This document shows positions 1 through 64,000 of a stretch of 64,000 nt of DNA, piece after piece (the stretch's first letter is position 1; each line of letters starts with the position of its first letter). The translations under genes and the position numbers were made by a program. The DNA is from Candidatus Parcubacteria bacterium. GTDB taxonomy: Bacteria > Patescibacteriota > Minisyncoccia > UBA6257 > HR35. A model generated the notes under the pieces. The model searched no databases. It was not told the origin of the DNA and saw only the letters and a list, made by a program, of their open reading frames with translations. The DNA lies in the NCBI GenBank assembly GCA_026004495.1, contig BPJG01000001.1, forward strand, positions 70,470 to 134,469. The letters are read 5' to 3'.

Positions 1-1
1 G

Positions 2-235
2 CTTCAAGGCTTAGCAGATGAAAGAAATGAATCAGTCAAAAAATTAATTAGTGAAGTAATTAGAAAATGTAAAGAAAAAGGAAAATATGTAGGAATTTGC
101 GGACAAGCACCAAGTGATTTTCCAGAAATTGTTGAATTATTGGTCAAAGAAGGAATTGAAAGTCTAAGTGTTAATAGCGATGTAGTGGTTAAAACGATTG
201 AAATGGTTAAAAAATTTGAAGATGAAAATAAATGA
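2..235 (+). CDS. PEP-utilising enzyme C-terminal domain (PEP synthase / pyruvate,phosphate dikinase family), 3' partial
   Basis: Absent from the ORF track because it has no start in the window. Frame 2 reads ...KCKEKGKYVGICGQAPSDFPEIVELLVKEGIESLSVNSDVVVKTIEMVKKFEDENK*. The GICGQ.PS.P...L...GI.S.SV region is typical of the C-terminal TIM-barrel of PpsA/PPDK. The TGA at 233-235 overlaps the eno start. Confidence 0.75.
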   Translation, partial: LQGLADERNESVKKLISEVIRKCKEKGKYVGICGQAPSDFPEIVELLVKEGIESLSVNSDVVVKTIEMVKKFEDENK

Positions 236-1502
236 TATAAAAGTAAATAAAATTTTAGACTCAAGAGGAGAATGGACAATTGATATTGAAATTGAAAGTG
301 AAGGAATAAAAGAAAAAGCCTCAATCCCTTCTGGAAAAAGTATTGGCTCTCATGAAGTTGTTTGTTTAGATTGTGAAAAAATTAAAAAGAACTTAGATGA
401 ATTGTTGAAAGATATAAAAAATAATGATTTTCAAAATCTAAAAGAATTAGATGAATTTTTAATTAAAAGAGCAGGGAAGAATAAAGAAAAATTAGGAGGT
501 AACTTTACTTTAGGAATTTCAATTAGTTTTGCTCGCGTTTTGGCTAAAAGCAAAAATTTGGAGTTGTTTGAATATTTAAAGAACGAATATGCTCTAATAA
601 TAGAAGATGAATTTAGACAAATACCAAGATTAATTTTAAATATTATTGGTGGTGGAGTACATTCTTTTAATAATTTAGATTTTCAGGAATATTGGTTGGT
701 GACGCAGAACTACGCTGAACTGACGCAGAACTACGCAGACAATAATAAAACGCAAACCAATGCGAACTATAAGCTAAATAACGCTAAATTTCAGGTGAAC
801 TTATCCGAAGGAGAAAATTATTATGAAACGCAAAGCGATAAGAACTTAATGCGACTCAAAGCAAATAAATATGAATTTCTTATTTTTTTAATCATAGAAA
901 TCATAAATATTATTAATCAACTTGAAAATAAACTACCTAAACCATTAGGAAGAAATGATGAAGGAGCATTTTGTACAAACTTTAGTGATGATTATGAACC
1001 ATTTTTATATTTAAAAGAAGTTAATAATTTTGAACTTGGAGCTGATATTGCCGCTAATCAAATAACAAAGGTAGTTAATTGGGAAAATGTTTATCGCAAA
1101 CTAAAAATTTTGGGTGTTAAATATTTAGAAGATCCTTATAGAGAAAATGAATTTGAAAAATTTGCTGAACTTCGAAAAGAAGGATTTAAAGTAATTGGCG
1201 ATGATTTAACAGTGACCAATATTGAAAGATTAAAAATTGCCTTAGATAAAAATTCTGTTGATGGTGTAATTGTTAAACCTAATCAAATTGGCACCATAAC
1301 TGAAGCATTTAATTTTGTTAAATTAGCCAAAACAAATAATTTATTTACAATTTTTTCTCATCGAAGTGGAGAAACTAATGATAATTGGATAATTGATTTA
1401 GGAATTGCTTTTGGAGCAGATTATTTTAAAATTGGTGTTCCTTTACAAGGCGAAAGAGTGGCAAAATATAATAGACTTTTAGAGATTTATGGTAAAATTT
1501 AA
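222..1502 (+). CDS. eno: Enolase (phosphopyruvate hydratase) carrying an in-frame repeat insertion
   Basis: N-terminus KILDSRGEWTIDIEIE...IPSGKSIGSHE. C-terminus EDPY...VIGDDLTVTN...VKPNQIGTITE...SHRSGETNDNWIIDL...GERVAKYNRLLEI. The track ORF starts at 198, but the ATG at 222 gives a typical enolase N-terminus and overlaps the upstream stop. Confidence 0.92.
   Translation: MKINDIKVNKILDSRGEWTIDIEIESEGIKEKASIPSGKSIGSHEVVCLDCEKIKKNLDELLKDIKNNDFQNLKELDEFLIKRAGKNKEKLGGNFTLGISISFARVLAKSKNLELFEYLKNEYALIIEDEFRQIPRLILNIIGGGVHSFNNLDFQEYWLVTQNYAELTQNYADNNKTQTNANYKLNNAKFQVNLSEGENYYETQSDKNLMRLKANKYEFLIFLIIEIINIINQLENKLPKPLGRNDEGAFCTNFSDDYEPFLYLKEVNNFELGADIAANQITKVVNWENVYRKLKILGVKYLEDPYRENEFEKFAELRKEGFKVIGDDLTVTNIERLKIALDKNSVDGVIVKPNQIGTITEAFNFVKLAKTNNLFTIFSHRSGETNDNWIIDLGIAFGADYFKIGVPLQGERVAKYNRLLEIYGKI
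701..862 (+). repeat. GC-richer repeat-arm insertion, in frame inside eno
   Basis: The DNA reads gacgcagaactacgctgaactgacgcagaactacgcagacaataataaaacgcaaaccaatgcgaactat... and translates TQNYAELTQNYADNNKTQTNANYK.... It sits after the conserved FQE(Y/F) enolase motif, where enolases normally continue directly. It shares a 40-50 nt core with 1965-2010 and 2551-2600. Confidence 0.7.
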
Positions 1503-1552
1503 TGATTTATATTAAAATTTAATTAAGGTCGAATTAAAAAAAATTTTAAAAA

Positions 1553-1951
1553 ATGACTTCAGATTATATTCTTTTACTTTCAAGAGTGATTTTAGGTCTT
1601 TATTTTTTATTTAGTGGTTTTGCTCATTTTAAAAATTTAAATATGATGTCGCAGTATGCTCAAAGTAAAAATGTGCCAGCTCCTAAATTGGCTGTTATTG
1701 TTACAGGTCTTTTACTTTTAGTTGGTGGTCTTTCAATTTTACTTGGTGCTTATATTCAAGTCGGGGTTTTAGCTTTAACAATTTTCTTTTTACCTGTTAG
1801 TTTTATGATGCATAATTTTTGGACTGTTCAAGATCCACAAATGAAGATGATGGAAATGATTAATTTTATGAAAAATATGGCTATCTGGGCAGGAGTTTTA
1901 GCTTTACTTTTTATCCCTCAGCCTTGGCCATTCAGTCTTAGTTTGTTCTAA
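1553..1951 (+). CDS. DoxX family membrane protein
   Basis: 132 aa with four predicted TM helices. The N-terminus LLLSRVILGLYFLFSGFAHF is typical of DoxX. Confidence 0.65.
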   Translation: MTSDYILLLSRVILGLYFLFSGFAHFKNLNMMSQYAQSKNVPAPKLAVIVTGLLLLVGGLSILLGAYIQVGVLALTIFFLPVSFMMHNFWTVQDPQMKMMEMINFMKNMAIWAGVLALLFIPQPWPFSLSLF

Positions 1952-1954
1952 TTT

Positions 1955-2063
1955 ACGGTTATAGACTAACGCAGACAATATTAAAACGCAAACTAATGCA
2001 AGCTGATGCGGCTAATGAAGGTATTCGCAACGGTTCGCGTGAAAGTTCGCATAGGTTCGCGAC
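1955..2063. repeat. Intergenic copy of the repeat-arm family containing both orientations
   Basis: ctaacgcagacaatattaaaacgcaaactaatgcaagctgatgcgg is followed by four gttcgc words (ggtattcgcaacggttcgcgtgaaagttcgcataggttcgcgac). gttcgc is the reverse complement of the gcgaac word in the arms. Confidence 0.65.
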
Positions 2064-2072
2064 AAATAAAAA

Positions 2073-3941
2073 ATGAAGATATTAATTTTAGGTGGAGGAT
2101 TTGGAGGTACTTATACTTTAAAACATTTGCATAAGTTTTTTCATAATAAGAAGAAAGTAAAATTGGTATTGGTAAATAAAAAGAATTATTTTATTTTTAC
2201 GCCTTTGCTTCATGAAGTCGCTACTGGTGGAGTTTCAATCGATAATGCTTTAGAACCTATAAGAGAAATTATTAAATGTTGCGATTTTGATTTTATCCAT
2301 GGAGAAGTTGAAAAAATTGATTTAGAAAATAAAGTTGTTTATATAAATAAAGAAAGAGAAAATTATAATGTTGATTACGATTATTTAGTTATTGCTTTAG
2401 GTTCAAAAACAAATTATTATAATATTACAGGCGCTAAAGAATTTACCTTTTCTTTAAAAACAGTTGATGATGCCATAAGGCTGAAAAATAGATTTGTTCA
2501 TATGTTTGAATTAGCGAGTGTAGCGCAGACCTGCGCAGACTACACGCAGACTAACGCAGACAATATTAAGACGCAGACTGATGCGAACTACACGCAGGCT
2601 GATGCAGGCAATAATGTAGTGCAGACTAATGCAGAAAACAACGAGAATTTTCTTTATGAAGATTTAAGCTATAAAATTATAGGAATAGCTTATAAAATTA
2701 AAAAGAATTTAGGATTGGGACATAAAGAAAAAGTTTATACGAATTCCCTTGAACTTGAACTTAAAAAAGAAAATATCATTTATAAAAGAGAGGAAAAAAT
2801 CAGCGTGGTATATGATGGAAAAATAGTAGGAAACTATATACCAGATTTTGTAATAGAGGATAAAATTATTGTGGAATTAAAAACACTCCCCTTAATAGAT
2901 GAGAAGACAAAAAAGCAAATCTGGAATTATTTAAAGGGAACTAAATATAGACTTGCAATTTTGATTAATTTTGGCAAGAAAGATGTGGAAATATCTAGGA
3001 TAATTTATGATAAAGCAAGAAATTCTAATAGTCAGCAAGAGTCTGCGTCCAGTCAGAAGGTTGATAATAATGAAAGTCTGCAAAAGTCCGCGTCCAGTCT
3101 GCAAAAGTCTGAGTCTAATAAATATTTAACTTTTGTCATTGTCGGAGGTGGAGCAACTGGAGTTGAACTTGCTGGTGAAATGAGTGATTTGTTTTATAAA
3201 ACATTTAGTAAATTATATTCATCAGATTTAATTTCACAAGTTAAAATAATTCTAATCGAAAAAGGCAAAGAATTAATTCCTCAATTTTCTCCAAAATTAA
3301 GACAAAAAGCACTTGAAAGGTTAAAAAAATTAAAAGTTGATATTAGATTGGAAAGAGGAGTAATTGAAGTTGGTGAAGATTTTATTAAACTTGATGATGG
3401 TAATGTTATCGAAACAAAAACAGTTATTTGGGCAGCAGGAGTTGAAACTAATTTACCAGAAATTATTGGCAAGGTTGAAAAGGATAATAAAGGAAGATTA
3501 GTTGTAAATGAATATCTACAAGTAAAAAAGAAAATAGATATGTTAAGTCAGCAAGAATCTGCGTTAAGTCAGCAAGAGTCTGCGTACGATAATGTTTTTG
3601 CCATTGGTGATGTTTGTTGTTTTATTCAAGACCAAAAGCCTTTGCCACAATTAGCTCAAGTTGCAGTTAGACAAGTAAAAACAGTTTCTTTAAATATTAA
3701 AAATTCGATTGAAAATAAGACTTTACAAAAATTTGCTTACAAACATACTGGTGATTTAATTTCAGTTGGTAGATTTTATGCCCTAGGAGAAATTAAAGGA
3801 GTTGAATTTTCAGGTTTAATTAGTTGGTTTATTTGGAAAGGAGTTTATTTAAGCAAAATTATTTCTTTTCGAGATCAAATCAAAACATTTATTGATTGGC
3901 TTTTGAATTTATTTTTACCCAGAGATATTACTGAATTATAA
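2073..3941 (+). CDS. ndh: Type II NADH dehydrogenase (NDH-2, FAD-dependent pyridine nucleotide-disulfide oxidoreductase) with two in-frame insertions
   Basis: MKILILGGGFGGTY (first GxGxxG). FVIVGGGATGVELAGEM (second Rossmann motif). VFAIGDVC near the C-terminus. At 622 aa it is about 200 aa longer than expected because of the insertions at 2518-3120 and 3543-3584. Confidence 0.85.
   Translation: MKILILGGGFGGTYTLKHLHKFFHNKKKVKLVLVNKKNYFIFTPLLHEVATGGVSIDNALEPIREIIKCCDFDFIHGEVEKIDLENKVVYINKERENYNVDYDYLVIALGSKTNYYNITGAKEFTFSLKTVDDAIRLKNRFVHMFELASVAQTCADYTQTNADNIKTQTDANYTQADAGNNVVQTNAENNENFLYEDLSYKIIGIAYKIKKNLGLGHKEKVYTNSLELELKKENIIYKREEKISVVYDGKIVGNYIPDFVIEDKIIVELKTLPLIDEKTKKQIWNYLKGTKYRLAILINFGKKDVEISRIIYDKARNSNSQQESASSQKVDNNESLQKSASSLQKSESNKYLTFVIVGGGATGVELAGEMSDLFYKTFSKLYSSDLISQVKIILIEKGKELIPQFSPKLRQKALERLKKLKVDIRLERGVIEVGEDFIKLDDGNVIETKTVIWAAGVETNLPEIIGKVEKDNKGRLVVNEYLQVKKKIDMLSQQESALSQQESAYDNVFAIGDVCCFIQDQKPLPQLAQVAVRQVKTVSLNIKNSIENKTLQKFAYKHTGDLISVGRFYALGEIKGVEFSGLISWFIWKGVYLSKIISFRDQIKTFIDWLLNLFLPRDITEL
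2518..3120 (+). mobile_element. In-frame insertion cassette: 5' repeat arms, GxxExxY-family PD-(D/E)XK domain, then 3' inverted repeat arms
   Basis: The core is YEDLSYKIIGIAYKIKKNLGLGHKEKVYTNSLELELKKENIIYKREEKISVVYDGKIVGNYIPDFVIEDKIIVELKTLPLIDEKTKKQIWNYLKGTKYRLAILINFGKK, which is GxxExxY-like with the D...E.K nuclease motif. The 5' side carries repeated gcgcagac/acgcagac words (2521-2640). The 3' side carries gtctgcgt/gtctgca words (3030-3115), their reverse complement. The cassette lies between ...FELAS and KYLTFVIVGGG of NDH-2. Confidence 0.75.
3543..3584 (+). repeat. Solo tandem 21-nt repeat arms inserted in frame in ndh
   Basis: ttaagtcagcaagaatctgcg is followed by ttaagtcagcaagagtctgcg, translating LSQQESA LSQQESA. 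The word agtcagcaagagtctgcgt is identical to 3030-3048 in the large cassette. Confidence 0.8.
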
Positions 3942-3949
3942 TTAAATTA

Positions 3950-5386
3950 ATGGAGCCTCTTTATCTATTTAACACCCTAAGTCGAAAAAAAGAAAAATTT
4001 AAACCTTTGAAAGATAAGATAGTAACGATGTATAATTGTGGACCGACTGTTTATGAAAGACCACATATTGGTAATTTAAGAGCCTATATTTTTGCTGATA
4101 CCCTAAGAAGAACGCTTGAATACAATAGCTATAAGGTCAAACAGATTATAAATATTACTGATGTTGGGCATTTAACTTCTGATGCTGATACTGGTGAAGA
4201 TAAAATTGAAAAAACTGCTCGAAAAAAAAGAAAAACTGCCTGGGAAATCTCTCACTATTTTGAAAAACTTTTTAAGGAAGATATTAAAAAATTAAATATT
4301 AAAAATCCTTTTAAGTTTCCTCGAGCAACTCAACATATAAAAGAAATAATTGAGCTTATAAAGATTCTAGAAAAAAAAGGCTATACTTACAAAATTTCTG
4401 ATGGTATCTATTTTGATACTTCTAAATTTAAAAATTATGGTGAATTAGCTGGCTTAAAGAAAAAAAAATTCATTGCCGGTGCTAGGGTTGAAATAAATCC
4501 TGAAAAAATAAATCCAACTGATTTTGCTTTGTGGAAATTCTCGCCTAAAGATATTAAAAGACAAATGGAATGGAAAAGTCCGTGGGGTATCGGTTTTCCT
4601 GGTTGGCATATTGAATGTTCAGCAATGTCAATGAAATATTTAGGTAAAACAATTGATATTCATACTGGGGGTATAGATCATATTAATATTCATCATACAA
4701 ATGAAATTGCTCAATCAGAAGCAGCAACTGGTAAAAAATTTGTTAACTATTGGCTTCATGTAAATTTTTTAAAAGTTGAAGGAGAAAAAATGTCAAAAAG
4801 TTTAGGAAATATTGTTACCCTAGAAGATATTGAGAAAAAAGGTTTTCAACCGCTTGCTTTCAAATATTTAGTTTTAACCTCCCATTATCGTTCAGAAATG
4901 AATTTCACTTGGCAAGCAATGGAATCAGCTCAAAAAGCATATAATTTAATTTTAGAAACAATCTCCAGTTTTAATCTTTCTATTAATTTGTATAAATCAC
5001 TATCTATCAACAGACAACTTTCAATTCTACATAGCTCTGCATCTAGGGAAATATTAAATATTATTAATGATGATCTTGATACTCCTCGATTAATTGCTAA
5101 ATTATGGGAAGTTTTAAGACTAAATGAAAATTTAAAATTTAAAAAAATTTTTGTTTTAAAAGCTGATAAAATTTTAGGATTGGGATTCAAAGAATTTTTA
5201 GTAAAACAAAAGTTACCAGCCAAAATTAAAAATAAAGTATTATTGAGAGAAAAGCTGAGAAAAGAAGGGAAATGGCAAGAAGCTGATAAGATTAGAGAAA
5301 AAATATTAAAAGCTGGTTATAAAATTGAAGATACTAAACAAGGCCCAATTATTAAAAAAGTCGTTATTAAAAAATTAATAAAATAA
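3950..5386 (+). CDS. cysS: Cysteinyl-tRNA synthetase
   Basis: MYNCGPTVYERPHIGNLRAY (HIGH), GWHIECSAM, KMSKSLGN (KMSKS), DDLDTP. Confidence 0.92.
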   Translation: MEPLYLFNTLSRKKEKFKPLKDKIVTMYNCGPTVYERPHIGNLRAYIFADTLRRTLEYNSYKVKQIINITDVGHLTSDADTGEDKIEKTARKKRKTAWEISHYFEKLFKEDIKKLNIKNPFKFPRATQHIKEIIELIKILEKKGYTYKISDGIYFDTSKFKNYGELAGLKKKKFIAGARVEINPEKINPTDFALWKFSPKDIKRQMEWKSPWGIGFPGWHIECSAMSMKYLGKTIDIHTGGIDHINIHHTNEIAQSEAATGKKFVNYWLHVNFLKVEGEKMSKSLGNIVTLEDIEKKGFQPLAFKYLVLTSHYRSEMNFTWQAMESAQKAYNLILETISSFNLSINLYKSLSINRQLSILHSSASREILNIINDDLDTPRLIAKLWEVLRLNENLKFKKIFVLKADKILGLGFKEFLVKQKLPAKIKNKVLLREKLRKEGKWQEADKIREKILKAGYKIEDTKQGPIIKKVVIKKLIK

Positions 5387-5387
5387 A

Positions 5388-5912
5388 ATGAATAAAAATT
5401 TACAAATAACTTTGGGACTTTTGCGTCTTTCATTGGGCTGGATATTTTTTTGGTCATTTTTAGATAAACTTTTTGGTTTAGGTTTTTCTACTTGCAGAAA
5501 TAGAGAAATAAATATAGTAGATTATTTTTGCCGAGATGCATGGATAAATGGTGGCTCACCAACTTTTGGCTTTTTAAAATTTGCAGTAAAGGGACCTTTT
5601 GCTGAAATTTTTAGATCAATGGCAGGTAACCCAGTTGTTGATTGGCTATTTATGTTAGGACTTTTAGGAGTTGGCTTAGGATTAATGTTAGGAATTTTTA
5701 TTAAACTTTCAACATTCTTTGGCGGATTAATGCTTGTTTTAATATATATTGCTGGCTTTATTTTGCCGGAACATAATCCATTTTTAGATGAACATTTAGT
5801 TTATACAATTTTAATGGGCTTGCTTTATCTTTCAGATTCAGGTAATTATTTAGGCTTAGGTAATTGGTGGCAAAATACAAAATTAGTTCAAAAATATAAA
5901 ATTTTAAAATAA
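5388..5912 (+). CDS. DoxX-like polytopic membrane protein
   Basis: LGLLRLSLGWIFFWSFLDKLFG followed by several TM helices. The start is 1 nt after the cysS stop. Confidence 0.5.
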   Translation: MNKNLQITLGLLRLSLGWIFFWSFLDKLFGLGFSTCRNREINIVDYFCRDAWINGGSPTFGFLKFAVKGPFAEIFRSMAGNPVVDWLFMLGLLGVGLGLMLGIFIKLSTFFGGLMLVLIYIAGFILPEHNPFLDEHLVYTILMGLLYLSDSGNYLGLGNWWQNTKLVQKYKILK

Positions 5913-5931
5913 ATTTTATTACCTTATTTTT

Positions 5932-6510
5932 CTAATATTTTATATGAGGGAAATTTTCAATCCTGCCTAATATTCTAACTTTTAATTTTTTAACGCCCCA
6001 TTTTATAGCTTCATCTACGTTATCAAAATAAACATCAATCTTGTTTCCTTTAACTGCACTGCCAGTATCTAATGCTATGGCATAACCATAATCTGGAATT
6101 TCTAAAACAGTTCCTAATGGAATAATCTCAGGATCGACTGCAACAGTACCCTTTAATGCAGGTAACCCAGAATAAGTAATACCATAATCTTTTCTACCAG
6201 GCATCTTACCCGTAGACTCAGGCCCAGAGGTATAAGCAGTCGCTACTACTTCTAAGGTTTTTAAATATTCAATATTTTTTTGTGAATTTTCTATTATTTC
6301 TTCTAGATCTTTTTTAACTTTCTCATACATTAATTGTTTTTCTTTTAATTCTTTTTCTTTTTCTTCAATTTCTTGCCTAAGATTAGATATTTCTTTGTTA
6401 TCTTTTATAGTTTTTAAACCAAATAAAACAGCTAAAGTCATAAAAAAAGATTTCTTTAAAAAGTCTCTTCTAGAAATTTTTTTATCAAAAAATTTAGGAG
6501 TCTTTTCCAT
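5932..6510 (-). CDS. 3D-domain (RlpA/MltA-like barrel) cell-wall protein with N-terminal anchor and coiled coil
   Basis: VVATAYTSGPESTGKMPGRKDYGITYSGLPALKGTVAVDPEIIPLGTVLEIPDYGYAIALDTGSAVKGNKIDVYF matches the 3D-domain pattern. There is an N-terminal TM segment. Confidence 0.75.
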   Translation of the reverse strand: MEKTPKFFDKKISRRDFLKKSFFMTLAVLFGLKTIKDNKEISNLRQEIEEKEKELKEKQLMYEKVKKDLEEIIENSQKNIEYLKTLEVVATAYTSGPESTGKMPGRKDYGITYSGLPALKGTVAVDPEIIPLGTVLEIPDYGYAIALDTGSAVKGNKIDVYFDNVDEAIKWGVKKLKVRILGRIENFPHIKY

Positions 6511-6552
6511 TTTTATATAAAATTATAATTATATCAAAAAAAATTATAAATT

Positions 6553-7372
6553 ATGTCAAAGCTTAAAAAAAAGATTTTTCAAATTATTAAAAAAATTCCA
6601 TCTGGTCAATTTTTGACATATAAACAAGTTGCGATATTAGCTCATAATGAAAAAGCTTTTAGAGCGGTTGGCAATATTTTAAAATATAAGGCTAAATTAG
6701 GGAAACAATTTATAAATATTCCTTGTCATCGAGTAATTAAAGGTGATTATACTGTTGGTGGATACTTGGGTAGAAAAGATTTAAATTGGTTAAAAGCAGC
6801 TTTACTTTTAAGAGAAGGAGCAATCGGAGTTATTCCAACTGATACAATTTATGGCATTTGTACATCTGCTTTTAATAAAAAGTCTGTTGAAAAAATTTAT
6901 AAATTAAGAAAAAGAAATCCTAAAAAGCCTTGTATAATTTTGATTTCTAACTTAAACGATTTAAAGCTTTTTAAGGTTCAGCTTGAAAATTGGCAAAAAT
7001 ATATTTTAAAGAAAATTTGGCCAAGTAGAATAAGCGTCATTTTGTCTTGTAAATCGAAGAAATTTTCTTATCTTCATCGCGGAACAGAAACTTTAGCCCT
7101 TAGATTACCCAAAGATAAATTTATACTAAAAATTTTAAAAATTTCAGGACCATTAATTGCTCCATCAGCAAATTGGGAAGGGCATGAATCAGCAAAAACA
7201 ATAAATAAAGCAAAAAAAATATTTTAATAACCATGTATTTTATTTAGATAGAGGAAAACTAATTAGTGACCCCTCAAATTTAATCGATTTAACTCACAAA
7301 GAAATAAAAATCATAAGAAAGGGAGCTGATAATGATAAATTAGATAAATTTTTAAATTATAAATTAGTATAG
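6553..7372 (+). pseudogene. MGMT-like DNA-binding domain fused to TsaC/Sua5/YrdC threonylcarbamoyl-AMP synthase, interrupted by a frameshift in an A8 run
   Basis: The N-terminus has FLTYKQVA...IPCHRVI (the MGMT PCHRV motif). It continues GVIPTDTIYGICTSAFNKKSVEKIYKLRKRNPKKPCIIL (YrdC/Sua5). The ORF stops at 7227, but the next frame from 7220 continues YFNNHVFYLDRGKLISDPSNLIDLTHKEIKIIRKGADN...* to 7372, which is the expected PS.i.Dlt...ilR.G C-terminus. The shift lies in aaaaaaaa at 7212-7219. Confidence 0.7.
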
Positions 7373-8044
7373 ACAGAATAACCCTGGGTATCATTTCTAC
7401 ATAGACATACCTTAAAGTTTATATCAATCTGTGATATATATTTTTTAGGTTTTTTGTTTTTAAATCTTGGAATTATTTTAATTAAAAAAGTTAAAATATA
7501 AAAATTCATAATTTCATTAGATTATTAAAATTATATCTATCAACATTATTAGGTGATTTATTAGAAACGTAATATTTTAATAAACTTAGTAACTAAAATT
7601 ATAATAGTAAGCTGTTGGAAGCAGATTATAAAAATTTATTTTAATAAAGATAAAATGTTTTTTTATGTACTATTTATAATATGTATATAAAGAAAGTCAA
7701 AGATAATTTTAATCCCTCAAGTTTGAGAAAATAGAAATTAGCCCTTAATAAAAGCATAGAAAAAATAAAACCAGAACATAGATCTTTTTGACTATATTAG
7801 AACATTTAAAAATTACATCATTAAAAGTATAATTATCTTATAAAATTAACCTTTCTTTAGTAATTATTTGATAGTCTTAAAGCTTCTATTGTATTAGTTT
7901 TATATTTTTTTACTTTTTTTAATATAAGAAATATTAAAATATCATTAAAAAAGGGGAATTCATAAAAATGAAACCAAAAGATAAAAGTTAAAATAAAATC
8001 AGAATTTTAGTTCAATGAAAATTTATAATAAAAAAAATTAATTT

Positions 8045-8182
8045 TTAAGATTCATCATTATTATCCTTATCTTTATCACATTTACAACATTCTGGACATT
8101 TATTGCATAAATCACATATATCTTTTTGTAATTTATAACATACCTTACAGAAATTAGATCTCTTTAATTTTTCTTCTTCCAT
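8045..8182 (-). CDS. Possible 45-aa Cys-rich (zinc-ribbon-like) small protein
   Basis: Absent from the track because it is under 60 aa. It reads MEEEKLKRSNFCKVCYKLQKDICDLCNKCPECCKCDKDKDNNDES*. Eight Cys are arranged in CxxC, CxxC, CxxCC and C patterns. No clear RBS is present. Confidence 0.3.
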   Translation of the reverse strand: MEEEKLKRSNFCKVCYKLQKDICDLCNKCPECCKCDKDKDNNDES

Positions 8183-8231
8183 TAAATTATTTAAATATTA
8201 TAAAGAATTAATTATCGACCTAAAAATTTAT

Positions 8232-9650
8232 CTATTTAAATATTTTTGACCAATCAAAGTTCCACGGATCATCTTTTCTATCAGTAGCTATATCTTTATG
8301 ACCTAAAATGTATTTTATCTGATAGCGAGATTTAATATCATTAATTAATTCATTTAAAGCTTGATATTGTAATTCGTTAGGTGATTCATTTTTATGATAT
8401 ATTAACTCAATTCCTATTGAATATAAATTTACATTGGTTCTATTATCGGGCAATTTACTTTTACCAGCATGATAAGCAATTTTATCTTCAGATAATAATT
8501 TATATATGTTGCCCTGTCTATCAATTAAATAATGAGCTAAAACTTCATAATTTTTGTAAATATTAATAATTTTATTTACATTATAGTGATCTTTATCTAA
8601 TGAATTATAAGAAGAATGAATAATTATCGTGTCTATAAATCTTCGGTGATCATATTTAAATCCCCAATTTATATTTGCGGTTAAATTTTTTATTTTAATT
8701 TTACTATTTTCTTTAATTTCGCTCTTTACACTTTTTTCATTATTTTTATTAATAAATTTATTGATTTCTGAAATAAACTTAAGGGGATCAATAGAAATAT
8801 TATTAACTTTAATAGAAAAATGTAAATGGGGACCCAAAGAATAACCAGTATTACCTACCTCCCCAATTTTCTGACCTTTATTTACAATTTCATTTTCGTT
8901 AACAAAAAATTTATTTAAGTGCAGGTATAAAGAATAAATTCCTCCACCATGATCTATGATTATGGTTTTTCCATAATTAATTAAATCTTTTGCCAGGACA
9001 ACCTTACCATTATTAACTGCATAAATCAAATCTCCGATTTTACCATCTAAATCAACACCTAAATGTTGGACCTCATTTTTACCGCTTTTCCTTATATTCC
9101 CGTAATCTCCAACAATTATAATTTTATCTAATGGATAAATAAATTCTTCATTAAAATAAAGCTGAGTTGTAAATTTATTAACCTTATTTTCAATAATTTC
9201 ATTTTCATTTTTTAGATTATTAATTATATTAGGGATAGTGAATCCCTTTTTTTCTAATGAAGGAGTTGTTTTAAGCTGGGTTATGGGAAAAATTCTTTTT
9301 TTAATTCTAATTATCTTTTCAATTTTTTTACCATTATTAAATTCAATAGTTAATTTATATTTTCCTCCTTCTTCTTTGGGATCTATGCCTATAAAACTAA
9401 CGAATTCACCATTTTTTAAATTAACAAAGTTAATCTGATTATTTTTAAAATAAGAATTAGTTATCTTTAAACCATTATTAAGAACTAATTTAACCATCAT
9501 AACATCTCCAGAATAGAAATTTTCTTTATTAATTTCAAGAGAATAGTTTTGAGCAAAAGTTAAATTAAATAAAATAAATAAAAATAATATCACTAAGGTA
9601 ATTGTCCTTTTTAAAATAATTATTCCTTTAAACTTACTATAGCATTTCAT
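8232..9650 (-). CDS. Bifunctional peptidoglycan hydrolase: M23 metallopeptidase plus N-acetylmuramoyl-L-alanine amidase (Amidase_2)
   Basis: HLGVDLDG...IIDHGGGIYSLYLHL...GNTGYSLGPHLHF (M23 motifs). The C-terminus has IIIHSS...AYHAG...YSIGIELI...ILGHKDI (AmpD-like amidase_2). An N-terminal signal/anchor is present. Confidence 0.8.
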   Translation of the reverse strand: MKCYSKFKGIIILKRTITLVILFLFILFNLTFAQNYSLEINKENFYSGDVMMVKLVLNNGLKITNSYFKNNQINFVNLKNGEFVSFIGIDPKEEGGKYKLTIEFNNGKKIEKIIRIKKRIFPITQLKTTPSLEKKGFTIPNIINNLKNENEIIENKVNKFTTQLYFNEEFIYPLDKIIIVGDYGNIRKSGKNEVQHLGVDLDGKIGDLIYAVNNGKVVLAKDLINYGKTIIIDHGGGIYSLYLHLNKFFVNENEIVNKGQKIGEVGNTGYSLGPHLHFSIKVNNISIDPLKFISEINKFINKNNEKSVKSEIKENSKIKIKNLTANINWGFKYDHRRFIDTIIIHSSYNSLDKDHYNVNKIINIYKNYEVLAHYLIDRQGNIYKLLSEDKIAYHAGKSKLPDNRTNVNLYSIGIELIYHKNESPNELQYQALNELINDIKSRYQIKYILGHKDIATDRKDDPWNFDWSKIFK

Positions 9651-9694
9651 TTTAATTAATTTTAAATTAAATTAAATGAATTTAAAAACTTAAT

Positions 9695-10339
9695 TTAACG
9701 ACAAATTTTTTTAAAATATTCTTTTAATTCTTGTGGTATATTCTGGCATAATTTATAGCAATAAACCTTACCCTTAAATTCACTTAATTTTTTATCATAT
9801 TCAAATAAATCCAAAAACTTATTGTAGCGATAATAATTTACCCTACAAAAATCTTTACTGCTATTATAAGCAAAATAACTTGCTTGATAAATAGCCCCTT
9901 CTTCTGGTAATAACTTAATAAAAAATCCATATTTTCCACCTCCTCCTGTTCCCTGTGATAAAACTAATTTCTTAATTTCACCATTTTCAGTTTTAAAATT
10001 TAAAATTTCTACATTATTATAGATTTTTAAAATATTATTAAAAAAAGATTTTTTGGTTATAAGAATATAATTATCAATAGCAACCCCTCCAAATCCTAAG
10101 CTTACTAAAGCTTCTTTAATACCATCTCGGGTTAAATCAATTTCACTTTCTATTTTTAAATTATCTAAACCTTCTTCTGTTATTTTATTGACAATAATTA
10201 ATTTCCTAATTTTCGGGATTAATTTTTCATAAGGCAATTCAATTCTTATTATAATTATTAAATAAATAATAATAAAGATAATTAATAGAAAAAGTAATCT
10301 AAAAATATATTTAAATTTAATTTTATTAAATAGATTCAT
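9695..10339 (-). CDS. Hypothetical membrane-anchored protein
   Basis: 214-aa ORF with one N-terminal TM helix. No domain recognised. Confidence 0.5.
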   Translation of the reverse strand: MNLFNKIKFKYIFRLLFLLIIFIIIYLIIIIRIELPYEKLIPKIRKLIIVNKITEEGLDNLKIESEIDLTRDGIKEALVSLGFGGVAIDNYILITKKSFFNNILKIYNNVEILNFKTENGEIKKLVLSQGTGGGGKYGFFIKLLPEEGAIYQASYFAYNSSKDFCRVNYYRYNKFLDLFEYDKKLSEFKGKVYCYKLCQNIPQELKEYFKKICR

Positions 10340-10985
10340 AATATTATTATAATCTTCAACTTATAGTTTAAAATCAGAAATTAATTAACCAAAACTTAAT
10401 TTAAAATTATAATTACTAAAAATATGAATAGAAAAATTAAGATATATAAAAATAAAAAACAAGCTAAAGGAAGAATATTATTTTTTCAAATTAAAAAATA
10501 TGAAAATACTTATAATCTCTTAAAATTAATGAAAAAAATACATTTTAGTTAGACTAAAAAATATTAAATAAAATACCTTAAGGATTTATAATTTGCAAAA
10601 AAATGAATAACCGGGAGTAAATGATATTTATTATTTAGAAAATAATTTATTTAGGGTTATTGATAAAATAGATAAAAAAACATAAAAAATATAATTTACA
10701 TTATTCAGTTATACTCCCCATACTTTTAATCATCAACATTTTAGCTTTAAAAATTTTAAAATAATATTTATAATAAGTTATTTATAACTAACAAAAACCT
10801 AAAAGAATTAAATATAGAGACATTGTTTTTATTATGATGCTAGAATTTATAAAAAATAATCATTATATAGTAATAATATATAGTTTTAATTTATATAAAT
10901 ATTGGATATGTAAATATTAGAAAAATTAAAATAACAAATAACCTTATTTAAATAAATCTTAGATTTAATTTAAAATTTATTTAAA

Positions 10986-12674
10986 ATGATAGAATTGCCA
11001 TTTATATTCAAATTATCAATATTATTTTTAATCTCCTTTATTTTAGGTTTTTTATTTAATTTAATAAAACAACCTTTAATAATCGCCTATATTATATCTG
11101 GAATTATAGCCGGAAATTATTTAATTGATTCTTTAGAAACTAAAAATATTTTAAGCATATTTTCAGAAATCGGTGTAGCTTTAATGCTTTTTATTGTTGG
11201 CTTAGAGTTAAAACTAAAAGTTATTAAGGATATTGGAAAAAATGTTGCAATCATAGCTATCTTGCAAGAACTATCAGTAATTATTTTGGGTTTTGTGATA
11301 TCCTTAATTTTAGGTTTTAACCATATAGAATCTCTTTATATAGGAATTGCCCTTTCTTTTAGTAGTACAATTATTATTATTAAATTACTTTCTGATAAGG
11401 GCGATTTAGAAAAATTTTATGGTAAATTAGCTATTGGTTTTTTAATTATCCAAGATATAATATCAATAATTTTAATATTATTAATTCCATTTTTTTCCCT
11501 TAATAAAAATTTTATAAACCTAGAAAACAATTTATTAATTATTAGTTTTGTAATATTATTAATATTTTTTACGGTTCGTTATTTAATTCCTAAATTAGAA
11601 AATTTAATTACCAAAACAAATGAATTGCTATTTATTTTCTCATTCTCCTTTGTTTTATTATTATCTTCATTATTTAAATTAGTGGGAATAGGATTAGAAA
11701 TTGGAGCTTTGATAGCTGGACTAATATTAGCTAATTATCAATTTAGTTCAGAAATTAATTTTAAGTTGAGGCCAATAAAAAATTTTTTCTTAATAATATT
11801 TTTTATATATTTAGGTTTAAATATTAAATTTCCTCAAATAGAAAATGAATTGTTTAAAATCTTAACATTTTCCTTTTTTATTTTGATAATTCAACCAATA
11901 ATCAGTTTTTTCTTATTAAAATTACTTAAAATAGGTAATAGGCAAGCTTTTAAATTTAGTTTGATTTCGGCACAAATAAGTGAATTCTCTTTTATTATTA
12001 TCGGTCTTGGAAATAAATTAGGTCAAATAGAAAATAATTTATTCTCAACAATTTCTTTTATCGGAATTATAACTATATTTCTTTCAATTTATATGTTTTA
12101 TTATTCAGACAAAATATACAATTTAATTTTTAAAAAAATATTAAAAATAAAAGATAGGGTTAATATTGATGAAGAAATAAAAAATAAAAATTTTAATATA
12201 CTTCTTATTGGTTGTGATAGAACAGGTTATAGTTTCTTACTAAGTATTAAGGAAAATAAAGAAAAGATTTTAATAATAGAAAATAATTATCAAAAAGTTT
12301 TAGAATTAAAAAAAATAAATTATAATGTTATCTATGGTGATATAGATGAATTTGAATTGTTAGATGAAATAAATCTTAAGCAGTTTAAAATAATAATTTC
12401 TACAATACCTGATTTTGAAACAAATTTAATACTATTAAGAAGATATAAAAAAGACAATCCCAAAGGAATATTTATTTGTAATTCTAATAAATTTAAAGAT
12501 AATTTAGAATTATACAAAAATGGAGCAAGTTTTGTTAACTTACCCCATTCTTTGGGAGGAGAAAAAATAGCTGATTTAGTTAATAATTTTGGTTTTGAAA
12601 TAGATGAATATGAAGCTATTAAAAAAGAAAATTTTGAAAAGATATATAAAATAATTAATTATTTAAAAATTTAA
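10986..12674 (+). CDS. Cation:proton antiporter (CPA2/Kef-type) with C-terminal RCK/TrkA-N domain
   Basis: About 11 TM helices. The N-terminus has QPLIIAYIISGIIAG, typical of Na_H_Exchanger proteins. The C-terminus has NILLIGCDRTGYSF (Rossmann RCK). Confidence 0.8.
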   Translation: MIELPFIFKLSILFLISFILGFLFNLIKQPLIIAYIISGIIAGNYLIDSLETKNILSIFSEIGVALMLFIVGLELKLKVIKDIGKNVAIIAILQELSVIILGFVISLILGFNHIESLYIGIALSFSSTIIIIKLLSDKGDLEKFYGKLAIGFLIIQDIISIILILLIPFFSLNKNFINLENNLLIISFVILLIFFTVRYLIPKLENLITKTNELLFIFSFSFVLLLSSLFKLVGIGLEIGALIAGLILANYQFSSEINFKLRPIKNFFLIIFFIYLGLNIKFPQIENELFKILTFSFFILIIQPIISFFLLKLLKIGNRQAFKFSLISAQISEFSFIIIGLGNKLGQIENNLFSTISFIGIITIFLSIYMFYYSDKIYNLIFKKILKIKDRVNIDEEIKNKNFNILLIGCDRTGYSFLLSIKENKEKILIIENNYQKVLELKKINYNVIYGDIDEFELLDEINLKQFKIIISTIPDFETNLILLRRYKKDNPKGIFICNSNKFKDNLELYKNGASFVNLPHSLGGEKIADLVNNFGFEIDEYEAIKKENFEKIYKIINYLKI

Positions 12675-12684
12675 TAAATAAAAA

Positions 12685-14100
12685 ATGAATGAAGGTTTAA
12701 CCTTTGACGATGTTCTTTTAATTCCTAAAGTGTCAAAAATTAATTCAAGAAAAGATATTGATTTATCAATAAAACTTCACTCTAAAATAAATTTAAATCT
12801 ACCTATTATATCCTCACCAATGGATACTGTTACTGAATCTGAAATGTCTATTTCGATGGCAAGAAATGGAGGCCTGGGTATAATTCATAGATTTTGTTCT
12901 ATTGAAGAACAAGTAAAACAAGTAAAAAGAGTAAAAAGAGCAGAGAATTATTTAATTGAAAATCCTATTTGCATTTCTCCTCAAGCTACCCTAAAAGAGA
13001 TAAAAAATAAATCGATAGAATATGATTTTGAAACTTTTTTAGTTGTCGATGAAAATAAAAAACTTTTAGGATTAATTTCTAAACGAGATTATTTCTTAGA
13101 AGAAAATGAAAACAAAAAAGCATTTCAATTAATGACTCCTTTTGAAAAATTAATTGTTAGTTATAAGAAAATATCCTTAGCTGAAGCTAAAAATATTTTT
13201 AGAAAGTATAAGATTGAAAAAATACCAATAATTGATAAAAATAGAAAAATTGTTGGATTAATTACTTTTAGAGACTTTAAAAATTCTTTAAATAAAAAAG
13301 CAAGTCGCGATAAAAATGGTAAATTATTAGTTGGAGCAGCAATTGGAATAAGAGGAGATTATTTAGAACGAGCTAAAGAATTAGTAAGGGCAGGAGTTGA
13401 TATTTTATGTATTGATGTAGCTCATGGACATTTAGAAAAATCAATTAAAACCATAAAAGAAATTAAAAAATATTTTCCCGATATTCCATTAATTGCCGGA
13501 AATATAGCAACAACTGAGGGAGCTAAAGATTTGATAAAAGCAGGAGCAGATATCATTAAAGTTGGCATAGGTCCAGGAAGTGCTTGTACTACAAGAATTA
13601 TAGCAGGAGTTGGAGTCCCTCAATTATCAGCTATTATTAAAGCTAAAAGTGGATCTAAAAATATACCAATTATTGCTGATGGAGGTTGTCGCAATTCTGG
13701 TGATATAGTTAAAGCTTTAGCTGCAGGAGCAAGTGCAGTTATGTTAGGTTCATTATTGGCAGGAACAGATGAATCTCCAGGAGAAATTTTTTATCTTAAA
13801 AATAAAAGAGTTAAGGCTTTTAGAGGAATGTCTTCAGCTGAAGCTTATAAAAACAAATTAAAATCTACTAATGATAACCCAGAATATGAACCAATATCAG
13901 AAGGAATAAATTATGGTTTTATTGAATACAAAGGTTCAGTTAAAGAAGTTTTAACTAATTTAGAAAAGGGAATTAGATCTGGTTTTTCATATTGTGGAGC
14001 AATAAATATTAAAGAATTATGGCAAAGAGCTGAATTTATTAAAATTTCTGATAAAGGATACAAGGAAAGCTTACCTCATACTATTAATTTTCTTGATTAA
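12685..14100 (+). CDS. guaB: IMP dehydrogenase
   Basis: [21 protein letters not shown], a CBS pair, [15 protein letters not shown]...GD..KA.A.GA..VM.G. Confidence 0.92.
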
Positions 14101-14671
14101 AATAGCTTAATAAATCTAATTTGTTTTTAAAAATTTTAATAATAGGCTTTTGGTAACTAACTAATTTATCTTTAGCTTCATTTAAATTAAAATATTGAAC
14201 TTTATCAATTTCTGGTATAGTAATTTTTTTATTAGATTTTGGTGGCCAATTAATAATTATAAATTTTCCCCTCTTGTTTAATGTACTACCAAAATCCTTT
14301 TCTAAGATAAAAATATATAAGATTTTATTTCTGCCCCTTACTTCATCTAAATATAAAATTTTATCTTTATCTTCCTGCGATAATTTAAAACTTGTTTCTT
14401 CTTCAAATTCTCTAATGGCAGTATTTTTTAAATCTTCATCATCTTTTACCTCACCCTTGGGAATACTCCAGCTATTCAAATCTCTATTATGCCAAAATGG
14501 ACCGCCGGGATGAACTAAAAGAATTTCTATATTATTAAATTGATATGAATTAGAATTATTTTTAGCTGATATTGAATTTAATAAATTTAACGACTTACCT
14601 TTTTCTTTTTTTACTGTTTCAATATAAATATTATTTTTTCTATAGACTAAAATACCAGCAGATTTTTTCAT
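14084..14671 (-). CDS. NUDIX hydrolase
   Basis: GGPFWHNRDLNSWSIPKGEVKDDEDLKNTAIREFEEETSF contains the Nudix box GX5EX7REUXEEXGU. Confidence 0.8.
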   Translation of the reverse strand: MKKSAGILVYRKNNIYIETVKKEKGKSLNLLNSISAKNNSNSYQFNNIEILLVHPGGPFWHNRDLNSWSIPKGEVKDDEDLKNTAIREFEEETSFKLSQEDKDKILYLDEVRGRNKILYIFILEKDFGSTLNKRGKFIIINWPPKSNKKITIPEIDKVQYFNLNEAKDKLVSYQKPIIKIFKNKLDLLSYFNQEN

Positions 14672-14717
14672 AATTTTTTATATTTTTTTTATCTAAAATA
14701 GATAAAAAAACTAATTA

Positions 14718-15113
14718 TTAAGAATAGCTTATTTCTTTTATTTTCTTAATAATTTCTTCTAGACCTGACGATTTATAAATAATTCCTTTTAATCCTAAAG
14801 ATCTAACAAATTCATCATTTATTTCTTGACCATCATCTGTATATTTAAGGTTGGTAATAATAATAATATTAGGACATTTTGATCCCAGGTCTTTTTTAAG
14901 ATGAACCAAAAATTCTAATCCACTTATTTCCGGCATTGATATATCTAATAAAACTAAATCGGGTTTAATTTCAATTATTTTAAGTAAAGCTTCTTTGGGG
15001 TCATAAAAACATTCTATTTCGAAACCTTCTTTTTTTAGAGCAAAAGAAATTAAATCACAAAATGATTTTTCGTCATCAACTAATAATATTCTATAGGGCC
15101 TTTGTTCGGCCAT
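14718..15113 (-). CDS. Stand-alone response regulator receiver domain (CheY-like)
   Basis: ILLVDDEKSF...KPDLVLLDISMPEISG...IIIITN...K receiver motifs. 131 aa with no output domain. Confidence 0.85.
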   Translation of the reverse strand: MAEQRPYRILLVDDEKSFCDLISFALKKEGFEIECFYDPKEALLKIIEIKPDLVLLDISMPEISGLEFLVHLKKDLGSKCPNIIIITNLKYTDDGQEINDEFVRSLGLKGIIYKSSGLEEIIKKIKEISYS

Positions 15114-15271
15114 AAAAAAATTATAATTTATAATAGAAAAACAATTTAAACCTTTGTGGATAAATAATTAAATTTTAAATATTATTTTTTTTTAAAAAAA
15201 TTTAGTAGTAAAATATTATATTATTTGAAAAATAAGATTAAAGATTAAAAATTAAAAAATTATGGTTATTT

Positions 15272-17161
15272 ATGTATAAAGAAAAAAATAAAAAAGAAAA
15301 AAGGAAAAGTGAATCAAGAAAAAAGGAAAATTTCTCTCAATTATTAAATCAAGAAATTTTGTCATTTAAAAATTTTAATGAATTCAATCCAACGCAAAAT
15401 ATTTTTGAAGTTAATTTAATGGAAAAATATATAATTAGGGAAATAAAAGGAGAAGATACTTTATTGCTAAGAAAAATTACTGATACAGAAGATTTAATCG
15501 ATGATAAAGAAACTGAAATAATCGAAGTTTTAAGTTTAAATTTTCCTGAAAGCGAAGAATACAAATTTCCAATAGAATACTGGATAAATTTATGGATAAA
15601 ATATGGCGGATGGATAGATCTTAATAATCTACCTCAAAAAAATGAGCTTTCAATAAAAGAAGCCAGAGAATTTTTTAGTAAAATTCCTTCAAAAACTGAA
15701 GTAATTTTTGATTATTATTTTTCTACTGAAGAAACATTATATAACTTTTGTAAATATAAATCCCAGCATTATTTATCAAGATATATTAGTTTCTTAAATA
15801 TCCATTTAGAAAACTTTAATTATGATATTGTAGGGATTAATTTAGATTATGAAAGATTTTTAGCCCTAAAAAGATATAAATTATTTGGCCGACCGATTCC
15901 TCTTGAAATTCTAAGCTTAGAAGAAATGAATTATTTATTAAGAAATGAAAGATTAAAAGAAGAATACCTTAGTAAAACAACAAAAAGAACATTTAATTGT
16001 GATTTAAATATACAAAATCCAACTTCAAATCAATACGCCGGAACTACAAGAATTATATATACAAAATTAAAAAATCCAGAATATTATCCTTATCACATTT
16101 TTTTAGGAAATCCTTCTGAAGAAGAAATAATAGAATATATTAAAGTATTATTAATTAAGAACTTAGTTTCATCATTTACCCAAAATCAATTTGATGAAAA
16201 TACAATAATTCAAAATTTAATTTTCAATTGTCAATTATATAAAATTTTAAAATCTGAAGATAAAATAATTCTTTTACCAACTGTTGCTACAATTCCTACA
16301 GCTTTTTTATTTAAATGGCTATTAAGGTATACAAAAAAAGAACTTATTAAAAGAGGTAGAGAAGATTTAGCAGAAAAAATTGTTATTCCTAAATTTTTAT
16401 TCATCAATAGTGAAAGTATATACTTAAGAGAAAATCTTAGTAATGAAGGAATTATGAATCAAATATTTCAAAATTTAAAAGAAGGATTAACAACTAAAAC
16501 ATTAGATGAAAAATTACAAGAACTAAAAAAAGAAATTGAAGAGAAGGGAAAAAATGAAGAAGAAAAGAAAAAATTAAATTTTTTAAAATATATTATCGAA
16601 TTTTCTTTGAATCTAAAAAAAAGATTGTATATAGTTAATAAAGAGTTATTTGATGATCTAAATATTGATAACCTAAGACAAAAATTATCAGAATTAAAAA
16701 TTTCTTTTTTAGATGATGCCACAGGAATGAAAGCTACATATTTTTTGTCCTATACATCTGCTTATTTGGCTATCTTAGATATATTAAAAGATAAACTTAA
16801 GAATGATTGGGATAAAATAAGAGATGAAATTTATGATATTTTGGAAAGGGAAATAATGCCCATTCAATTTACAGCTAATTTAGAATCATTAGATTATCAA
16901 ACTATTTATAATCAAAGTGCTAATAGATTTATTATTACAGAAAGATTGTTTATTGAATTACTTCCAATATTTAAAAGAAAAAAAGAAAAAAAGTCAGAAA
17001 ATCCAGAAATTATTTTAGAAAAACCAGATATAAAAACAGAAAAAATTTTGCACGACTTTAATACAAAAAAAATAGAAATATTAAAAGAAATATCTAAATA
17101 TTTATCTCCATTTTTAGCTGACTATATAATCACTTACCCAAATTTAGTTATCCCGAATTAA
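15272..17161 (+). CDS. Hypothetical protein (629 aa)
   Basis: Long ORF with coding-like composition. No motif recognised. Confidence 0.6.
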   Translation: MYKEKNKKEKRKSESRKKENFSQLLNQEILSFKNFNEFNPTQNIFEVNLMEKYIIREIKGEDTLLLRKITDTEDLIDDKETEIIEVLSLNFPESEEYKFPIEYWINLWIKYGGWIDLNNLPQKNELSIKEAREFFSKIPSKTEVIFDYYFSTEETLYNFCKYKSQHYLSRYISFLNIHLENFNYDIVGINLDYERFLALKRYKLFGRPIPLEILSLEEMNYLLRNERLKEEYLSKTTKRTFNCDLNIQNPTSNQYAGTTRIIYTKLKNPEYYPYHIFLGNPSEEEIIEYIKVLLIKNLVSSFTQNQFDENTIIQNLIFNCQLYKILKSEDKIILLPTVATIPTAFLFKWLLRYTKKELIKRGREDLAEKIVIPKFLFINSESIYLRENLSNEGIMNQIFQNLKEGLTTKTLDEKLQELKKEIEEKGKNEEEKKKLNFLKYIIEFSLNLKKRLYIVNKELFDDLNIDNLRQKLSELKISFLDDATGMKATYFLSYTSAYLAILDILKDKLKNDWDKIRDEIYDILEREIMPIQFTANLESLDYQTIYNQSANRFIITERLFIELLPIFKRKKEKKSENPEIILEKPDIKTEKILHDFNTKKIEILKEISKYLSPFLADYIITYPNLVIPN

Positions 17162-18715
17162 CAAGCTAACAAAAAATTTACTTCCCCTACCTTCGCCTTC
17201 TGATTCGGCCCAAATTCTGCCTTGATGAGCTTCAACTAAATTTTTAACAATATAAAGACCTAAGCCAGTACCTCTAATTTCTTTTTTAATTGAAGGATCA
17301 CGAACAAATTCACCAAAAAGCTTACTTTGTAATTCTTTTGACATTCCAATTCCAGAATCACTAACACAAATTATTAATTCATTATTTTGTTTATAAACAC
17401 TTACCTTAACCCATCCTTGAGGAGTATATTTAATAGCATTATCAATTAAATTTTGTATGACTTGAGAAAATCTTAATTTATCAACTTTCAAAATTATTTG
17501 CTCAAGATTAGTTTCAAGACTTAGCTCTAAATTCTTTTCTTTGGCTAAAATAGTAAAATTATTTAAGATTTCTTTAATCAAACTAATAATTTCAACTTCC
17601 TCAAAATTAAGGTCCATTTTACCTTCTTCAATTCGTCGATAATCCATAAATTGTTCAATTAAAACCAAAAGCTTATCAACTGAATCTTTAATTTTTTTGG
17701 CAAAATCTTTTGCTTGTTCCGGCACATTTTCAATTCCATCAGCAATTAATTCAGCATAGCCTTTAACAACAGCCATCGGTGCTTTTACCTGATGCGACGC
17801 AAACGAAAGAAACTCCGATTTAATTCTATTTAATTTTTCCAATTTTTCTCTTAATTCAACTTCTTTTCTTACAGATTGTATAGTTATTAAAGAAACAATT
17901 AATATGAAAATAAATATTATTATTCTAATTAAAATTTCGATAAAATTAATGCTTATTAATATTTGGAATGCTGTTAAAATTAATAATATACTAATTAAAA
18001 TATCAATTAAAATAAATTTAATATTTAAGAATTGATAACGAACTATTGCTAAAAAAGTAAGTAAAATTAGGGGTATAGAATATAAAATACCAAATTGAAT
18101 ATATTTAGCGTTGCCAAATACATTAGGAAATATAAAATTAAAAATTATATGTAAGGTGAAAGTAACCAAAGCTCCGATAAATATTAAGATGGCGGAATAT
18201 TTTAGATTTGTCTCTTTAACAGAATAAATTTTTTTAATAAAACCAACAAAAAAGCTAATTAACAAACCTATTGTGGTTATACCAAATAATACTATACCAA
18301 TATTAGTTTTTACGCTTCCTATAGTGCCGTCAGGTTTAAATGAAATAATTTTTTCGAAAACTAACGGCGTTAATGTGAGTATCGAAACAAAAATAGTAAG
18401 TGGTAATAAAACATATTTAAAAGTTTTAGAATAATTAAAAGAAATATTAGGAAAAGCATAATACAAATTAAATATTGAGAAAGCGTACCAAATAGCAAAA
18501 AACATGTGTATCCTTAAAAAAATAAGTGCAAGGTTATTTAAATGCGGTTGATTGTATAAAAAATTGAAAATACCCCATAAAATAGTGCTTAGACTTAAGA
18601 GTAAATATGCAAAATTAGTAGCACCTTTTCTATTTTGGTTATAAATTATAAAACCTAATACTCCCATAGCACTAGCTACCCAACCTAAGATTATAAATAT
18701 GAAATTTTGGCTCAT
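17144..18715 (-). CDS. Sensor histidine kinase with polytopic N-terminal membrane domain
   Basis: SEFLSFASHQVKAPM (H-box), NLIDNAIKYT (N-box), DSGIGM, GTGLGLYIVK (G-boxes). About 9 N-terminal TM helices. The start overlaps the stop of the upstream methyltransferase gene (ATGA). Confidence 0.9.
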   Translation of the reverse strand: MSQNFIFIILGWVASAMGVLGFIIYNQNRKGATNFAYLLLSLSTILWGIFNFLYNQPHLNNLALIFLRIHMFFAIWYAFSIFNLYYAFPNISFNYSKTFKYVLLPLTIFVSILTLTPLVFEKIISFKPDGTIGSVKTNIGIVLFGITTIGLLISFFVGFIKKIYSVKETNLKYSAILIFIGALVTFTLHIIFNFIFPNVFGNAKYIQFGILYSIPLILLTFLAIVRYQFLNIKFILIDILISILLILTAFQILISINFIEILIRIIIFIFILIVSLITIQSVRKEVELREKLEKLNRIKSEFLSFASHQVKAPMAVVKGYAELIADGIENVPEQAKDFAKKIKDSVDKLLVLIEQFMDYRRIEEGKMDLNFEEVEIISLIKEILNNFTILAKEKNLELSLETNLEQIILKVDKLRFSQVIQNLIDNAIKYTPQGWVKVSVYKQNNELIICVSDSGIGMSKELQSKLFGEFVRDPSIKKEIRGTGLGLYIVKNLVEAHQGRIWAESEGEGRGSKFFVSLLIRDN

Positions 18716-19464
18716 TTCTTTATGATTATTAAAATATACCTTGATCTGAAAGTATTTTTTAGATCTTTAAAGTCAATACCTAAATTTTTATATTTTTCTT
18801 TAATTTTTCTAGTAAGTCTTCTAATAAAGAGATAATATTTCTTGATCCCGATTTTTTTTAAAATTTTTTTTATTTCTGATGGTAAATAAGCTGCTCGAGC
18901 TGAATAATAAATTAATTTTTTACTTAGATTATCAGGCGGTATAACCATTTTTAAAAGATAATAAGGTACATCTCTTCTTAAATCTTGAATATAAATTAAA
19001 CTATTTTGTTTTGTCACCCTTAGCATTTCTTTTATTGCTTTAGAAGTATTTTTAAATTGATGCAAACTATCTTTACACACAACAATGTCAAAATAATTAT
19101 TAGGAAAATTTAATTTATGAATATCATCTGAGATAAATTTTGTATTTTTGCAACCCTTACAGTTTTTCTTTGCCAATTGAAGTGCAAATTTAGTGTTGTC
19201 TATTCCGATAATTAAAGCATTTGGAAACCTTAAAGCAAGCTCTTTGCATAAAAACCCAGGACCACAACCTACATCAAGAATTTTAATTTTTTTATTGGTA
19301 TCTATTTTTGTTTTGGCAAATTCAATTAAATTATCAACAAGCGGAATTATCCACTTTTTATAATTTATTGTTGACATTTTCTCAAATTCTTTATGCTCAT
19401 TAATACCCATTTCTTTAGGTTCGGGAATCCTCTTTTTAAAAAATAGTTTTACTTTATTACCCAT
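18712..19464 (-). CDS. Class I SAM-dependent methyltransferase
   Basis: ILDVGCGPGFL (motif I) and FDIVVCKDSLHQF. Confidence 0.8.
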   Translation of the reverse strand: MGNKVKLFFKKRIPEPKEMGINEHKEFEKMSTINYKKWIIPLVDNLIEFAKTKIDTNKKIKILDVGCGPGFLCKELALRFPNALIIGIDNTKFALQLAKKNCKGCKNTKFISDDIHKLNFPNNYFDIVVCKDSLHQFKNTSKAIKEMLRVTKQNSLIYIQDLRRDVPYYLLKMVIPPDNLSKKLIYYSARAAYLPSEIKKILKKIGIKKYYLFIRRLTRKIKEKYKNLGIDFKDLKNTFRSRYILIIIKK

Positions 19465-20987
19465 TTTTGTTTAATACCTGCCTTAAAATAAATTGGATCT
19501 TCGTAGGGGTGAAGGAAAATTTCTGGTTCTAATTGTTTTTTATATTTTTCTGAAGCCGTTGAATAAAGATGATTATATTCTGTTGAATGTTTAATTAAGG
19601 AGTTTACTACTTCTTTTTTAATTCGTTCTTTTAATTTAAAAGCCGGTTTTATATTCTTTTTCATCTCTATATGAATATGCAATTTTTGATTGTAATTTTT
19701 ATCATAGACAACTTGCATTGTAAATTTACCTGTAATATATTTTTGTAGTTCTGATTTTAATAAAGCTTGTCTAATATATTCAGGATATAAAATAATTCCA
19801 AACAAGGATACAGTAAAGTCAGATCTTTCATAAACATATACGAATGGCAATTTAAGAATTTTATCTTTTATTTTCAACTTCTCAGATTCTTTAAAGATAT
19901 CGATGCCTACTTCTTTTAATCTTTTTATCATTTCATCAAAATAAATAACCCCTCCATAATCAGGGAAACTATATCTTAGAATAGGAATTGAATCTCCATG
20001 TCCCGAGGCCAAGATTAAGCCATCTTTTTCTTCAAACCAAACAATATAAGGATGGTATTGAGCTAAAGTAGGAGTTCTGGTAGCGTCTCTAAAGAGATTT
20101 CTAAAAACTTTATCTTTTTCAACAGCAATGTGCCTTATTAGGTTGGAAAAAGCTGTTTCATGTGCCATAGTTCCAAGTTCAACTGTACCATAAATATTGA
20201 TATTATCATTAAGCATATTTTCAAGATTGACCTTATTAGCGATATACTTTCTAAAGCTTTCAGGAAAGCTTTCAGCAGCATTTAAGATTCTTATTTTGAA
20301 TTTTTTAAATTGAACCCCGGCTGATACTGCTTCGTCGACTAAATCCTTGACAGAAGGAGGATAACCAACAAGAATTATTTGATCGTAATAAAATGATAGT
20401 TTTTGGAAAGTTTTTAATATTAATTCTTTATTTACTCCTATAGGAGCAACTGTTAATGGATATTTTTCGCTGAGTCTGTAGTAAACATAATAATTATGTA
20501 ACCCCCCAATCCATATACCTAATCCAAAGCTCAAAATAACTAAAGTATTAAATTTATTAATACCCCATTGATTTAAAAAGGCAGTTTCTAGTACATACAA
20601 TCCCTGTTCATCCAAATTTTCTCCTCTAATAAAATAAAAAGGCTCACCAGTAGAGCCCGAAGTTGCTGAAATTGTTGTTAGATTTAAATTTTCATTTGGA
20701 TAGAGTTGTTGATAAGGATATTGGCGAAGATAATTATTTTTATTCATAATTGGTAATTTAGCTAAGTCTCTAAAACCAGTAATTTCTCGATAATTAATTC
20801 CATTTTCTTTTAAGAATTGTTTATAAGCTGGTGTTGTTTCAATGGTAAATTTTACTAGTCTATCTATTTGTTTTTTGCCTAAATTCAACCAATAATCAGG
20901 TGGTCGTGTTTTTAATTCCTTCAATCTTTTATCTATGTTTTTGGGATATTTAAAATATATAAATTTTTTGTCCATTATGTTTCCCAT
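19449..20987 (-). CDS. Adenylate-forming enzyme, phenylacetate-CoA ligase / F390 synthetase (PaaK/CapK-like) family
   Basis: SATSGSTGEPFYF corresponds to the TSG(T/S)TG.P AMP-binding motif of the PaaK family. The size and C-terminal lid region are consistent with that family. Confidence 0.65.
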   Translation of the reverse strand: MGNIMDKKFIYFKYPKNIDKRLKELKTRPPDYWLNLGKKQIDRLVKFTIETTPAYKQFLKENGINYREITGFRDLAKLPIMNKNNYLRQYPYQQLYPNENLNLTTISATSGSTGEPFYFIRGENLDEQGLYVLETAFLNQWGINKFNTLVILSFGLGIWIGGLHNYYVYYRLSEKYPLTVAPIGVNKELILKTFQKLSFYYDQIILVGYPPSVKDLVDEAVSAGVQFKKFKIRILNAAESFPESFRKYIANKVNLENMLNDNINIYGTVELGTMAHETAFSNLIRHIAVEKDKVFRNLFRDATRTPTLAQYHPYIVWFEEKDGLILASGHGDSIPILRYSFPDYGGVIYFDEMIKRLKEVGIDIFKESEKLKIKDKILKLPFVYVYERSDFTVSLFGIILYPEYIRQALLKSELQKYITGKFTMQVVYDKNYNQKLHIHIEMKKNIKPAFKLKERIKKEVVNSLIKHSTEYNHLYSTASEKYKKQLEPEIFLHPYEDPIYFKAGIKQKWVIK

Positions 20988-22072
20988 TGTATAAAGGGTG
21001 GTTTTTTAACCGAGATGGCCGATGGTGGATCAGCTTTTCCTATTCTCATTACTGCGGTTAAAATATAATTATTTTTATCTACTTTAAATAATTCACATAA
21101 TTTTTGATAAGAATTATTAATAATGTTTAGCTCTTCTTCATTAAAAATATTTTTGTTTCCAAAATTAGCCTGTTGCCAAAAGAAAAATATTCCTGTAATT
21201 AGATGACAAGCTAAGTTTAACTTTGTAGCTCTAAGCCAAATATTTTCTATAAGCCTACCAAGATTTATAAATTCCTTATCATTATTAATAATAGAAAAAC
21301 CAATCATTGTGTTAGTAGCTGAATACATTTTAACTGTGTCTTTATAAATAGTTCTTACGATTCCTAATTTCTTCATTAATTTAAAGAAAGTAGTATTCCT
21401 TAAAAGTTTAATCATTAATATTTGAGGTGGTTTAAACTCCATTGTTTTGATATATAATCCCCTTTCTCCCTTTTGAGCTTTTTCTTTATCAAAAATGATC
21501 TCATTAAAAAGCAATTTTCTAAGATGGTCATTGTTAAAATTCAAATAAGTGTCATAAGCCAATAAACTGCCAATTTCATTTATTAAATCACCTTCAATTA
21601 TTGAAACCTTACAATTAGAGAAAAAATTAACTTCATTTAATAAATATTTTTTTTCTTCTTCTGTTAAGGCCTCTTTTTTGTAATGGTTTCTATTGGTTGT
21701 TCTTTTTTTAATATATTCATATAAGTCATCTTTCTCTTCAACGCCTGACTTTTCTAAAATAATTGAGGCTATGATATTATTTTCAAATTTCTCATTTATT
21801 GTTATTATGGGATTTAATTTATAATGCTTGGCTGTAATTACTATATTTTCAATTAAAGCCCCACAAGCAATTAAAGTACCTCTATTATTGTAATTTAATA
21901 TTGGATGATCTTTTTCTGGTAAATATCTTATTTTTATCGTATTTTGAGAAGCAATAAATTCCCATGGTTGAGAATTGCTTCCAGATGGAGCATTTAAGCT
22001 TTCTTTTAAAATATTTTCTATTAAAGATTTTTCAGGCATTTTTATTAATAATATTTTACAGCATATAATCAA
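20975..22072 (-). CDS. Double-domain nitroreductase-family protein
   Basis: NAPSGSNSQPWEF is the nitroreductase signature. A second lobe follows at about residues 200-365. The likely true start is MPEKSL at 22039. Confidence 0.7.
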   Translation of the reverse strand: MIICCKILLIKMPEKSLIENILKESLNAPSGSNSQPWEFIASQNTIKIRYLPEKDHPILNYNNRGTLIACGALIENIVITAKHYKLNPIITINEKFENNIIASIILEKSGVEEKDDLYEYIKKRTTNRNHYKKEALTEEEKKYLLNEVNFFSNCKVSIIEGDLINEIGSLLAYDTYLNFNNDHLRKLLFNEIIFDKEKAQKGERGLYIKTMEFKPPQILMIKLLRNTTFFKLMKKLGIVRTIYKDTVKMYSATNTMIGFSIINNDKEFINLGRLIENIWLRATKLNLACHLITGIFFFWQQANFGNKNIFNEEELNIINNSYQKLCELFKVDKNNYILTAVMRIGKADPPSAISVKKPPFIQWET

Positions 22073-22075
22073 TAT

Positions 22076-23188
22076 TTACAATTTTTTTAATTTTTTGAGG
22101 AAATATTTTTGTTGTTTTTTAAAATCTTTAGGTAAAATCGATAACATTTTATCAATATTTAATAAAATTCTTCCTTCTTTAATTTTTCCACCAAGAATAA
22201 TTTTTTTTGATAAATAAGAAACAGCTACACCGCATAAAGTTGCAGCATTACCTAATTGTGGCCAAGAATAAATTGTTTTTCCAACTTCTATTAATGAATA
22301 TAACATTCTTGGCGTTGCTAAATTAGCGCCTGCAATTTTGGCTGTAATCTTTATCATATCTTGAGGATTTAAATTTTTTAGATTTTCGGAAGATAAATTT
22401 CCCAAAAGACCATGAAGAATAGGATAATTAGGATTTAAATCGTATCTTTCGATGTCAATTAAAATATTATCGGCATGGTCTGTTGCCATAATTACAGGAA
22501 TTCTATATTTTTTAGCTTTCTCTCTTATTTTTATTTTGAGATAGAGATTATCCATTTCTTCAATTAAAACATCAATTTTAGGTTTAAGTAAAAAATTATC
22601 TATATTTTTATAAGTAATACCTTCTGAATAAATTTTCAAGCTTGCATAAGGATTTATTTCATAAATTTGTTGAGCACAATAAATTGCTTTATTAATTCCA
22701 ATCGACGAAATAGGATAACGTAATCTATTTAAATTAGATAAAGAAATTTCATCATTATCAGCTATTTTCATATATCTAGCTCCACCTATCATTGCGAGTG
22801 TTAAGGCTATATGAGAACCCACACTAAGACCTGCTATCCCTATTCTTGATTTATAAAACTTTATTTGTTCATCTTTGGTTAGAAGGTAAATATTTCTCGC
22901 AGTTTTAGTTTCAAAAAATTCTTTTTCATCTAAACAGTGAATTAATTTTTTATTCCAGGGGAAATATATCCATTTACCAACTTTATCTAATGTTTTATTT
23001 TTTAATTTTTTCTTTAAAAAATTTTCAAAATCTTGTTGATATTCTTTGATAAATTTATATTTAGGATTTTTAATTAAAAAATAATCTTCTAATTGTTTTT
23101 CGTAATTATCTATGATTTCTGATGGGTTTAATCTCTTTTTTAATAGCTCTAAACTTATATGATGAGCGTTAAAAATTAATGGCTTCAT
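22076..23188 (-). CDS. ThiF/E1-like adenylyltransferase with a roughly 110-aa N-terminal extension
   Basis: RIGIAGLSVGSHIALTLAMIGG...MKIADNDEISLSNLNRL (Rossmann motif plus the D.D....NL.R E1 motif). No CxxC zinc pairs were seen. Confidence 0.75.
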   Translation of the reverse strand: MKPLIFNAHHISLELLKKRLNPSEIIDNYEKQLEDYFLIKNPKYKFIKEYQQDFENFLKKKLKNKTLDKVGKWIYFPWNKKLIHCLDEKEFFETKTARNIYLLTKDEQIKFYKSRIGIAGLSVGSHIALTLAMIGGARYMKIADNDEISLSNLNRLRYPISSIGINKAIYCAQQIYEINPYASLKIYSEGITYKNIDNFLLKPKIDVLIEEMDNLYLKIKIREKAKKYRIPVIMATDHADNILIDIERYDLNPNYPILHGLLGNLSSENLKNLNPQDMIKITAKIAGANLATPRMLYSLIEVGKTIYSWPQLGNAATLCGVAVSYLSKKIILGGKIKEGRILLNIDKMLSILPKDFKKQQKYFLKKLKKL

Positions 23189-23427
23189 TGTCTAATTTGA
23201 ATATTATTTTAAATTATATCACAATCAATATAGTTTTTAAAAAATTATTTATTTTTTACTTATTTATTTCTCAATTTCTTAAGAAATTAAGAAAAACAAA
23301 ATTTTCTAATTTAATACATACGATGTCTTATTAATTTTTTTCATTATTCATCTCTATAGCAGAAAATAATGAAAATGCTTTGGAGTTTTGGAAAAATAAT
23401 AAAAACTTTGAATAAGGAGGTAAGACC

Positions 23428-23658
23428 ATGAGAGCCGTTCGAGTTGAAGAGCTAGAAATAATTTGTCACGAAGTAAGGCGCCGGATGTTCCAAACCATCC
23501 TCAATGCGGGAAGCGGTCATCTCTGTAGTTCGTCTTCCTCTGTGGAATGCATTTTTAGAAGTCTACAGAAATTTATAAATCTATATGTCTTCTGTTTAAT
23601 TTGTTTTGGTAATGTAAAATCCCATTCAGAATCTATACCCGGAGAACTGAAAGTATAA
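23428..23658 (+). pseudogene. Transketolase N-terminal fragment (only about 45 homologous residues)
   Basis: A strong SD (aaggagg, 23415-23421) precedes the ATG. MRAVRVEELEIICHEVRRRMFQTILNAGSGHLCSSSSSVECI resembles the transketolase ...R..I..M...AGSGH.GGSLS.VE.. motif. Homology is lost after about 23560. GC is much higher than in the flanks. Confidence 0.55.
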
Positions 23659-24723
23659 AGAAGTGATAGTCTGCTGTTTATAGAACTAGTAATTTCAAGA
23701 AGATGAGATAGAGTCATCCCATATCCGATAGAAGCAGAAACTGGTTTCTGGCTATTGTAATTGATCCCAAAAAGAAGTATTCTGCTGTCGATAAATTGTG
23801 TGGTAGTAAAATTGCTTCCGTGTATATTCTTTTGCCTACCCAGTTTTGTAGATGCCTCTCGACAAAAAATATATCAACGGCTAAAATTTATTGCTAAATT
23901 GAATAAAGCTCGTTGGCAATTGATGAAACCTTTTCATTTGGGTTTTTTATTTTGTGTAAAAACTCCTTGAAAACACCTCGCGCATTTGACTGATTGATTT
24001 CTAAATTTTTTAAGTAAGGGTATATTGCATTAAAAATACTAAGAAATTCTGAGTCAAACATTTGATCTATAACGCGGTCGCTCATGTTTGTACCAATTCA
24101 ATTATATCTCTCAAATGACCATTCGTCGTCTAGTTTTTCTAATGAGTCAGCAACCATGGCTTTTGCACCTGGAGGCGAAAATTTTTTTCATTTAGTTGCT
24201 TTACAGCTGGATCTTTGAATAACGGGTTAGGATAATTTAATGATTTTTCTCCGTTATGTTTAACGATAAATCTTTTCTCCTTGTAGATATCAAAGACCGA
24301 ACGAACGAATTCCTGATACAATTTGTTGTTTGTATTGAAGTAATTGTCGTAATCACAGCTTATCTGAATACTTTTCAAATCTTTCAGAATTACATCGCTA
24401 AAATAATTCAGAACGCTTATTGGTTCAGTAAATTTATACAAGTGACTTTTCGGGATCTTATAAAAATTGAAAATAAGATCTAATGTTCTTTGATCTGTAT
24501 CATTTAGTTTTCGTTTTTGTAGAAAATTTGATACTGCATTGGCAATTTTAAAAACGGTAGAACCGCTATAATGCATGCAAATTGGGAATCGAACAGAAAA
24601 TCCCTGTTTTCGTTTCCATCTAGCCCAAACGTCAGCCAATACAAAAATCCTTGCATGACTTAAACTCAGCGGGCACACCGGATGCATGTGAGCAATATCA
24701 ATAAAATATTTTTTATCTTCCAT
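23517..24723 (-). pseudogene. Class I aaRS-like (archaeal/eukaryal LeuRS-like N-terminus) gene, degenerate HIGH motif, broken downstream
   Basis: The 24139-24723 ORF reads FIDIAHMHPVCPLSLSHARIFVLADVWARWKRKQGFSVRFPICMHYSGSTV, matching P..sG.lH.GH.R.y...Dv.aR..R..G..V.FP...H.tG.p. Two in-frame TAG codons lie at 24139 and 24130. Frame changes follow, leaving pieces at 23894-24085 and 23517-23717. Confidence 0.5.
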
Positions 24724-24726
24724 AGC

Positions 24727-25341
24727 TTATATAAATAACGGTTTTATTTTTTCAAAAATTTTTCGGTGCCCAATTTCGTTAGGATGAATACCATCTTCGG
24801 AAAGCAACCCTAGATAATCAGACCTTAGCCATTCTTCAGCAATACTCAAAAAGGCGATATTCTTTTTTTTACACTCATCGCCAATGATCTTTTCATACGT
24901 TACGATTTTTTCATTCAAAAAATATACATTGTCCAATGGTGTTGTTTTTCGTTCGTCAACCGGGGTTAAACCAACGAAAATAATGTGATTGGTGTATTTA
25001 CTTGCGTTCTTAATGAGAAGTCTTATATTGTTTTTGAAGCCTTCTGCATTTGTAATAGGGTTGTCTATGGATTCGACGCATTTTGTATCGTTGATACCTA
25101 CTGCGAAAATGATAGAGGAATGATCGTCGGGATAAATTTTTCTACATCTTGCTTCAGCCTCAATTGGAAGTCGTTTAATAACTTCATTGGTTGATTCACC
25201 CGAGATGCTTAAATTATGGGTAAGAGTAAAATCTTTATCTTTTTTATCAAATTGTTGAATTAAAAGAGAGGGCCAAGATTTTATTTTTTCCACTTTTCTA
25301 CCCGCCGCTATGCTGTCTCCAAAAATTAGTATGTTGTACAT
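24727..25341 (-). CDS. SGNH/GDSL hydrolase
   Basis: ILIFGDSIAAG (block I), GINDT (block III), DGIHPNEIGH (block V). The gene is GC-richer than the genome background. Confidence 0.8.
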   Translation of the reverse strand: MYNILIFGDSIAAGRKVEKIKSWPSLLIQQFDKKDKDFTLTHNLSISGESTNEVIKRLPIEAEARCRKIYPDDHSSIIFAVGINDTKCVESIDNPITNAEGFKNNIRLLIKNASKYTNHIIFVGLTPVDERKTTPLDNVYFLNEKIVTYEKIIGDECKKKNIAFLSIAEEWLRSDYLGLLSEDGIHPNEIGHRKIFEKIKPLFI

Positions 25342-25412
25342 TAATTATTTTAAATTAAGTTTAATTTTTTATTTGTACGAATTATCTAATATAATAATGA
25401 CCTAATTATAAC

Positions 25413-26177
25413 TTAAAAATCAATAAATTTAAAAAGGAAAGGGAAAGATGGTGATCCAAGAAATATAGAAGTGCGTAAGTCCTCAAATCGCACCCCTTTT
25501 TCATTACTTTGAATGATTAACTTATATTTTTTGAGGTTCCAATAAGTCTTTATAAAGTTTCTTATTGCTTCTCGTCTGATTTGTTCTATAATCTTTTCAT
25601 AATAATTATCTAGAAATAATTTCTTAAAATAAAATAAAGCGTAAAGATTATCAAGAAAATAATCTCGAGGATCATCCATAACCAAATTGTTTCTATTAAT
25701 CAAATATTTTTTAATTAACTTAATTTCTTCAACTTCAGGTAGAATTTTTATTTCATTAAAAATAATATTTAAAATCTCCCTAATATTTTTTAGATCACTG
25801 CTAAATTCTATATAAACATAACCAAAATTATTGCCAGCTAGATAAGATCCAGAATAAACATCATAAATCAGACCATTTTCTTGTCTTAAAATTTTAAATA
25901 ATCTACTATTTTGCGGACCAGCTAATGTATTTAAAATAACCCCTTGTAAAATTGAATTCTCAACCCCAGTTTTTCTACTAATAGAAGGAATAATTAGACT
26001 AACACTTATGGTTTTTAGGTTGTGGTTGTGATTAAAAGCAAAATTTTTATTAAACCAATCTTTAGAATTAATGTGGATATCAATAGCTTTGGGATTTTTC
26101 TCAATATTATCAAATTGTTTATTCAATATATTTTTTAATTTATTAATCTTAAAGCCCCCTGTTATTGCTAAAATCAA
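25413..26177 (-). pseudogene. M16 (insulinase/pitrilysin) peptidase C-terminal half only
   Basis: ILAITGGF...LGVILNTLAGPQNSRLFKILRQENGLIYDVYS matches the M16 inactive-domain pattern. The ORF starts at a TTG, with an in-frame TAG 6 codons upstream (26196-26198). No catalytic HxxEH half is present. Confidence 0.6.
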
Positions 26178-26486
26178 TTGACTTCTCGAAATAATCTAAT
26201 ACAGTTACTACTGTCCCTTCTTTCGCCATCAAGGAAGATTCGTAACCTCCGCCACAACCGCATTCTATGCATTTTAAATTTATAAAATTTCCTATTATCG
26301 ATTTATAGTGATTATTTAATGCTTCGTTACAATAAAAATCCCATTTATCATTAATTTCAAATATATCGCCATGTTTTTTATAATAATTTAATCATTTTTT
26401 CCCAGTGATTATCCCAAAAGCGTCTTTCATCTAAAGCAAAGTCTTTTCGATGAAAAAATAATAAATCTATTATTTTTGTTAGCCAT
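26155..26486 (-). pseudogene. Class I SAM methyltransferase, multiply frameshifted and truncated
   Basis: Three frames give MANKNNRFIIF, then FHRKDFALDERRFWDNHWEK, then KKHGDIFEINDKWDFYCNEALNNHYKSIIGNFINLKCIECGCGGGYESSLMAKEGTVVTVLDYFEKS. The breaks lie at T and A homopolymers (about 26450 and about 26395). The gene ends within the M16 fragment. Confidence 0.6.
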
Positions 26487-26493
26487 CTGTTAA

Positions 26494-26867
26494 TCATTTT
26501 TTTATTAATCTTTTTATTATTTTTAGGGGCCTAAAATTTCTACTTATTTCTTCAAAATTTTTTTTACATATATCTCTATTATCTTTTGGGTAGTTACAAA
26601 GATAAATATCTAAAGTAAGGTAATTCAATTCAGGCCAAGTATGAATAGTAATGTGAGATTCAACCAAGCTAATCGGATCAGTGAAACCACCAGCAGAAAA
26701 TTTATAATAAAAGGATCCTAATTCGTGTATATTATATTTTTTAACAATGTTGTGAATGTATTTTTTCGTTTGATTTAAAGATTTCAGTTCTTCAACTTCT
26801 TTTGTGGTAATTTCTCCTAATATATGAAGTCTGGTAAATGGTCCGTTCTTGTTTTATTCATACACAT
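26494..26867 (-). pseudogene. S-adenosylmethionine decarboxylase (SpeH-type) paralog, start region out of frame
   Basis: The translation LGEITTKEVEELKSLNQ...FSAGGFTDPISLVESHITIHTWPELNYLTLDIYLCN contains the ESH..IHTWPE pyruvoyl-enzyme motif. This frame has no ATG, GTG or TTG. The upstream ATGs at 26861 and 26867 are in another frame. A TA-dinucleotide slip at about 26821-26826 would join them. Confidence 0.6.
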
Positions 26868-26885
26868 CCTTTTATTGAATGATAA

Positions 26886-27920
26886 CTAATGTGTTCCTTT
26901 TTCTACAATTTCAAAAAGGTTTTTTGAGCAATCAATTACGGCCTTAACACCTAATGGTATTGTAAGTATAGGATCAGTATGGCCTATATCAACATTAGCA
27001 AGAATTGGAAATTTATAACCAGTAGTTCTTATTTTAACTAATCTTATGGCTTCTTTTTTTTCTTTATCAGAATAACCAAAAAACCTTCCAATTATCATTC
27101 CTTTGACTTTTTTAAAAATACCAGATAACTCAAGATCAGTTAAATAAGAATCTATATTTTCTATTCTTTCTCCTCTTGTAAAGTCATTATCACTCTCTGG
27201 TATCTCCCAAAAAAGAATTTTGTTAGTAAAATCAGGCCAATATTTTGTCCCTCTTAAATGCATCATTGAAGTAATACAGCCACCCAAAATTGGTCCTTCT
27301 ACTTTACCTTGTTTTAACCATTGCCAACCTTTGTTCTTTTTCATTTTTCTTGGTCTTCTTAGATCTTCTTTTTTAAACCAATCAAGAATTTCATAGGTCC
27401 AACAAGAAGAAGGCTTAATCACACCGATAGGTTTGTCTTCCATTAATGCTTTTTTAAAATATTCTTCAGTATAAGGGAGTATTCTTGGGTTTTCTGCAAA
27501 TTGAGTAAGAGCTGCTGGCCCATAAAATGTTATTAAATTTGCCTGGGTATAAAACGCAAAATGTAAAACTGTAGCGTCGGAATAACCAACAAAAATTTTT
27601 GGGTTTTTCTTTATGAGATTAAAATCTAAATATTTTAAAACTTGATTAGAGTGATTTCCTCCTATAAAACAAATTATTGCTTTAACTTCTTTATCTTTAA
27701 AAAATAAATTAATATCTTCTGCTCTTTCCTTAGGCGAACCGGCAGTATAACCAGTAATATTTAAAGCATTTTTACCAATTTTAACTTTAAATCCCATATT
27801 GTTTAACATTTTAATAGCTCTTTTTGTTCTGTGTGGTACTAAACCAGCAAGTGGGGCTGATGGACTTATTAATCCGATTGTATCTCCTAATTTAAGTTTT
27901 GGTGGTTTAATTAATTTCAT
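26886..27920 (-). CDS. S66 serine peptidase (LD-carboxypeptidase LdcA / microcin C7 immunity MccF family)
   Basis: LKLGDTIGLISPSAP, VGYSDATVLH (nucleophile Ser), DIGHTDPILTIPLG (catalytic His). Confidence 0.85.
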   Translation of the reverse strand: MKLIKPPKLKLGDTIGLISPSAPLAGLVPHRTKRAIKMLNNMGFKVKIGKNALNITGYTAGSPKERAEDINLFFKDKEVKAIICFIGGNHSNQVLKYLDFNLIKKNPKIFVGYSDATVLHFAFYTQANLITFYGPAALTQFAENPRILPYTEEYFKKALMEDKPIGVIKPSSCWTYEILDWFKKEDLRRPRKMKKNKGWQWLKQGKVEGPILGGCITSMMHLRGTKYWPDFTNKILFWEIPESDNDFTRGERIENIDSYLTDLELSGIFKKVKGMIIGRFFGYSDKEKKEAIRLVKIRTTGYKFPILANVDIGHTDPILTIPLGVKAVIDCSKNLFEIVEKGTH

Positions 27921-27933
27921 ACCTATTTTAAAG

Positions 27934-28227
27934 CTATTGGAAAATTATGGATGAATTTGACCCTCTACACATAGGAATGGTTTTGTTTCCCAGATAAAAG
28001 GTAATTTTAAAATTACCTGGATAAATCTTTCTATCCCCATTCCCCAACCGCAGTGAATTTTTTGTTTTTTTACTACTCTTGAATCGATATATGGTTGATA
28101 ATCTGTATAACATAGCCCCTTTATATATAACAAAATCTTTGTCTTTAATAATATCTAAAATTACTCCTCTTAATTCATTGTAGGCTATATCAGTGCAGTC
28201 AGTTATAAAAACAATTCGCTTTTTCAT
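27934..28227 (-). pseudogene. Mosaic remnant: short N-terminal piece plus class II aaRS (Asp/Asn/Lys-type) motif-3 C-terminal fragment in another frame
   Basis: Frame A reads MKKRIVFITDCTDIAYNELRGVILDIIKD.... Frame B (27945-28133) reads ...YTDYQPYIDSRVVKKQKIHCGWGMGIERFIQVILKLPFIWETKPF, resembling the class IIb ending ...H.G.G.G.eR......g...Ir....FP. Confidence 0.45.
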
Positions 28228-28229
28228 AA

Positions 28230-29027
28230 TTAAATTAAATTTAAATTAATTATTCGTTTTTTATCAAAAAGTTTTTTAAAATCGTGTCCAATCTTGTCCA
28301 TCAAAAAAACTTTTGCTTTAGAACATTTTGTTCTTTGAAAAAAAATAGAACTGGTGTAGTTAATTGTTTCATCTGATTTACCGTGAAATATAATGATGTT
28401 AGGGTAATTTTTATCCATTTTGATAAAAGAGTCAGCCTCCTTGCCGGAAAAATATTTATCCCAACATTTATTTTCTATTCCCCTGAAAGCAAATTTATAA
28501 CCTCTTCTAAGAAATTCGAGGAAAGATATATTGAATTCATAAAATGCTTCTATATTTTTTGGGTTTTCTAGATATGCTAAAACCTCTTTTTTATGTAAAA
28601 ATAGTAAAGGAGCAAATAATAAAACATTCTTTACATCATTTTTGGATACTTTTGCAGAGATAACCGGATTACCAGCAAAACTGTAACCAATTAAATGTAG
28701 ATTTTTGTAATTCCAATATATCTCTTTATTGTCAAAAGTTTTTATCCCTTTTTTCTTTTTTACGAACTCAACTGCTAATTCTACAGTTTTTTTGCAGTTC
28801 TTATAGGTAAAACTGCCTCCACTTAACCAGCTTCCCAGATAATAAACGCTGAAGAAAGCAGTTTTTTTATCTACCTTATCAATAAAAAAATCTTTATCGA
28901 TTATTTGCGGTAACCCAGGGAAATAAATAAAAATATTTTCGACATTTACCTTGCCATTGTTAAAACTATCTTTTGTATAGTAGAAATGCAGTGCTACATT
29001 TTTATAGATAAAAAGTTCTAATTCCAT
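28230..29027 (-). CDS. Alpha/beta hydrolase
   Basis: HLIGYSFAG is a GxSxG-like nucleophile elbow. IIIFHGKSDE and GHDF are consistent with the acid and His positions. Confidence 0.6.
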   Translation of the reverse strand: MELELFIYKNVALHFYYTKDSFNNGKVNVENIFIYFPGLPQIIDKDFFIDKVDKKTAFFSVYYLGSWLSGGSFTYKNCKKTVELAVEFVKKKKGIKTFDNKEIYWNYKNLHLIGYSFAGNPVISAKVSKNDVKNVLLFAPLLFLHKKEVLAYLENPKNIEAFYEFNISFLEFLRRGYKFAFRGIENKCWDKYFSGKEADSFIKMDKNYPNIIIFHGKSDETINYTSSIFFQRTKCSKAKVFLMDKIGHDFKKLFDKKRIINLNLI

Positions 29028-30041
29028 ATTTTTTTAAGCTAATAAATATTTTTCCCTTTACCGCATCGATAATAATTTTTTTATTTCTATAGTTATCAAT
29101 TTTTCCTTTGATTATTTTTGATTCTACAAGACAAAAAATATTAAACTCTCTCGCTATGACTGCTATGTGTAAAAGAATGCCTCCAGTTATTATTAATCCA
29201 TTAATAAATGGAATTTTTTTAATCAACGAAATGTCCAGATTGCGTTTTACTAAAACAATATCATTTTATATTTATTTTATCATAATCTTCAATGTTTTTA
29301 ATTATTTTTAAAAATCAACTTGCGATACCCTTGTAAGCAATATTTCCTGTTCCTATGATTTTACTTTTGTCAAAAGTATAATTTATAATTTGGGGATATT
29401 TGTTCAGAGTTGTAATATTTCTACTTTGGAAAATATAAATTTCCTTACCGTCCCATCCCCATTCAATATCTAAGTATTCCCAAATATACCTTCAAGATTT
29501 AATGCTATCTTTGACAATTTTTTCAAAAATTTAGATTTCAGGTTATTTATTTTGGCTTTTTCAATTACCTTGATAATTGGTTTTTTATGACAACTAACAA
29601 CAGAATCTCCCAAGTCTTGGGTATATTCTACAATCATCTTATTGATATTTTGATTAAATGGATCGGCAGTAAATATCACTCCCGCAACACCTACGGGAAT
29701 CAATTCTTGAATGGCAATAGCCATACTTTCAAATTCCAGTCTGATATCATTTATTCGCGCGTATATTTTAGCATTATCACTAAATAAAGATCGATAACAT
29801 AATATAATTGCCTTTATAATATTTTCTTCCCCTTTTATATTTAAGAAGCTTGAATATTGACCAGCAAAGCTGAAAAAAGGGGGGATCCTCTACCCACACT
29901 TTTCTTTGATTATTTTTATTTTTTTGGATTTAGTTCCTACTTCTAAATTATCATAATCTTCTATAAGTTTTATATTATGGTAAATGAAATGTTTATCACA
30001 CATTAGCTTTAAAACCTCTTCTTTTAAAAAGTTCCTTTCAT
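29002..30041 (-). pseudogene. PEP synthase / PEP-utilising (rifampin-phosphotransferase-like) gene, multiply frameshifted
   Basis: The pieces, in order, are ...YDNLEVGTKSKKIKIIKEKCG*, MAIAIQELIPVGVAGVIFTADPFN...DLGDSVVS (ATP-grasp part, 29470-29724), DIEWGWDGKEIYIFQSRNIT, and GLIITGGILLHIAVIAREFNIFCLV (swivel phosphohistidine domain, 29002-29226). They lie in different frames. Confidence 0.65.
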
Positions 30042-30073
30042 CTTGGATTAATCAAATATTATTTTATAGGTCC

Positions 30074-30163
30074 TTATTTTTCCCAACGATAAATAGTAAT
30101 ATATCTAACATTAAGTAATTTCGCTATTTCAATTGTGGTCAAATAAACGTTCTTATTTTTCAT
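30074..30163 (-). pseudogene. Excisionase/AlpA-type helix-turn-helix stub (29 aa)
   Basis: MKNKNVYLTTIEIAKLLNVRYITIYRWEK* resembles the excisionase-family HTH (..lT..E.A..Lgvs..TiYrw...). It ends prematurely. Confidence 0.4.
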
Positions 30164-30372
30164 ACAATTCATATCATTAAATGACTTTGTTATACTTATA
30201 ATATAATTGCTGAACACTTTGCTAATGGTTTAGTATAATAATAGTAAAGGTCGAACACATCACAAACTATCTACTAAAACAGTTATCATAACTAATTATA
30301 ATAAAAAAGCTTTTATTCAAGAACAAGGGTCAAATGTTCTTGACATGGGCGGATTAAAAATAAAAATCAAAA

Positions 30373-30417
30373 ATTAGAAGAAATAGAGAGATTAGAAGAA
30401 ATAGAGAGATTAGAAAT
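30373..30417. repeat. 18-bp tandem repeat, 2.5 copies
   Basis: attagaagaaatagagag occurs twice, followed by attagaaat. Confidence 0.85.
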
Positions 30418-30558
30418 CAAATATCTTTACATCAGACCTTGACGACCTCATAACGAGTTTAATAAAAGGGCTATCTAAATATGGAAAAAGATATTTTAGA
30501 TATGTTTTATTAGTTTTAGATGATAAATAGTTTTATATAATAAAATATTTATATACAA

Positions 30559-31020
30559 ATGAATGATTACTATAAAATATATAATTATTTTTTGACCGCC
30601 ATTAAAAAAGATAATCCTTATGGTACTCCCCCAAAAATTAGTGGAGGAAATACAAAAAATATTAAAAATGCTTTATTAAAATTTTTAATTACCCTCGAAA
30701 AAATAACAACTTCGTCAAAATTAAAATATCAAGATATTTCTATATTTGTTTTAACTGACCCCAAATTTTTCTTTCCTCATAAAAAATCGAACATTACATT
30801 AGATGATTATGGAGCGCATTTAAAAGTAAGTACCAAGGGTTTGTTGTATCAAATCTTTCAAGCTTTGGATTTATCTAGACATTTTAATTTAGTCATAAAA
30901 TTATATAATCTACTTTCAGATTTACATTTATACTTATCAATGAATGATATCCCCTCAGTAGAAATATATAAAAATAAAACTTTGAAATTATTGAAAAAGT
31001 TAAAAGAATTGGTAATTTGA
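30559..31020 (+). CDS. Hypothetical protein
   Basis: 153-aa ORF. No motif recognised. Confidence 0.45.
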   Translation: MNDYYKIYNYFLTAIKKDNPYGTPPKISGGNTKNIKNALLKFLITLEKITTSSKLKYQDISIFVLTDPKFFFPHKKSNITLDDYGAHLKVSTKGLLYQIFQALDLSRHFNLVIKLYNLLSDLHLYLSMNDIPSVEIYKNKTLKLLKKLKELVI

Positions 31021-31308
31021 GAGTTGTTCTAATGAATTTTCAAGAAATTTTACAAAATTTAAACTTGACGGAGGAGTATTTTGATATTCAAAGAAGGATA
31101 AAAAAATTTAAGAGTTGATCAAATTTGTTCTTTAAGTGAATTGGTTGGGGGTCAAATTTAAAAGGTTAAATTTAAAAGAGAAGATTTAGAAAAGATAGCA
31201 AAATTAATTAAAGAAACAGACTCTGTTAATTTAGATACTATAATAACAGAAGCAAATTCAATTAAAGATCTTATTTTTTGGTTAGAAATTTTTGAAAAAT
31301 ATAAATAA

Positions 31309-31878
31309 ATGTATATTTCTCAGGGTAGATTTTGTTATATTGAAGAACTAACAACAGCCAATGATAAAGAATTATTTGAATTAATGAAAGAAAATGAAGA
31401 AGAGTATAGAAATTTAATTAGTGATCAACCCCTACCTCAAACTTATGAAGAATTTCGGGAAACATTGAAAACTTGGTTTACTCATGGAAGAAATTTTCAG
31501 TTTTTAGTCAGAAAAAGAGAAGGAGACAAAGTTATAGGTACTTTTTTCTTTTATTTTTGGGATCAAGAAAATAAAACAACTAAAATATCAGCCTATTTTA
31601 TTCCTGAAGTAAGAAAGACACCATTAATTGAAGAAGCATTAGGATTAGCTTTGATGTTTGCTTATAAAATAATGCATGTAGAAAAAGTAGAATTTTATGT
31701 TTATAGAGAAAACACTGAAATGCTTAACTTAGTTAAAAAATATAAGATTAATAAAGTATGTGAATCTCAAAGCGAAGTTAATCCTGAAAGAACATTAATA
31801 AACTTAGAAATCTCAAAAGAACAATTACAAGAAATATATAAAAAATTAAGAAGATTTTATGAGAGAAAGATAAGGTAA
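31309..31878 (+). CDS. GNAT N-acetyltransferase (RimJ/RimL-like, Acetyltransf_3)
   Basis: The layout ...FLVRKREGDKVIGTFFFYFWDQENKTTKISAYFIPEVRKTPLIEEALGLALMFAYKIMHVEKVEFYVYRENTEMLNLVKKY fits the RimL-type GNAT core. Confidence 0.6.
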   Translation: MYISQGRFCYIEELTTANDKELFELMKENEEEYRNLISDQPLPQTYEEFRETLKTWFTHGRNFQFLVRKREGDKVIGTFFFYFWDQENKTTKISAYFIPEVRKTPLIEEALGLALMFAYKIMHVEKVEFYVYRENTEMLNLVKKYKINKVCESQSEVNPERTLINLEISKEQLQEIYKKLRRFYERKIR

Positions 31879-32172
31879 AAACCTGAATTTTTCTTAAATT
31901 TTTAACCTCCATCCAACCCCTGATAAATTGATTCTTGACCCGAATCCCATTAGAAGAAGCAAAAAAATTTATTCCATTTTGAAATTAAATTTAAAATAAA
32001 AGGTTATAAATAAAGAAAATTCTTGAATTAAAAAGTTTGATTTTAAGTAAAAAATTAAAAAAAAGAAGTATATAATATATAAAAAATTTTTCAGTTGATT
32101 AAAAAAGATTAAGAAAAGAAATTATTTGAATCAGTTATTTATGGAAAAAAGAAACATTCTCAATAAATATCA

Positions 32173-32308
32173 AAAAAGATATATTTTCTCAAGATAACTT
32201 AAGTAAAAATTTCTATTTAACTGGTGGAACAGCCTTATCAAATTTATTAGTAACTTTTTATTTAAATAATAAAATTGATGAAAATTTAGATTTTTATATC
32301 AGAAATTG
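32173..32308 (+). pseudogene. Possible AbiEii/nucleotidyltransferase-toxin fragment
   Basis: KNFYLTGGTALSNLLVTFYLNNKIDENLDFY resembles the f.LkGGTAL...y...R.S.DlDF N-terminal motif. Only about 45 codons are open. Confidence 0.3.
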
Positions 32309-32362
32309 ATTTTACGTGATAAAATAATTACATATATTTTTTTTAATAAATTATAATTTTTT

Positions 32363-33409
32363 ATGATAAAAGAATTTAAAAGAGATCAACATAAAAATCA
32401 AACTTTATTTGAAAGATTCTTTGAATATAGACAACAAATAAAGAATTTATTTTTTCTATTAAAAAGAATTTTAACGATACCTATTATATACTATGATTAT
32501 CCGAGTGAAAAGATAAAAAATAGTCTTCAAAGAATTATTGACAACTTAGAAAAGAAGTACCCAGGTGATCAATGTCGTAAATATTTAACCTATCTTTTAC
32601 TAAAAGAAAATATAATTGGAGAAAGGGGAATAGTTCCTAAAAAAAGTGAGATTGAAAAGTTTGATTTTAAAGGCGAAGATTCTATTATTTATCAACTACA
32701 ATTATTTATTAAAAACTGGCAAAAAGAAAATGAGGAAATAATAAAACTTAGAAAAGAAAAAAATTTTAAGTCATATTTAGAATTATTAAAATTAACCGAG
32801 AATAATTTAAAAAATAAAAAAATTTTAGATATTGGAACAGGAGAAAATTATTTTATTGACTATTTATATGATAAAGAATTAACAAGTGGTTCTTATGGGT
32901 TAGATATTAAACCTCCAATATTAAATGAGGGACATTTTTTTATTGGTAAATTAGAAGAATTATCTTTTCAATCGGAATCCTTCGATTTGGTCACTTGTGT
33001 AAGTTCTTATCCTGGAATTTTTGTTTTTGAACTAATAGAATCAGAAGAAGTAAATGAATTAAATGAAGAAAAAATAAGAGAATTAATTAGGCAAGGATTA
33101 GAAGAAATGCTAAGAGTAACTAAAAAAGGTGGTGAAATAAGAATTACTCCATTTGCAAAAGAAATTATTTTTGATGAAGAAAAAATTAAGAAATACAAAA
33201 AAATTTATGAAAGATTAATTAAACAAAAAAAGCTAAATGAAATTATAATAGAGGAAATTGAAAATTATTGTAAGGAAACTCAAGCAAAATTAGAAATGGA
33301 ATTTCTTAAAAAAGAAAAATGTCCTATTTATATTAATAAAGATAACCAACCATTTAAAACAAAAAATTATTATATTGCTAATAATTATGTAATTATCATT
33401 AAAAAATAA
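32363..33409 (+). CDS. Hypothetical protein with a class I methyltransferase-like central domain
   Basis: ILDIGTGENYF (motif I-like) and FDLVTCVSS. The N-terminal roughly 110 aa is shared with the 38369-38695 protein. Confidence 0.55.
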   Translation: MIKEFKRDQHKNQTLFERFFEYRQQIKNLFFLLKRILTIPIIYYDYPSEKIKNSLQRIIDNLEKKYPGDQCRKYLTYLLLKENIIGERGIVPKKSEIEKFDFKGEDSIIYQLQLFIKNWQKENEEIIKLRKEKNFKSYLELLKLTENNLKNKKILDIGTGENYFIDYLYDKELTSGSYGLDIKPPILNEGHFFIGKLEELSFQSESFDLVTCVSSYPGIFVFELIESEEVNELNEEKIRELIRQGLEEMLRVTKKGGEIRITPFAKEIIFDEEKIKKYKKIYERLIKQKKLNEIIIEEIENYCKETQAKLEMEFLKKEKCPIYINKDNQPFKTKNYYIANNYVIIIKK

Positions 33410-33428
33410 AAAAAGAATAAATTTACTC

Positions 33429-33456
33429 TTGACAAATTTTTTTATTGAGGTATAAT
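33429..33456 (+). promoter_or_regulatory. Consensus sigma70-type promoter of cassette 1
   Basis: TTGACA (33429-33434), a 16-nt spacer, then TATAAT (33451-33456). Confidence 0.6.
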
Positions 33457-33462
33457 TATTAT

Positions 33463-33526
33463 CGGCTCTAACCCCTATGTCCTCGTCTCTGATATGGAAT
33501 GGAAGCTCCTGCTTCCATTTTTTTTT
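33463..33526 (+). ncRNA. Candidate small RNA 1: 38-nt unique segment plus intrinsic terminator
   Basis: The unique core is cggctctaacccctatgtcctcgtctctgatatggaat. It is followed by the hairpin atggaagc-tcct-gcttccat and T9 (33518-33526). The start is estimated from the -10 box. Confidence 0.5.
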
Positions 33527-33576
33527 ATTCGTGTATTAAATTTAGATTTTCATGATATAATAATTAAAAAAATATC

Positions 33577-33604
33577 TTGACAAATTTTTTTATTGAGGTA
33601 TAAT
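33577..33604 (+). promoter_or_regulatory. Consensus sigma70-type promoter of cassette 2
   Basis: TTGACA (33577-33582), a 16-nt spacer, then TATAAT (33599-33604). The 35-nt block is identical to cassette 1. Confidence 0.6.
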
Positions 33605-33610
33605 TATTAT

Positions 33611-33672
33611 TAGTCTTGCCATAACCGTATCCGAATCACCTAAATTTGGAAGCTCCTGCTTCCATTTTTTTT
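33611..33672 (+). ncRNA. Candidate small RNA 2: 37-nt unique segment plus the same intrinsic terminator
   Basis: The unique core is tagtcttgccataaccgtatccgaatcacctaaattt. It is followed by the hairpin tggaagc-tcct-gcttcca and T8. Confidence 0.5.
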
Positions 33673-33767
33673 ATTCGTGTATTAAATTTAGATTTACATG
33701 ATATAATAATTAAAAAATAAAACTTTTTATGTTTTTAAATAAATTTTATAATATAAAAAAATAGAAA

Positions 33768-34502
33768 ATGGATAAAACTTTAAGGAATTCAATCATAGTT
33801 TTTTTATTTTCCTTTTTAATAATATGTTTTTGGTTTGCTTATGAATACTCAAAAAATGTTAAAGTCAAAAGATTAATTACTGTAATCGGCGAAGGGGAAG
33901 AAATTGTTACGCCTAACATTGCCGAAATAAGAATTGGAATAATTACGAAGGGTGAAGATTTAAAAACTATTCAAGAAGAAAATGATAATAAAATAAATAA
34001 AATTATAGATTTTATAAAGTCAAATGGAATTGATAGTAAAGATATTAAAACAGAAAATTATACAATTCATCCAGATTATGATTATAATACTTATCCTTCT
34101 CAAATTATTGGCTATAGCATAAGTCAAAATTTGAAAGTTAAAATTAGAGATTTGAATAAAATAAGCAATATTTTAAAAAAAGTAGTGTCTGAATATGGTG
34201 CTAATGATGTTTATGGACCTGATTTTACTGTTGACGAAATAGAAAATTATTTAGAAAAAGCAAAAGAAAAAGCAATTTTAAATGCCAAAGAAAAAGCTGA
34301 AAAAATTGCAAAAACAGCTGGAGTTAAATTAGGTAGAATAATAAGTATAAGCGAATCTTCAATATCTGGTAGAGACTTAAGTTCATTTTATAATTCCGCT
34401 GGTCGAGGAGGTGGTGAGTATATTATACAATCATCTCCCAAAATAGAACCTGGGTCTCAAGAAATAAAAACTCAAGTAAGCGTAATTTTCGAAATTAAAT
34501 GA
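33768..34502 (+). CDS. SIMPL (DUF541) domain periplasmic/secreted protein
   Basis: There is an N-terminal TM segment. ITVIGEGEEIVTPNIAEIRIGIITKGEDLKTIQEEN...IKTENYTIHPDYDY fits the SIMPL pattern. Confidence 0.7.
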   Translation: MDKTLRNSIIVFLFSFLIICFWFAYEYSKNVKVKRLITVIGEGEEIVTPNIAEIRIGIITKGEDLKTIQEENDNKINKIIDFIKSNGIDSKDIKTENYTIHPDYDYNTYPSQIIGYSISQNLKVKIRDLNKISNILKKVVSEYGANDVYGPDFTVDEIENYLEKAKEKAILNAKEKAEKIAKTAGVKLGRIISISESSISGRDLSSFYNSAGRGGGEYIIQSSPKIEPGSQEIKTQVSVIFEIK

Positions 34503-34551
34503 ATATTCTTTAAAAAAATAAATATTTTAAAATAGTAACCTAAATAATTAT

Positions 34552-35388
34552 TTACTTATATTTGCTTTTATAAAGTAAAGGGGCGGCTAAAAAAATAGAA
34601 GAGTAGGTACCAATAACAATTCCAATCTGAATTGATAGAATAAAAGGTCTTAAATCTTGAATTAGAATAGATAGAGGTACAATAGATATAATTGTAGATA
34701 GTGAAGTAAAAATAGATCTTCTTAATGTCTGATTAATACTTAAATTGAATATTTCAGCAGTATTTTTGCCTGTCTTTAAAATATTTTCCCTCAAACGATC
34801 GAAAACAACAATTGTATCATGTACAGAAAAACCAGCAATAATTAATAAGGCAGTAATAAATCTAAAATCTAAATCAAAATTATAAAACTTAGAAAGAAAA
34901 ATATAAAAACCAGTTGTAGCTATAACATCATGAAAAAGAGTAATAATAACAATAAAACCCAAGAAGAAAGGGGAAAATTGATTTTTTAATTTATAGAAAG
35001 AAAAAGAAACATAAGAGCCAATTGCTAATAAAACCAAAACAATCATTAAAAATGCCTTACGTCTTAACTCTGAGCTTAAGCTACTACTAATAGATTCAAA
35101 TTTTATCTGTTCACTTTGATTATCTCGATTTTTAATTTCTTGCCAAACAATATTTAAATCTTGTTGACTCTTAATTATATATCCCTCTTCAGTTGGATAA
35201 TAAATTGCCTTTAATTTTAAATTATTAATAATTAAAGGAACATCAGCTTTGGTTTTAATTTCAAGAATATTGCCACCAACTAAATCAATACCTAAATTAG
35301 GATTAAAAAGATAAAAACTTAAAACTCCAAAAATAACTAAAATTAAACTTAAAAAATAAAAATAATAACGATATTTAATAAAGTCCAT
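34552..35388 (-). CDS. secF: Protein translocase subunit SecF
   Basis: FIKYRYYFYFLSLILVIFGV...GIDLVGGN, and C-terminal HDTIVVFDRLREN. No secD lies adjacent. Confidence 0.85.
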   Translation of the reverse strand: MDFIKYRYYFYFLSLILVIFGVLSFYLFNPNLGIDLVGGNILEIKTKADVPLIINNLKLKAIYYPTEEGYIIKSQQDLNIVWQEIKNRDNQSEQIKFESISSSLSSELRRKAFLMIVLVLLAIGSYVSFSFYKLKNQFSPFFLGFIVIITLFHDVIATTGFYIFLSKFYNFDLDFRFITALLIIAGFSVHDTIVVFDRLRENILKTGKNTAEIFNLSINQTLRRSIFTSLSTIISIVPLSILIQDLRPFILSIQIGIVIGTYSSIFLAAPLLYKSKYK

Positions 35389-35899
35389 ATTATAAATTTA
35401 ATTTAACATATAAGAAAATTTAATTATAACTTAATTCTAAATTATTTTAAATGATTTCAAAAATTTTTATAATTAAAATAATTTTAAAAAAATCGATAAA
35501 AATGATTATAAAAAAATTAAAATAATTATCAACAATTATTAGTTAGTAAATTAAATAAATAAATAAATATGTAATTTTTTTATTTTATATAATTAATACA
35601 ACATTAACCATAATACTCTATAGAGTTTACACTTCCAAAAAAAGCTTTAAATATTTTTTAAATAGACGGGTTTAATCAACTAAAAAAAGAAGAGAATGTA
35701 GGGCGAATAATTAATTTCTAAATTAAAAGAAGACTTAAAAAACCTAAAATCAGATTAAGAAATAAATTAAAAAATAAAATATACTTCATTATTTGGTTAA
35801 ATCAATAAAAATTTTTATTATAGAATAGTTGAAAAATAAAAATAGTAAAAATAAAAATAATTCTCATTAAAATGAATATAAACAAAGAAATGACATAAT

Positions 35900-36289
35900 T
35901 CAGATTATTTTTAATATAATTTCTCTTTCTCTTGGTCCGTCAAATTCAATTAAAATTACTTTTTGCCAAGTTCCCAAAATTAAGTTCTTGTTTTCAAATG
36001 GAATAAAAAGAGAAACACCAATAAGTGAAGATAAAAAATGATCGGGAAAATGTTCAGGATTATGAGGATGAATATAATTTGCTCGAGGGGTAATTTTTTC
36101 AAAGGCAGTTAAATAATCTTTATTAGCACCAGGGTCTAGATCAGCAACAGTTAAAGCGCAGGTTGTATGTAGGGCAAAAAGGAAAACTAAGCTATTTTCT
36201 TTTTCTTGGTTGGTTAAAATTTTATTTATTTCTTCAGTAATATCAATAATTTCTTTTTTTTTATTAGTTCTAATAATTAATTTAAACAT
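35900..36289 (-). CDS. yjbQ: YjbQ/UPF0047 family (secondary thiamine-phosphate synthase) protein
   Basis: LFALHTTCALTVADLDPG...HFPDHFLSSLIGVSLFIPFENKNLILGTWQKVILIEFDGPRER. Confidence 0.85.
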   Translation of the reverse strand: MFKLIIRTNKKKEIIDITEEINKILTNQEKENSLVFLFALHTTCALTVADLDPGANKDYLTAFEKITPRANYIHPHNPEHFPDHFLSSLIGVSLFIPFENKNLILGTWQKVILIEFDGPREREIILKII

Positions 36290-36843
36290 TACTGATTTAT
36301 CTCTTCATTAATTTCAATAATTTTAAATTTTAATTTATCAGGATCAATATTTAGAACTTCAATAGATTTAGGCAGATTAATTAGATTATTTCTATTAATA
36401 GAAATATTATAATTACTAGGCTCTAAATCAGATAAATCAATTACTGCTTTAATATTTTCAGTTTTAAAATTTTTAAAATCAAGTTCATTGCCAGAAATTA
36501 AAACTTTTATTTTTGAAATATTTAAATTAGACACACTTAAATTATCTTTAAGGTTAATAAATTCAATTGGAACTTCAACGATTTTTTGAATCTTTGTTTT
36601 GTTATAATTATTAACTATCCAAATTGAAAAAGAAATAAATAAAGCTAAAAAGCCAAAACCAATATTTTTTATTATTTTGCTATAATCAGACTTAAAAAGA
36701 TCATTAAAGGAATTTTGAAAATAATAATTTTTTAATTCTTTTATAATCTTGTCTTCGCTAATATTAAAAAATAATTTAGTATCTTTAACAAAAGAAATTT
36801 TTCCAGTTTCTTCAGAGATAATAATAATTAAAGCATCAGATGA
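36289..36843 (-). CDS. Same-frame continuation: CdaA C-terminus (SDALIIIISEETGKISF) fused to a TM segment and a YbbR/CdaR-like domain
   Basis: All 185 codons after the TAA are open in the cdaA frame. They read SSDALIIIISEETGKISFVKD...IGFGFLALFISFSIWIV (TM)...VEVPIEFINLKDNLSVSNLNISKIKVLISG...(YbbR-like). The first canonical start codon is the GTG at 36534. Confidence 0.7.
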   Translation of the reverse strand, partial: SSDALIIIISEETGKISFVKDTKLFFNISEDKIIKELKNYYFQNSFNDLFKSDYSKIIKNIGFGFLALFISFSIWIVNNYNKTKIQKIVEVPIEFINLKDNLSVSNLNISKIKVLISGNELDFKNFKTENIKAVIDLSDLEPSNYNISINRNNLINLPKSIEVLNIDPDKLKFKIIEINEEINQ

Positions 36844-37491
36844 TTAAGATAAACCTATGGCTGATCTATGACGAGTGCCTAATCTTTGATTATAATCATA
36901 AAAATCAGGCAACGGTAAATGAGCTGAAGCATATTTAATTTTATCATTTTTAATAATAATTGCGCCATCATGGAGCGGTGAGTTTTTATTGAAAATAGTT
37001 ATTATTAGTTCTGTGCTTATTTCACTGTTAAGTAGCTTTGCACCTTGGATAATAGAATCTAGAGTGATATTTTTTTCAAAAACTAAGATGGCTCCTATTT
37101 TATTTTGAGACAAATATTTTATAGCATTTAAGATGTTATCAATTAAAACATCTTTATTATTGAGATTTTTCTTTCTTTTTGGTACAATAATAGCAATCTG
37201 TTCTAAAAAAATCCTAAGCTCTCTCTGAAAAATTACGATTAAACTTAAAATTACAAAAGGTAGATAAAATTGAAGCAAATTTTTAGTTAGAGTAAGGTTT
37301 ACCCAATTAGCTACAAGAAATAAAAATACAAGAATTGAAAAACCAAAAATGATTTTATAAGAACGTGTTTTATTAATTATAGATATAGTAAAAAATACAA
37401 GAATACTTAATAAGAAAATATCTATAACATCTTTAATATAGATATTTTTAATTAAATAAATTAATTTTTGATAATCAATAAAATTATTCAT
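36844..37491 (-). CDS. cdaA: Diadenylate cyclase CdaA, terminated early by an in-frame TAA
   Basis: Three N-terminal TM helices. DAC-domain motifs GAILVFE, PLHDGAIII and RLGTRHRSAIGLS are followed by TAA (36844-36846), where homologs have the Glu of G(I/L)SE. Confidence 0.85.
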   Translation of the reverse strand: MNNFIDYQKLIYLIKNIYIKDVIDIFLLSILVFFTISIINKTRSYKIIFGFSILVFLFLVANWVNLTLTKNLLQFYLPFVILSLIVIFQRELRIFLEQIAIIVPKRKKNLNNKDVLIDNILNAIKYLSQNKIGAILVFEKNITLDSIIQGAKLLNSEISTELIITIFNKNSPLHDGAIIIKNDKIKYASAHLPLPDFYDYNQRLGTRHRSAIGLS

Positions 37492-37521
37492 TTTAAATTA
37501 TATTATAATTAAAAAATTGAA

Positions 37522-38325
37522 ATGCCTGAGCTTCCTGAAATTGAAACTATTAAAAGATATTTAGAAAAAGAAATTATAGATCAAAAAATAAAAAATATTG
37601 AAATTTTTAATAAAAGAAGTTTTAAGGGTAATAAGAAAAATATTCAAGGAGCGAAAGTTATAAGACTCGAAAGAAAAGGCAAAGTGTTAGTTTTTGTTTT
37701 AAGTAATGGTTATAATCTGATGTTTCATTTAAAGATGACAGGACAAATTTTATTTTTCAATTTCTTAAAAAAATTAGCAATAGACAAATCAACGAGAGTT
37801 ATTTTTATTTTAGATAATAGCTATCTTGTTTTTAATGACATTCGTAAGTTTGGTTGGGTAAAAGTTGTTGATGATAAAAATTTAAGAGAAGAGATAAAAA
37901 GGTTGGGCATTGATGCTTTAAATTTAACTTTTGATAATCTGAAAAGAATTCTAAATAACACTAAAAGGCCAATTAAATTGGTTTTAATGGATCAAGCAAA
38001 AATCGCTGGAATTGGAAATATTTATGCAAACGAATCATTATTTTTAGCTAAAATTAATCCTCAAACTCCAGCAAATAAAATATCTGAAGAAAAAATAAAA
38101 GAATTATTAAAGGCAATTATAAAAATTTTGAAAAAAGCAATTAAATATGGAGGGACAAGTTTTAGTCTTTACCTCAAACCAGATGAGTCTAAAGGAAAAT
38201 ATCAAGAAAAATTTTTAGTTTATAAAAGAGAAGATAAAAAATGTTGGCGATGTCATAAAAATATAAAAAGAATAATTTTAGGAGGAAGAAGTACTTTCTA
38301 TTGCCTTAATTGTCAAAAATTATAA
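37522..38325 (+). CDS. mutM: Formamidopyrimidine-DNA glycosylase
   Basis: MPELPEIETI, GIGNIYANESLF, and the zinc finger CWRCHKNIKRIILGGRSTFYCLNCQ. Confidence 0.92.
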   Translation: MPELPEIETIKRYLEKEIIDQKIKNIEIFNKRSFKGNKKNIQGAKVIRLERKGKVLVFVLSNGYNLMFHLKMTGQILFFNFLKKLAIDKSTRVIFILDNSYLVFNDIRKFGWVKVVDDKNLREEIKRLGIDALNLTFDNLKRILNNTKRPIKLVLMDQAKIAGIGNIYANESLFLAKINPQTPANKISEEKIKELLKAIIKILKKAIKYGGTSFSLYLKPDESKGKYQEKFLVYKREDKKCWRCHKNIKRIILGGRSTFYCLNCQKL

Positions 38326-38368
38326 TTTAAATACTGCAATTAATTAATTTTTTCAATTAATCTTTGTT

Positions 38369-38695
38369 TTAATCTAAACCTAATTCTTCTATAGTTTTAT
38401 CTAAATATTGTTCAATTGAATCTTCACCAGGGAGATCAATATCTTTAATTTGTTCCTCAATTGGCGTACTGCCTATTAAGATATGGTAAGCCGAGTATTT
38501 TAATAATTCATCTTGTCCATATTTTTCTTCAAGTTTCTTACAAAATTGGGTTATTATTCTATGATATTCTTCTCTAAAGTTTTTAGATTGTAATATATGT
38601 TTATTAAAAATAATTTCTATTTTTTTTCTAATCCGCTCATTGATTTCTTTGTTATTGTCATTTCTTTCTAAATTAAAATTAAATTTATCTTTCAT
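38369..38695 (-). CDS. Hypothetical protein, paralogous to the N-terminus of 32363-33409
   Basis: KKLEEKYGQDELLKYSAYHILIGS...DLPGEDSIEQYL parallels DNLEKKYPGDQCRKYLTYLLLKEN...DFKGEDSIIYQL. Confidence 0.5.
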   Translation of the reverse strand: MKDKFNFNLERNDNNKEINERIRKKIEIIFNKHILQSKNFREEYHRIITQFCKKLEEKYGQDELLKYSAYHILIGSTPIEEQIKDIDLPGEDSIEQYLDKTIEELGLD

Positions 38696-38765
38696 TATTT
38701 TTATTAATTTATAATAATTTAAATATTATTATAAAATAATAACTTAAAATATTAAAATTATAATT

Positions 38766-40106
38766 ATGCCAGGTGAAAAACATAGACAACCTGAAAGAAA
38801 AAGACAAGAAAAAGAAGAATATAACAAAGAAAGAAGAGAATTTTTAAAATATTTATTAGGTTTTGGTTTAACTAGTACATTAACATTAGGAGGTTTATTT
38901 CTTCTATTGAAAAATTTACCTAAAAAAGAAAGAAGAAAATTTATTTTAAAAGAAATAATAAAAAAAAGACAAGAAAATATCAATAAAATAGAGAAAATTA
39001 GTAAATTTAATCCTAATGAAAAAATTAAAGTAGAAATAAATTCTGAATTAAAGAAATTCTTGAAAGAAACAAAAATAAGTGGATTAATAGAATATTATTT
39101 TCCTGAGACAATTGACGATAAAATATCTCCTAGGCTTATTTTAGATAATTTATGAGAAGAAAAAAATAATAAATTTAGTGAAAATAAAGAATTAGAAGAA
39201 TCTTTTCGAGAATTAAAATTAGATATCTTAGAAAATTATGAAAAAGAACCAGGTGAAAAAACTAATATTGAAAATTTCATTAATTATCTTATTTTTTGTC
39301 TCATTAAAAGTATATTAATTTTAAATATAAAAAAATTATCTGACTTGTTTATATTTCCTAAAAAAGAAGAGAATTTATCAACCGAAGAAAGAAATTTACT
39401 AAAAGAAAAGAGGGAATTATTAGAATTTATTTTAAACGATGATTCATTTTATCAATATTTATTACTAACTTTAGTTGTTATTATTTTAAATGAAATATGT
39501 TTTGCCTCCGAAAATAATCCTGAAATAAATTTAAATATCTTAGAATATTTGATTTCAAATTTTGGTATTAATTTTATAAGCTGTATCCCTGCAATTTATG
39601 ATAAAAGGTTATCATTTGGTCCGTTTCAATTAACTGATTTAGTTGTCGGCAAAAATACGGCTGAAAAAATATATCCTATTACTACAATTAATCTATGTTT
39701 ATCAGATAAATTTGAAGATTACAAATTACCCAATAATTTAGCTGAATTTAGAAACCAGGATCATTATCAAGGAGTGATCTTTTTATGTATTTATTATTTA
39801 TGTAAATATATAAAAAACCTAGATGAAACGAAAATTAAAGAATTAAAAGACTTAACAAAACAAACTGCTCATATAAGAGAAGAATTCTATAAAAAATTAT
39901 CGTTAATGTTTTGTAGTTGCCATCATAATGGTGAAGCACAAATTAAAAAATTTATAGAAGATAGATTAGAATTAGATAAAGATGAATACCTAGAACGTTC
40001 AATAAAGAATTTCGAAATCGTTGAACAAAATTTGAGAAAAAAAGTTAAAGAATTAATTAATAAAATCATGAAAGAAATAAAGGAAGAAATGAAATCATTT
40101 GAATAA
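38766..40106 (+). CDS. Hypothetical protein; one reading frame interrupted by a single TGA at 39153-39155
   Basis: The track ORFs 38766-39155 and 39345-40106 (TTG start) share a frame. The 63 codons between them contain no stop and no ATG or GTG. There is an N-terminal TM segment. Confidence 0.55.
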
Positions 40107-40135
40107 ATAAATTATAATTATTAAAAATAACTAAA

Positions 40136-40960
40136 ATGAAAAATAAAGAAATAAAAACGAAAACTTTATTAGATTTTTCTATAAAAACAGCTCATAGTGT
40201 TGGAATTATATTAGAAAAACTTTTTAGAAAAGAAAATCCATTTATTCGTGGCACTTCAAAGGAAATAAAAACATTTTATGATGAATTAACAGATAAAATT
40301 ATTAAAAAATCAATTGAGAAAAATTTTAAAAATCATTCCTATTTAACTGAAGAAACTGGCTTAGTTGATAAACATTCAGATTATCTTTGGATCATTGATC
40401 CATTAGATGGAACTGGTAATTTTGTTAATCATAATCCATTTTTTTCTGTTTCTATTGCTTTATGGTATAAAGGTGAGCCATTATTAGGAGTTATCGAAGC
40501 CCCAATATTAAAAGAAAGATTTATTGCTATAAAAAATAAAGGTTCTTTTCATTATGATTTAAATAAAAAAAATAAAAAAAATGAAGCGAAATTATCAGAT
40601 ATAAATCATTTAAAAGAAAGTTATGTTGTCTACTGTGAAGGCAGTGAAAAAAATAAATTAAGGATCGTCAATTTATTTGATAAAATTTATCCTCAAGTAA
40701 AAGAAGTTAGAAAATTAGGTTCGGCTGCTCTCGAATTAGCCTGGATAGCCTTAGGTAGGGCAGATATATATTTTACTACCCAAATTTCGCTTTGGGATAT
40801 AGCAAGTGGATTAATTTTTACTTCTGAAGCTGGAGCAAAATTATTTAAGTTTAACGGAGAAGAATATAAATTTAAAGAATTTTACAATAACTTATTAAAT
40901 AAATTTGATTTGATTGCAGGTAAAGATTTTTTAGTAAAAAAATTTTTAAAGTTGATTTAA
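40136..40960 (+). CDS. Inositol monophosphatase family protein (SuhB-like)
   Basis: LTEETG, WIIDPLDGTGNF, LGSAALELAWIA, WDIASG. Confidence 0.88.
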   Translation: MKNKEIKTKTLLDFSIKTAHSVGIILEKLFRKENPFIRGTSKEIKTFYDELTDKIIKKSIEKNFKNHSYLTEETGLVDKHSDYLWIIDPLDGTGNFVNHNPFFSVSIALWYKGEPLLGVIEAPILKERFIAIKNKGSFHYDLNKKNKKNEAKLSDINHLKESYVVYCEGSEKNKLRIVNLFDKIYPQVKEVRKLGSAALELAWIALGRADIYFTTQISLWDIASGLIFTSEAGAKLFKFNGEEYKFKEFYNNLLNKFDLIAGKDFLVKKFLKLI

Positions 40961-41358
40961 ATATCTAGAGAAAGTTGATCCTCATTATTTTGCTGATTTT
41001 CAGCTCGTAATCTTCTTTGGTAATCTTTGTAAATTGCTAAAGCTCGGTTGAGCATATCTTTAAAACATTTGTTAGAAATCTCAGTATAAGCCTTAAAATC
41101 ATTAGAAATATTTACACCAACAGGACTCTCGCTTGAGATTATTTTTGTCGATACCCTTCCTTCATTATTAAAAATAAACCTTTTAACTATAACTACATTA
41201 TGCCTATTAATTACCTCAAAGTCAACAATAAAATTATTGTTATAATCATAGCCAATATATTTAGGTTGCCTTTTAACTTTTTCAAAAGGAGTAATCTGAT
41301 CCCAGCCTTCGAGTTCATCAGAATTGTCATAAAAATTAAATCTAAGTTGTTCTCTCAT
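40957..41358 (-). CDS. Hypothetical protein
   Basis: 133-aa ORF. No motif recognised. Confidence 0.45.
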   Translation of the reverse strand: MREQLRFNFYDNSDELEGWDQITPFEKVKRQPKYIGYDYNNNFIVDFEVINRHNVVIVKRFIFNNEGRVSTKIISSESPVGVNISNDFKAYTEISNKCFKDMLNRALAIYKDYQRRLRAENQQNNEDQLSLDI

Positions 41359-41410
41359 AATTAATTAATTTTATAATATAATTAATAATTTTAAAAATTA
41401 ATTTTTAATT

Positions 41411-42226
41411 ATGAAATTTTTTGACACTCACTGTCATCTTAATATTCCACCATTAAGAGAAATTTATAAAGAAATAATTGAATCAGCACAAAAAAATAAT
41501 ATTGACTATATAGTTATTCCAGGTACCAATTATGAGGACAGTATTTTTGCCATAGAAATTGCTAATAGTTTCAATAATATATATTGTGCCTTAGGATTTC
41601 ATCCTAATGAAATTATAGAATTATCTTTAAAGGAGATAATAATAAAATTAGATAAGTTAAAAAATAATTTAAATGAAGATAAAGTAATAGCAATTGGAGA
41701 AATAGGTTTAGATAAAAAAGCGGGAAATTTTGATTTTCAAAAAGAAATTTTTATTTTACAAATAAGATTAGCTAAAAAATATAACAAACCTTTAATAATT
41801 CACAATCGAGAATTAAGCAATGATTTATTAAAAATATTAAAACAAGAATGGAACGATTATTTTGAAAATAATATAGTCTTCCATTGCACTGAGCCAAATG
41901 AAGAAATATTAGAATTTGCTAAAATTAAAAAATTATATTTAGGTTTTGATGGTGATTTAACTTATAGAAAAGATAAACAGGAATTTATAAAAAAAGTTCC
42001 ATTGGATTTGATAGTGATGGAAACAGACTCACCATTTCTTCTGCCTGAACCATTAAGAACATTTATTAAACACCAAACTCGTAATAAGGAAGAAAACTTT
42101 TTCCCTAATAAGCCTGAAAATTTAATTTTAATCTTCAATAAGATTGTCGAGATTTTAAATCTTGATAAAGAAATATTAGCTCAAAAATTATTAGAAAATA
42201 GTCTAAGATTGTTCAATTTAAAATAA
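41411..42226 (+). CDS. TatD family metal-dependent hydrolase
   Basis: FFDTHCHLN, GEIGLD, IIHNRE, METDSPFL. Confidence 0.88.
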   Translation: MKFFDTHCHLNIPPLREIYKEIIESAQKNNIDYIVIPGTNYEDSIFAIEIANSFNNIYCALGFHPNEIIELSLKEIIIKLDKLKNNLNEDKVIAIGEIGLDKKAGNFDFQKEIFILQIRLAKKYNKPLIIHNRELSNDLLKILKQEWNDYFENNIVFHCTEPNEEILEFAKIKKLYLGFDGDLTYRKDKQEFIKKVPLDLIVMETDSPFLLPEPLRTFIKHQTRNKEENFFPNKPENLILIFNKIVEILNLDKEILAQKLLENSLRLFNLK

Positions 42227-42312
42227 ATATTCTTTTAAAGAATTATTAAGCAGTTAATATTTCAAGAGATTAATAATTAATTTATTTTTAATTTATATTT
42301 ATAATAATTTTT

Positions 42313-43518
42313 ATGAGAAAAATAATATTTATTCTAATAGATGGATTAGCAGACATCGCAACCAAAAATACTCCTTTAAGATTGGCATCAAAAATATTTT
42401 TGGATTCACTCAAAGGTAGAATTCATTTATCATATATTTATCCTTTAAAAAAAGAGTATTGGCCTAAAGGTGGTAATTATAGTGTTAGTGGATTAGCTAA
42501 TTTTCACTTGTTAGGATATAAATTAAAGATTAAACAATTTAAACGTGGCCCTTATGAAGCAATTGGAAGTAATATTAAGTTTAAAAATGGTTGGTTAGCC
42601 TTTAGAGTTAACTTTGCAACAGTTGATGAAAAATCATATGTTATAGATAGAAGAGCAGGAAGAAATATTTATGGTTTAGAAAAATTAACTAAAGAAATAA
42701 ATTCAATCAAATTTAAAATACCCTTTGAACTTTATCACATTGCTGGCCATCGAGGAGTTTTAATTTTTAAAACCAAACTTTCAGAAAATATTTCAGAAAA
42801 TGATCCTTATAAAACAAATTTAAGAATAAAAAAGATTAAACCCTCAAAAAAAGATTATTTATCAAAAAAAACAGCTGAATTAATTAATAATTTTTTAGAG
42901 ATAGCTTATGAAAAAATAAAAATTAGCAAAATAAATTTAGAAAGGCAAAAAAGAAATATTTTACCCGCAAATTATCTTTTAATAAGAGAGCCAGGAAATA
43001 AAATATTGAAGTTAAAAAATTTTTTTAGAAAATATAGCTTTAAAAATGGCCTTATAATAGCAACTAATGGAGTTGATAAAGGAACTTGCTTAAGTGTAGG
43101 TTTTAAAAAGTATGACCTTAATTATCCTAACAGTATTATTAATGAATTAAATAATTTAACTAAAGCTATATTTAATTTAGGAGATAAATATCAATTACTC
43201 TATTGTCATCTTAAAAAGGCAGATGAATTAAGTCATGATAAAAATTTCAATGGTAAAAAAGAATTTTTTGAAAAATTTGATGATTTTTTAAAAAAGATAT
43301 TCGCTAAATTTAAAAATGATATTTTTGTTATCACCGGTGATCATATTACTAATACTCAATCCGGCGAACATATGTTTGGTCCAGTACCTTTAATTATTAT
43401 TAACTCAAATCTAATTAATAAACCCAAAGAGATTAGTGAAATTGAAGCTATAAAATTGGGCGAGTATTTTAAAAATACTAATGATTTATGGAAATTTTTA
43501 AAACAAAATGTTAGCTAA
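42313..43518 (+). CDS. apgM: Cofactor-independent phosphoglycerate mutase, ApgM (archaeal) type
   Basis: ILIDGLAD, RGPYEAIGS, AFRVNFATVD...VIDRRAGR, VITGDHITNTQSGEH, GPVPLII. Confidence 0.75.
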   Translation: MRKIIFILIDGLADIATKNTPLRLASKIFLDSLKGRIHLSYIYPLKKEYWPKGGNYSVSGLANFHLLGYKLKIKQFKRGPYEAIGSNIKFKNGWLAFRVNFATVDEKSYVIDRRAGRNIYGLEKLTKEINSIKFKIPFELYHIAGHRGVLIFKTKLSENISENDPYKTNLRIKKIKPSKKDYLSKKTAELINNFLEIAYEKIKISKINLERQKRNILPANYLLIREPGNKILKLKNFFRKYSFKNGLIIATNGVDKGTCLSVGFKKYDLNYPNSIINELNNLTKAIFNLGDKYQLLYCHLKKADELSHDKNFNGKKEFFEKFDDFLKKIFAKFKNDIFVITGDHITNTQSGEHMFGPVPLIIINSNLINKPKEISEIEAIKLGEYFKNTNDLWKFLKQNVS

Positions 43519-45169
43519 AAGAATAGAAAACAGATTAAAAATTTTAGGCAGAAAATTAATTGATAAAGATTTTAATGATTTGAAAAAAAATTTATTTATT
43601 TCTCACTGCGATAATTTAGATCATGGTGACTACTATTCTAATTTTATATTTTTATTAGCAAATAAAACAAAATTAAGCGCTAGGGAAATATTTGAAAAAA
43701 CTAAAGATTATTTAGAAAAACTATCCTATATTAAAAAGGTTGAACTTATTAACGGTTATCTTAATATTTTTATTCAAAAAAAAGTTTTTTTTGAAGACTA
43801 TAAAAAAGTTTTATTAAAAAAAGAAAATTTTTTAAAGAATAACTGGGGAAGAAATAAGAAATTAATAATTGAATATATTTCAGCTAATCCAACTGGACCT
43901 TTACACATAGGTAATGGTAGAGGAGCAGTTTTAGGAGATATTTTAACTAATGTACTTAAACTATCAAACTTTAGGGTAACTAAAGAATATTATGTTAACG
44001 ATAGAGGTAATCAAATAGATTTATTGGTAAAATCTGTTTTACATTATCTAGGTAAAATTTCAAATGAAGAAAATATTTATAAGGGTGATTATCTTAAAGA
44101 ATTTGCCTTTAAATATAAGAAAGAATTAGAAAATATGTCAATTGAAGAAATTAAAAAATTTACCGTTAAATATATCTTATCTAAATTAATTAAACAAACA
44201 TTAAAAAATTTTGGCACTAATTTTGATAATTTTTATTTTGAAACTGATCTTTATTCTAAAAATACAGATAAAGAAGTAATAAAAATTTTAACTAAAAAAG
44301 GATTAATTTATGAAAAAGATGGAGCTACTTGGCTTAACTTAAAAAAATTTAATGAAGCTAAAGATGAAGTATTAATTAAAAATAATGGCGAACAAACTTA
44401 TTTTTTATCTGATATTATTTATAACTATGATAAATTTTTTATCAGAAAGTTTCACTATTCAATTATGATTGTCGGTAGTGATCATCATGATCATATTAGA
44501 AGATTACAAAAAACATTTGAATATATTTTTAATGTTGAAGCCAAAAGATTTAAATTTATTGAATATCAAATGGTTCATCTGTATAAACAGGGTGAAAAAA
44601 TTAAAATGTCAAAAAGAAAGGGTGAATTTGTAACCCTTGATGAATTAATTAAAGAAGTAGGAGTTGAACCAATAAGATTTTATTTTGCTAAATATTCACC
44701 TGAAATTACTATTAATTTTGATTTAAATGTGGTCAAGAAAGAAAATATTAATAATCAAATTTGGTATTTAATGTATACCTACGCCAGATTTAATAAGATT
44801 TTAGAAAAAGCAAAAGAAAAAAAATTTAAATTTGATTATCGACAAAACTTAAAAACTAATCTAACTAAAAGTTTCATTTATTTAATAAATCAAGATAATT
44901 ACTTAAAAATATTTAGAAGAATAAATCAATTTCCTTTAGTAATTTTAAATTCAGCAATCAATCTAAGGCAAAATTATGTAATTAGTTATTTACTAAAATT
45001 AGCAGATGAACTTAATAGTTTTTATGAAAAAGAAATAATAATTAAAGGCGATTCAAAAGAAATTAGATATAAACTTATTTTTATCTATTATCTCAAAAAT
45101 ATTCTTGATTTAGGCCTTCATCTTATTAATATAAAGCCTAAAAAAGAATTGCATAACCCGATAAGTTAA
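43508..45169 (+). CDS. argS: Arginyl-tRNA synthetase
   Basis: SANPTGPLHIGNGRGAVLGD (HIGH region), VGSDHHDH, KMSKRKGEFVTLDEL. Confidence 0.92.
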   Translation: MLAKRIENRLKILGRKLIDKDFNDLKKNLFISHCDNLDHGDYYSNFIFLLANKTKLSAREIFEKTKDYLEKLSYIKKVELINGYLNIFIQKKVFFEDYKKVLLKKENFLKNNWGRNKKLIIEYISANPTGPLHIGNGRGAVLGDILTNVLKLSNFRVTKEYYVNDRGNQIDLLVKSVLHYLGKISNEENIYKGDYLKEFAFKYKKELENMSIEEIKKFTVKYILSKLIKQTLKNFGTNFDNFYFETDLYSKNTDKEVIKILTKKGLIYEKDGATWLNLKKFNEAKDEVLIKNNGEQTYFLSDIIYNYDKFFIRKFHYSIMIVGSDHHDHIRRLQKTFEYIFNVEAKRFKFIEYQMVHLYKQGEKIKMSKRKGEFVTLDELIKEVGVEPIRFYFAKYSPEITINFDLNVVKKENINNQIWYLMYTYARFNKILEKAKEKKFKFDYRQNLKTNLTKSFIYLINQDNYLKIFRRINQFPLVILNSAINLRQNYVISYLLKLADELNSFYEKEIIIKGDSKEIRYKLIFIYYLKNILDLGLHLINIKPKKELHNPIS

Positions 45170-45634
45170 ATAAAAACATATAAAGGCTATAATAATTCCA
45201 AAAATTATATCAATTGGCCAATGCATTAATGATAACCAACTTAAAATTGCTATCAAAATTGATAAAATAAATAAAAAGAATCCTAATTGAATATTAGAAA
45301 TTAAAGTTACGAATGAAATAGCAAAGGATAAGGTTGTGTGTCTTGAGGGGAAACTATCTAATCTTTGCTCCTCAAAAGGAAAAAAATAACTTATTGGCCT
45401 TAAGGACTTAAATTGACCATTGATTAAAATAATAAAAATAAAAGAAAAGAAAAGAACTATTACTAACTCTAAAAGGTAGATTTTATTTAATTTTTTATTA
45501 TGAATAAAAGATAAAATAATATTACCAAAAGAAAAAATGAAAACTAATCCAAGTAAAAAATCTCTTAAAACATCAAAAAAGTATATTAAGTTATAATTAT
45601 CTTTTAAAATTAAAAAAATGAATTCTGTGGCCAT
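45110..45634 (-). CDS. PAP2 family phosphatase (membrane)
   Basis: KSLRP...SFPSRHTT...(H) PAP2 motifs and 5 TM helices. It overlaps the argS 3' end by 60 nt. Confidence 0.7.
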   Translation of the reverse strand: MATEFIFLILKDNYNLIYFFDVLRDFLLGLVFIFSFGNIILSFIHNKKLNKIYLLELVIVLFFSFIFIILINGQFKSLRPISYFFPFEEQRLDSFPSRHTTLSFAISFVTLISNIQLGFFLFILSILIAILSWLSLMHWPIDIIFGIIIAFICFYLTYRVMQFFFRLYINKMKA

Positions 45635-47108
45635 TAATAAAATTATAAATATATTTTTAAAAAATTTAACTTTTAATCAAACAATAATTAAAAATAGTTT
45701 TTGGCTTATTGCTGGTAAATTAATAAGTGGAATATTAAGGGCTTTATTAGTTATTTTTTCAGCCAGATTATTAGGAACAAGTGAATATGGAAGTTTTTCT
45801 TTGGCAATGAATTTTGTTCTCCTATTTTCATTCTTGCCCGAATTAGGATTAACCTCAATTTTAACTAGAGAATTATCTAAAACTGAAGACAAAAAAGAAA
45901 GACAAATTATTTTTAATAATATATTCATAATCTCTTTAATCTTAAGCTTCATATCTTATTTATTGATATTTTTTTTAGGACAATTATTTTTAAAAGACGA
46001 ATTAGCTAAAATAATTTTACCCATATTATCTTTAATGTTAATTTTTGATATCTTTAGGGAATTTTCTTATGCTATTTATAGATCAGAACTAAAAAGTGAA
46101 TTACAAGGAATTTTTCATTTTCTAACAAATCTTTTGCTTTTTATTGGTGGTTTAATAAGCTTATATTTATTTCGGAAAGCAATTTATTTATCGTGGGCCT
46201 ATTTAATAACCATAACTATTGGATTTATAATAAGCAATATTTTTCTTATTGACTACTTTAAAAAATTTAAATTAGTTCTTGATTATAAAAAATGGATATA
46301 TTATTTTAATTCATCCTGGCCAATCGCTATTGCTAATGCTTTATACTTATTATTACTTTTTATAGATTCAATAATATTAGGTTGGTATTTTCCCAGTAAC
46401 ATAGTGGGAATTTATACCTCTTCAGTCAAAGTAAATGAATTTTTAATAATTTTTCCCACAGGAATTTCGTTAGCTCTTTTACCTATATTTTCAAAAAATA
46501 CTCTAGATAAAGAAAAATTAAAAACTACTTTAGAGCTAGGCCTAAGATTAACCTATATTTTAATTTTACCAATAATATTTGGCGGCATTTTACTTTCTGA
46601 AAATTTAATTAATTTTATATTTGGAAAAGAATACTCGGATTCACATTATGCCTTTAAAATTTTAATTCCTTCACTAATAGCTACTTCAATTTTTATGATA
46701 TTATCCCAACTATTAATTGCTCTAAACAAAAGAAAAGAATTATTAATATACGAGTTTTTTATATTTTTGATCAATCTAATAGGTAATATAATATTAATTC
46801 CATCTTTAAGCTTTATGGGTGCTGCCTATATGACAACCATAAGTAATTTCTTAGGGCTAATATTAATCATTTTAATAACCAATAAATATTTAAATTTTGA
46901 TATCTATTTCGGTATAAAAAAACCCTTTTTAGCTTCGGTTTTGATGAGTTTAATAATTTTAGCTTTAAATAAAATTAACTTTTTATTAGCAATTATAGTG
47001 GGCAGCATTTTATATTTTATAGTACTAATTTTAATAAGAGAAGAACTTATAATTAAAATAATTAATAACATTATAACTATCATTAAGTTTAAAAAATATG
47101 ATAATTAG
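45618..47108 (+). CDS. MOP-superfamily flippase (Wzx/polysaccharide biosynthesis protein-like)
   Basis: About 14 TM helices. The N-terminus NSFWLIAGKLISGILRALLVIFSARLLGTSEYGSFSLAMNF is typical of Wzx-type flippases. Confidence 0.7.
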   Translation: MNSVAINKIINIFLKNLTFNQTIIKNSFWLIAGKLISGILRALLVIFSARLLGTSEYGSFSLAMNFVLLFSFLPELGLTSILTRELSKTEDKKERQIIFNNIFIISLILSFISYLLIFFLGQLFLKDELAKIILPILSLMLIFDIFREFSYAIYRSELKSELQGIFHFLTNLLLFIGGLISLYLFRKAIYLSWAYLITITIGFIISNIFLIDYFKKFKLVLDYKKWIYYFNSSWPIAIANALYLLLLFIDSIILGWYFPSNIVGIYTSSVKVNEFLIIFPTGISLALLPIFSKNTLDKEKLKTTLELGLRLTYILILPIIFGGILLSENLINFIFGKEYSDSHYAFKILIPSLIATSIFMILSQLLIALNKRKELLIYEFFIFLINLIGNIILIPSLSFMGAAYMTTISNFLGLILIILITNKYLNFDIYFGIKKPFLASVLMSLIILALNKINFLLAIIVGSILYFIVLILIREELIIKIINNIITIIKFKKYDN

Positions 47109-48666
47109 TTTATTATTATCCTTAATATTTTTTTTAGTTATTGGTATAAATTTTTTAAGATTAGTCCAAATAAAAGATTATTTTTTTCCATCAATCTTAG
47201 CCTATTTTGATTATCCTTCAAATTATCGTCATTTTTTTAGACTATATGAATTAATTTTAATTATAATTTGGTTATTTTTAATTTTTTTTTCTTTTAAAAA
47301 TGGGAAGATATATATTAATGAAAATATTTTATTGTTAATTTTATTAATTTTTGGCATTTTAATATATTTAAGAAAAGATCAAATAAAAAAAATAAGGTGG
47401 AATCTTAAAGGTTTATTTATTTTTTATTTAACTACTTTAATTAACTACAGAATTTTATCAGCAACCAATAATGATTTAACTATTGTCATCATTCTTTTAA
47501 CATCAGCAATTCAATTTTCAATAGTAATTTTTTCGACTTTTATAGCTAATATTATTACTAAAGTTTATGCTGAATATTTATTTAAGATAACAAAAAATAA
47601 AATTTCAAAATGGCTAAAAAAAGATAAAAATAGATTAGTTATTGGTATCTCAGGTAGCTATGGGAAAACATCGACTAAAGAAATCTTATCACAACTTTTA
47701 GAAGAAAAATTTAAAGTTTTAAAATCACCACTTAGACTTAATGCCGAAATAGGTTTAGCAAAATTTATTTTAAAGAGTCAATTAAAAAATTATGATATCT
47801 TAGTTTTAGAATTAGGATCCAGAAAGCTGGGTGAAATTTCAAAAATGGTAGATATTTTTCAGCCTAAATGTGTTTTTTTAACAGGCCTAGGTCCACAACA
47901 CATTGCTACTTTTGGCTCCTTTGAAAATATGATTAAGGGAGAAACTGAAATATTTAAAAAAATAGATGATAGTGGGATAGCATTTTTAAATATTAAGGAT
48001 AGATGGATAAAAGAATATGAAAAAAAATTGAATATAAAAAATAAATATCTTTATGGTGACAAGGATGGGAATTTTTATTTTAAAGAAGAAATTTTAACTT
48101 TAGATGGCTCAGAATTTATTTTTGTCTATCCCGAAGGAGAAGAAAAATTATTTACCAATATCGTTGGTAATCAATTTTTAGAAAACTTATGTGGAGCCTT
48201 GGGATTGTGTTATATATTAGGCATTCAACCCTATCAATTAAAAGAAAAATTAAAAAATCTTAAATTACTTTCAAATCAATTTGAAATCGTAAAAAGAGCC
48301 AATCCTTTAATTATTAATGATTCTTATAATGCTAATTTAATTGGGGTTCAAAGGGGAATTGAATTTTTTAATAAAATTTTTAAGGGTAAAAAAATATTAT
48401 TTTTTGGAGGAATATTAGAATTAGGAGAGGAAACAGAAAAAATTTACCAACAATTAATAGAATATTTTAAAATATTTGATTTGATAATTTTAACTTTTAA
48501 TGATTTTAGTGAAATATTCCTTAAAAATATTGAAAATGAAAAAATTTTAATTTATGATAATCAAGAATTAGATAAAATTATAAAATTTTATGATTTAAAC
48601 GATTTGGGATTATTAATTTTAGGAAGAATTCCAGAAAAATTATTAAATAGAATTAAAGAATTATGA
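47098..48666 (+). CDS. MurF-like Mur ligase with the canonical N-terminal domain replaced by about 170 aa of TM helices
   Basis: VIGISGSYGKTSTKEIL (P-loop), LVLELGSRKLGEI, and NDSYNAN in the C-terminal domain. Residues 1-170 form 4-5 hydrophobic helices. Confidence 0.7.
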   Translation: MIISLLLSLIFFLVIGINFLRLVQIKDYFFPSILAYFDYPSNYRHFFRLYELILIIIWLFLIFFSFKNGKIYINENILLLILLIFGILIYLRKDQIKKIRWNLKGLFIFYLTTLINYRILSATNNDLTIVIILLTSAIQFSIVIFSTFIANIITKVYAEYLFKITKNKISKWLKKDKNRLVIGISGSYGKTSTKEILSQLLEEKFKVLKSPLRLNAEIGLAKFILKSQLKNYDILVLELGSRKLGEISKMVDIFQPKCVFLTGLGPQHIATFGSFENMIKGETEIFKKIDDSGIAFLNIKDRWIKEYEKKLNIKNKYLYGDKDGNFYFKEEILTLDGSEFIFVYPEGEEKLFTNIVGNQFLENLCGALGLCYILGIQPYQLKEKLKNLKLLSNQFEIVKRANPLIINDSYNANLIGVQRGIEFFNKIFKGKKILFFGGILELGEETEKIYQQLIEYFKIFDLIILTFNDFSEIFLKNIENEKILIYDNQELDKIIKFYDLNDLGLLILGRIPEKLLNRIKEL

Positions 48667-49901
48667 ACAAAAAATTGATTTCGACAGATTTTTTCCCAAA
48701 TTTTGAAGATGATGATTATTTATTGATAAAAAAAATTTTAAAAAATAAGAACAGCTGGCAAGAGGGAAGGGAATTAGAAATTTTAGAATATGAATTAAAA
48801 AAATTTTTTCCCAAAGGAGAAATATTTTTATTTACTACCGAAAGAGGTGCCTTAGAATATTTTTTGAAATTTTATTTAAAAAAAACAAAACATAAAAAAG
48901 TAGCTACCCAAGCCTTTACTTGTTTTGTAATACCCAAATCAATTATCAATGCTGGTGGAATTCCTATTTATATTGATATATCTGAAGGTTATTTAAATTT
49001 TACTCAAAAAGAATTAGAAAAAGTATTTAAAAATAACCAAGATATTTCAGTGATTATTCTACAAAATACATTTGGGGTTCCTAACGATTTAAATAAAATT
49101 TTAGGCTTTTTAAAAGACAAAAATTGTTTAATTATTGAAAACTTAGCTCATAGTTTTGGAGCTAAATTTAACAGTTATTATTTAGGAAATTTTGGTGATA
49201 TTGCCTTAATTAGTTTTGGTAGAAGCAAGGTTATATCTTCAATTTTTGGAGGCGTATTAATAATTAATGACAAACAATTAGCTGAGGAATTTAAAAACTA
49301 CTATAAAGAATTAGACTATCCTTCAAAATCATTCATTATTAAATGCTTGATCTATGCCTTAAATATGGGACATTTAAGGAATAATTTTACTATTTATGGT
49401 AAATATTTAATGTATTTAATTAGAAAATTAAATTTAGCTGTTTTAGAAATTTCAACAAAAGAAAAAAATGGTTTAACAGAAAATTATTCAATTAAAAAAT
49501 TACCTAATTCTTTTGCTATTATAGCGCTCAATCAATTAAAAAAAATTTTTAAATTCAGTGATCATCGTAAAAAAATTTCTAAAATTTATATTAAAGAAGG
49601 GTTAATACCTTATGGCGAAGTTTATAATGAAGCTGAATATTATTACTTAAGATTACCCCTAACAAATGTTAAACCACAAAAATTAATTGATAGCCTTAAA
49701 AAATATAACATCTATTTAGGTAATTGGTATAATTCAGCCCTAGCTCCACTTACACGAAGATTAGACAGATTTGGTTATTATTATGGAATGTGTCCTAATG
49801 CAGAAAAATTAGCTTTATCAATTTATAATTTACCTACCAACATTTTAACAACCCCAGATGATGCTTATTTAATAGTAGAATTAATTAAAAAATGGAATTA
49901 A
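48663..49901 (+). CDS. DegT/DnrJ/EryC1/StrS-family PLP-dependent aminotransferase
   Basis: The fold-type I layout includes ALISFGRSKVISS (Schiff-base Lys region). The start overlaps the upstream stop (ATGA). Confidence 0.65.
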   Translation: MNKKLISTDFFPNFEDDDYLLIKKILKNKNSWQEGRELEILEYELKKFFPKGEIFLFTTERGALEYFLKFYLKKTKHKKVATQAFTCFVIPKSIINAGGIPIYIDISEGYLNFTQKELEKVFKNNQDISVIILQNTFGVPNDLNKILGFLKDKNCLIIENLAHSFGAKFNSYYLGNFGDIALISFGRSKVISSIFGGVLIINDKQLAEEFKNYYKELDYPSKSFIIKCLIYALNMGHLRNNFTIYGKYLMYLIRKLNLAVLEISTKEKNGLTENYSIKKLPNSFAIIALNQLKKIFKFSDHRKKISKIYIKEGLIPYGEVYNEAEYYYLRLPLTNVKPQKLIDSLKKYNIYLGNWYNSALAPLTRRLDRFGYYYGMCPNAEKLALSIYNLPTNILTTPDDAYLIVELIKKWN

Positions 49902-50905
49902 AAGATATATCAGAAAAAGATTATAAAAATTTTATTAAAGAACAGAAACCAATATCTTTTCTCCATAATTATGAATGGGGTGAGGTAGAAAAAAAATTAG
50001 GTAAAGAATTTTTTAGATTTGGAATTTATAAATCTCAAACTCTTATTGCTGTAGTTCAAATTATAGGTCATAAATCTAAGAGAGGTAATTTTTTAACAAT
50101 TTCTCATGGTCCTATAATTAATCCAAATTTTAAAGAAAATTTCTTAGAAATAATTGATTTAATTATAGAAAAAATTAAAAAATTAAATTTGAAAAAAAAA
50201 TATTCATTTCTAAGAGTAAATTTTTTATTTGAAAATTCAGAAGAAATTTTAAAAAATTTGATAGTCAGAAAATTTAAATTAGCTCCACGCTGGTTTGTAA
50301 GTGAAAATTTTTGGATTAAAGAAATAGATAAAACAGAAGAAGATTTACTAAAAGAAATGGATAATAATCACCGAAAGCAAATTTTAGATTCACTAACAAA
50401 GCCATATTTAGAAATAGAGAAATCAGATAAAATTGAAACAATAAAAATATTTTGGGATTTATATAAGAATTTAGCTAAAGAAAAAAATTTTATTCCGTAT
50501 AGCTACAATCTTATAAAAAATGAATTTGAAATATTTACTAAAGAAGATAAAGCCCTCTGGTATTTAGGTAAAATTGAAAATAAGTATTATTCAGCAGCTC
50601 TAATAATTTTTGATAATAATTTTGCCTATTATCATCATTCTGCTTCTATAAAAATAAAAGAGCCATTAAACTATAAATTGCAATGGCAAATTATCTTAGA
50701 CGCTAGACAAAGAGGGTGTAAATTTTATAATATGTGGGGAATAACAAATCAAGGTAAAGAACATCCTTGGTATGGTTTAACTCAATTTAAAAAAGGTTTT
50801 GGTGGAAAAATGATTAATTTCTTGCCGACATTAGATTTTCGCTTAAACTGGAAATATTATTTAACTTATGCTTACGAAAAAATATATAAAAAAATAAAAA
50901 ATTAA
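49892..50905 (+). CDS. FemAB/FemX-family peptidyltransferase (aminoacyl-tRNA-dependent peptidoglycan branch formation)
   Basis: FLHNYEWGEVEKKLG..., YYHHSAS, and YNMWGI...GLTQFKKGFGG are typical FemAB features. Confidence 0.7.
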   Translation: MELKDISEKDYKNFIKEQKPISFLHNYEWGEVEKKLGKEFFRFGIYKSQTLIAVVQIIGHKSKRGNFLTISHGPIINPNFKENFLEIIDLIIEKIKKLNLKKKYSFLRVNFLFENSEEILKNLIVRKFKLAPRWFVSENFWIKEIDKTEEDLLKEMDNNHRKQILDSLTKPYLEIEKSDKIETIKIFWDLYKNLAKEKNFIPYSYNLIKNEFEIFTKEDKALWYLGKIENKYYSAALIIFDNNFAYYHHSASIKIKEPLNYKLQWQIILDARQRGCKFYNMWGITNQGKEHPWYGLTQFKKGFGGKMINFLPTLDFRLNWKYYLTYAYEKIYKKIKN

Positions 50906-50953
50906 TATTAAAAATAGATTATGGTATAATAATATAAAAATTGTAAATTTTCT

Positions 50954-51037
50954 GCCCGGGTGGCGGAATTGGAAGACGCGTATGACTCAAAATCATATGG
51001 GTGAAAACCTGTGTGGGTTCGAGTCCCACCCCGGGCA
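50954..51037 (+). tRNA. tRNA-Leu (anticodon CAA)
   Basis: A cloverleaf folds by hand. The acceptor is gcccggg/cccgggc, the anticodon stem tatga/tcata with loop ctCAAaa, a long variable arm, and the T arm gtggg-ttcgagt-cccac. No CCA is encoded. Confidence 0.9.
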
Positions 51038-51091
51038 ATTAAATTTTAATTTTTAAAATAACATTGATAAAATAAAAAATAGTTAATAAAA

Positions 51092-51164
51092 GCCCCCATA
51101 GCTCAATTGGTAGAGCAGCTGGCTCTTAACCAGAAGGCTGGAGGTTCAAATCCTCCTGGGGGCA
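51092..51164 (+). tRNA. tRNA-Lys (anticodon CTT)
   Basis: The acceptor is gccccca/tgggggc, the D arm gctc-aattggta-gagc, the anticodon loop ctCTTaa, and the T arm ggagg-ttcaaat-cctcc. Confidence 0.9.
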
Positions 51165-51182
51165 AAGTAGATTAAGAATAAA

Positions 51183-52190
51183 ATGGAAAATAAATTTAAA
51201 AATATAAAAAGACAATTAGAAAATATTATTAAAAAAAATCCCTACTTAGGTAGTCTTTATGATTATTTTCTTAATTTAATCTACAAAGAAAGAAGAAATA
51301 TAGAAGAAGCTCAAGATATAGCAAATGTCATTAGATATTTATTTAACCCTCTTGAAAGTCATATAAAAGATTTAAATATTATATTAGAAAATTTTAGTAG
51401 TCTACCATACTTCAACGAGCAAGAAAAATTAATTATAAATAAATTAAAAAATGATTTACAAATTATATATCCACCAACTAAAATCTTGAAATTTATTACT
51501 AATTTTTCTGAAAAAATTTATTTTCTTTTTAGAAAATATGAAGATGAAATAAATAAAATTAATCAAGAAACTATTCCTTGGAGTGAATTTTATCCAACTT
51601 TAAATAACTTGATAGACGATTATTTTAAAGATTTAGATAGTATAGTTAAAAATGAACTTCAAAAAGAAAGGCGGTGTATATATATCGTTTATAGGTTATT
51701 AAAAAATACAATTCAAGAAATAAAAAATTTATTTAATTCAAAAAATGCTGAAGTTAAAAATATTTTAAGACAACAAATAGAAGCAATAGAATTAGAATCA
51801 AACGATTATTTAACTTTAAACATTATTGAAAATAATTTTAAAAATAGAATTGATGATCTTTTAAAGGAGCCTATAAATTATTTAATTTTAGATAAAGCAT
51901 TAGAAAATGAAACTATTGGACCATCCCAAGAGCATCTTTTTAGTTTAATCAAAGAAGGTAAAGATTTAGAAATGGATCAAGAATATCTAGATAAGCTAAG
52001 AATTGAATCTAATATTGAAGAAAATTTAAGACAATTGAATGTTTCTTATATAATTGATAAAATAAAAGATGAATTCTTAATTATACAATCTTATTTTTGG
52101 TATGGCACGGATTTAGATACATTCAATGACATTACATATATAACATTAGATCAAAAATTAAGATTATTAAAAGAATTAATAGAAGAATAG
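51183..52190 (+). CDS. Hypothetical protein (335 aa)
   Basis: Long ORF. No motif recognised. Confidence 0.5.
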   Translation: MENKFKNIKRQLENIIKKNPYLGSLYDYFLNLIYKERRNIEEAQDIANVIRYLFNPLESHIKDLNIILENFSSLPYFNEQEKLIINKLKNDLQIIYPPTKILKFITNFSEKIYFLFRKYEDEINKINQETIPWSEFYPTLNNLIDDYFKDLDSIVKNELQKERRCIYIVYRLLKNTIQEIKNLFNSKNAEVKNILRQQIEAIELESNDYLTLNIIENNFKNRIDDLLKEPINYLILDKALENETIGPSQEHLFSLIKEGKDLEMDQEYLDKLRIESNIEENLRQLNVSYIIDKIKDEFLIIQSYFWYGTDLDTFNDITYITLDQKLRLLKELIEE

Positions 52191-52216
52191 AAAAACAATA
52201 ATTTATTTTAATTAAT

Positions 52217-53026
52217 TTATAAACCTAAAACTTTAATTTCTTCTATTATTTTTTTAATTTTATTGGTATCTATTTTTGTTTTCTGAGAAATATTTTCTAT
52301 ACTATCTCTTAGTAAATCATTTGTTAAAACATAATGATTTTCGATAAATTTCTTTATTATAAATTTATTGGCATTGAGAATTATAGTTACTGGATATAAA
52401 TTTTTATCTTCTATTAATCTTTCTAAAGATTCGTCTGGGGGGTAATGCCAGGCAGTTAATCTTATATTTCGACAATTAGCGAAATTAATTGCCTCGGCTG
52501 AAATTTGAGTATTGGTAACTAACCATGGAATCAAATAGGGATACTTTTCATTTATATCAATCCATCTACCATAAATATATAAAACATTTTTTAGGTCTGA
52601 TCTTATTTCAAAAGAATTGTGAAATTTACATTCAATTATATATTTTTTTTCTTCTTTAATAGCAACTATATCTATTTCGTAATTTAAACATTTACCTTCA
52701 ATAAATTCGTTAATTATGGTATCATAACCATATTCAGCCAAAATTTTAGCAAAATACTGCTCAAAGGGATAGCCCGTAGGTCCCAAATCAAAAATGGCTC
52801 TCTTTAAATTATAACGAAGTGCATAATAATGATTAATTTTTTTTAATTCTTTTATGGTCAATTTGAAAATATCAGAACTTTTAGATACTAAAGGTAATTT
52901 ATTATAGATTCTACGACAAATATTATTAGCAGCTGGATAATCAATCCCGATCCTGCTTAAACTATTACAAAATTTTTCTTCATTAAAAATTTCTTCTTCG
53001 CCAAATTTTTTAATTATTTTTTTCAT
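52217..53026 (-). CDS. ATP-cone domain fused to a restriction-endonuclease-like (Mrr_cat/PD-(D/E)XK) domain
   Basis: The N-terminus IKKFGEEEIFNEEKFCNSLSRIGI...YALRYNL is ATP-cone-like. GYPFEQYFAKILAEYGY...YEIDIVAIKEEKKYIIECKF carries the E.D...ECK nuclease core. Confidence 0.65.
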   Translation of the reverse strand: MKKIIKKFGEEEIFNEEKFCNSLSRIGIDYPAANNICRRIYNKLPLVSKSSDIFKLTIKELKKINHYYALRYNLKRAIFDLGPTGYPFEQYFAKILAEYGYDTIINEFIEGKCLNYEIDIVAIKEEKKYIIECKFHNSFEIRSDLKNVLYIYGRWIDINEKYPYLIPWLVTNTQISAEAINFANCRNIRLTAWHYPPDESLERLIEDKNLYPVTIILNANKFIIKKFIENHYVLTNDLLRDSIENISQKTKIDTNKIKKIIEEIKVLGL

Positions 53027-53784
53027 TTTTTTTTAAAAATAAAAAACATATCGAAAATTTCTTTGAGCGATAAATTTCTTGGTCTTTTTAAAAGTAAATT
53101 TTTATCTTTAATTTTATATATTTCTTTTGAATAAAATCTTTTTAAATTATTGAGAACAGTTCTTTTATTATTAATAAAAAATCTTTTAAGAAACATTTCA
53201 AAATCTTCAACTTCTGAAATGAGAGGCTGTGAATAAAAAGAAAATTTAAGAGCTATTGAATCAACCTTGGGGGTAGGGAAGAAATATTTATTTTTGATTA
53301 CCATAATTTTTTTTATTTCAGTAAAATTTCTTATAAAACAGTGTAAAAAATTATTACCATTTTCACCTAAAATTTTTTGACCATATTCTTTCTGTAAAAC
53401 CAAAACAGCTATTTTAGGATGATTATCTTTATTAAATATTTTTCTTAAAATCTTGCCAGTAATAAAATAAGGTATATTACCTATGAGCAAAAAATCATTA
53501 TTAAATTTCTTTAAATTGCTTTTTAAAAAATCTTTATTAATTATTTTTACATTTTTATAGTTCTTAAATCTTTCTTCTAAAAATTTTGATAAATTTTTAT
53601 CAATTTCATAAACTATTAATTTTTTTGCTGATAATAAAAATTGAGTTAAATTACCACTACCACCTCCTATTTCAATAATTGTTTCGTTGTGGATAACTCC
53701 CAAGCTATTAGCTAAAAACATCAAAAATTTAGTATTTTTTAAAAAATATTGACCCAATGTTTTTTTTAACCTAAATCTTATCAT
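53023..53784 (-). CDS. rsmA: 16S rRNA (adenine1518/1519-N6)-dimethyltransferase
   Basis: LGQYFLKN, IIEIGGGSGNLT, GNIPYFITG. Confidence 0.88.
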   Translation of the reverse strand: MIRFRLKKTLGQYFLKNTKFLMFLANSLGVIHNETIIEIGGGSGNLTQFLLSAKKLIVYEIDKNLSKFLEERFKNYKNVKIINKDFLKSNLKKFNNDFLLIGNIPYFITGKILRKIFNKDNHPKIAVLVLQKEYGQKILGENGNNFLHCFIRNFTEIKKIMVIKNKYFFPTPKVDSIALKFSFYSQPLISEVEDFEMFLKRFFINNKRTVLNNLKRFYSKEIYKIKDKNLLLKRPRNLSLKEIFDMFFIFKKK

Positions 53785-54144
53785 AAATTAATTATATGTT
53801 ATAATAGTATTTATCAGAAAATTTTAAATAAAATTAATAATATTTTAATTATAGGTAATTGTCGAAATTAAATTCTAAGAATAAAGAAAATTAGTAGGTT
53901 ACTAGTTTTTATTTTAATTTTAACAATCTATTTTACAATTAATTTTGATAAAGAATCATCTTTACCTGATGAAAATATAAGTTATTCGAGTAATAATTAT
54001 GAAAATTTTATTATAGATAGTAATTTTAACAACGATTTAATATCAATAGATAACCAATCTATTGAAATTAGTTCAGATATTGCTTATTTAGTTAATAGCA
54101 ATATAAATAATAATTATTTTATTGAAAATAAGAAAAAATTAGAA

Positions 54145-54759
54145 ATGTCAATTGCCGAAAATCTAGTCATTAATAATAATAAATATTTAAAGTATATGGT
54201 TAAAAAGGGAGATAATTTAGAAAAAATAGCTAAATCATTTGGTTTAAGCGTAAAAGAAATAAAAAATATTAACAATTTAAAAAATGATAAGATAATAGCA
54301 GGAAAAATATTATTAATACCATCAAACGTAAAAATAACGGCTAAAATTAATAATAATGAAAAAAAGTATAAAATTAAACCAGAATATGTATCAGCCCTAA
54401 CAGAAATTAATGGTTTATTAATACCAACAGATGGTATTAACCAAAAACATGTCCATTCCAACAATGGAGTAGATATTTCAACAGATTGTGGAATGCCAGT
54501 ATATTCAGCTGCAGATGGAATAGTTATTAAAGCCGAATCAAGCGGTTATAATGGTGGTTATGGAAATTATATACTTATCCAACACAGAAATTTTGAAACA
54601 TTATATGGTCATTTGTCAAGAGTTTTTGTAAATTCAGGAGATAATGTTTCTAAGGGAGAATTAATAGGATTAGTAGGCAATACAGGATATACAATTGGAT
54701 TAACAGGTTGCCATCTTCATTTTGAAACCCGTGGCTTAAAAAACCCTTTATCTAAATAA
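54145..54759 (+). CDS. LysM plus M23 peptidase; the frame is open upstream to 53878 and includes a signal anchor but no canonical start
   Basis: YMVKKGDNLEKIAKSFGLSVKEIKNINNL (LysM). GVDIS...ILIQHRNFETLYGHL...GNTGYTIGLTGCHLHFE (M23). Upstream in frame lies EIKKISRLLVFILILTIYFTINFDKESS... Confidence 0.8.
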   Translation: MSIAENLVINNNKYLKYMVKKGDNLEKIAKSFGLSVKEIKNINNLKNDKIIAGKILLIPSNVKITAKINNNEKKYKIKPEYVSALTEINGLLIPTDGINQKHVHSNNGVDISTDCGMPVYSAADGIVIKAESSGYNGGYGNYILIQHRNFETLYGHLSRVFVNSGDNVSKGELIGLVGNTGYTIGLTGCHLHFETRGLKNPLSK

Positions 54760-54775
54760 TATAAAATAAATATTT

Positions 54776-54846
54776 TGCCCTCGCCAGGAATCGAACCTGG
54801 ATCTTAACCTCCGCAGGGTTACGTTTTTCCGTTAAACTACAAGGGC
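54776..54846 (-). tRNA. tRNA-Arg (anticodon GCG)
   Basis: The reverse complement folds as a cloverleaf. The acceptor is gcccttg/cgagggc, the anticodon stem taacc/ggtta with loop ctGCGga, and the T arm ccagg-ttcgatt-cctgg. Confidence 0.85.
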
Positions 54847-55081
54847 TATTATTTTAAAATTAGAATTAAATTAATTATAAATTATCTCTTATAATCATAG
54901 AATTTTAACTAATTAAATTATAAATTTTTATAAATTTAAATTATAAATTAATTTTAGAATTAAATAGTTAAATATTTAAATATTTTTTATTTTTATTTTT
55001 TAATAATTTTAATTATAATTTAATTATATTTTAAAAAAATAATTAAAAATATTAATAAAAAATAATAAATTATCGAATAAT

Positions 55082-55152
55082 CGGGGTGTAGTATAGCGGC
55101 AGTACGCACCCTTGGGGTGGGTGTAGGCCGGGTTCAATTCCCGGCACCCCGA
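55082..55152 (+). tRNA. tRNA-Pro (anticodon GGG)
   Basis: The acceptor cggggtg/caccccg has the C1:G72 pair typical of bacterial tRNA-Pro. The anticodon stem is caccc/gggtg with loop ttGGGgt, and the T arm is ccggg-ttcaatt-cccgg. Confidence 0.88.
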
Positions 55153-55238
55153 AAAATATTAGTAAAAAGATAAAATAGTAAATATATATAAAATATAATA
55201 AAAATATAAATATAAAATAAGATATTTTTATTAATTAT

Positions 55239-55276
55239 TTTTTAGTTCGCAAAAGATATATTTTGCGAACTAAAAA
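55239..55276. terminator. 16-bp perfect inverted repeat (hairpin) between tRNA-Pro and the fba 3' end; possible bidirectional terminator
   Basis: The hairpin is ttttagttcgcaaaa-gatata-ttttgcgaactaaaa. There is no canonical 3' U-tract in either direction. The core uses the gttcgc/gcgaac words. Confidence 0.4.
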
Positions 55277-55308
55277 TTAAAGCTAAAATTAAATAAAATA
55301 TCCCTTGA

Positions 55309-56166
55309 TTAAACATAATAAAATAATCTCTGGTAAAGTATTATTTTTCTTTTTAATTTTTCTATTATCTTATCTAAAATTTTATAAGGAATAACAGTTT
55401 TTTCTTTAATCAATTTTGATAATTCTTCTTTCCAAATTTTTCTAAATTCGGTATTAATATGAATAATAGAAATACCATTATTAATTGCCTTAATAAAATC
55501 TTTTTTTGTTAATCCAGAGCCTCCATGTAAAACTAACGGTAGATTAACTTTATTTTTTATTTCTTTAATTAAATTAAAATTTAAAGTTATTTTTTTAAAT
55601 TCTTTATTTTTAAATTTTATTTTTTGGGGTATACCATGGACATTACCTACTGATATTGCCAGTAAATCAACTTTAGTTTGATCGACAAATTCTTTGGCTA
55701 AATCAGGTGAAGTAAAATATTCTTCTTTTAATTCAATAGTATTTTCAATATCTGAGTGGCCAGTTAAATAACCCAATTCTCCTTCAATTAAACTTTTTTT
55801 ATTATTTTTATTCCTATAATTAACAACTTTTTGAGTAATCAAAATATTTTTTTTAAAACTTAATTCGCTACCATCAAATAAAACAAAATCAAAATCATAA
55901 TCTATAGCTTCGTAAGCTTTTTTAATATTTTTAGTGTGATCAGCATTTGAATAAACTTTAATTCCCCTTTCTTTCGCTTCATCAATTAAATCTTCAAAAT
56001 AATTTATACCCCAAAACTTTCTTTCACCTTCAGAAACTCCAATAATTAAGGGAATCTTTGATTCTTTAACAGCTTCAATCCCTGCCTTAAATTGTTCAAA
56101 GGTAGAAACATTAATATGTAAAATGGCTTTCTTTTTTTTGCCTTGAAAAATATTTAAAACTTCCAT
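55309..56166 (-). CDS. fba: Class II fructose-bisphosphate aldolase
   Basis: NADHTKN, LLAISVGNVHG, LVLHGGSG. Confidence 0.85.
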   Translation of the reverse strand: MEVLNIFQGKKKKAILHINVSTFEQFKAGIEAVKESKIPLIIGVSEGERKFWGINYFEDLIDEAKERGIKVYSNADHTKNIKKAYEAIDYDFDFVLFDGSELSFKKNILITQKVVNYRNKNNKKSLIEGELGYLTGHSDIENTIELKEEYFTSPDLAKEFVDQTKVDLLAISVGNVHGIPQKIKFKNKEFKKITLNFNLIKEIKNKVNLPLVLHGGSGLTKKDFIKAINNGISIIHINTEFRKIWKEELSKLIKEKTVIPYKILDKIIEKLKRKIILYQRLFYYV

Positions 56167-56376
56167 TTATTTTCTAAATATAATCCACAATATTAATGAA
56201 ATAAATAAACTTATTATTAAACTCGTAGCCAAAGGAAAATAAAAAGTAAAATTTTCCTTTTTAATTAATATATCCCCAGGAAGTAGGGGCAAGTTTATAA
56301 TTTTTGATTCAATCAACTTAATTAAAATTCCTATTCCTAATAAAATTAAAGAAAAATAAATTATTAAATTACCCAT
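56167..56376 (-). CDS. DUF2905 small membrane protein
   Basis: LPGDILIKKENFTFYFPLATSLIIS is the DUF2905 signature region. 69 aa with 2 TM helices. Confidence 0.65.
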   Translation of the reverse strand: MGNLIIYFSLILLGIGILIKLIESKIINLPLLPGDILIKKENFTFYFPLATSLIISLFISLILWIIFRK

Positions 56377-56384
56377 TATTTTGT

Positions 56385-56753
56385 TTATGTTATCCTAATA
56401 ATTTTTTTAAAAATAGTTTTTTTAGGTTTTAATAATTTTTTAAAGTCTTTATAAGAATTTAATATCTGCTGATGATAATTTTTAGTAAAATTACAAATAA
56501 ATAAATCTAAATTAACTAAATTTTTTTCGGGCCAAGTATGAATTGAAAGATGAGAATTAGACAAAATAAATACTATTGTTGTTCCATTATTTTTTTTAAA
56601 TGTATGATAAAGATATTTAATAAATTTTATTTTGTTTATTTTGAGAATTTTTTTTATTTCTGTTAAAAAATAATTAAATTTAACTAAGTTAAAATCACAA
56701 TTAATAAAATCTACAGAAATTTGATAACTTCTTGAAAACTTTGTTGTTTTCAT
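56385..56753 (-). CDS. speH: S-adenosylmethionine decarboxylase proenzyme (SpeH-type)
   Basis: ILSNSHLSIHTWPEKNLVNLDLFICNF matches (E)SH..IHTWPE......D.f.C. Confidence 0.65.
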   Translation of the reverse strand: MKTTKFSRSYQISVDFINCDFNLVKFNYFLTEIKKILKINKIKFIKYLYHTFKKNNGTTIVFILSNSHLSIHTWPEKNLVNLDLFICNFTKNYHQQILNSYKDFKKLLKPKKTIFKKIIRIT

Positions 56754-56883
56754 ACAGTGTTAAGTTAAAATTAATTATATAAATAGTTTAAATATTAATT
56801 TAAAAAATTTAACTGAAATTAAAATAACCACTAAATTAGAATTATAATTTAAAAAAAATTAAAAAGCAAATAAAAATTTAAAA

Positions 56884-57375
56884 ATGCTAGCAGGAAGTCA
56901 TATTATTTTTGCTAATGCAATTTTTTCCAATTTAACTCAAAATAATTTTTCTGCTTTTATTTTAGGAATTATTTCTCATCATATAGCCGATAGATTACCT
57001 CATTTAGATTTAAATTTAATTAGACATACAAAATTTAATAATTTAGATTTTTTTAAACTTCCTCTCAAAATCCAATTAATTGTTTATGCAGAATTTTTAT
57101 TAGGTATATTTTTTGTTTATTATTATTTCATTGATAATTATAAAATAAACAATTTAATAGTATTTTATTTAAGCTTAGGAGCCATTTTCCCAGATCTAAT
57201 TAATATTTTTTTAAAAAATAAATTAGAAAAAATTCCGTTGATAAATTATTATGTAAAATTTCATAAAAATTTCCATTTTAAGCTAAAGGAAAATAGTAAA
57301 ACTAAAATTCTATTTTTACAAATAGTAGTTTTGTTATTTTCATTGTTTTTCTTCAGGTTAACATTAACTAATTAA
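56884..57375 (+). CDS. Membrane protein, possibly a YdjM/DUF457-type metal-dependent hydrolase
   Basis: MLAGSHIIFANAIF...GIISHHIADRLPHLD plus TM helices. Confidence 0.35.
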   Translation: MLAGSHIIFANAIFSNLTQNNFSAFILGIISHHIADRLPHLDLNLIRHTKFNNLDFFKLPLKIQLIVYAEFLLGIFFVYYYFIDNYKINNLIVFYLSLGAIFPDLINIFLKNKLEKIPLINYYVKFHKNFHFKLKENSKTKILFLQIVVLLFSLFFFRLTLTN

Positions 57376-58351
57376 TATAATTTTTTACAATATTTAAACA
57401 ATCATTTTTATTTTTTACCCAAATTAAATCTTTCATTTTTATTAACTCTCTATACTGTTTGCGAGCAAATCTTCTTATATCACGATAGCAATTTTCGAAA
57501 ATATTTTGATAAAAATTATCTCTTTTTAGAATTATGAATTTATTATAATCAAAACTTTTTATTTCTAAATTTTTTACTAATAAACCAAACCAACGATATT
57601 CAAGACCAAAATTAATTATTCTTTCAAAACTTAATCCCCTTCTCTTTAATTTTAAAATCTCTAAAATTATTCTAAAGCTTCTTACCTTTAATCTTTTTTT
57701 TATTTTATTTTCTAATTTATTCCAATCAAAATCTGGAGCTATAGTTAAAATATTATATTTAGGTGTCTTAACTAATTCTGGTATTGATCCTTGTTGTTTT
57801 ATTATTTCAATAGCTCTAATTAGTCTTCGCTTATTATTTTTGTCTATATTTTTAGCTCTTTCTTTATTTAAGCTGATCAAATATTTATAAAGTTCATCAA
57901 CTGATAATTTTTCCAATTCTTTTCTTAGATTATAATTAGGTTTTACCTTAGGTAATTGCCAGCCTTCTTTTAATGCCCTTAAATAAAGTATAGTTCCCCC
58001 ACAAATAATTATCTTTTTTGCTTTATTGTTTATATATCCTATTAATAAATCAATGTCTTCTAGCCATTTACCTAAGGAATAATTATATTTAGGATGTTGT
58101 TGGGAAATTAAATAATGAGGAATATTAAATTTTTTTGAATAACAGATAATAAACTTTTTATTTTTAAATCTAATTTCTTTTAGTTTATCTATTTCTATTT
58201 TTCCGCTTCCAACATCTAAAAATTTATAAACTTGCCTTGAATCTGCATTTATAATTTCTCCATCTATTTTTTTAGCCAACCAAATGGCTAAATCTGATTT
58301 GCCACTTGCTGTTAAGCCTGTAATAAAAATTAAATTAATATTATTCATCAC
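57368..58351 (-). CDS. miaA: tRNA dimethylallyltransferase
   Basis: IFITGLTASGKSDLAIWLAKKIDGEIINADSRQVYKFLDVGSGK. Confidence 0.88.
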   Translation of the reverse strand: MMNNINLIFITGLTASGKSDLAIWLAKKIDGEIINADSRQVYKFLDVGSGKIEIDKLKEIRFKNKKFIICYSKKFNIPHYLISQQHPKYNYSLGKWLEDIDLLIGYINNKAKKIIICGGTILYLRALKEGWQLPKVKPNYNLRKELEKLSVDELYKYLISLNKERAKNIDKNNKRRLIRAIEIIKQQGSIPELVKTPKYNILTIAPDFDWNKLENKIKKRLKVRSFRIILEILKLKRRGLSFERIINFGLEYRWFGLLVKNLEIKSFDYNKFIILKRDNFYQNIFENCYRDIRRFARKQYRELIKMKDLIWVKNKNDCLNIVKNYIN

Positions 58352-60153
58352 TTTATTTTTAAAACTTTTATTATTACATCATTAGGTACCTTGACTCTAC
58401 CCTTGCCTAATATTGTTAATTTTTTCTTGCCTTCTTTTTGTTTTTGCCATAATTTCATTTTTCTCGTAATGTCTCCCCCGTATAGCCAACCAGCAACATC
58501 TTTTTTAAGTGCTGGTATTGTCTCTCTAGCTATTATTTTACCCCCTATAGCTGCTTGAAGTTTAACTGGAAATTGTTGTTTGGGTAATATTTTTTTTAAT
58601 TCTAAAATTATTTTTCTTCCAACCTCTTCTGCCTTTTCTTTTACTACTAATCTACTTAAGGAAGAATGAATTTCTTCAGCTATTAAGATATCTAATTTTA
58701 CTAAATTTGATTTGCGATAATCTAAAAATTTCCAATTAAGACTTGCGTAACCCGAGGTAATTGATTTTAAATCATCATAAAAACCCGAAACTAACTCTTC
58801 GAGTGGCATTTCGGCTTTAATTATTAAAAAAGAAGATAACATATCTTGACTTTTTATTGTTCCCCTTCTCTTTTTTATTAAATTAGAAACAAGCTCAACA
58901 TAATTAAATTGAGTAAATATCTCAATTTCTAACCATGGCTCATTAATTTCTAAAATTTTAGAAAATTCAGGCAGTTCATTAATATTTTCGATTTCAATTT
59001 TTTGTCCATTTTTCAAAATAACTTGATATTTTACTGAGGGTGAAGTTATAATAACCTCAGTATTAAATTCTCTTTTTAATCTTTCATAAAATATTTCTAA
59101 ATGAAGTAATCCTAAACAACCAACCTTATAACCCCTACCCAAAATATTTGAAAAGCATGGTTCTATTTTTAATGACCAATCATTTAATTTTAATTTAAAC
59201 ATATTATCTTTGAATTTTTCATAACTTATTTCTTCTGAGGGATAAACATTAGCAAAAACTACTGCTAAGGGTTCTCTATAACTATTAATTGCCTGAATTT
59301 CTATATCATTAACTATCGTATCGCCTATTTTAACAAGGCTTGATATCTTATCTTTATCACCAAATAATTCTTTTATACCTGTAGCAATATAACCAATTTC
59401 TCCTACCTTTAAAGAATCAACTTTTTTTATTTCAGGAGTAAAAAATCCTACCTCAAAAGATTTAAAGCTATAATTATTTGATTTAAAAAAATAAATATTT
59501 CCAGCCTTAAATTCCCCACTTATAACTCTAATGTATGCTAAAATACCCTTATAGGGATCGAAATAAGAATCAAAAATTAAAGCTTGACATTTATTATTAA
59601 CAGATAAGATACGAGGTGAGGGTATTTTTTTAATAACTCCATCTAATAATTCTTCAACTCCTAAACCAGTTTTAGCAGAAATTAAATAAATATCTTTCTC
59701 CTCACAACCAACCAGCTTCTTTATATCATTAATAAGATAATCTAAATCAATAATATTCAAATCTATTTTATTTATAGCTGGAATAATTATTAAACCTAAA
59801 TCTTGAGCTAATTTGAGATTATAGAAAGTTTGAGCCTGTATTCCTTGCGTTCCATCAATTAATAAAATAACACCCTCAACACATGACAAAGCGCGAGAAA
59901 CTTCATAAGAAAAATCACTATGTCCCGGAGTATCAATTAAATTTAAAACATAGCCATTATATTCCATTCTTACCGGTTGCATTTTAATCGTAATTCCCTT
60001 CTCTCTTTCCAATGATAATCTATCTAAATATTGTGGGATTAACTTATCTTTAGGAACAGTTTTGGTAATTTCTAAAAATCTATCCGCTAAAGTTGATTTG
60101 CCATGATCAATATGTGCAATGATAGCAAAATTTCTTATTTTGTCTATATTCAT
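58348..60153 (-). CDS. lepA: Elongation factor 4
   Basis: IRNFAIIAHIDHGKSTLADRFLE, LIDTPGHSDF, NKIDL, and the C-terminal LepA_C region. Confidence 0.95.
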   Translation of the reverse strand: MNIDKIRNFAIIAHIDHGKSTLADRFLEITKTVPKDKLIPQYLDRLSLEREKGITIKMQPVRMEYNGYVLNLIDTPGHSDFSYEVSRALSCVEGVILLIDGTQGIQAQTFYNLKLAQDLGLIIIPAINKIDLNIIDLDYLINDIKKLVGCEEKDIYLISAKTGLGVEELLDGVIKKIPSPRILSVNNKCQALIFDSYFDPYKGILAYIRVISGEFKAGNIYFFKSNNYSFKSFEVGFFTPEIKKVDSLKVGEIGYIATGIKELFGDKDKISSLVKIGDTIVNDIEIQAINSYREPLAVVFANVYPSEEISYEKFKDNMFKLKLNDWSLKIEPCFSNILGRGYKVGCLGLLHLEIFYERLKREFNTEVIITSPSVKYQVILKNGQKIEIENINELPEFSKILEINEPWLEIEIFTQFNYVELVSNLIKKRRGTIKSQDMLSSFLIIKAEMPLEELVSGFYDDLKSITSGYASLNWKFLDYRKSNLVKLDILIAEEIHSSLSRLVVKEKAEEVGRKIILELKKILPKQQFPVKLQAAIGGKIIARETIPALKKDVAGWLYGGDITRKMKLWQKQKEGKKKLTILGKGRVKVPNDVIIKVLKIK

Positions 60154-60250
60154 TTTATTTTTTTTAGTTTATTAACCCTTAGCTTACTTTTAGTATTAAC
60201 TAAAGTAAAACTAAGGATAATTTTAAAAAATTATATTAAAATTTTATTAA

Positions 60251-61111
60251 ATGTATGATGGGATAAAAAAACCTTTATTAAAGATATTTTTAATATTAGA
60301 AAATATTTTAATATCTGTATTAATATTCTACTTTATTATAAATAATTTTAAAGATTTTAATAAGAGTTTTTTTTACTATTTATACATTTTCGATATATTT
60401 ATCTCAGAAAATTATTTATTTTTCTTCATTAGTTTGCTCTTTTCTATTTTAGTTTTATTATCCCAAGCATTATTATGGAAAAAAATCTTTGAAATTAACA
60501 ATATAAATATAAAGTACTTATCTTCTTTAAATTTATTTTCTCTTATTCATTTTAAAAGATTATTTTCCCCTTTTGGTCCAATTTCACCTATTTTAAATAT
60601 AGGCGGAGATATTAAAAAATCTACTTTTATATATTCTACTTATATAATTTTTATAACATTAGGTTCGATATTTTTTTTCTTTTCAGCCCTTGCTTCAATT
60701 TATCCTAATTTAATTATTCTTTTTTCTTTATTATTTTTTTTAATCTTAAAATTATTAACCAAAAGAAAATTAGGTAATTTAAACTTTAAAAATTTTTTTA
60801 TCTTAATCTTCCTATCTTATCTGAATGAATTTTTTAGTTACGCGACATTTTTATTTTCTTTAAAAATTTTTTCATTAAACATTGATTTCTATAACAGCTT
60901 GTTTATATATTTAACCTGGGTAATAGTAAGTAGTTTATTTCCCTTCCTTTATGGAACTGGTTCAAGTGAATTAACTTCTATCTACCTGGCTAATTATTTA
61001 GGTTATGATAGTGCTTTATTTGCCTTAGGAATTATTTTTTATAGAATTATAATCACTTACTTCCCTATATTATTTTTAATACTAACAAAAATTATTAAAT
61101 TAAGAAAATAA
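60251..61111 (+). CDS. Polytopic membrane protein (family not resolved)
   Basis: 286 aa with about 8 TM helices. Confidence 0.45.
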   Translation: MYDGIKKPLLKIFLILENILISVLIFYFIINNFKDFNKSFFYYLYIFDIFISENYLFFFISLLFSILVLLSQALLWKKIFEINNINIKYLSSLNLFSLIHFKRLFSPFGPISPILNIGGDIKKSTFIYSTYIIFITLGSIFFFFSALASIYPNLIILFSLLFFLILKLLTKRKLGNLNFKNFFILIFLSYLNEFFSYATFLFSLKIFSLNIDFYNSLFIYLTWVIVSSLFPFLYGTGSSELTSIYLANYLGYDSALFALGIIFYRIIITYFPILFLILTKIIKLRK

Positions 61112-61256
61112 ATTTATTTATTTAGAATTTTTAAAATTAAATTTATCTTACAAAATTTAGAAATTAAAATTCCCACAATTAAAATAATTCTCACTTAAGG
61201 TAGGAATTATTTTATATATTTTGAAATTTTAAAAAATAATTTTAAAATTAAAAATT

Positions 61257-63053
61257 ATGAAAATTGATAAATTATATAAAATTCGTCATTCTCTAGCACA
61301 TCTTTTGGCAACTGCTATCCTAGAAATAGATCCTAAAGCAAAATTCGGTATTGGCCCAGTTACTGAAAATGGATTTTATTATGATTTTTTACTATCGAAA
61401 AAAATCGAGCAAAAAGATTTACCATTAATTGAAAACAAAATTAAAGAATTAATTAAAAAGAATATAAAATTTGAAAGAAAAAAAATAAGTTTAACTAAAG
61501 CTAAAAAATTTTTCAAAAATCTTAATCAACCATTTAAGTTAGAATTAATTAATGATTTACAAAAATATAGCACAACTGAATATGAAAAAATTTTAGATAT
61601 CAAAGACAAAAAAATAAAACCTAAAAAAATAAATTATGTAACTTTATATAAAACTTATAAATTTATAGATCTTTGTCGAGGTGGACACGTATCCAAGTCA
61701 TCAGAAATAAACCTTGAATCTTTTAAATTAACTAAAATAGCTGGAGCTCATTGGAGAGGAAACGAAAATAATCCAATGTTAACTAGGATCTATGGAGTTG
61801 CTTTTGAAACTAAAGAACAATTAGAAAGCTATCTTAAATGGGAAGAAGAAGTTCAAAAAAGGGATCATCGTATATTAGGTCAAGAATTAGAGTTATTTAC
61901 CGTTGATGAAAATGTAGGATCAGGTTTAATTTTATGGCTACCCAAAGGAGCAATAATTAGACAAACTATTCAAGAATTTATAATAGATATTTATAAAAAA
62001 AATAATTATCAATTAGTATTTACCCCTCATATTACTAAACAAAAATTATTTGAAATTTCAGGTCACCTTTCTTATTATCAAGAAAATATGTATTATCCTA
62101 TAAAAATTGAGGGAGAAAATTATTATCTTAAACCAATGAATTGTCCTTTTCATTTAACTATTTATAAACAAAAAACTAAAAGCTATCGTGATTTACCAAT
62201 TCGTTATGCTGAATTGGGAACTGTTTATCGTTACGAAAGATCAGGTACCCTTTCAGGTTTAACTCGAGTTAGAGGTTTTACCCAAGATGATGGTCATATA
62301 ATTTGCACCTTCAATCAGCTACCGGAAGAAATACATAATTGCTTAAATTTAGTTAAATTTATTTTAGAAAAATTTGGTTTTAAAGATTTTAAGGTCTTTT
62401 TAAGTATCTGGGATAAATCAAATAAGAAAAAATATTTAGGCACAAATAAAGAATGGCAATTTGCTATTGAAAGTTTAAAAAAATCGGTTGAAAAATTAAA
62501 TTGGCAATATGAAATAATGAAGGGAGAGGCAGCTTTTTATGGACCTAAAATTGATGTTGTTGTTAAAGATGCCCTCGGAAGAGATTGGCAAATTTCAACT
62601 ATTCAATTAGACTTTAACTTAACCAAAAAATTTGATTTAGCTTATATTGATAAAGATAATAAAACCAAGAAGCCTTATTTAATTCACCGAGCTTTATTAG
62701 GTTCAATTGAAAGATTTATTGGTTTATTAATAGAGCATTATGAAGGAAATTTACCCTTTTGGCTTTCGCCTATTCAAATTGCTATCATTCCCGTGAATAT
62801 AAATCATCTAAGTTACGCAGAAAAATTATTAGAATTATTAAAGGAAAAAAATTATCGTGTAAAAATATTAGAAGCAACAGAAAGTTTATCTAAAAGAATA
62901 CTTATTGCTGAAAAAGAAAAAATTCCCTATATGATTATAATCGGTGATAAAGAAATAAAAGAAAATAAAATATCTATTAGAAAACATAAGATAGGTAATA
63001 TTGGAACATTAAGTTTAAATAAATTTTTACAAATTATCAGTAAAGAATATTGA
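61257..63053 (+). CDS. thrS: Threonyl-tRNA synthetase (lacks the N-terminal TGS domain)
   Basis: HSLAHLLA (editing/second additional domain), CRGGH, and the class II motifs YLKPMNCPFH, GLTRVRGFTQDDGHI and FYGPKID. An anticodon-binding domain is present. Confidence 0.92.
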   Translation: MKIDKLYKIRHSLAHLLATAILEIDPKAKFGIGPVTENGFYYDFLLSKKIEQKDLPLIENKIKELIKKNIKFERKKISLTKAKKFFKNLNQPFKLELINDLQKYSTTEYEKILDIKDKKIKPKKINYVTLYKTYKFIDLCRGGHVSKSSEINLESFKLTKIAGAHWRGNENNPMLTRIYGVAFETKEQLESYLKWEEEVQKRDHRILGQELELFTVDENVGSGLILWLPKGAIIRQTIQEFIIDIYKKNNYQLVFTPHITKQKLFEISGHLSYYQENMYYPIKIEGENYYLKPMNCPFHLTIYKQKTKSYRDLPIRYAELGTVYRYERSGTLSGLTRVRGFTQDDGHIICTFNQLPEEIHNCLNLVKFILEKFGFKDFKVFLSIWDKSNKKKYLGTNKEWQFAIESLKKSVEKLNWQYEIMKGEAAFYGPKIDVVVKDALGRDWQISTIQLDFNLTKKFDLAYIDKDNKTKKPYLIHRALLGSIERFIGLLIEHYEGNLPFWLSPIQIAIIPVNINHLSYAEKLLELLKEKNYRVKILEATESLSKRILIAEKEKIPYMIIIGDKEIKENKISIRKHKIGNIGTLSLNKFLQIISKEY

Positions 63054-63056
63054 TTT

Positions 63057-63656
63057 TTATTTTCTTTGATAAATTCTTACAGTAGCCGAACCCCAAGAAA
63101 AAGGATATAAACCTTCGTTAATCATTTCAAAATTTGAATTATCATTTATTTTCTTGGTTAAAATTATCAACCTGCTACCCTTCTTAAGCTCTAATGACAT
63201 ATTGACAATCCTTTCTAATTGTTCATCATTAAAACAAGTTGAATTAACAAAAACCAAATCACCATCACTAAAATCATTATCAAAAATATCACCCTTAATA
63301 AATTCGATAGAATTTTCGTCTTTTAAATTAAAAATATCTTTAAATCTACTATAGGCTAATTGACTTGCTTCTATAAGAGATTCAAGATACTCTATACCGA
63401 TTGATTTTTTAACATCAAAAATCAATTTAGCTAATATTACTGCCTTGCCAGTGCCAGAACCTAAATCATAAAAGATAGAATATTTATCTGCATGAGCTTT
63501 TTCTAATATTTCACAAAAACCTTCTGGTATTATTTCTCCATAAACAAAAGATTTATCATTAATGCCCCTTTTACTTCTTTCTGACAATGAAAGACTAAAA
63601 CCATCAATATCTTTATATATTTCGTTAAAAATTTTAATTTTTTCTTCCTTAGTCAT
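63057..63656 (-). CDS. Class I SAM-dependent methyltransferase
   Basis: FYDLGSGTGKAVILA (motif I) and DLVFVNS. Confidence 0.6.
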   Translation of the reverse strand: MTKEEKIKIFNEIYKDIDGFSLSLSERSKRGINDKSFVYGEIIPEGFCEILEKAHADKYSIFYDLGSGTGKAVILAKLIFDVKKSIGIEYLESLIEASQLAYSRFKDIFNLKDENSIEFIKGDIFDNDFSDGDLVFVNSTCFNDEQLERIVNMSLELKKGSRLIILTKKINDNSNFEMINEGLYPFSWGSATVRIYQRK

Positions 63657-63800
63657 TTTTATATTATTATAATTATTTAATTAAATTATATTGAAAGAAT
63701 ATTTAGTGATATGATATAATATTATAATCTATTGTCAATATTAAGGTCGTTAATTTAATTAAATTATTAATTTAAATTTAAGATATTAATAAGAAATACA

Positions 63801-64000
63801 ATGCAAAATTTTTTAAATCTATTATTTATTTTAATCTTGTTATCTCTTTTAATAAGTGGTTTTTTTAATATTATACCTTGGAAATTTAATATTTCAGCTT
63901 TAATTGTAGGAATTATTCTCTGGTTGATTTTGATTTACAATTCATTTATATCGCTTAATCAAAGAGTTAAAGAAGCTGAAAGCGATATTGAGGTTCAAAT
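63801..64000 (+). CDS. LemA family protein, 5' partial (runs off the window)
   Basis: Absent from the track. MQNFLNLLFILILLSLLISG...IILWLILIYNSFISLNQRVKEAESDIEVQ matches the LemA N-terminus (TM then YN.l..l...v.ea.s.i.vq). Confidence 0.7.
   Translation, partial: MQNFLNLLFILILLSLLISGFFNIIPWKFNISALIVGIILWLILIYNSFISLNQRVKEAESDIEVQ

Follow-up and report, generated by a model that had tools for sequence, protein, structure and literature searches.

An operon in Patescibacteria putatively joining an oxazolone-type small-molecule pathway to its own two-component sensor

Results and Discussion

Five genes packed on the minus strand between positions 17144 and 23188 of the window (the whole 64,000-nucleotide stretch of Candidatus Parcubacteria DNA analysed) are, by a modest balance of the evidence, best read as encoding a small-molecule pathway of the oxazolone type together with a dedicated two-component sensor. 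The product is probably a small molecule derived from an N-acyl amino acid, which the cell would also sense. This reading is supported by homology of the split gene pair to TrzS, collinear over both halves, with fused CPR versions matching the Rv1355c model end to end, by conserved catalytic motifs, conservation of the module, Rosetta-stone fusions and a ligase with the fold of NatL2 and ClxA, and by a module containing a FeeM/LuxI-like synthase of N-acyl amino acids beside the operon in the closest relatives. TrzS-type chemistry itself is already known; what would be new is a version of the oxazolone pathway tied directly to two-component sensing. Oxazolones have been suspected as signals before (PMC12856293, discussion).

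Organization of the operon

All five open reading frames proposed in the initial annotation, with their abutting or overlapping junctions, were found in the sequence. The ThiF-like gene (22076..23188) encodes a putative ATP-dependent E1-like cyclodehydratase, by homology to the N-terminal half of TrzS/Rv1355c, and is followed by NTR (20975..22072), a putative flavin-dependent oxidase (FDO) of the two-lobed nitroreductase fold homologous to the C-terminal half. Downstream are LIG (19449..20987), a PaaK-fold adenylate-forming ligase and the partner by which the module is recognized, MT (18712..19464), a class I SAM-dependent methyltransferase (Methyltransf_31/11/25, E 1e-28) that would be an accessory tailoring enzyme of some lineages only, and the histidine kinase HK (17144..18715). 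The stand-alone receiver described earlier, also on the minus strand (RR, 14718..15113), is indeed a CheY-like single-domain response regulator (Response_reg, E 9e-19).

The ThiF stop codon TAA was read at 22078-22076, and NTR could start at TTG 22072, leaving a 3-nt gap, or at ATG 22039, leaving 36 nt; the latter is probably the true start, since conservation among orthologs begins only at about residue 18. The NTR stop lies at 20977-20975, and the ligase has candidate starts at ATG 20987 (13-nt overlap with NTR) and ATG 20975 (TAATG, 1-nt overlap), the second of which fits the 508-aa NCBI protein. LIG and MT overlap by 16 nt (19449-19464), and MT and HK by 4 nt (ATGA, 18712-18715). A promoter-like site on the minus strand at 23213..23241, 25 nt ahead of the ThiF start codon, reads TTTAAA-17-TG-TATAAT; it is the top-scoring minus-strand match (10/12, extended -10) and a plausible operon promoter, in a region where the total of promoter-like matches was no higher than in shuffled sequence.

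Homology of the ThiF-like and nitroreductase proteins to Rv1355c

In the ThiF-like protein, PF00899 was matched at residues 98-235, preceded by a confidently predicted alpha/beta domain of about 100 aa, in agreement with the adenylation core and N-terminal extension previously recognized. Residues 23-359 correspond to positions 36-349 of NF005901, the Rv1355c family model (E 3.5e-97, 326.4 bits), and NTR residues 13-358 to positions 372-713 (E 7e-42, 143.5 bits). BLASTP gave 35% identity over 310 aa, from residue 38, between the ThiF-like protein and a PGAP-named Rv1355c family protein, and aligned NTR with a member of the Rv1355c family at that protein's residues 360-647 (E 2e-24, 21% identity). 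Both halves are thus collinear with the fusion protein, of which the two genes had rightly been considered a split form, and fused CPR ThiF-NTR proteins align with the model end to end. An Acg-family match at NTR residues 22-294 (E 5e-28) corroborates the call of a two-lobed nitroreductase. Adenylation motifs of the ThiF-like protein and flavin-site motifs of NTR are conserved, the latter including APSGdNsQPW and R.tNRk.y across 68 sequences. The curated equivalog cut-off of NF005901 (476 bits) is missed by each member of the split pair and by the fused CPR homologs (442-452 bits), an actinobacterial member scoring 1010 bits, which suggests that the CPR substrate may differ from that of Rv1355c.

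The view that Rv1355c is a protein of unknown function is outdated, as it has been characterized as TrzS, an N-acyl tryptazolone (oxazolone) synthase in which an ATP-dependent cyclase and a flavin-dependent desaturase convert N-acyl-tryptophan into an oxazolone (JBC 2025; PMC12856293). The chemistry of TrzS, TyzBC and OxzB has been established experimentally (PMC12856293, PMC10404671, bioRxiv 10.1101/2020.06.11.147165).

The PaaK-fold ligase

Domain searches gave a weak PaaK-family match for the ligase, and its AF2 model (pLDDT 86.7) matched PaaK1/2, BT_0428, NatL2, ClxA and HCL in Foldseek (E 1e-21 to 1e-13; 13-16% identity), PaaK1 with E 3e-21 and probability 1.0. The motifs TSGSTGeP, YGT..G and C-terminal KQKW, with the C-terminal Lys, are conserved. 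Its predicted fold and adenylation motifs place the protein in the PaaK-fold adenylate-forming superfamily. As a PaaK phenylacetate-CoA ligase it was rejected (TIGR02155, 53.8 bits against an equivalog cut-off of 646).

The conserved neighbour genes of 80 related loci include no OxzA/TyzA/TrzA-type acyltransferase, and the ligase most likely stands in for such an enzyme. By analogy with NatL2 and ClxA, PaaK-fold enzymes that form amides or esters without CoA (PMC7204872, PMC12519233), we propose that it makes the N-acyl amino acid substrate. An amide-forming role is weakened by the nature of its top-scoring solved relatives, which are CoA ligases, and by their low identity (13-16%).

Conservation of the module in Patescibacteria

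The initial annotation considered such a pathway unexpected in a reduced genome; instead, it is a conserved module, represented by 80 Patescibacteria loci collected via the ThiF gene and present in at least 80 related genomes. The order LIG-ThiF-NTR-HK is near-universal in these loci and translationally coupled, with median gaps of -4 nt (LIG-ThiF), +3 nt (ThiF-NTR) and +4 nt (NTR-HK). Such small medians argue against chance packing; most gaps are 10 nt or less, and the start/stop overlaps are retained in loci spanning a GC content of 26 to 58%. The ligase adjoins ThiF in 73 of the 80 loci, and HK orthologs matching over the full length follow NTR in 68, which bears out the coupling to a histidine kinase. 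A Leu/Trp-dehydrogenase-like gene (AADH) is present in 35 loci (44%), in the operon or fused to the ligase, and suggests that the ligase is supplied with a 2-oxo acid/amino acid pair. The single-domain response regulator is an optional addition (25/80), as is the methyltransferase, found in two of the 80 loci and two close relatives (only L074, L077, L085 and L089 have it at this place in the operon). Co-occurrence of the four enzymes thus held generally for ligase, ThiF and NTR, the methyltransferase being confined to a few lineages.

Natural fusions comprise AADH-LIG-ThiF, AADH-LIG, LIG-ThiF, ThiF-LIG and ThiF-NTR, two of these types occurring in 2 and 4 independent MAGs. The ligase is joined to ThiF and/or AADH in P0261, P0282, P0314 and P0318, and ThiF-NTR is a single polypeptide in L049, L056 and L079, whereas the window has two genes. 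Close relatives carry, beside the operon, a module in which a FeeM/LuxI-like N-acyl amino acid synthase is accompanied by a paralogous 7TM kinase and a receiver of its own; this synthase is adjacent only in L085 and L089, and in L085 and L088 the neighbouring FeeM-like module also encodes a PlsC-type acyltransferase as well as a methyltransferase. Neither the AADH-type dehydrogenase nor the FeeM-like synthase of other genomes was found in the window. In many genomes the module sits amid housekeeping genes (DnaK/DnaJ/GrpE, TrpRS, AspRS).

Sensor kinase and receiver

HK contains HisKA and HATPase_c (Pfam) behind a sensor with about eight TM segments, by hydropathy and conserved transmembrane motifs, that would be wholly membrane-embedded. 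Its N-terminal 297 aa matched no Pfam family, including PF16927, even at E<=10. Comparison of 57 sensor sequences with three PF16927-bearing paralogs gave an hhalign probability of 99.4% (E 2e-21, 253 columns), which transmembrane composition may inflate, and the sensor appears to be a divergent HisKA_7TM-like domain. RR and HK are the sole receiver and the sole kinase detected in the window, and in the 25 loci that have homologous receivers these are encoded no more than 7 kb from the module, often directly adjacent, suggesting that RR probably pairs with HK. Since the receiver carries no DNA-binding domain, the output would not be transcriptional. The kinase could also be merely co-regulated, or sense membrane state instead of the product.

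Proposed pathway and alternative explanations

In the proposed pathway, the ligase would convert a carboxylic acid to its acyl-adenylate and then attach the acyl group to an amino acid through the amine, which yields an N-acyl amino acid. By homology to TrzS, the ThiF-like enzyme would adenylate the amino-acid carboxylate and cyclodehydrate it to an oxazol-5(4H)-one, in which the NTR flavoenzyme, related to the TrzS and TyzC oxidases, would desaturate C-alpha/C-beta to give a conjugated oxazolone. In this lineage the SAM methyltransferase may tailor substrate or product, and the co-translated 8-TM kinase, with the stand-alone receiver, would sense the product, a precursor or a membrane effect. 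The oxazolone reading is weakened by the O2 requirement of TrzS desaturation, set against the anoxic habitats of many CPR bacteria, and by the absence from the window of the dehydrogenase and FeeM-like synthase.

The same enzymes could serve membrane lipid remodelling, a possible but rather doubtful reading in which scavenged fatty acids would be activated by the ligase and turned into N-acyl amino acid or oxazolone envelope lipids, with the 7TM kinase monitoring membrane state. LuxE-type fatty-acid activation relies on the same ligase superfamily, the kinase sensor lies wholly within the membrane, and the FeeM-like module with PlsC-type acyltransferase and methyltransferase in L085 and L088 resembles OlsB/OlsA aminolipid synthesis. 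Mtb oxazolones are moreover described as lipids, an envelope role has been proposed for tyrazolones, and tryptazolones remain cell-associated (PMC10404671, PMC12856293). However, a diffusible signal fits the same chemistry, a dedicated kinase translationally coupled to biosynthesis is more typical of synthase-receptor pairs, and the ligase-fused dehydrogenase favours short substrates, 2-oxo or amino acids, over fatty acids.

A RiPP-like modification of peptide or protein C-termini, in which the E1 would adenylate the carboxylate, the flavoenzyme oxidize, and ligase and methyltransferase tailor, appears very unlikely. E1-like enzymes with N-terminal recognition domains (MccB, PaaA) do act on peptides (PMC12596934), and the ThiF-like protein does have its N-terminal alpha/beta domain. 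However, this domain is common to the small-molecule enzyme TrzS, being included in the model match from residue 23 and in the BLAST alignment from residue 38. Its predicted topology is b-a-b-a-a-b-b-a, against an element order of bbb-aaa in PqqD-like RREs. Within the module and in its surroundings the 80 loci share no conserved small ORF (15-69 aa) that could serve as precursor, the short gaps leave no room for one, YcaO is absent from their conserved neighbours, and the SagB-type model TIGR03605 gave no NCBIfam match at E<=0.01, which together speak against the RiPP or nucleotide-peptide pathway first envisaged. A housekeeping function, either TcdA-like tRNA ct6A formation or MoeB/ThiF-type sulfur-carrier activation, is more improbable still, although both sequence and structure searches did recover TcdA and ThiF/MoeB, the genomic surroundings are often housekeeping genes, and JGI labels some homologs as tRNA threonylcarbamoyladenosine dehydratase. 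Scores to the TcdA and ThiF/MoeB models are 4-10 times below that for Rv1355c and far under cut-offs (31-76 bits for MoeB/ThiF, against 152-376), the CxxC zinc motif pair is absent from the ThiF-like sequence, and no ThiS/MoaD-like (ubiquitin-like) partner is conserved among the neighbours and small ORFs of the 80 loci; a grouping with sulfur-carrier activators, considered at the outset, is thus not supported. Such a function would also leave the obligate partnership with flavoenzyme, ligase and kinase unexplained.

Comparison with known systems

In LuxM/LuxN and Agr systems, synthase genes share a transcript with those for a polytopic membrane histidine kinase and a response regulator, an arrangement like that proposed here, where genes for a putative N-acylated amino-acid-derived molecule accompany kinase and receiver. 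In contrast, the synthases are non-homologous, the window sensor is HisKA_7TM-like, its receiver has no DNA-binding output, and the tie between ligand and receptor is a proposed one.

The greatest similarity is to TrzS/TrzA (Rv1355c/Rv1356c) of Mycobacterium and Rhodococcus, in which an N-extended ThiF cyclase likewise precedes a two-lobed FDO (PMC12856293). Of the family models, Rv1355c fits both window genes best, and fused forms occur in CPR bacteria too; the other ThiF-FDO fusion models and a stand-alone ThiF model (PRK14851, PRK14852, PRK08223) gave the ThiF-like protein 48-68 bits versus 326. However, TrzS/TrzA belong to Actinomycetota and the window module to Patescibacteria, where the cyclase/oxidase pair is split in the window and CPR scores stop just short of the equivalog cut-off, the invariant partner is a PaaK-fold ligase, with no TrzA-type acyltransferase in the window, a 7TM histidine kinase is co-transcribed, and a methyltransferase or dehydrogenase is optional. 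The tyrazolone pathways TyzACB (Mtb Rv2336-2338c) and OxzAB (Pseudoalteromonas rubra) share the route from N-acyl amino acid through cyclodehydration to desaturation, and TyzB and TyzC work as separate proteins (PMC10404671), as the split ThiF and NTR would; unlike the window module, they use an acyl-CoA-dependent N-acyltransferase and have no linked sensor kinase (PMC10404671; bioRxiv 10.1101/2020.06.11.147165). NatL2 and ClxA of benzoxazole biosynthesis share only 14-16% identity with the CPR ligase, which is about 80 aa longer, and act on aminohydroxybenzoate substrates with an amidohydrolase partner that the window module lacks. Their fold is nevertheless that of the window ligase (Foldseek E 6e-16 to 6e-14), and they provide a precedent for ATP-dependent, CoA-independent ester and amide bonds feeding heterocycle assembly (PMC7204872, PMC9400959, PMC12519233).

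Organization of the Operon and Its Relation to Oxazolone Synthetases

The window is strongly AT-rich (GC ~24%), and the five minus-strand open reading frames (ORFs) at 17144-23188 were recovered in it with the domain assignments of the initial annotation, each one matched by Pfam and NCBIfam. In 5' to 3' order, they encode a ThiF-like protein (ThiF), a nitroreductase (NTR), a ligase (LIG), a methyltransferase (MT), and a sensor kinase (HK). A Candidatus Parcubacteria MAG (634-kb contig) encodes a protein, KatS3mg094_088, that shares 100% identity with the ThiF-like protein. Direct reading of the sequence verified the tight junctions between the genes. The ThiF stop codon (22078-22076) is followed by an NTR start at TTG 22072 or, more likely, ATG 22039. 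The NTR stop (20977-20975) and the start of the ligase, ATG 20987 or ATG 20975 (TAATG), overlap; the second of these starts fits the NCBI protein of 508 aa. LIG and MT overlap by 16 nt, and MT and HK share an ATGA overlap. Rfam returned no RNA element at E ≤ 0.1 over 14000-26500, and thus no riboswitch was found; a promoter scan of the region gave an overall number of matches not above that of shuffles.

The pairing of ThiF with NTR had been compared to a split form of the mycobacterial protein Rv1355c, and this is borne out by a single equivalog model, NF005901 (722 positions), that covers both genes in sequence, at positions 36-349 for ThiF (E 3.5e-97) and 372-713 for NTR (E 7e-42). The ThiF, MoeB, and TcdA models gave best scores of 31-76 bits on the ThiF gene, well under their cut-offs. 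The two genes are also collinear, ThiF and then NTR, with a PGAP-named Rv1355c family protein from a Mycobacterium dioxanotrophicus plasmid, whose residues 24-329 share 35% identity with ThiF and residues 360-647 share 21% identity with NTR (E 2e-24). Since the alignment takes in part of the N-terminal extension of ThiF, this extension is a feature of the Rv1355c family. ThiF and NTR are fused in three CPR loci, and the fused proteins align along the full length of NF005901 at 442-452 bits, just below its cut-off of 476 bits (an actinobacterial member scores 1010 bits). The model and collinear matches therefore place the window pair closest to the Rv1355c family, as a relative that by the NCBI threshold is not an equivalog. 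On this sequence evidence, the pair is a predicted split, TrzS-like oxazolone synthetase.

The function of Rv1355c was given as unknown in the initial annotation, which is outdated, as the protein has since been characterized as the N-acyl tryptazolone synthase TrzS (PMC12856293). Its ThiF-like domain cyclizes N-acyl-tryptophan in an ATP-dependent manner and its flavin-dependent oxidase domain carries out an O2-dependent desaturation, yielding N-acyl tryptazolone from a substrate supplied by the acyltransferase TrzA, Rv1356c (PMC12856293). OxzAB of Pseudoalteromonas rubra is a related system, as are the split TyzB/TyzC, with TyzA, of M. tuberculosis. The discovery of oxazolone synthetases dates from 2021, and the characterization of the M. 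tuberculosis enzymes from 2023-2025. The trzAS genes of M. tuberculosis are flanked by cyclic-di-GMP genes (PMC12856293), and these are echoed by a GGDEF-domain gene (L083, 1808-2788) near a Rhodococcus plasmid Rv1355c-family gene. A TrzA candidate adjoining a Rhodococcus Rv1355c-family gene had no Pfam match and was set aside.

Conservation of the Module in Patescibacteria

Relatives of ThiF were found at 112 loci in a scan with one genome per species, and the best 80 were retained. These 80 are almost all labeled Patescibacteria, with a few MAGs labeled otherwise that show identical synteny, and they span Paceibacterota, Wolfe-, Kaiser-, Lipton-, Nealson-, Doudna-, and Magasanikbacteria, among others, with GC contents of 26-58%. 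By tblastn and ORF clustering, the ligase was present in 73 of these 80 loci, NTR in almost every one, and a full-length HK ortholog, transmembrane domain included, in 68; the enzyme pair is usually followed directly by this membrane sensor kinase. The commonest orders in this set were LIG-ThiF-NTR-HK (21 loci) and AADH-LIG-ThiF-NTR-HK (17 loci), the remainder being response-regulator variants, rearrangements, and modules ending at a contig edge, and median intergenic gaps were -4 to +4 nt. AADH, a member of the Glu/Leu/Phe/Val-dehydrogenase family closest to leucine and tryptophan dehydrogenases, occurs in 35 of the same 80 loci; a homolog was searched for in the window and is absent there. 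Co-occurrence in other genomes thus holds for the ligase, ThiF, NTR, and kinase and fails for the methyltransferase, which occupies its window position only in L074, L077, and the close relatives L085 and L089.

In many Patescibacteria (L016, L048, L053, L069, and other loci), the module lies between GrpE-DnaK-DnaJ upstream and TrpRS-AspRS downstream, and the retention of this housekeeping neighborhood suggests long vertical inheritance; in the window genome the context differs and is rearranged. A search of a literature library returned no paper describing the module or linking oxazolones or this gene set to Patescibacteria. CPR bacteria have genomes of ~0.6 Mb and very little biosynthesis, and their retention of a small-molecule pathway of several enzymes, in lineages that have diverged widely, speaks for an important role of the pathway in their symbiosis.

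A Ligase as the Proposed Substitute for the Acyltransferase

LIG matched the PaaK model weakly (54 bits against a cut-off of 646). Its AlphaFold model (pLDDT 86.7) gave the best Foldseek matches to PaaK1/2 and BT_0428 (E about 1e-21 to 1e-19), together with matches to 2-hydroxyisobutyryl-CoA ligase, NatL2, and ClxA. The latter two are PaaK-family AMP ligases of benzoxazole biosynthesis that form an ester or amide bond straight from the adenylate, without CoA (PMC7204872, PMC9400959, PMC12519233). The adenylation motifs of LIG are kept across 67 orthologs, and no N-acyltransferase is conserved among the module neighbors in the best 80 of the 112 loci. Most economically, LIG would supply the N-acyl amino acid in place of the acyltransferase, and such a replacement of an acyl-CoA-dependent transferase by an ATP-dependent ligase would constitute a new way of making N-acyl amino acids and oxazolones biosynthetically.

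An exhaustive HMMER search with the ligase gave 420 clusters (50% identity) at E ≤ 1e-30, and its long matches were resolved by Pfam into fusion proteins: AADH-LIG-ThiF (P0314, 1242 aa), AADH-LIG (P0282), LIG-ThiF (P0261), and ThiF-LIG (P0318). P0314 and P0282 are unlikely to be assembly artefacts, as they were deposited from two and four independent MAGs, respectively. Together with the ThiF-NTR fusions, the ligase fusions link all four enzymes to one pathway. Overall, the synthetase pair lies within a module conserved in Patescibacteria, in which a ligase takes the place of the acyltransferase and a dedicated 7TM sensor kinase is present.

Sensor Kinases and the Possible Role of the Product

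HK has ~8 transmembrane segments by hydropathy, with conserved motifs such as LTPLVF, NGPGI, FNFILP, and YAI.RH.LL, and its sensor domain has no Pfam match. The receiver of the window (14718-15113, 131 aa) lacks an output domain and is separated from the kinase by an opposite-strand gene; among the best 80 of the 112 loci, 25 have a single-domain receiver within 7 kb of the module.

In the genome of the closest relative, L085, ThiF is 76% identical and the gene order is the same, methyltransferase included; a second module is located just upstream. Its genes encode a methyltransferase, an N-acyl amino acid synthase that is FeeM/Autoinducer-synthase-like, a HisKA_7TM kinase with a 4-nt overlap between its start and the stop of the synthase, a receiver, and a DHO_dh-like protein. 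Only seven homologs of this synthase were detectable, and a search for one in the window found none. Contexts were read for four, with the module at 4561-9227 of L085 (the query's own locus), 7276-12773 of L087, 4472-10358 of L088, and 37-2887 of L089. A HisKA_7TM kinase follows the synthase in three of them, and in L089 the synthase lies directly upstream of ThiF-NTR-LIG-MT-HK; the module thus adjoins the ThiF operon in L085 and L089. The sensors of the paralogous kinases resemble the HK sensor weakly in pairwise BLAST (E 0.06 and 9e-7), and the relation is clear only by profile-profile comparison (hhalign, probability 99.4%, E 2e-21, 253 columns). Two different enzyme sets, both expected to make N-acylated amino acid derivatives, are therefore coupled to kinases that share a sensor family, one kinase for each set, and this coupling is the main, circumstantial, support for sensing of the product. 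It also singles out a specific receptor candidate that can be put to the test.

What oxazolones do physiologically has been called a major unresolved question; their similarity to signaling molecules has been noted, and signaling is suspected (PMC12856293). We tentatively raise the possibility, which we regard as rather doubtful, that LIG-ThiF-NTR-HK, with or without the receiver, is a self-contained chemical signaling circuit native to CPR/Patescibacteria. Starting from an acid and an amino acid, and without CoA, the enzymes would produce an autoinducer of the oxazolone type; its receptor would be the co-translated 7TM kinase, and a CheY-like output might direct a behavior such as host attachment. 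If true, this would be the first oxazolone receptor and the first endogenous signal-and-sensor pair described for these episymbiotic bacteria. The score to the TrzS model below threshold, the O2 requirement of the characterized oxidases, and a receiver that lacks an output domain and in the window stands apart from the kinase call for caution.

The strongest rival reading is a role of the module in membrane lipids. Mycobacterial oxazolone products are regarded as lipids, and in L085 and L088 the FeeM-like synthase module is preceded by a PlsC-type acyltransferase, an arrangement reminiscent of OlsB/OlsA aminolipid synthesis. The RiPP pathway suggested by the initial annotation does not fit, as the best 80 of the 112 loci share no conserved small ORF in the module or in the 800 nt around it, there is no intergenic room for one, and NCBIfam on the genes and the conserved neighbors revealed no SagB-type model, YcaO, or sulfur-carrier partner. 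A known defense system was rejected, as PADLOC gave nothing beyond a methyltransferase match and generic similarity to E1 enzymes (≤30 bits).

Genes Flanking the Operon

Upstream of the operon, a 194-aa minus-strand ORF (24139-24723) is similar to archaeal-type leucyl-tRNA synthetase over no more than the N-terminal ~150 residues of that enzyme (NF008957, positions 31-176 of 946, E 1.6e-26), and the 950 nt downstream of it (23189-24139) contain frame-shifted fragments, including a KMHST stretch resembling the KMSKS motif. Together they resemble a LeuRS gene, truncated or decayed, that lies immediately upstream of the operon. At the opposite end, a plus-strand ORF of 629 aa without a family match (15272-17161) is convergent with the kinase gene and extends 18 nt into the 3' end of that gene. 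The one homolog detected for this ORF (35% identity; L088, 2238-4163) is located upstream of the FeeM-like synthase module of that locus.

Follow-up and report, generated by a model that had tools for sequence, protein, structure and literature searches.

A 9-kb stretch of decayed genes in a Patescibacteria genome is probably a plasticity zone of separately distributed, for the most part recently inactivated modules

A region of broken genes at 23.2–32.3 kb of the window (the whole 64,000-nucleotide stretch of DNA analysed here, from the Katase hot spring Patescibacteria MAG mg094, locus tags KatS3mg094_) is probably a plasticity zone that holds at least three accessory modules from Patescibacteria, most of which were knocked out recently. 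Its core (23.4–30.2 kb) is a mosaic of modules, here called A, B and C, that other Patescibacteria carry intact in different contexts. Such a 7–9-kb patchwork in a tiny genome would be an ordinary kind of genomic island that is unusually easy to read. About 20 gene-disrupting lesions were found in the 9.1 kb of the region, compared with 2 in the other 55 kb, and long ORFs (100 aa or more) take up 70% of 23.0–32.5 kb, compared with 97% and 95% of the flanks, bearing out the collapse of gene integrity described in a first-pass annotation made from the sequence alone. The lesions include eight in-frame stop codons created by base substitution, of all three types (TAA, TAG and TGA), one internal deletion of 192 nt and four stub-to-stub junctions that removed kilobases. 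Four open reading frames, encoding an SGNH hydrolase, an S66 peptidase, a 265-aa protein and a GNAT acetyltransferase, have been kept, apparently under selection.

The region had also been described as compositionally foreign, with a GC content approaching twice the background at 23.4–25.4 kb. Sliding windows recovered the rise but reduced its size: the GC content of the window is 0.242, and the maximum among 2-kb windows (0.33 at 23501–25500) is 1.4 times the mean of the sequence outside the region (0.236; z = 3.5 against this reference), with a peak of 0.37 in 400-nt windows. From 25.5 to 30 kb the value is 0.27–0.29, not above that at 1–5 kb (0.29–0.30), and at 30–32.3 kb it is at the background level. 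The twofold difference does hold at third codon positions. Against a host GC3 of 0.150 ± 0.029, taken from 49 flanking ORFs, the LeuRS-like ORF (0.32) and the SGNH gene (0.31; 0.309) of module A stand at z = 5.6–5.9 and the 265-aa ORF of module C (0.245) at z = 3.3, so that modules A (0.31) and C (0.245) are marked as foreign; donor-like loci have a GC content of 32–39%. The S66 (0.163), M16_C (0.185) and GNAT (0.153) genes and a 153-aa ORF (0.196) have host-like GC3, and the description does not fit 25.4–27.9 kb and 30.2–32.3 kb, where composition is host-like; one relative, moreover, has a GNAT orthologue close to the same flank.

Module A consists of an SGNH hydrolase gene followed by a LeuRS-like paralog and a methyltransferase gene, facing a convergent transketolase gene; in the intact copy in L028 these encode 204, 475, 264 and 648 aa. 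The SGNH/GDSL hydrolase of the window (24727–25341, minus strand; 204 aa; Lipase_GDSL_2, E = 1e-18), listed earlier as intact, is so. It shares 70–72% aa identity with the copies in L004, L005, L026, L027 and L028 (omega 0.07–0.11) and immediately precedes the LeuRS-like gene at each of the six loci whose upstream side was recovered (these five and the window). The LeuRS-like gene itself (23517–24723, minus strand; NCBIfam archaeal LeuRS, positions 31–176 of 946, E = 1.6e-26) is a pseudogene of a ~470-aa paralog, with intact relatives of 455–499 aa. Mapping by tblastn of P0006 placed a TGA (24098–24100), a single TAG (23894–23896) and a TAA (23888–23890) in frame, in place of the two TAGs first reported, and supported the reported frame changes with frameshifts in an A7T4 run at ~24181–24187 and at ~23750–23770; an N-terminal ORF of 194 aa (24139–24723) is still open. 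The gene is colinear with L005 (77% nt identity) down to ~23540, has lost its last 60–90 codons and collides at its truncated 3′ end with a transketolase 5′ stub of ~40 codons (23428–23547, plus strand; DXP_synthase_N positions 11–49, E = 0.029). This stub is, as first annotated, the N terminus of a transketolase/DXS-type gene behind a perfect ribosome-binding site (AGGAGG at 23415–23420, 7 nt upstream of the ATG), and it is 66% (aa) and 71% (nt) identical to the N terminus of the 648-aa transketolase of L028. The LeuRS-like remnant and the stub are the two ends of a single deletion of ~2.9 kb. With a dS of 1.5–2.9 to every other sampled copy, module A has no close donor among them, and it may be older than the host species, because L004, a relative by SIMPL and Sua5, also carries it.

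Module C comprises an HTH–PPDK_N–PEP-utilizer (PpsA-like) gene, a gene for a 263-aa protein and one for a SAM hydrolase, in an order shared by L022, L024 and L025. The PpsA-like gene (29002–30178, minus strand) is a pseudogene with 83–84% nt identity to L022 and L024, in a family of ~441–449 aa; most of 96 homologues have PF12728, PF01326 and PF00391. Using tblastn of P0011, P0012 and P0016, we located in-frame stops at 30074–30076 (TAA), 30059–30061 (TAA), 30038–30040 (TGA) and 29890–29892 (TAG), frameshifts at ~30026–30030, ~29470–29473 (not in a homopolymer) and ~29262–29318, and, at ~29881, the 192-nt deletion, which shortens the ATP-grasp domain by 64 codons; the gene is in at least four frame pieces, as had been noticed. 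The HTH motif at 30074–30163 that had been read as an excisionase stub does exist, but we rejected its assignment to an excisionase: it is the N-terminal domain of this gene, an architecture found in dozens of intact homologues. The second gene of the module (28230–29027, minus strand; 265 aa) is intact and probably encodes an alpha/beta hydrolase, as first named; it had no match in Pfam, NCBIfam or PDB, and the assignment stems from GYSFAG, HGKSD and GHD motifs that are invariant in homologues. Its identity to the 263-aa proteins is 83–84% in L022 and L024 and 71% in L025 (omega 0.11–0.14, dS 0.61–0.76).

Downstream, nucleotide homology to L022, L024 and L025 extends past the point where their SAM_HAT genes begin and ends at 28135–28144, leaving a 5′ stub of a SAM hydrolase (SAM_HAT/DUF62) gene of ~30 codons (28135–28227, minus strand; 26 aa aligned to L022 at 96% identity). 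The first-pass annotation had overlooked this stub, which forms the start of a chimeric 97-aa ORF (27934–28227). It is deletion-fused to a class IIb aaRS (Asp/Asn/Lys type) 3′ stub (27948–28133, minus strand; tRNA-synt_2 positions 278–304 of 308, E = 0.0022), correctly recognized before by its motif 3 (GWGMGIERF), with the natural stop codon kept.

Module B is an S66 peptidase gene followed by speH. The S66 LD-carboxypeptidase (26886–27920, minus strand; 344 aa; Peptidase_S66, E = 1.4e-40; S66C, E = 1.4e-28) is intact, in agreement with the earlier reading, and shares 76–81% aa identity with copies in L006–L008 and L010 and 64% with that in L009, each in a different context (dS 1.07–1.22). The speH paralog (26494–26861, minus strand; pyruvoyl AdoMet decarboxylase; AdoMet_dc positions 1–95 of 107, E = 5.8e-19) has a complete domain, but two extra nucleotides after codon 3 put its ATG out of frame, which explains the out-of-frame start noted earlier; an intact speH lies elsewhere in the window (56385–56753), and shorter speH remnants, aligned with this one, also follow S66 in L006 and L007. 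Beyond it lies what is left of the N-terminal part of a class I SAM methyltransferase gene (26190–26500, minus strand; Methyltransf_31/11, E = 0.004–0.01; motif I, CIECGCGGG). This gene is broken, as had been said, although frame translations give one in-frame stop and probably one frameshift instead of two or more homopolymer frameshifts; the remnant ends where the frame of the M16 fragment begins. That fragment (25413–26177, minus strand; 254 codons open; Peptidase_M16_C positions 20–162 of 181, E = 2.7e-18) is the C-terminal half, as identified at first, corresponding to the inactive domain; the catalytic N-terminal domain is missing, and a search of 5.8 billion proteins returned no relative but itself.

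At the right end, a 153-aa ORF (30559–31020, plus strand) is open and has a host-like composition, with no match in Pfam, NCBIfam or PADLOC. The fragmented small ORFs noticed at 31021–31308 are one broken ORF of ~91 codons (31033–31305, plus strand), directly upstream of the GNAT gene, in which frame translations and DNA place a frameshift in an A7 run (~31100–31106) and an in-frame TAA; a family search with it gave no match. The GNAT gene (31309–31878, plus strand; Acetyltransf_3, PF13302, E = 1.4e-9; 189 aa), intact as first listed, has an orthologue in the relative L031 (64% identical) 3.2 kb from the ThiF cluster and is native, not acquired. Further on, what may be the N-terminal stub of an AbiEii-type nucleotidyltransferase gene (32130–32306, plus strand; LTGGTAL) retains the proposed similarity, with a weak match to PF08843 (positions 6–25 of 238, E = 0.2). 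For all their host-like composition, S66, M16_C and the 153-aa ORF may be of foreign origin, with patchy distribution as the argument where there is one.

The relatives L030 and L031, which have the same left, ThiF/PaaK/kinase flank (a ThiF cluster with PaaK, SHMT and GNAT upstream), lack modules A–C within 10 kb. Module C has a dS of 0.61–0.76 to L022 and L024, whose genomes are GC-richer (33–36% GC), compared with 1.1–1.5 for ThiF, PaaK and GNAT to their syntenic relatives, so it is less diverged from those copies than flanking host genes are from their syntenic counterparts. Together with the GC3 outliers, the 76–81% identity of S66 in unrelated contexts and the flank relatives that lack the modules, this argues for horizontal acquisition of part of the region, but not, as had been proposed, of the whole. 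Genomic islands and Patescibacteria-to-Patescibacteria transfer are reported to be common (PMC12455944). Inheritance without transfer, in which the modules are old residents of this lineage now being lost in place by reductive evolution, is unlikely. It would suit the generally reductive genomes of Patescibacteria, the host-like GC3 of S66, M16_C and GNAT, and L004, which is related through SIMPL (69% nt) and Sua5 (72% nt) and carries the SGNH and LeuRS-like genes at a comparable 74% nt; yet modules A and C lie 3–6 SD above host genes in GC3, the divergence of module C from the GC-richer genomes is the smaller one, the modules are missing from the syntenic site in L030 and L031, and each module has a different neighbourhood at every locus.

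The earlier proposal that all of 23.2–32.3 kb is the decayed cargo of one old integrative element with an excisionase, entering once, is very unlikely. Raised GC over 23.4–30 kb and the HTH_17 motif at 30074–30163 would fit it, as would serine recombinases at other loci, of the resolvase type adjoining module A in L027 and a large one 4 kb from module C in L025. However, that motif belongs to a 441–449-aa PPDK_N family, and a search of the window found no recombinase or other mobility gene, tRNA, or flanking or att-like repeats within the region or next to it. Each piece has a history of its own. Modules A, B and C never occur together in any of about 20 related loci and differ in GC3 (0.31, 0.16 and 0.245, respectively) and in nearest-copy distance; the GNAT gene is native, and low dN/dS argues against old decay.

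Omega is 0.10 for each half of the LeuRS-like pseudogene and 0.14 for the PpsA-like one, and intact pairs give 0.07–0.13. Because the broken genes have the dN/dS of intact copies, their inactivation is recent, not old; nor has their GC3 shifted towards the host value. The erosion is real, and its supposed age is contradicted. In other lineages the same genes are broken by different lesions, at different positions. The low dN/dS would also be expected if the interrupted genes still functioned through recoding, programmed frameshifting or split-subunit assembly, and the 194-aa LeuRS-like N-terminal ORF does recur at ~192 aa in P0002 and P0005, with ATG codons after some stops (for example, 23894–24085). 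Such function is nevertheless extremely improbable: TAA, TAG and TGA are all used in frame and the standard genetic code suits the rest of the window, lesion positions vary by lineage, the deletions took essential parts, namely 64 ATP-grasp codons, the last quarter of the LeuRS-like coding sequence and almost the whole of the SAM_HAT, transketolase and aaRS genes, and an inactivation that is recent on the scale of a dS of 0.6–1.3 would leave dN/dS just as low. The lesions would abolish function.

Part of the frameshift map could be technical. The mg094 data are PacBio HiFi reads assembled with metaFlye without short-read polishing (PMC9671151), and Logan contigs of the flanks are only 1.2–2.4 kb long with no k-1 overlap, which together suggest low coverage. 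Outside the region, the housekeeping gene Sua5 is likewise interrupted at an A8 run, so some homopolymer frameshifts inside may be errors; those in A7, T5 (T5A4) and C6T6 runs could be consensus errors, because the Logan contig comes from the same HiFi run as the MAG. It is highly improbable, however, that the genes are really intact and that homopolymer errors or a low-coverage chimeric join produced the region. The Logan contig, made independently by a k-mer assembler, matches 23322–31389 at 100% (8,068 bp) with all module junctions inside, which makes the misassembly suggested at first unlikely, and consensus error can explain neither the eight stop codons that arose by substitution nor the five deletion junctions. 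The speH insertion and the 29470–29473 frameshift are of other kinds too, the flanks are as homopolymer-rich and yet are covered to 95–97% by long ORFs, and the same genes have different lesions in other lineages.

Under the plasticity-zone explanation, modules circulating among Patescibacteria would have accumulated between an Rv1355c-type ThiF/nitroreductase cluster and the native GNAT gene, and most of the arriving genes would not have been maintained after entry. Substitutions giving stop codons, small indels and stub-fusing deletions would have knocked them out, the last joining the 3′ end of the LeuRS-like gene with the 5′ end of the transketolase gene, that of the SAM hydrolase (5′) with that of the class II aaRS (3′), and the methyltransferase remnant with the M16 C-terminal half. 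We infer the order of acquisition and the route, which may have been transformation or small serine-recombinase elements.

Islands and transferred regions of Patescibacteria (Candidate Phyla Radiation) have been surveyed in 125 aquifer genomes, in a paper that does not mention pseudogenes (0 occurrences of the word; PMC12455944). Like those islands, the region is an accessory block of deviant composition within a streamlined genome, with genes common mainly to other Patescibacteria and variable genes adjoining; in the relative L004, a restriction–modification pair occupies the corresponding place. Unlike them, it has no mobility gene or att site, is made up of three or more modules with distributions of their own and not of one island, and has had most of its cargo freshly pseudogenised.

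Pseudogene-rich, degraded regions under reductive evolution occur in host-restricted bacteria such as Mycobacterium leprae and Sodalis. The region shares with these a mixture of nonsense mutations, small indels and stub-fusing deletions, AT-biased changes and intact genes among broken ones, but here decay is limited to ~9 kb, in a genome that is tightly coded elsewhere, and hits mostly recently acquired genes, not the ancestral core.

Two of the broken families resemble known enzymes in part. The LeuRS-like family aligns with both Rossmann-fold halves of the catalytic core of the archaeal/eukaryal-type LeuRS of Pyrococcus horikoshii (PDB 1wz2, 1wkb), and in most members a KMSKS-like loop, MSAS(K/R)G, is retained, which is TDSASRG, IDSASRG or NVSPSRR in the clade nearest to the window. 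Identity to true LeuRS is only 25–32% over ~150 residues, and, unlike LeuRS, the family lacks the CP1 editing and C-terminal tRNA-binding domains, has (L/I)S(L/I)(S/D/N)H in place of HIGH and is always paired with an SGNH hydrolase gene. The PpsA-like family has an ATP-grasp PPDK_N domain followed by a swivel phosphohistidine domain, as do PpsA, PPDK and rifampicin phosphotransferase, and the window copy keeps the histidine in GGILLHIAVIARE. Unlike these enzymes, its members have only ~445 aa, without the PEP/pyruvate TIM-barrel or rifampicin-binding domains, carry an N-terminal HTH_17/MerR domain and are encoded in an operon with the 263-aa putative hydrolase and the SAM hydrolase.

Long reading frames break down across 23.2–32.3 kb of the window. 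ORFs of at least 100 aa cover 70% of 23.0–32.5 kb, compared with 97% and 95% of the flanks, and six-frame and targeted Pfam scans recovered nearly all of the fragments listed in the first-pass annotation, bearing out its claim that gene integrity collapses here. Alignment of intact homologues to the window DNA yielded a map of around 20 lesions (stub junctions counted) in the 9.1 kb of the region, against two found in the remaining 55 kb. This local concentration of young pseudogenes is genuine and extreme, and its best interpretation is a zone in which Patescibacteria modules, each transferred separately, have accreted and are now being deleted. The two outside lesions are a frameshift in an A8 run of a Sua5-like gene and an in-frame TAA in a cdaA-like gene. 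The former (about 7212–7219) affects the Sua5/TsaC-like part of an MGMT–Sua5 fusion gene (6553–7369, + strand), and reflects either true damage to a gene that is normally essential or an error of HiFi sequencing in a homopolymer. The latter (36844–36846; GLS*SSDAL, Glu expected) interrupts a diadenylate cyclase/YbbR gene (36292–37491, − strand) whose frame is conserved both before and after it.

Misassembly had been offered as an alternative to decay. The source MAG, mg094, comes from Katase hot-spring sediment and was assembled from PacBio HiFi reads only, with metaFlye 2.8.3 (PMC9671151). Database entries for the window proteins read 'MAG: Candidatus Parcubacteria bacterium' and carry locus tags KatS3mg094_089 and _091 on a 634,165-bp contig; the gene content is that of a Patescibacteria/CPR cell (enolase, CysRS, IMPDH, ArgRS, MurF, FemAB, KsgA, LepA, ThrRS and SecF). 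A contig from the Logan k-mer assembly (run DRR290133) matched 23322–31389 at 100% identity, every module junction included. Because it was built from the same reads, this contig excludes assembler error and does not exclude read error. Doubt persists over the homopolymer frameshifts, which may be read errors, but not over the substitution stops, the indels of 2 and 192 nt or the kilobase-scale junctions. Strain variation was considered as the cause of the Logan contig ends and rejected, since the contigs lack a k−1 overlap and the breaks between them are therefore coverage gaps. Alternative genetic codes were also rejected: the standard code reads well across the window (24.2% GC), and treating TGA or TAG as sense gave no rescue specific to the region, whose in-frame stops are four TAA, two TAG and two TGA.

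In annotation terms, ten 'fragments' with no obvious relation to one another can be accounted for by three known operon architectures and a few deletion junctions. The first architecture, module A, is intact at locus L028, in the order SGNH hydrolase, LeuRS-like gene (475 aa), methyltransferase (264 aa) and convergent transketolase (648 aa). The SGNH hydrolase directly precedes the LeuRS-like gene in all six loci with the upstream side recovered (L004, L005, L026, L027, L028 and the window). Given that the window 'transketolase stub' is 66% identical to the N-terminus of the L028 transketolase, it and the LeuRS-like remnant represent opposite ends of a single block, from which a deletion of about 2.9 kb removed the last 60–90 LeuRS-like codons, the methyltransferase and about 610 transketolase codons. 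Besides its lost 3′ end, the LeuRS-like gene carries a frameshift in an A7T4 run (about 24181–24187), TGA at 24098–24100, TAG at 23894–23896, TAA at 23888–23890 and a frameshift near 23760. Five of the six loci examined have this gene broken or cut short in independent ways: by frameshifts, three stop codons and 3′ truncation in the window, by a cut at 192 aa in L004, into four pieces in L005, at 308 aa in L026, where a GIY-YIG gene follows, and by one frameshift in L027, where a resolvase gene adjoins. At L005, a JGI contig with a broken module A, positions 1–3600 contain what look like further fragments (an archaeal-type AdoMet synthase of 209 aa, an RNase HII of 71 aa and a GluRS-like gene of 356 aa), so clustered decay beside module A may recur in other lineages.

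The 194-aa LeuRS-like ORF aligns with positions 31–176 of archaeal-type LeuRS. Its close relatives are only eight proteins, short or broken, all of which have PLSLSHAR in place of HIGH. A full HMMER search revealed an intact family of 455–499 aa (18 cluster representatives below 1e-30), whereas leucyl-tRNA synthetases have 850–1000 aa, and identity to true LeuRS is 25–32% and confined to the first 150 residues. In alignment A1, around 270 columns (CP1) and around 150 C-terminal columns of the true LeuRS P0130 are missing from 12 of 12 family members. Leucyl-tRNA synthetase has a CP1 editing domain and C-terminal anticodon/tRNA-binding domains, none of which occurs in the family, and the window copy has PLSLSHAR rather than the HIGH signature, of which the second His alone is kept in the family. 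The KMSKS position reads TDSASRG or IDSASRG in the clade nearest the window (L027, P0106) and MSAS(K/R)G in most, more distant, members. Purifying selection on the family is strong (omega about 0.1). A tentative and rather improbable reading is that the GC-rich core is a broken copy of an undescribed Patescibacteria mobile module centred on a LeuRS-derived protein of about 470 aa that has shed its editing domain, its tRNA-binding domains and the first HIGH histidine. Low omega combined with repeated interruption would suit a function that can be transferred, is useful only under some conditions and is soon dropped by new hosts, for instance activating amino acids for a product outside translation or conferring immunity to a compound that targets LeuRS.

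Module C consists of a PpsA-like gene, a 263/265-aa gene and a SAM hydrolase (SAM_HAT), an order shared by the window with loci L022, L024 and L025. For the reconstructed PpsA-like protein, 96 homologues were found, most of them 441–449 aa long with HTH_17(/MerR), PPDK_N and PEP-utilizers domains, and those with a named source are from Patescibacteria or Nealsonbacteria. An HTH_17 match at 30026–30178 is colinear with residues 4–54 of these 441–449-aa proteins. Because the HTH domain is standard in the homologues, the 29-aa ORF previously taken for an excisionase corresponds to about residues 4–30 of the PpsA-like gene; it is the N-terminal part of that gene, not a stand-alone Xis-type gene, and no longer counts as evidence for an integrative element. 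The window copy and the 96 homologues differ from PEP synthase/PPDK in carrying PF01326 and PF00391 only, two of the three domains expected, with no PEP-utilizers_C. The gene is broken by TAA at 30074–30076 and 30059–30061, TGA at 30038–30040, a frameshift near 30028, TAG at 29890–29892, loss of 192 nt at about 29881 and two more frameshifts, near 29470 and near 29290. Nucleotide homology of 83–84% to L022 and L024 runs from 30199 to 28135 and takes in about 90 nt of the SAM hydrolase gene before it ends; past this break lie the final 35–60 codons of a class IIb aaRS gene, complete with the stop codon of that gene. The boundary is a deletion junction concealed in a chimeric 97-aa ORF. The 265-aa ORF is a candidate alpha/beta hydrolase: in a comparison with the nucleophile elbow GxSxG and the Asp and His of a catalytic triad, GYSFAG, HGKSD and GHD are invariant across four homologues, and the sole Pfam match is a weak one to BD-FAE (E = 0.017). 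A PDB profile search gave only noise, and a single-sequence AlphaFold model (pLDDT 40.7) was too poor for a fold search.

Module B pairs an S66 peptidase with speH. The S66 gene is 76–81% identical to genes of four MAGs and 64% identical to that of a fifth, and nothing else window-like was found within 10 kb on either side of it in those five. S66 is also followed by a speH remnant, shorter than the window's speH, in L006 and L007. In the window, speH retains a complete AdoMet_dc domain (E = 5.8e-19) and, in a search for the self-cleavage ES motif, VESHITIHTWPE; two surplus nucleotides behind codon 3 put its ATG 2 nt out of frame, and the following 65 codons offer no in-frame ATG, GTG or TTG. 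The S66 copies of L007 and L010, with 76–78% identity to that of the window, occur on contigs assigned to Pacearchaeota and Aenigmatarchaeota (DPANN archaea), which reflects either faulty binning or gene exchange of CPR bacteria with DPANN archaea. Among the remaining fragments, the M16 piece comprises Peptidase_M16_C only, from model position 20; its upstream frame is closed by stops, there is no N-terminal catalytic domain with HxxEH, and a homologue search returned only itself. A reading in which the methyltransferase continues into this stretch in another frame was rejected: given the strong Pfam match of the M16_C frame, the apparent continuation was judged to be AT-rich noise. A 91-codon ORF upstream of the GNAT gene carries a frameshift in an A7 run and a TAA. 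The putative AbiEii stub is a weak match of 20 residues only (model positions 6–25 of 238; E = 0.2).

Composition is uneven across the region. The sequence does become GC-richer from about 23.4 kb, reaching the window maximum of 0.33 at 23.5–25.5 kb (z = 3.5), but this is 1.4 times the outside mean of 0.236 rather than the near-doubling of background claimed earlier. GC is 0.27–0.29 across 25.5–30 kb, a level also reached by 1–5 kb, and falls to background at 30–32.3 kb. The dinucleotide signature tops out at 22–27 kb, with comparable values at 1–4 kb and 54–57 kb. Against a GC3 of 0.150 ± 0.029 in flanking ORFs (n = 49), the LeuRS-like (0.320) and SGNH (0.309) ORFs at 23.4–25.4 kb deviate by z = 5.6–5.9 (GC3 0.31–0.32) and the 265-aa ORF (0.245) at 28.1–30.2 kb by z = 3.3, whereas the 153-aa (0.196), M16_C (0.185), S66 (0.163) and GNAT (0.153) ORFs do not have island-like GC3. 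These values confine the compositionally foreign patches to 23.4–25.4 kb and 28.1–30.2 kb; the remainder is not foreign by composition. Synonymous divergence (dS) of module C from copies on contigs of 33–36% GC is 0.61–0.76, compared with 1.1–1.5 for host ThiF, PaaK and GNAT against syntenic orthologues.

The ThiF/nitroreductase/PaaK/methyltransferase/kinase cluster on the left flank is common to five metagenome contigs from relatives (25–28% GC; ThiF 67–71% identical), in which PaaK and SHMT, and in L031 a GNAT orthologue, lie upstream of it. Modules A–C were not found upstream of the cluster in these contigs, nor within 3–10 kb in L030 and L031 (ThiF 70% identical in amino acids), and an M16-like gene and small ORFs beside the L031 GNAT showed no detectable kinship to the window's M16_C, 153-aa or 91-codon ORFs. 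The comparison with relatives proposed in the first-pass annotation thus finds the modules missing beside the shared cluster, although rearranged synteny leaves no exact empty site. It places the GNAT gene (31309–31878, + strand) as native and modules A–C as lineage-specific additions. Another relative, L004, carries module A near a SIMPL gene, adjoining a restriction-modification pair, so module A may be the oldest of the three or have been acquired twice. Within the flanking cluster (18712–23188, − strand), a split Rv1355c-family gene (ThiF-like 22076–23188 and tandem-nitroreductase 20975–22072) accompanies a PaaK-like ligase and a methyltransferase; the cluster is conserved in the five related contigs, with the position of the PaaK gene differing. 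A Microcin-C-like cluster (ThiF, S66/MccF, GNAT/MccE, methyltransferase and SpeH) was dropped because ThiF and the nitroreductase form this split gene and the other genes fall in separate modules.

An integrative element, as first proposed, finds no footing at this locus. With the excisionase removed, six-frame Pfam scans detected no recombinase domain in the region, no tRNA lies within 18 kb, there is no convincing flanking or att-like repeat, and Rfam, promoter/terminator and tandem-repeat scans marked no borders. Phage origin was rejected: IMG/VR contained no relatives of the 265-aa ORF, LeuRS-like ORF or S66, and GenBank phages had no match to the intact LeuRS-like protein P0106. PADLOC defence models gave no hit among nine island proteins, P0016 matching through its HTH alone (mad1, E = 2.5e-6). 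Elsewhere, a resolvase-type serine recombinase (L027, 3056–3298) starts 6 nt past the LeuRS-like gene, a GIY-YIG endonuclease gene (L026, 1809–2180) stands directly behind the truncated 308-aa ORF, and a large serine recombinase (L025, 17028–18188) lies 4 kb from the PpsA-like operon. These are hints at module travel, not evidence for the window locus.

The decay is recent rather than old. Between the window and other copies, dN/dS is 0.10 both for the LeuRS-like N-terminal ORF and for its next, stop-bearing 137 codons, and 0.07–0.11 for the intact SGNH gene; the PpsA-like pseudogene scores 0.14 against L024, with intact pairs at 0.12–0.13. The same genes are broken by different lesions in other lineages. 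Low dN/dS and lineage-specific lesions together indicate that the genes were selected for nearly the whole divergence (dS 0.6–1.3) and inactivated recently, contrary to the erosion of an old element first supposed.

Gene exchange and islands are documented as common in Patescibacteria (PMC12455944), so the kind of region is already known; what distinguishes this one is the clarity of its gain-then-loss cycle and the two uncharacterised modules it exposes. It shows cleanly how genes are gained and then rapidly lost in a symbiont-type genome of about 0.6 Mb, in which acquired modules retain donor codon composition and donor-level protein conservation and are already full of stops and deletions, a rare direct view of how streamlined Patescibacteria are kept small despite frequent gene exchange. 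Both modules, SGNH/LeuRS-like/methyltransferase and HTH–PPDK_N–swivel-His/263-aa protein/SAM hydrolase, are widely shared in Patescibacteria and biochemically testable.

Two further features of the window lie outside the region. At 33427–33720, two tandem cassettes of about 147 nt each have a perfect TTGACA-17-TATAAT promoter and an identical spacer and hairpin–T8 terminator (TGGAAGCTCCTGCTTCCATTTTTTTT) around wholly different bodies of about 36 nt; Rfam gave no match above noise, and from sequence the pair looks like two putative small RNA genes with a common promoter and terminator. Enolase (198–1502, + strand) and an NDH-2-type dehydrogenase (2073–3941, + strand) contain low-complexity inserts (TQNYA.., TQTNADN.., SQQESA..), and a GxxExxY/PD-(D/E)XK-like segment lies inside the dehydrogenase as well; this pattern suggests in-frame insertion of small elements into housekeeping genes.

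What the first reader, a model, noticed from the sequence alone, without database searches (positions are those of the whole stretch)
26886..28227. S66 MccF/LdcA-type peptidase adjacent to aaRS-like remnants and near a RimL-type GNAT: possible aminoacyl-nucleotide antibiotic immunity module
The intact S66 peptidase (nucleophile GYSDAT, His in DIGHTD) sits immediately next to a class IIb aaRS C-terminal stub (HCGWGMGIERF...). It lies 2 kb from a LeuRS-like paralog with a degenerate HIGH motif and 3.4 kb from a RimL-like GNAT (31309-31878). A ThiF-like adenylating enzyme, methyltransferases and SAM decarboxylase genes are also nearby.

In microcin C-type systems these functions are all represented. 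MccF (S66) and the MccE C-terminal RimL-like GNAT give immunity against the processed aminoacyl-adenylate mimic. MccB is a ThiF-like enzyme. MccD and the MccE N-terminal domain install an aminopropyl group using SAM chemistry. Extra or variant aaRS copies are a common self-resistance device for aaRS-targeting antibiotics.

The co-location may be coincidence, since LdcA is also a housekeeping murein-recycling enzyme.
Basis: inference. Interest (0 to 1): 0.5.

Follow-up and report, generated by a model that had tools for sequence, protein, structure and literature searches.

The report
Orphan MccF-type peptidase from decayed cluster
An intact MccF-type peptidase gene sits beside the wreck of a gene cluster, built from tRNA-synthetase-like enzymes, that many ultra-small CPR bacteria and DPANN archaea keep intact; the cluster shares its parts with known pathways for antibiotics that mimic aminoacyl-adenylates, so the peptidase is probably a surviving resistance gene.

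Summary
ORF 26886-27920(-) is an intact 344-aa S66 peptidase. By sequence, loop content and predicted fold it belongs to the MccF clade, not to LdcA.

The adjacent "aaRS stub" is the last ~56 codons of a truncated AsnRS-like gene (AsnL). In relatives, AsnL is intact and lies immediately upstream of the S66 gene.

Across about 60 non-redundant CPR/DPANN loci the recurrent set is: AsnL -> S66 -> [SAM decarboxylase] -> SAM-transferase(s) <- two truncated AlaRS-like genes.

- One transferase type (MTa) is a full-length homologue of MccD (microcin C) and AgnB1 (agrocin 84).
- The S66 protein's nearest cluster-borne relatives are AgnC5 and MccF.
- AsnL-like + MccD-like (+S66, + extra LeuRS or AlaRS) sets also occur on plasmids of Xenorhabdus, Exiguobacterium and Streptomyces.

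In this window the cluster has decayed. About 85% of AsnL is deleted, the SAM decarboxylase is frameshifted just after its ATG, and the transferase and AlaRS-like genes are absent. Only the peptidase survives.

The RimL-type GNAT, the LeuRS-like ORF and the ThiF (as an MccB analogue) are not supported as parts of the module.

Best reading: an orphan immunity or resistance amidase against an aminoacyl-nucleotide compound. The function is inferred, not shown.

The parts
26886..27920 (-). Intact S66 serine peptidase of the MccF clade, 344 aa. Catalytic residues Ser114, His314 and Glu239. Adenine-stacking Trp181 sits on the MccF-type loop.
   Evidence: Pfam S66 N- and C-terminal domains. PDB phmmer gives MccF-type chains at 1e-62 to 1e-51 over the full length, against true LdcA at 1e-9 to 1e-20 over part. 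Alignment to E. coli MccF. NJ tree and loop alignment. AlphaFold model pLDDT 90.7; Foldseek TM 0.84-0.92 to MccF family against 0.68-0.76 to LdcA. dN/dS 0.12-0.18 against 81%-identical orthologues.
27945..28115 (-). 3' remnant (about 56 codons plus stop) of the truncated AsnRS-like gene (AsnL) that precedes the S66 gene in relatives. It retains class II motif 3 (GWGMGIER). The 5' ~310 codons are deleted, with the junction near 28104.
   Evidence: tblastn of intact AsnL from L026 and L005: residues 313-367 and 318-369, 71-75% identity. blastn 78-80% over 160-169 nt, with homology ending at about 28104. NCBIfam AsnA/AsnRS C-terminal matches.
27934..28227 (-). 97-aa ORF spanning the deletion junction. 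Probably not a real gene: its 3' half is the AsnL remnant read in another frame, and its first ~40 codons have no homologue in related loci.
   Evidence: (no Pfam family).
26494..26859 (-). Cluster-type pyruvoyl SAM decarboxylase (AdoMet_dc) directly downstream of the S66 gene. The body is conserved (67% identity to orthologues; the ESH processing site is kept), but the ATG at 26857-26859 is one nucleotide out of frame with it. This is a recent frameshift pseudogene, or less likely a sequencing error or slippage site.
   Evidence: Pfam and NCBIfam matches on the 57-aa ORF. tblastn over residues 3-112 of 122. Translations and nucleotide comparison with L033. dN/dS 0.11.
19449..23188 (-). Neighbouring module: Rv1355c-type ThiF (22076-23188), nitroreductase (20975-22072) and a 512-aa ORF here called PaaK-like (19449-20987). 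It is an occasional neighbour of the AsnL-S66 cluster, not an MccB equivalent.
   Evidence: NCBIfam NF005901 3.5e-97 for the ThiF. Pfam Nitroreductase for the second gene. For the 512-aa ORF the only hit is a weak AMP-binding_C_2 match below the cutoff (1.4e-4, 22.5 bits against 25). Homologues sit next to the cluster only in L005 and L052. ThiF against MccB: E = 0.003 over 63 aa.
24139..24723 (-). 194-aa LeuRS-derived mini-ORF (archaeal-type LeuRS residues ~31-176; the HIGH motif has degenerated to SLSH). Tested and not part of the conserved S66 cluster.
   Evidence: NCBIfam PRK12300 1.6e-26. Only 8 homologues, all 121-308 aa. It lies next to a GDSL hydrolase in L113, and next to an unidentified partial upstream gene in L112, but not next to an S66 gene in either. 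dN/dS 0.10. No homologue near S66 in the 80 metagenome loci or in L002-L029.
31309..31878 (+). RimJ/RimL-type GNAT. Tested and not part of the conserved module.
   Evidence: Pfam Acetyltransf_3 1.4e-9. No homologue near S66 in any related locus. No BLAST hit to E. coli MccE.

Best explanation
The S66 gene encodes a cytoplasmic MccF-type serine amidase. It is the surviving member of a conserved CPR/DPANN operon:

AsnL (AsnRS catalytic core without the anticodon-binding domain) -> S66 -> [pyruvoyl SAM decarboxylase] -> SAM-dependent transferase(s), one type homologous to MccD/AgnB1 <- two truncated AlaRS-like proteins.

By analogy with agrocin 84 (AgnA, AgnB1, AgnC5), microcin C (MccD plus a decarboxylase, MccF) and ascamycin (AcmD, AcmF), the intact operon most likely does three things. 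It makes an aminoacyl-nucleotide, that is an aminoacyl-adenylate mimic. It decorates that compound using SAM chemistry. It uses the S66 enzyme to cut the aminoacyl-nucleotide amide bond so that the producer is not poisoned.

In this genome the biosynthetic partners are gone: AsnL is deleted to a stub, the decarboxylase is frameshifted, and the transferase and AlaRS-like genes are absent. The peptidase is kept under purifying selection. It therefore now acts as an orphan resistance or detoxification gene against such compounds made by neighbours.

Shown: clade and fold membership, catalytic and adenine-binding residues, conserved synteny, homology of the partners, and the decay state.
Inferred: the substrate, the product of the intact operon, and the immunity role.
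For: MccF clade rather than LdcA:
- PDB phmmer gives 1e-62 to 1e-51 over the full length to B. anthracis, E. coli and Listeria MccF-type chains, and only 1e-9 to 1e-20 over part to LdcA.
- NCBIfam LdcA equivalog scores 99.9 bits against a cutoff of 378.
- E. coli LdcA is 23% identical and lacks the ~35-residue loop.
- Foldseek places 33 MccF-family chains (TM 0.84-0.92) ahead of every LdcA chain (TM 0.68-0.76).

Residues:
- Ser118, His311, Glu243 and the adenine-stacking Trp186 of E. coli MccF align to Ser114, His314, Glu239 and Trp181. All but Ser114 are invariant in 40 CPR sequences; Ser114 is kept in at least 90%. The role of W186 is taken from PMC8323819.

Synteny:
- Intact AsnL lies immediately upstream in L005, L006-9, L011, L026, L027 and L029, and as a partial gene in L028.
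- In 61 non-redundant metagenome loci, AsnL is within 6 kb in 36/55 and immediately upstream in 24/48. A methyltransferase is downstream in 25/50. AdoMet_dc is immediately downstream in 16/50. AlaRS-like genes are present in 16/32.
- De novo ORF clustering finds only these five families recurrent.
- At least 35 of the top 120 S66 clusters share a contig length with one of the top 120 AsnL clusters.

Homology to known pathways:
- MTa against AgnB1: 32%, about 1e-48 over the full length. MTa against MccD: 26-34%, 1e-28 to 1e-31.
- S66 against AgnC5: 37%, 1e-74. S66 against MccF: 34%.
- AsnL against AgnA: 28-35%, 1e-28 to 1e-48, with class II motifs 2 and 3 intact.
- AsnL-like and MccD-like genes are adjacent on plasmids of six genera.
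- Xenorhabdus has AsnL-MT-S66 plus an extra leuS and an MFS transporter. Streptomyces has AsnL-MT...S66. Exiguobacterium has an AlaRS-related gene, MT and AsnL plus an extra AlaRS.
- One CPR lineage pairs the S66 gene with a HIT hydrolase, the MccH type of microcin C resistance (PMC8323819).

Decay with S66 retained:
-. dN/dS of S66 is 0.12-0.18.
- The same state, an AsnL stub beside an intact S66 gene, occurs in L059. Frameshifted AsnL genes occur in L035, L041, L051 and L079.
Against: - There is no biochemical data for any member of this clade.
- No exporter and no conserved additional resistance gene is part of the CPR cluster. That is unusual for an antibiotic cluster.
- The main CPR AsnL type is about as similar to canonical AsnRS (131-139 bits) as to the AgnA clade (103-127 bits). 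Only a minor AsnL type (L027) is sister to AgnA.
- About a third of CPR S66 genes occur without any cluster partner. The enzyme may therefore have a general housekeeping role.
- The MccF residues that read the acidic side chain (N220, K247; PDB 3tly title) are not conserved here: Thr217, and an 8-residue insertion with Glu251. The substrate is therefore not processed microcin C itself.
- The role of AgnC5 in the agn cluster is itself unproven.
- AlaL1 scores above the NCBIfam alaS cutoff (467 against 457 bits). It could be a working, perhaps the only, AlaRS.
Confidence: 0.55

Rival explanations
1. This is a housekeeping metabolic or quality-control operon rather than an antibiotic cluster. AsnL would be an AsnA-type asparagine synthetase or another amino-acid ligase. 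AlaL1 and AlaL2 would be a minimal or split AlaRS. The S66 enzyme (and HIT in one lineage) would clear mis-made aminoacyl-adenylates or N-aminoacyl by-products, or recycle a small aminoacylated metabolite or polyamine conjugate. The window has simply lost a dispensable pathway and kept a generally useful hydrolase.
For: - AsnL matches archaeal AsnA models at 1e-35 to 1e-45, and plasmid homologues are annotated "asparagine synthetase A".
- AlaL1 passes the alaS cutoff and aligns with the active N-terminal AlaRS fragment structures.
- The cluster is very widespread and well conserved in organisms with tiny genomes.
- There is no exporter.
- S66 genes often stand alone.
Against: - AsnL fails both the AsnA and the AsnRS equivalog cutoffs (121-195 bits against 309-414).
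- The cluster sits in different genomic contexts, is shared at 76-78% identity between CPR and DPANN bins, and decays repeatedly. That pattern suits accessory, transferable genes better than core metabolism.
- The specific MccD/AgnB1-type transferase and the AgnC5/MccF-like peptidase have known relatives only in aaRS-inhibitor clusters.
Confidence: 0.27
2. The S66 protein is an ordinary LD-carboxypeptidase for peptidoglycan peptide turnover (LdcA or YkfA-like), and its neighbours are unrelated.
For: - S66 is the LD-carboxypeptidase family, and source annotations call it muramoyltetrapeptide carboxypeptidase.
- The window also encodes a peptidoglycan hydrolase (M23 + Amidase_2, 8232-9650).
- The natural substrates of most stand-alone MccF-clade proteins are unknown (PMC8323819).
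Against: - It fails the LdcA equivalog cutoff.
- It is 23% identical to E. coli LdcA and carries the MccF loop with the adenine-stacking Trp, which LdcA lacks.
- The fold search ranks all MccF chains above all LdcA chains.
- According to the review, LdcA cannot protect E. coli against McC-like compounds (PMC8323819), so the two clades differ in function.
- Tight, conserved operon linkage to aaRS-like genes (intergenic gaps of about 0-40 bp) in about 65% of loci is not expected for a murein enzyme.
Confidence: 0.1
3. This is a microcin C-type (mcc) system: ThiF = MccB, GNAT = MccE C-terminal domain, S66 = MccF, and SAM enzymes = MccD plus the MccE N-terminal domain.
For: All of these functional classes exist within about 12 kb. 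MccD-like transferases do belong to the conserved cluster in relatives.
Against: - The ThiF belongs to the Rv1355c family and has a partner nitroreductase. Its match to MccB is E = 0.003 over 63 aa, and it has no CxxC motif. That MccB binds zinc through CxxC motifs is from memory.
- tblastn of MccB, MccD and MccE finds nothing in the window at 1e-3.
- The GNAT is never near the S66 gene in relatives.
- No MccC-like exporter is present. A precursor peptide was not searched for.
Confidence: 0.03

Closest known systems
Agrocin 84 (agn) cluster of pAgK84 and agn-like plasmid clusters (Xenorhabdus bovienii, Streptomyces, Exiguobacterium)
   Same: - Three shared gene families: a truncated AsnRS homologue without the anticodon domain (AgnA / AsnL), a MccD-like class I SAM transferase (AgnB1 / MTa, 32% identity over the full length), and an MccF-like S66 peptidase (AgnC5, 37% identical to the window protein).
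- An extra aaRS copy sits in the cluster: LeuRS in agn and Xenorhabdus, AlaRS in Exiguobacterium, AlaRS-like genes in CPR.
   Different: - The CPR cluster has only five recurrent families. It lacks the agnC1-C7, agnD and agnE genes and any exporter.
- Its main AsnL type is not inside the AgnA clade.
- It adds a pyruvoyl SAM decarboxylase and a pair of truncated AlaRS-like genes.
- The window keeps only the peptidase, a stub and a frameshifted decarboxylase.
E. coli microcin C immunity peptidase MccF (and B. anthracis / Listeria MccF-clade enzymes)
   Same: S66 fold with TM about 0.9. Ser-His-Glu triad. Loop with the adenine-stacking Trp (W186 aligns to W181). Same length of 344 aa. 34-36% identity.
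   Different: - The side-chain specificity residues N220 and K247 are replaced (Thr217; an 8-residue insertion; Glu251), so a different aminoacyl moiety is expected.
- There are no mccA, mccB or mccC genes.
- Relatives pair the gene with aaRS-like enzymes instead of a ThiF-type MccB.
Ascamycin pathway: AcmD (AlaRS-like charging enzyme), AcmF (truncated AlaRS-like, Ala-tRNA-dependent transferase), AcmE (hydrolase that removes the alanyl group)
   Same: In intact relatives there is a pair of AlaRS-like proteins. One is close to canonical AlaRS (AlaL1). The other is truncated and diverged (AlaL2, 28% identical to AlaL1). A hydrolase able to remove an aminoacyl group from a nucleoside derivative accompanies them (PMC12945691).
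   Different: - Both CPR proteins are truncated to the aminoacylation and tRNA-recognition part.
- AlaL2 keeps the Asn and Asp positions that AcmF has changed (read by eye).
- The hydrolase is an S66 enzyme, not an alpha/beta hydrolase.
- No sulfamate or halogenation genes are present.
- None of these genes is present in the window.
LdcA (murein tetrapeptide LD-carboxypeptidase)
   Same: Same MEROPS/Pfam family S66 and the same catalytic triad.
   Different: 23% identity. LdcA lacks the ~35-residue substrate loop. The window protein fails the NCBIfam equivalog cutoff. TM is lower, at 0.68-0.76.

Membership tests
Peptidase family S66 (Pfam PF02016 + PF17676) | Both S66 domains above the gathering score; Ser-His-Glu triad | tested here: met
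   138.6 and 100.3 bits against cutoffs of 25 and 23.7. Ser114, His314 and Glu239 align with S118, H311 and E243 of MccF.
MccF clade of S66 | Closer in sequence and fold to MccF-type enzymes than to LdcA | tested here: met
   phmmer 1e-62 to 1e-51 against 1e-9 to 1e-20. NJ tree. Foldseek TM 0.84-0.92 against 0.68-0.76.
MccF clade of S66 | Extra loop next to the active site carrying the Trp that stacks on adenine (W186 in E. coli MccF) | tested here: met
   The loop has the same length as in MccF and AgnC5 and is absent from E. coli LdcA. Trp181 is invariant in 9 diverse and in 40 CPR sequences. The role of W186 comes from PMC8323819 and the title of PDB 3tlz.
MccF clade of S66 | Residues that select an acidic aminoacyl side chain (N220, K247 of E. 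coli MccF) | tested here: not met
   N220 aligns to Thr217. The K247 region holds an 8-residue insertion, and K247 aligns to Glu251, although the alignment is uncertain there. That these two residues matter is inferred from the title of PDB 3tly and from memory of Agarwal et al. 2012.
MccF clade of S66 | Hydrolysis of the carboxamide bond of aminoacyl- or peptidyl-nucleotides; protection against McC-like compounds | not testable with these tools
   Needs enzyme assays or resistance assays.
LdcA (NCBIfam NF008424 equivalog) | Score above the curated equivalog cutoff | tested here: not met
   99.9 bits against a cutoff of 378.
Microcin C (mcc) gene cluster | MccB-type ThiF adenylyltransferase acting on an MccA precursor peptide | tested here: not met
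   The window ThiF belongs to the Rv1355c family (3.5e-97) and has an adjacent nitroreductase. Its match to MccB is E = 0.003 over 63 aa. tblastn of MccB finds nothing at 1e-3. An MccA-like ORF was not searched for.
Microcin C (mcc) gene cluster | MccE C-terminal RimL-type acetyltransferase linked to the cluster | tested here: not met
   The GNAT 31309-31878 is of the Acetyltransf_3 type. It has no BLAST similarity to MccE and no homologue near the S66 gene in the related loci examined.
Microcin C (mcc) gene cluster | MccD-type SAM transferase plus a decarboxylase (aminopropyl decoration) | tested here: inconclusive
   Relatives carry AdoMet_dc followed by a full-length MccD/AgnB1 homologue. 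The window has only the frameshifted decarboxylase and no MccD-type gene. The chemistry is untested.
Agrocin 84-like (agn) cluster | AgnA-type truncated AsnRS homologue (catalytic core, no anticodon-binding domain) | tested here: inconclusive
   The window has only the last ~56 codons. Relatives have intact genes of about 368 aa with motifs 2 and 3, 28-35% identical to AgnA. The main CPR type lies outside the AgnA clade.
Agrocin 84-like (agn) cluster | AgnC5-type MccF-like peptidase | tested here: met
   37% identity, 1e-74. AgnC5 is the nearest cluster-borne relative in the tree.
Agrocin 84-like (agn) cluster | Resistant extra copy of the target aaRS (AgnB2 LeuRS) and an exporter (AgnG) | tested here: not met
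   The window has only a 194-aa LeuRS-derived ORF with a degenerate HIGH motif, and it is not linked to the S66 gene elsewhere. No exporter family recurs in 67 loci. Relatives carry AlaRS-like genes that might play the aaRS role. This is untested.

The most novel reading that the evidence does not exclude
Ultra-small CPR bacteria and DPANN archaea widely share a compact five-family operon that has not been described. It would make an aminoacyl-adenylate-mimicking toxin, probably aimed at AlaRS given the paired AlaRS-like genes, and would protect the producer with an MccF-type amidase. It would be a hybrid of the agrocin 84, microcin C and ascamycin logics built almost entirely from aaRS paralogues. 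Episymbionts might use it against hosts or competitors. Genomes such as this one would then be "cheaters" that dropped production and kept immunity.
Probability: 0.35. Interest if true: 0.8.

Novelty: new variant of a known kind. Interest (0 to 1): 0.62.

Why it matters
CPR and DPANN organisms have minimal genomes and are thought to carry few secondary-metabolite pathways. A conserved, horizontally shared cluster for an aaRS-targeting nucleotide compound would change that picture. It would give these episymbionts a chemical weapon, or a shield against one.

It would also extend the very small family of natural aminoacyl-adenylate mimics (microcin C, agrocin 84, albomycin, ascamycin). And it would provide a new set of aaRS-derived biosynthetic enzymes and an MccF-type resistance enzyme with a different side-chain specificity.

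For this window specifically, the analysis explains why an intact peptidase sits among gene debris: an immunity gene has outlived its cluster.

The held literature shows no paper that links Patescibacteria or DPANN with microcin C or agrocin.

Tried and rejected
- **mcc reading of the neighbourhood.** tblastn of E. coli MccB, MccD and MccE against the window gave no hit at 1e-3. ThiF against MccB gave only E = 0.003, and the GNAT against MccE gave nothing. Rejected.
- **GNAT, LeuRS fragment, GDSL, M16 fragment and alpha/beta hydrolase as conserved neighbours.** Screened by tblastn against L002-L029 and 80 metagenome loci, then by de novo clustering of 67 loci. None recurs, apart from one weak hit to the alpha/beta hydrolase in L049.
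- **LeuRS fragment as a relic of a resistant LeuRS (AgnB2-like).** Its only 8 homologues are all short. In L113 it sits beside a GDSL hydrolase, and its dN/dS is 0.10. It is a separate conserved mini-protein. I could not link it to the cluster, although agn and Xenorhabdus clusters do carry LeuRS genes.
- **Genome-contig scan with the single protein.** It returned only 5 close loci. The alignment-based metagenome scan was needed.
- **Primary MccF papers.** Agarwal 2012, Nocek 2012 and Tikhonov 2010 are not held. Residue roles rest on the review, on PDB entry titles and on memory.
- **Promoter and terminator scan around the S66 gene.** No signal above the shuffled expectation.
- **N-terminus of the 97-aa ORF (MKKRIVFITDCTD...YNELRGVI).** By eye it resembles the start of SAM hydroxide adenosyltransferase (DUF62) proteins. 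There is no significant Pfam or BLAST support. Not pursued.
- **Not checked.** Whether the rest of the 634-kb genome holds the transferase or AlaRS-like genes, or a canonical AlaRS. Only the window was available.
Full report
**Source and setting.** The window is about 24% G+C. The S66 protein is identical to an NCBI entry from a Candidatus Parcubacteria MAG, on a 634-kb contig. A neighbouring protein is named KatS3mg094_089. An independently assembled Logan contig is 100% identical over 8 kb.

Immediately upstream, 27945-28115(-) encodes ...YQPYIDSRVVKKQKIHCGWGMGIERFIQVILKLPFIWETKPF.... This is not a chance resemblance to class II motif 3.
- It is 71-75% identical to the last ~55 residues of intact ~368-aa AsnRS-like proteins that precede the S66 gene in related contigs.
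- The DNA is 78-80% identical over 160-169 nt.
- Homology stops near 28104, so about 85% of that gene has been deleted.

Directly downstream of the S66 gene, 26494-26859 is a SAM decarboxylase paralogue, 67% identical to the gene that follows S66 in relatives. Its ATG is one nucleotide out of frame with the conserved body. A low historical dN/dS of 0.11 suggests the frameshift is recent. A second, intact decarboxylase lies at 56385-56753.

- phmmer against the PDB gives full-length matches of 1e-62 to 1e-51 to B. anthracis, E. coli and Listeria MccF-type proteins. True LdcA chains give only partial matches of 1e-9 to 1e-20.
- The NCBIfam LdcA equivalog scores 99.9 bits against a cutoff of 378.
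- In an alignment with E. coli MccF, the triad (S118, H311, E243) and the adenine-stacking Trp186 map to Ser114, His314, Glu239 and Trp181. Trp181, His314 and Glu239 are invariant in 40 CPR sequences, and Ser114 is kept in at least 90%.
- E. coli LdcA is 23% identical and lacks the ~35-residue loop that carries this Trp.
- An AlphaFold model (pLDDT 90.7) matches 33 MccF-family chains (TM 0.84-0.92) before the first LdcA chain (TM 0.68-0.76).
- The residues that MccF uses for the acidic side chain (N220, K247) are not conserved. The natural substrate is therefore probably not an aspartyl derivative.

**Conserved synteny.** Gene tables for contigs carrying close homologues (63-82% identity) show a repeated arrangement. 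A ~368-aa tRNA-synt_2 protein is followed within a few bases by the S66 gene. Then comes AdoMet_dc and/or one or two class I methyltransferases. Then come two convergent tRNA-synt_2c genes.

The flanking genes differ from locus to locus (LepA and SAICAR synthase; IF-2 and RbfA; enolase; pilus genes). The block therefore moves as a unit.

A scan of metagenome contigs gave 80 loci, 61 of them non-redundant at 95% S66 identity.
- AsnL is within 6 kb in 36 of 55 informative loci.
- AsnL is immediately upstream in 24 of 48.
- A methyltransferase is downstream in 25 of 50.
- AdoMet_dc is immediately downstream in 16 of 50.
- AlaRS-like genes are present in 16 of 32.

Unsupervised clustering of all ORFs from 67 loci recovered only these five recurrent families and no exporter.

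Variants keep the theme:
- AlaL2-AlaL1-S66 (L101, L102).
- S66-AsnL-MT-S66 (L070, L096).
- S66 beside two distant class IIb genes (L085, L086, L097).
- HIT-S66 (L002, L012, L042, L043).

Labelled members come from Parcubacteria/Paceibacterota, Nealsonbacteria and Berkelbacteria. Others, at 76-78% identity, come from Pacearchaeota and Aenigmatarchaeota bins.

**What the partners are.**
- **AsnL** aligns with the catalytic core of AsnRS (residues ~115-450) and lacks the anticodon-binding domain. It keeps class II motifs 2 and 3. It fails both the AsnRS and the archaeal AsnA equivalog cutoffs.
- **AlaL2** (408 aa) is a diverged paralogue, about 28% identical to AlaL1, with changes in several active-site blocks.
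- **MTa**, the methyltransferase that follows AdoMet_dc, is a full-length homologue of AgnB1 (32%, about 1e-48) and of E. coli MccD (26-34%, 1e-28 to 1e-31). The other cluster methyltransferases show only generic similarity.

**Comparison with known systems.** In pAgK84 the agn cluster encodes four relevant proteins.
- AgnA is a truncated AsnRS homologue proposed to make the nucleotide-amide bond.
- AgnB1 is a SAM-dependent enzyme.
- AgnB2 is the resistant LeuRS.
- AgnC5 is an MccF-like protein, 37% identical to the window protein.

tblastn against 72,556 plasmids shows MTa-like and AsnL-like genes side by side in Exiguobacterium, Peribacillus, B. pseudomycoides, Xenorhabdus bovienii, Streptomyces and pAgK84. 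The annotated loci read as follows:
- Xenorhabdus: AsnL-MT-S66 ... leuS - aaRS-related - MFS.
- Streptomyces: AsnL-MT ... ProRS-like - S66.
- Exiguobacterium: AlaRS-related - MT - AsnL ... AlaRS.

In microcin C, MccD plus a decarboxylase install the aminopropyl group. MccF, MccE2 and, in another producer, the HIT enzyme MccH give immunity. In ascamycin, a canonical-like AlaRS (AcmD) and a truncated AlaRS-like transferase (AcmF) add alanine to a nucleoside sulfamate, and a hydrolase removes it.

The CPR operon thus combines parts known from three aaRS-inhibitor pathways. There is a caveat. In a crude NJ tree the main CPR AsnL type forms its own clade, about equally distant from canonical AsnRS and from the AgnA clade. 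Only the L027-type AsnL is sister to AgnA.

**What does not belong.**
- *GNAT.* It has no homologue near any related S66 gene and no similarity to MccE.
- *ThiF.* It is an Rv1355c-type enzyme with a partner nitroreductase and a 512-aa ORF here called PaaK-like, whose only family hit is a weak AMP-binding_C_2 match below the cutoff. Homologues sit beside the cluster only in L005 and L052. In L005 they are joined by an MvdD-type ATP-grasp and a 52-aa ORF, so this looks like a separate, possibly peptide-modifying, module. It is not MccB-like.
- *LeuRS-like ORF.* It corresponds to residues ~31-176 of archaeal-type LeuRS, with HIGH degenerated to SLSH. It has only eight homologues, all short, lies next to a GDSL hydrolase in L113, and shows a dN/dS of 0.10. 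It is a conserved mini-protein of unknown role, not a fresh pseudogene and not a cluster member.
- *Other debris.* The M16 C-terminal fragment and the PEP-utilising-enzyme fragments show that 23-31 kb is a zone of gene decay.

**Interpretation.** The intact peptidase (dN/dS 0.12-0.18) next to a deleted AsnL and a frameshifted decarboxylase shows that its usefulness does not depend on its operon partners. The same state occurs in L059, and frameshifted AsnL genes occur in L035, L041, L051 and L079.

That pattern fits a detoxifying or immunity enzyme retained after loss of production. It fits a dedicated biosynthetic step less well. I put about 0.55 on the immunity-relic model, about 0.27 on a non-antibiotic metabolic or quality-control role for the operon, about 0.1 on plain murein LD-carboxypeptidase, and very little on a true mcc system.

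All functional statements are inferences from homology and synteny. The absence of an exporter, the frequent solo S66 genes and the near-canonical AlaL1 are the main reasons for caution.

**Novelty.** No paper in the held library links Patescibacteria, CPR or DPANN with MccF, microcin C or agrocin. The 2021 review that mined agn-like clusters reports them only in Ensifer and Actinobacteria. I therefore rate this as a new variant of a known kind. For the window itself it is a decayed relic.

Noticed in passing
window 17144-23188 (- strand); L005 1-6765; L052 2919-5503: A module of Rv1355c-type ThiF, nitroreductase and a 512-aa ORF called PaaK-like here (its only family hit is a weak AMP-binding_C_2 match below the cutoff), plus a methyltransferase and a histidine kinase, lies beside the AsnL-S66 cluster in three loci. 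In L005 it also includes an MvdD-type ATP-grasp, a TPR protein and a 52-aa ORF (MNTKELIPL...DMDYDSD). It may be a separate peptide-modifying (RiPP-like) cluster.
   Followed up: partly
window 24139-24723 (-) with 24727-25341 (-); L112 503-1081; L113 4575-5707: A 192-194-aa protein derived from the N-terminus of archaeal-type LeuRS, with the HIGH motif degenerated to SLSH. It is conserved at 70-85% identity in a handful of metagenomes (dN/dS 0.10). In L113 it lies just downstream of a GDSL hydrolase, as in the window; the partial upstream gene in L112 was not identified. Function unknown.
   Followed up: partly
L113 56-2577: On the contig carrying a homologue of the LeuRS-like ORF, a truncated class I aaRS-like gene (tRNA-synt_1c, 356 aa) sits next to a Peptidase_S51 gene (the MccG/PepE type, which also cleaves processed microcin C) and an AdoMet synthase fragment. 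This is another pairing of an aaRS-like gene with an aminoacyl-nucleotide peptidase.
   Followed up: no
L011 (Pacearchaeota), L014 (Aenigmatarchaeota); P0200, P0208: S66 and AsnL proteins from DPANN archaeal bins are 76-78% (S66) and 57-69% (AsnL) identical to the CPR bacterial versions. This suggests recent inter-domain transfer of the gene pair, or mis-binning.
   Followed up: no
window 29002-30100 (-): A PEP-utilising enzyme (PPDK_N plus the phospho-histidine mobile domain) is broken by several stop codons: ...SFAGQYSSFLNIKG...TGGILLHIAVIAREF.... It is a pseudogene next to the cluster relic.
   Followed up: partly
window 25413-26177 (-): A 254-aa ORF holds only the inactive C-terminal domain of an M16 peptidase, and it has a TTG start. 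It is probably another truncated gene in the 23-31 kb decay zone.
   Followed up: no
window 28230-29027 (-): A 265-aa ORF with no Pfam or NCBIfam family. By eye it has a GxSxG-like nucleophile elbow (IGYSFAG) and downstream Asp and His motifs, so it is probably an alpha/beta hydrolase. It abuts the AsnL deletion junction. One weak homologue (28%) lies upstream of the cluster in L049.
   Followed up: partly
L070 499-4637; L096 3-4012: Two S66 paralogues flank an AsnL gene and an MT gene in the same operon. One is about 68% identical to a CPR S66 reference; the second matches only at 44%.
   Followed up: no
window 56385-56753 (-): A second, intact SAM decarboxylase (122 aa). It is only 32-40% identical to the cluster-type copy, so it is presumably the housekeeping enzyme.
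   Followed up: partly
L115 (Xenorhabdus bovienii CS03 megaplasmid 9472-20675): A compact agn-like cluster: AsnL-like, MccD-like MT, S66, nucleoside phosphorylase, VOC, GloA, an extra leuS, an aaRS-related protein and an MFS transporter. It looks like an uncharacterised agrocin 84-type LeuRS-inhibitor locus in an insect-pathogen symbiont.
   Followed up: partly
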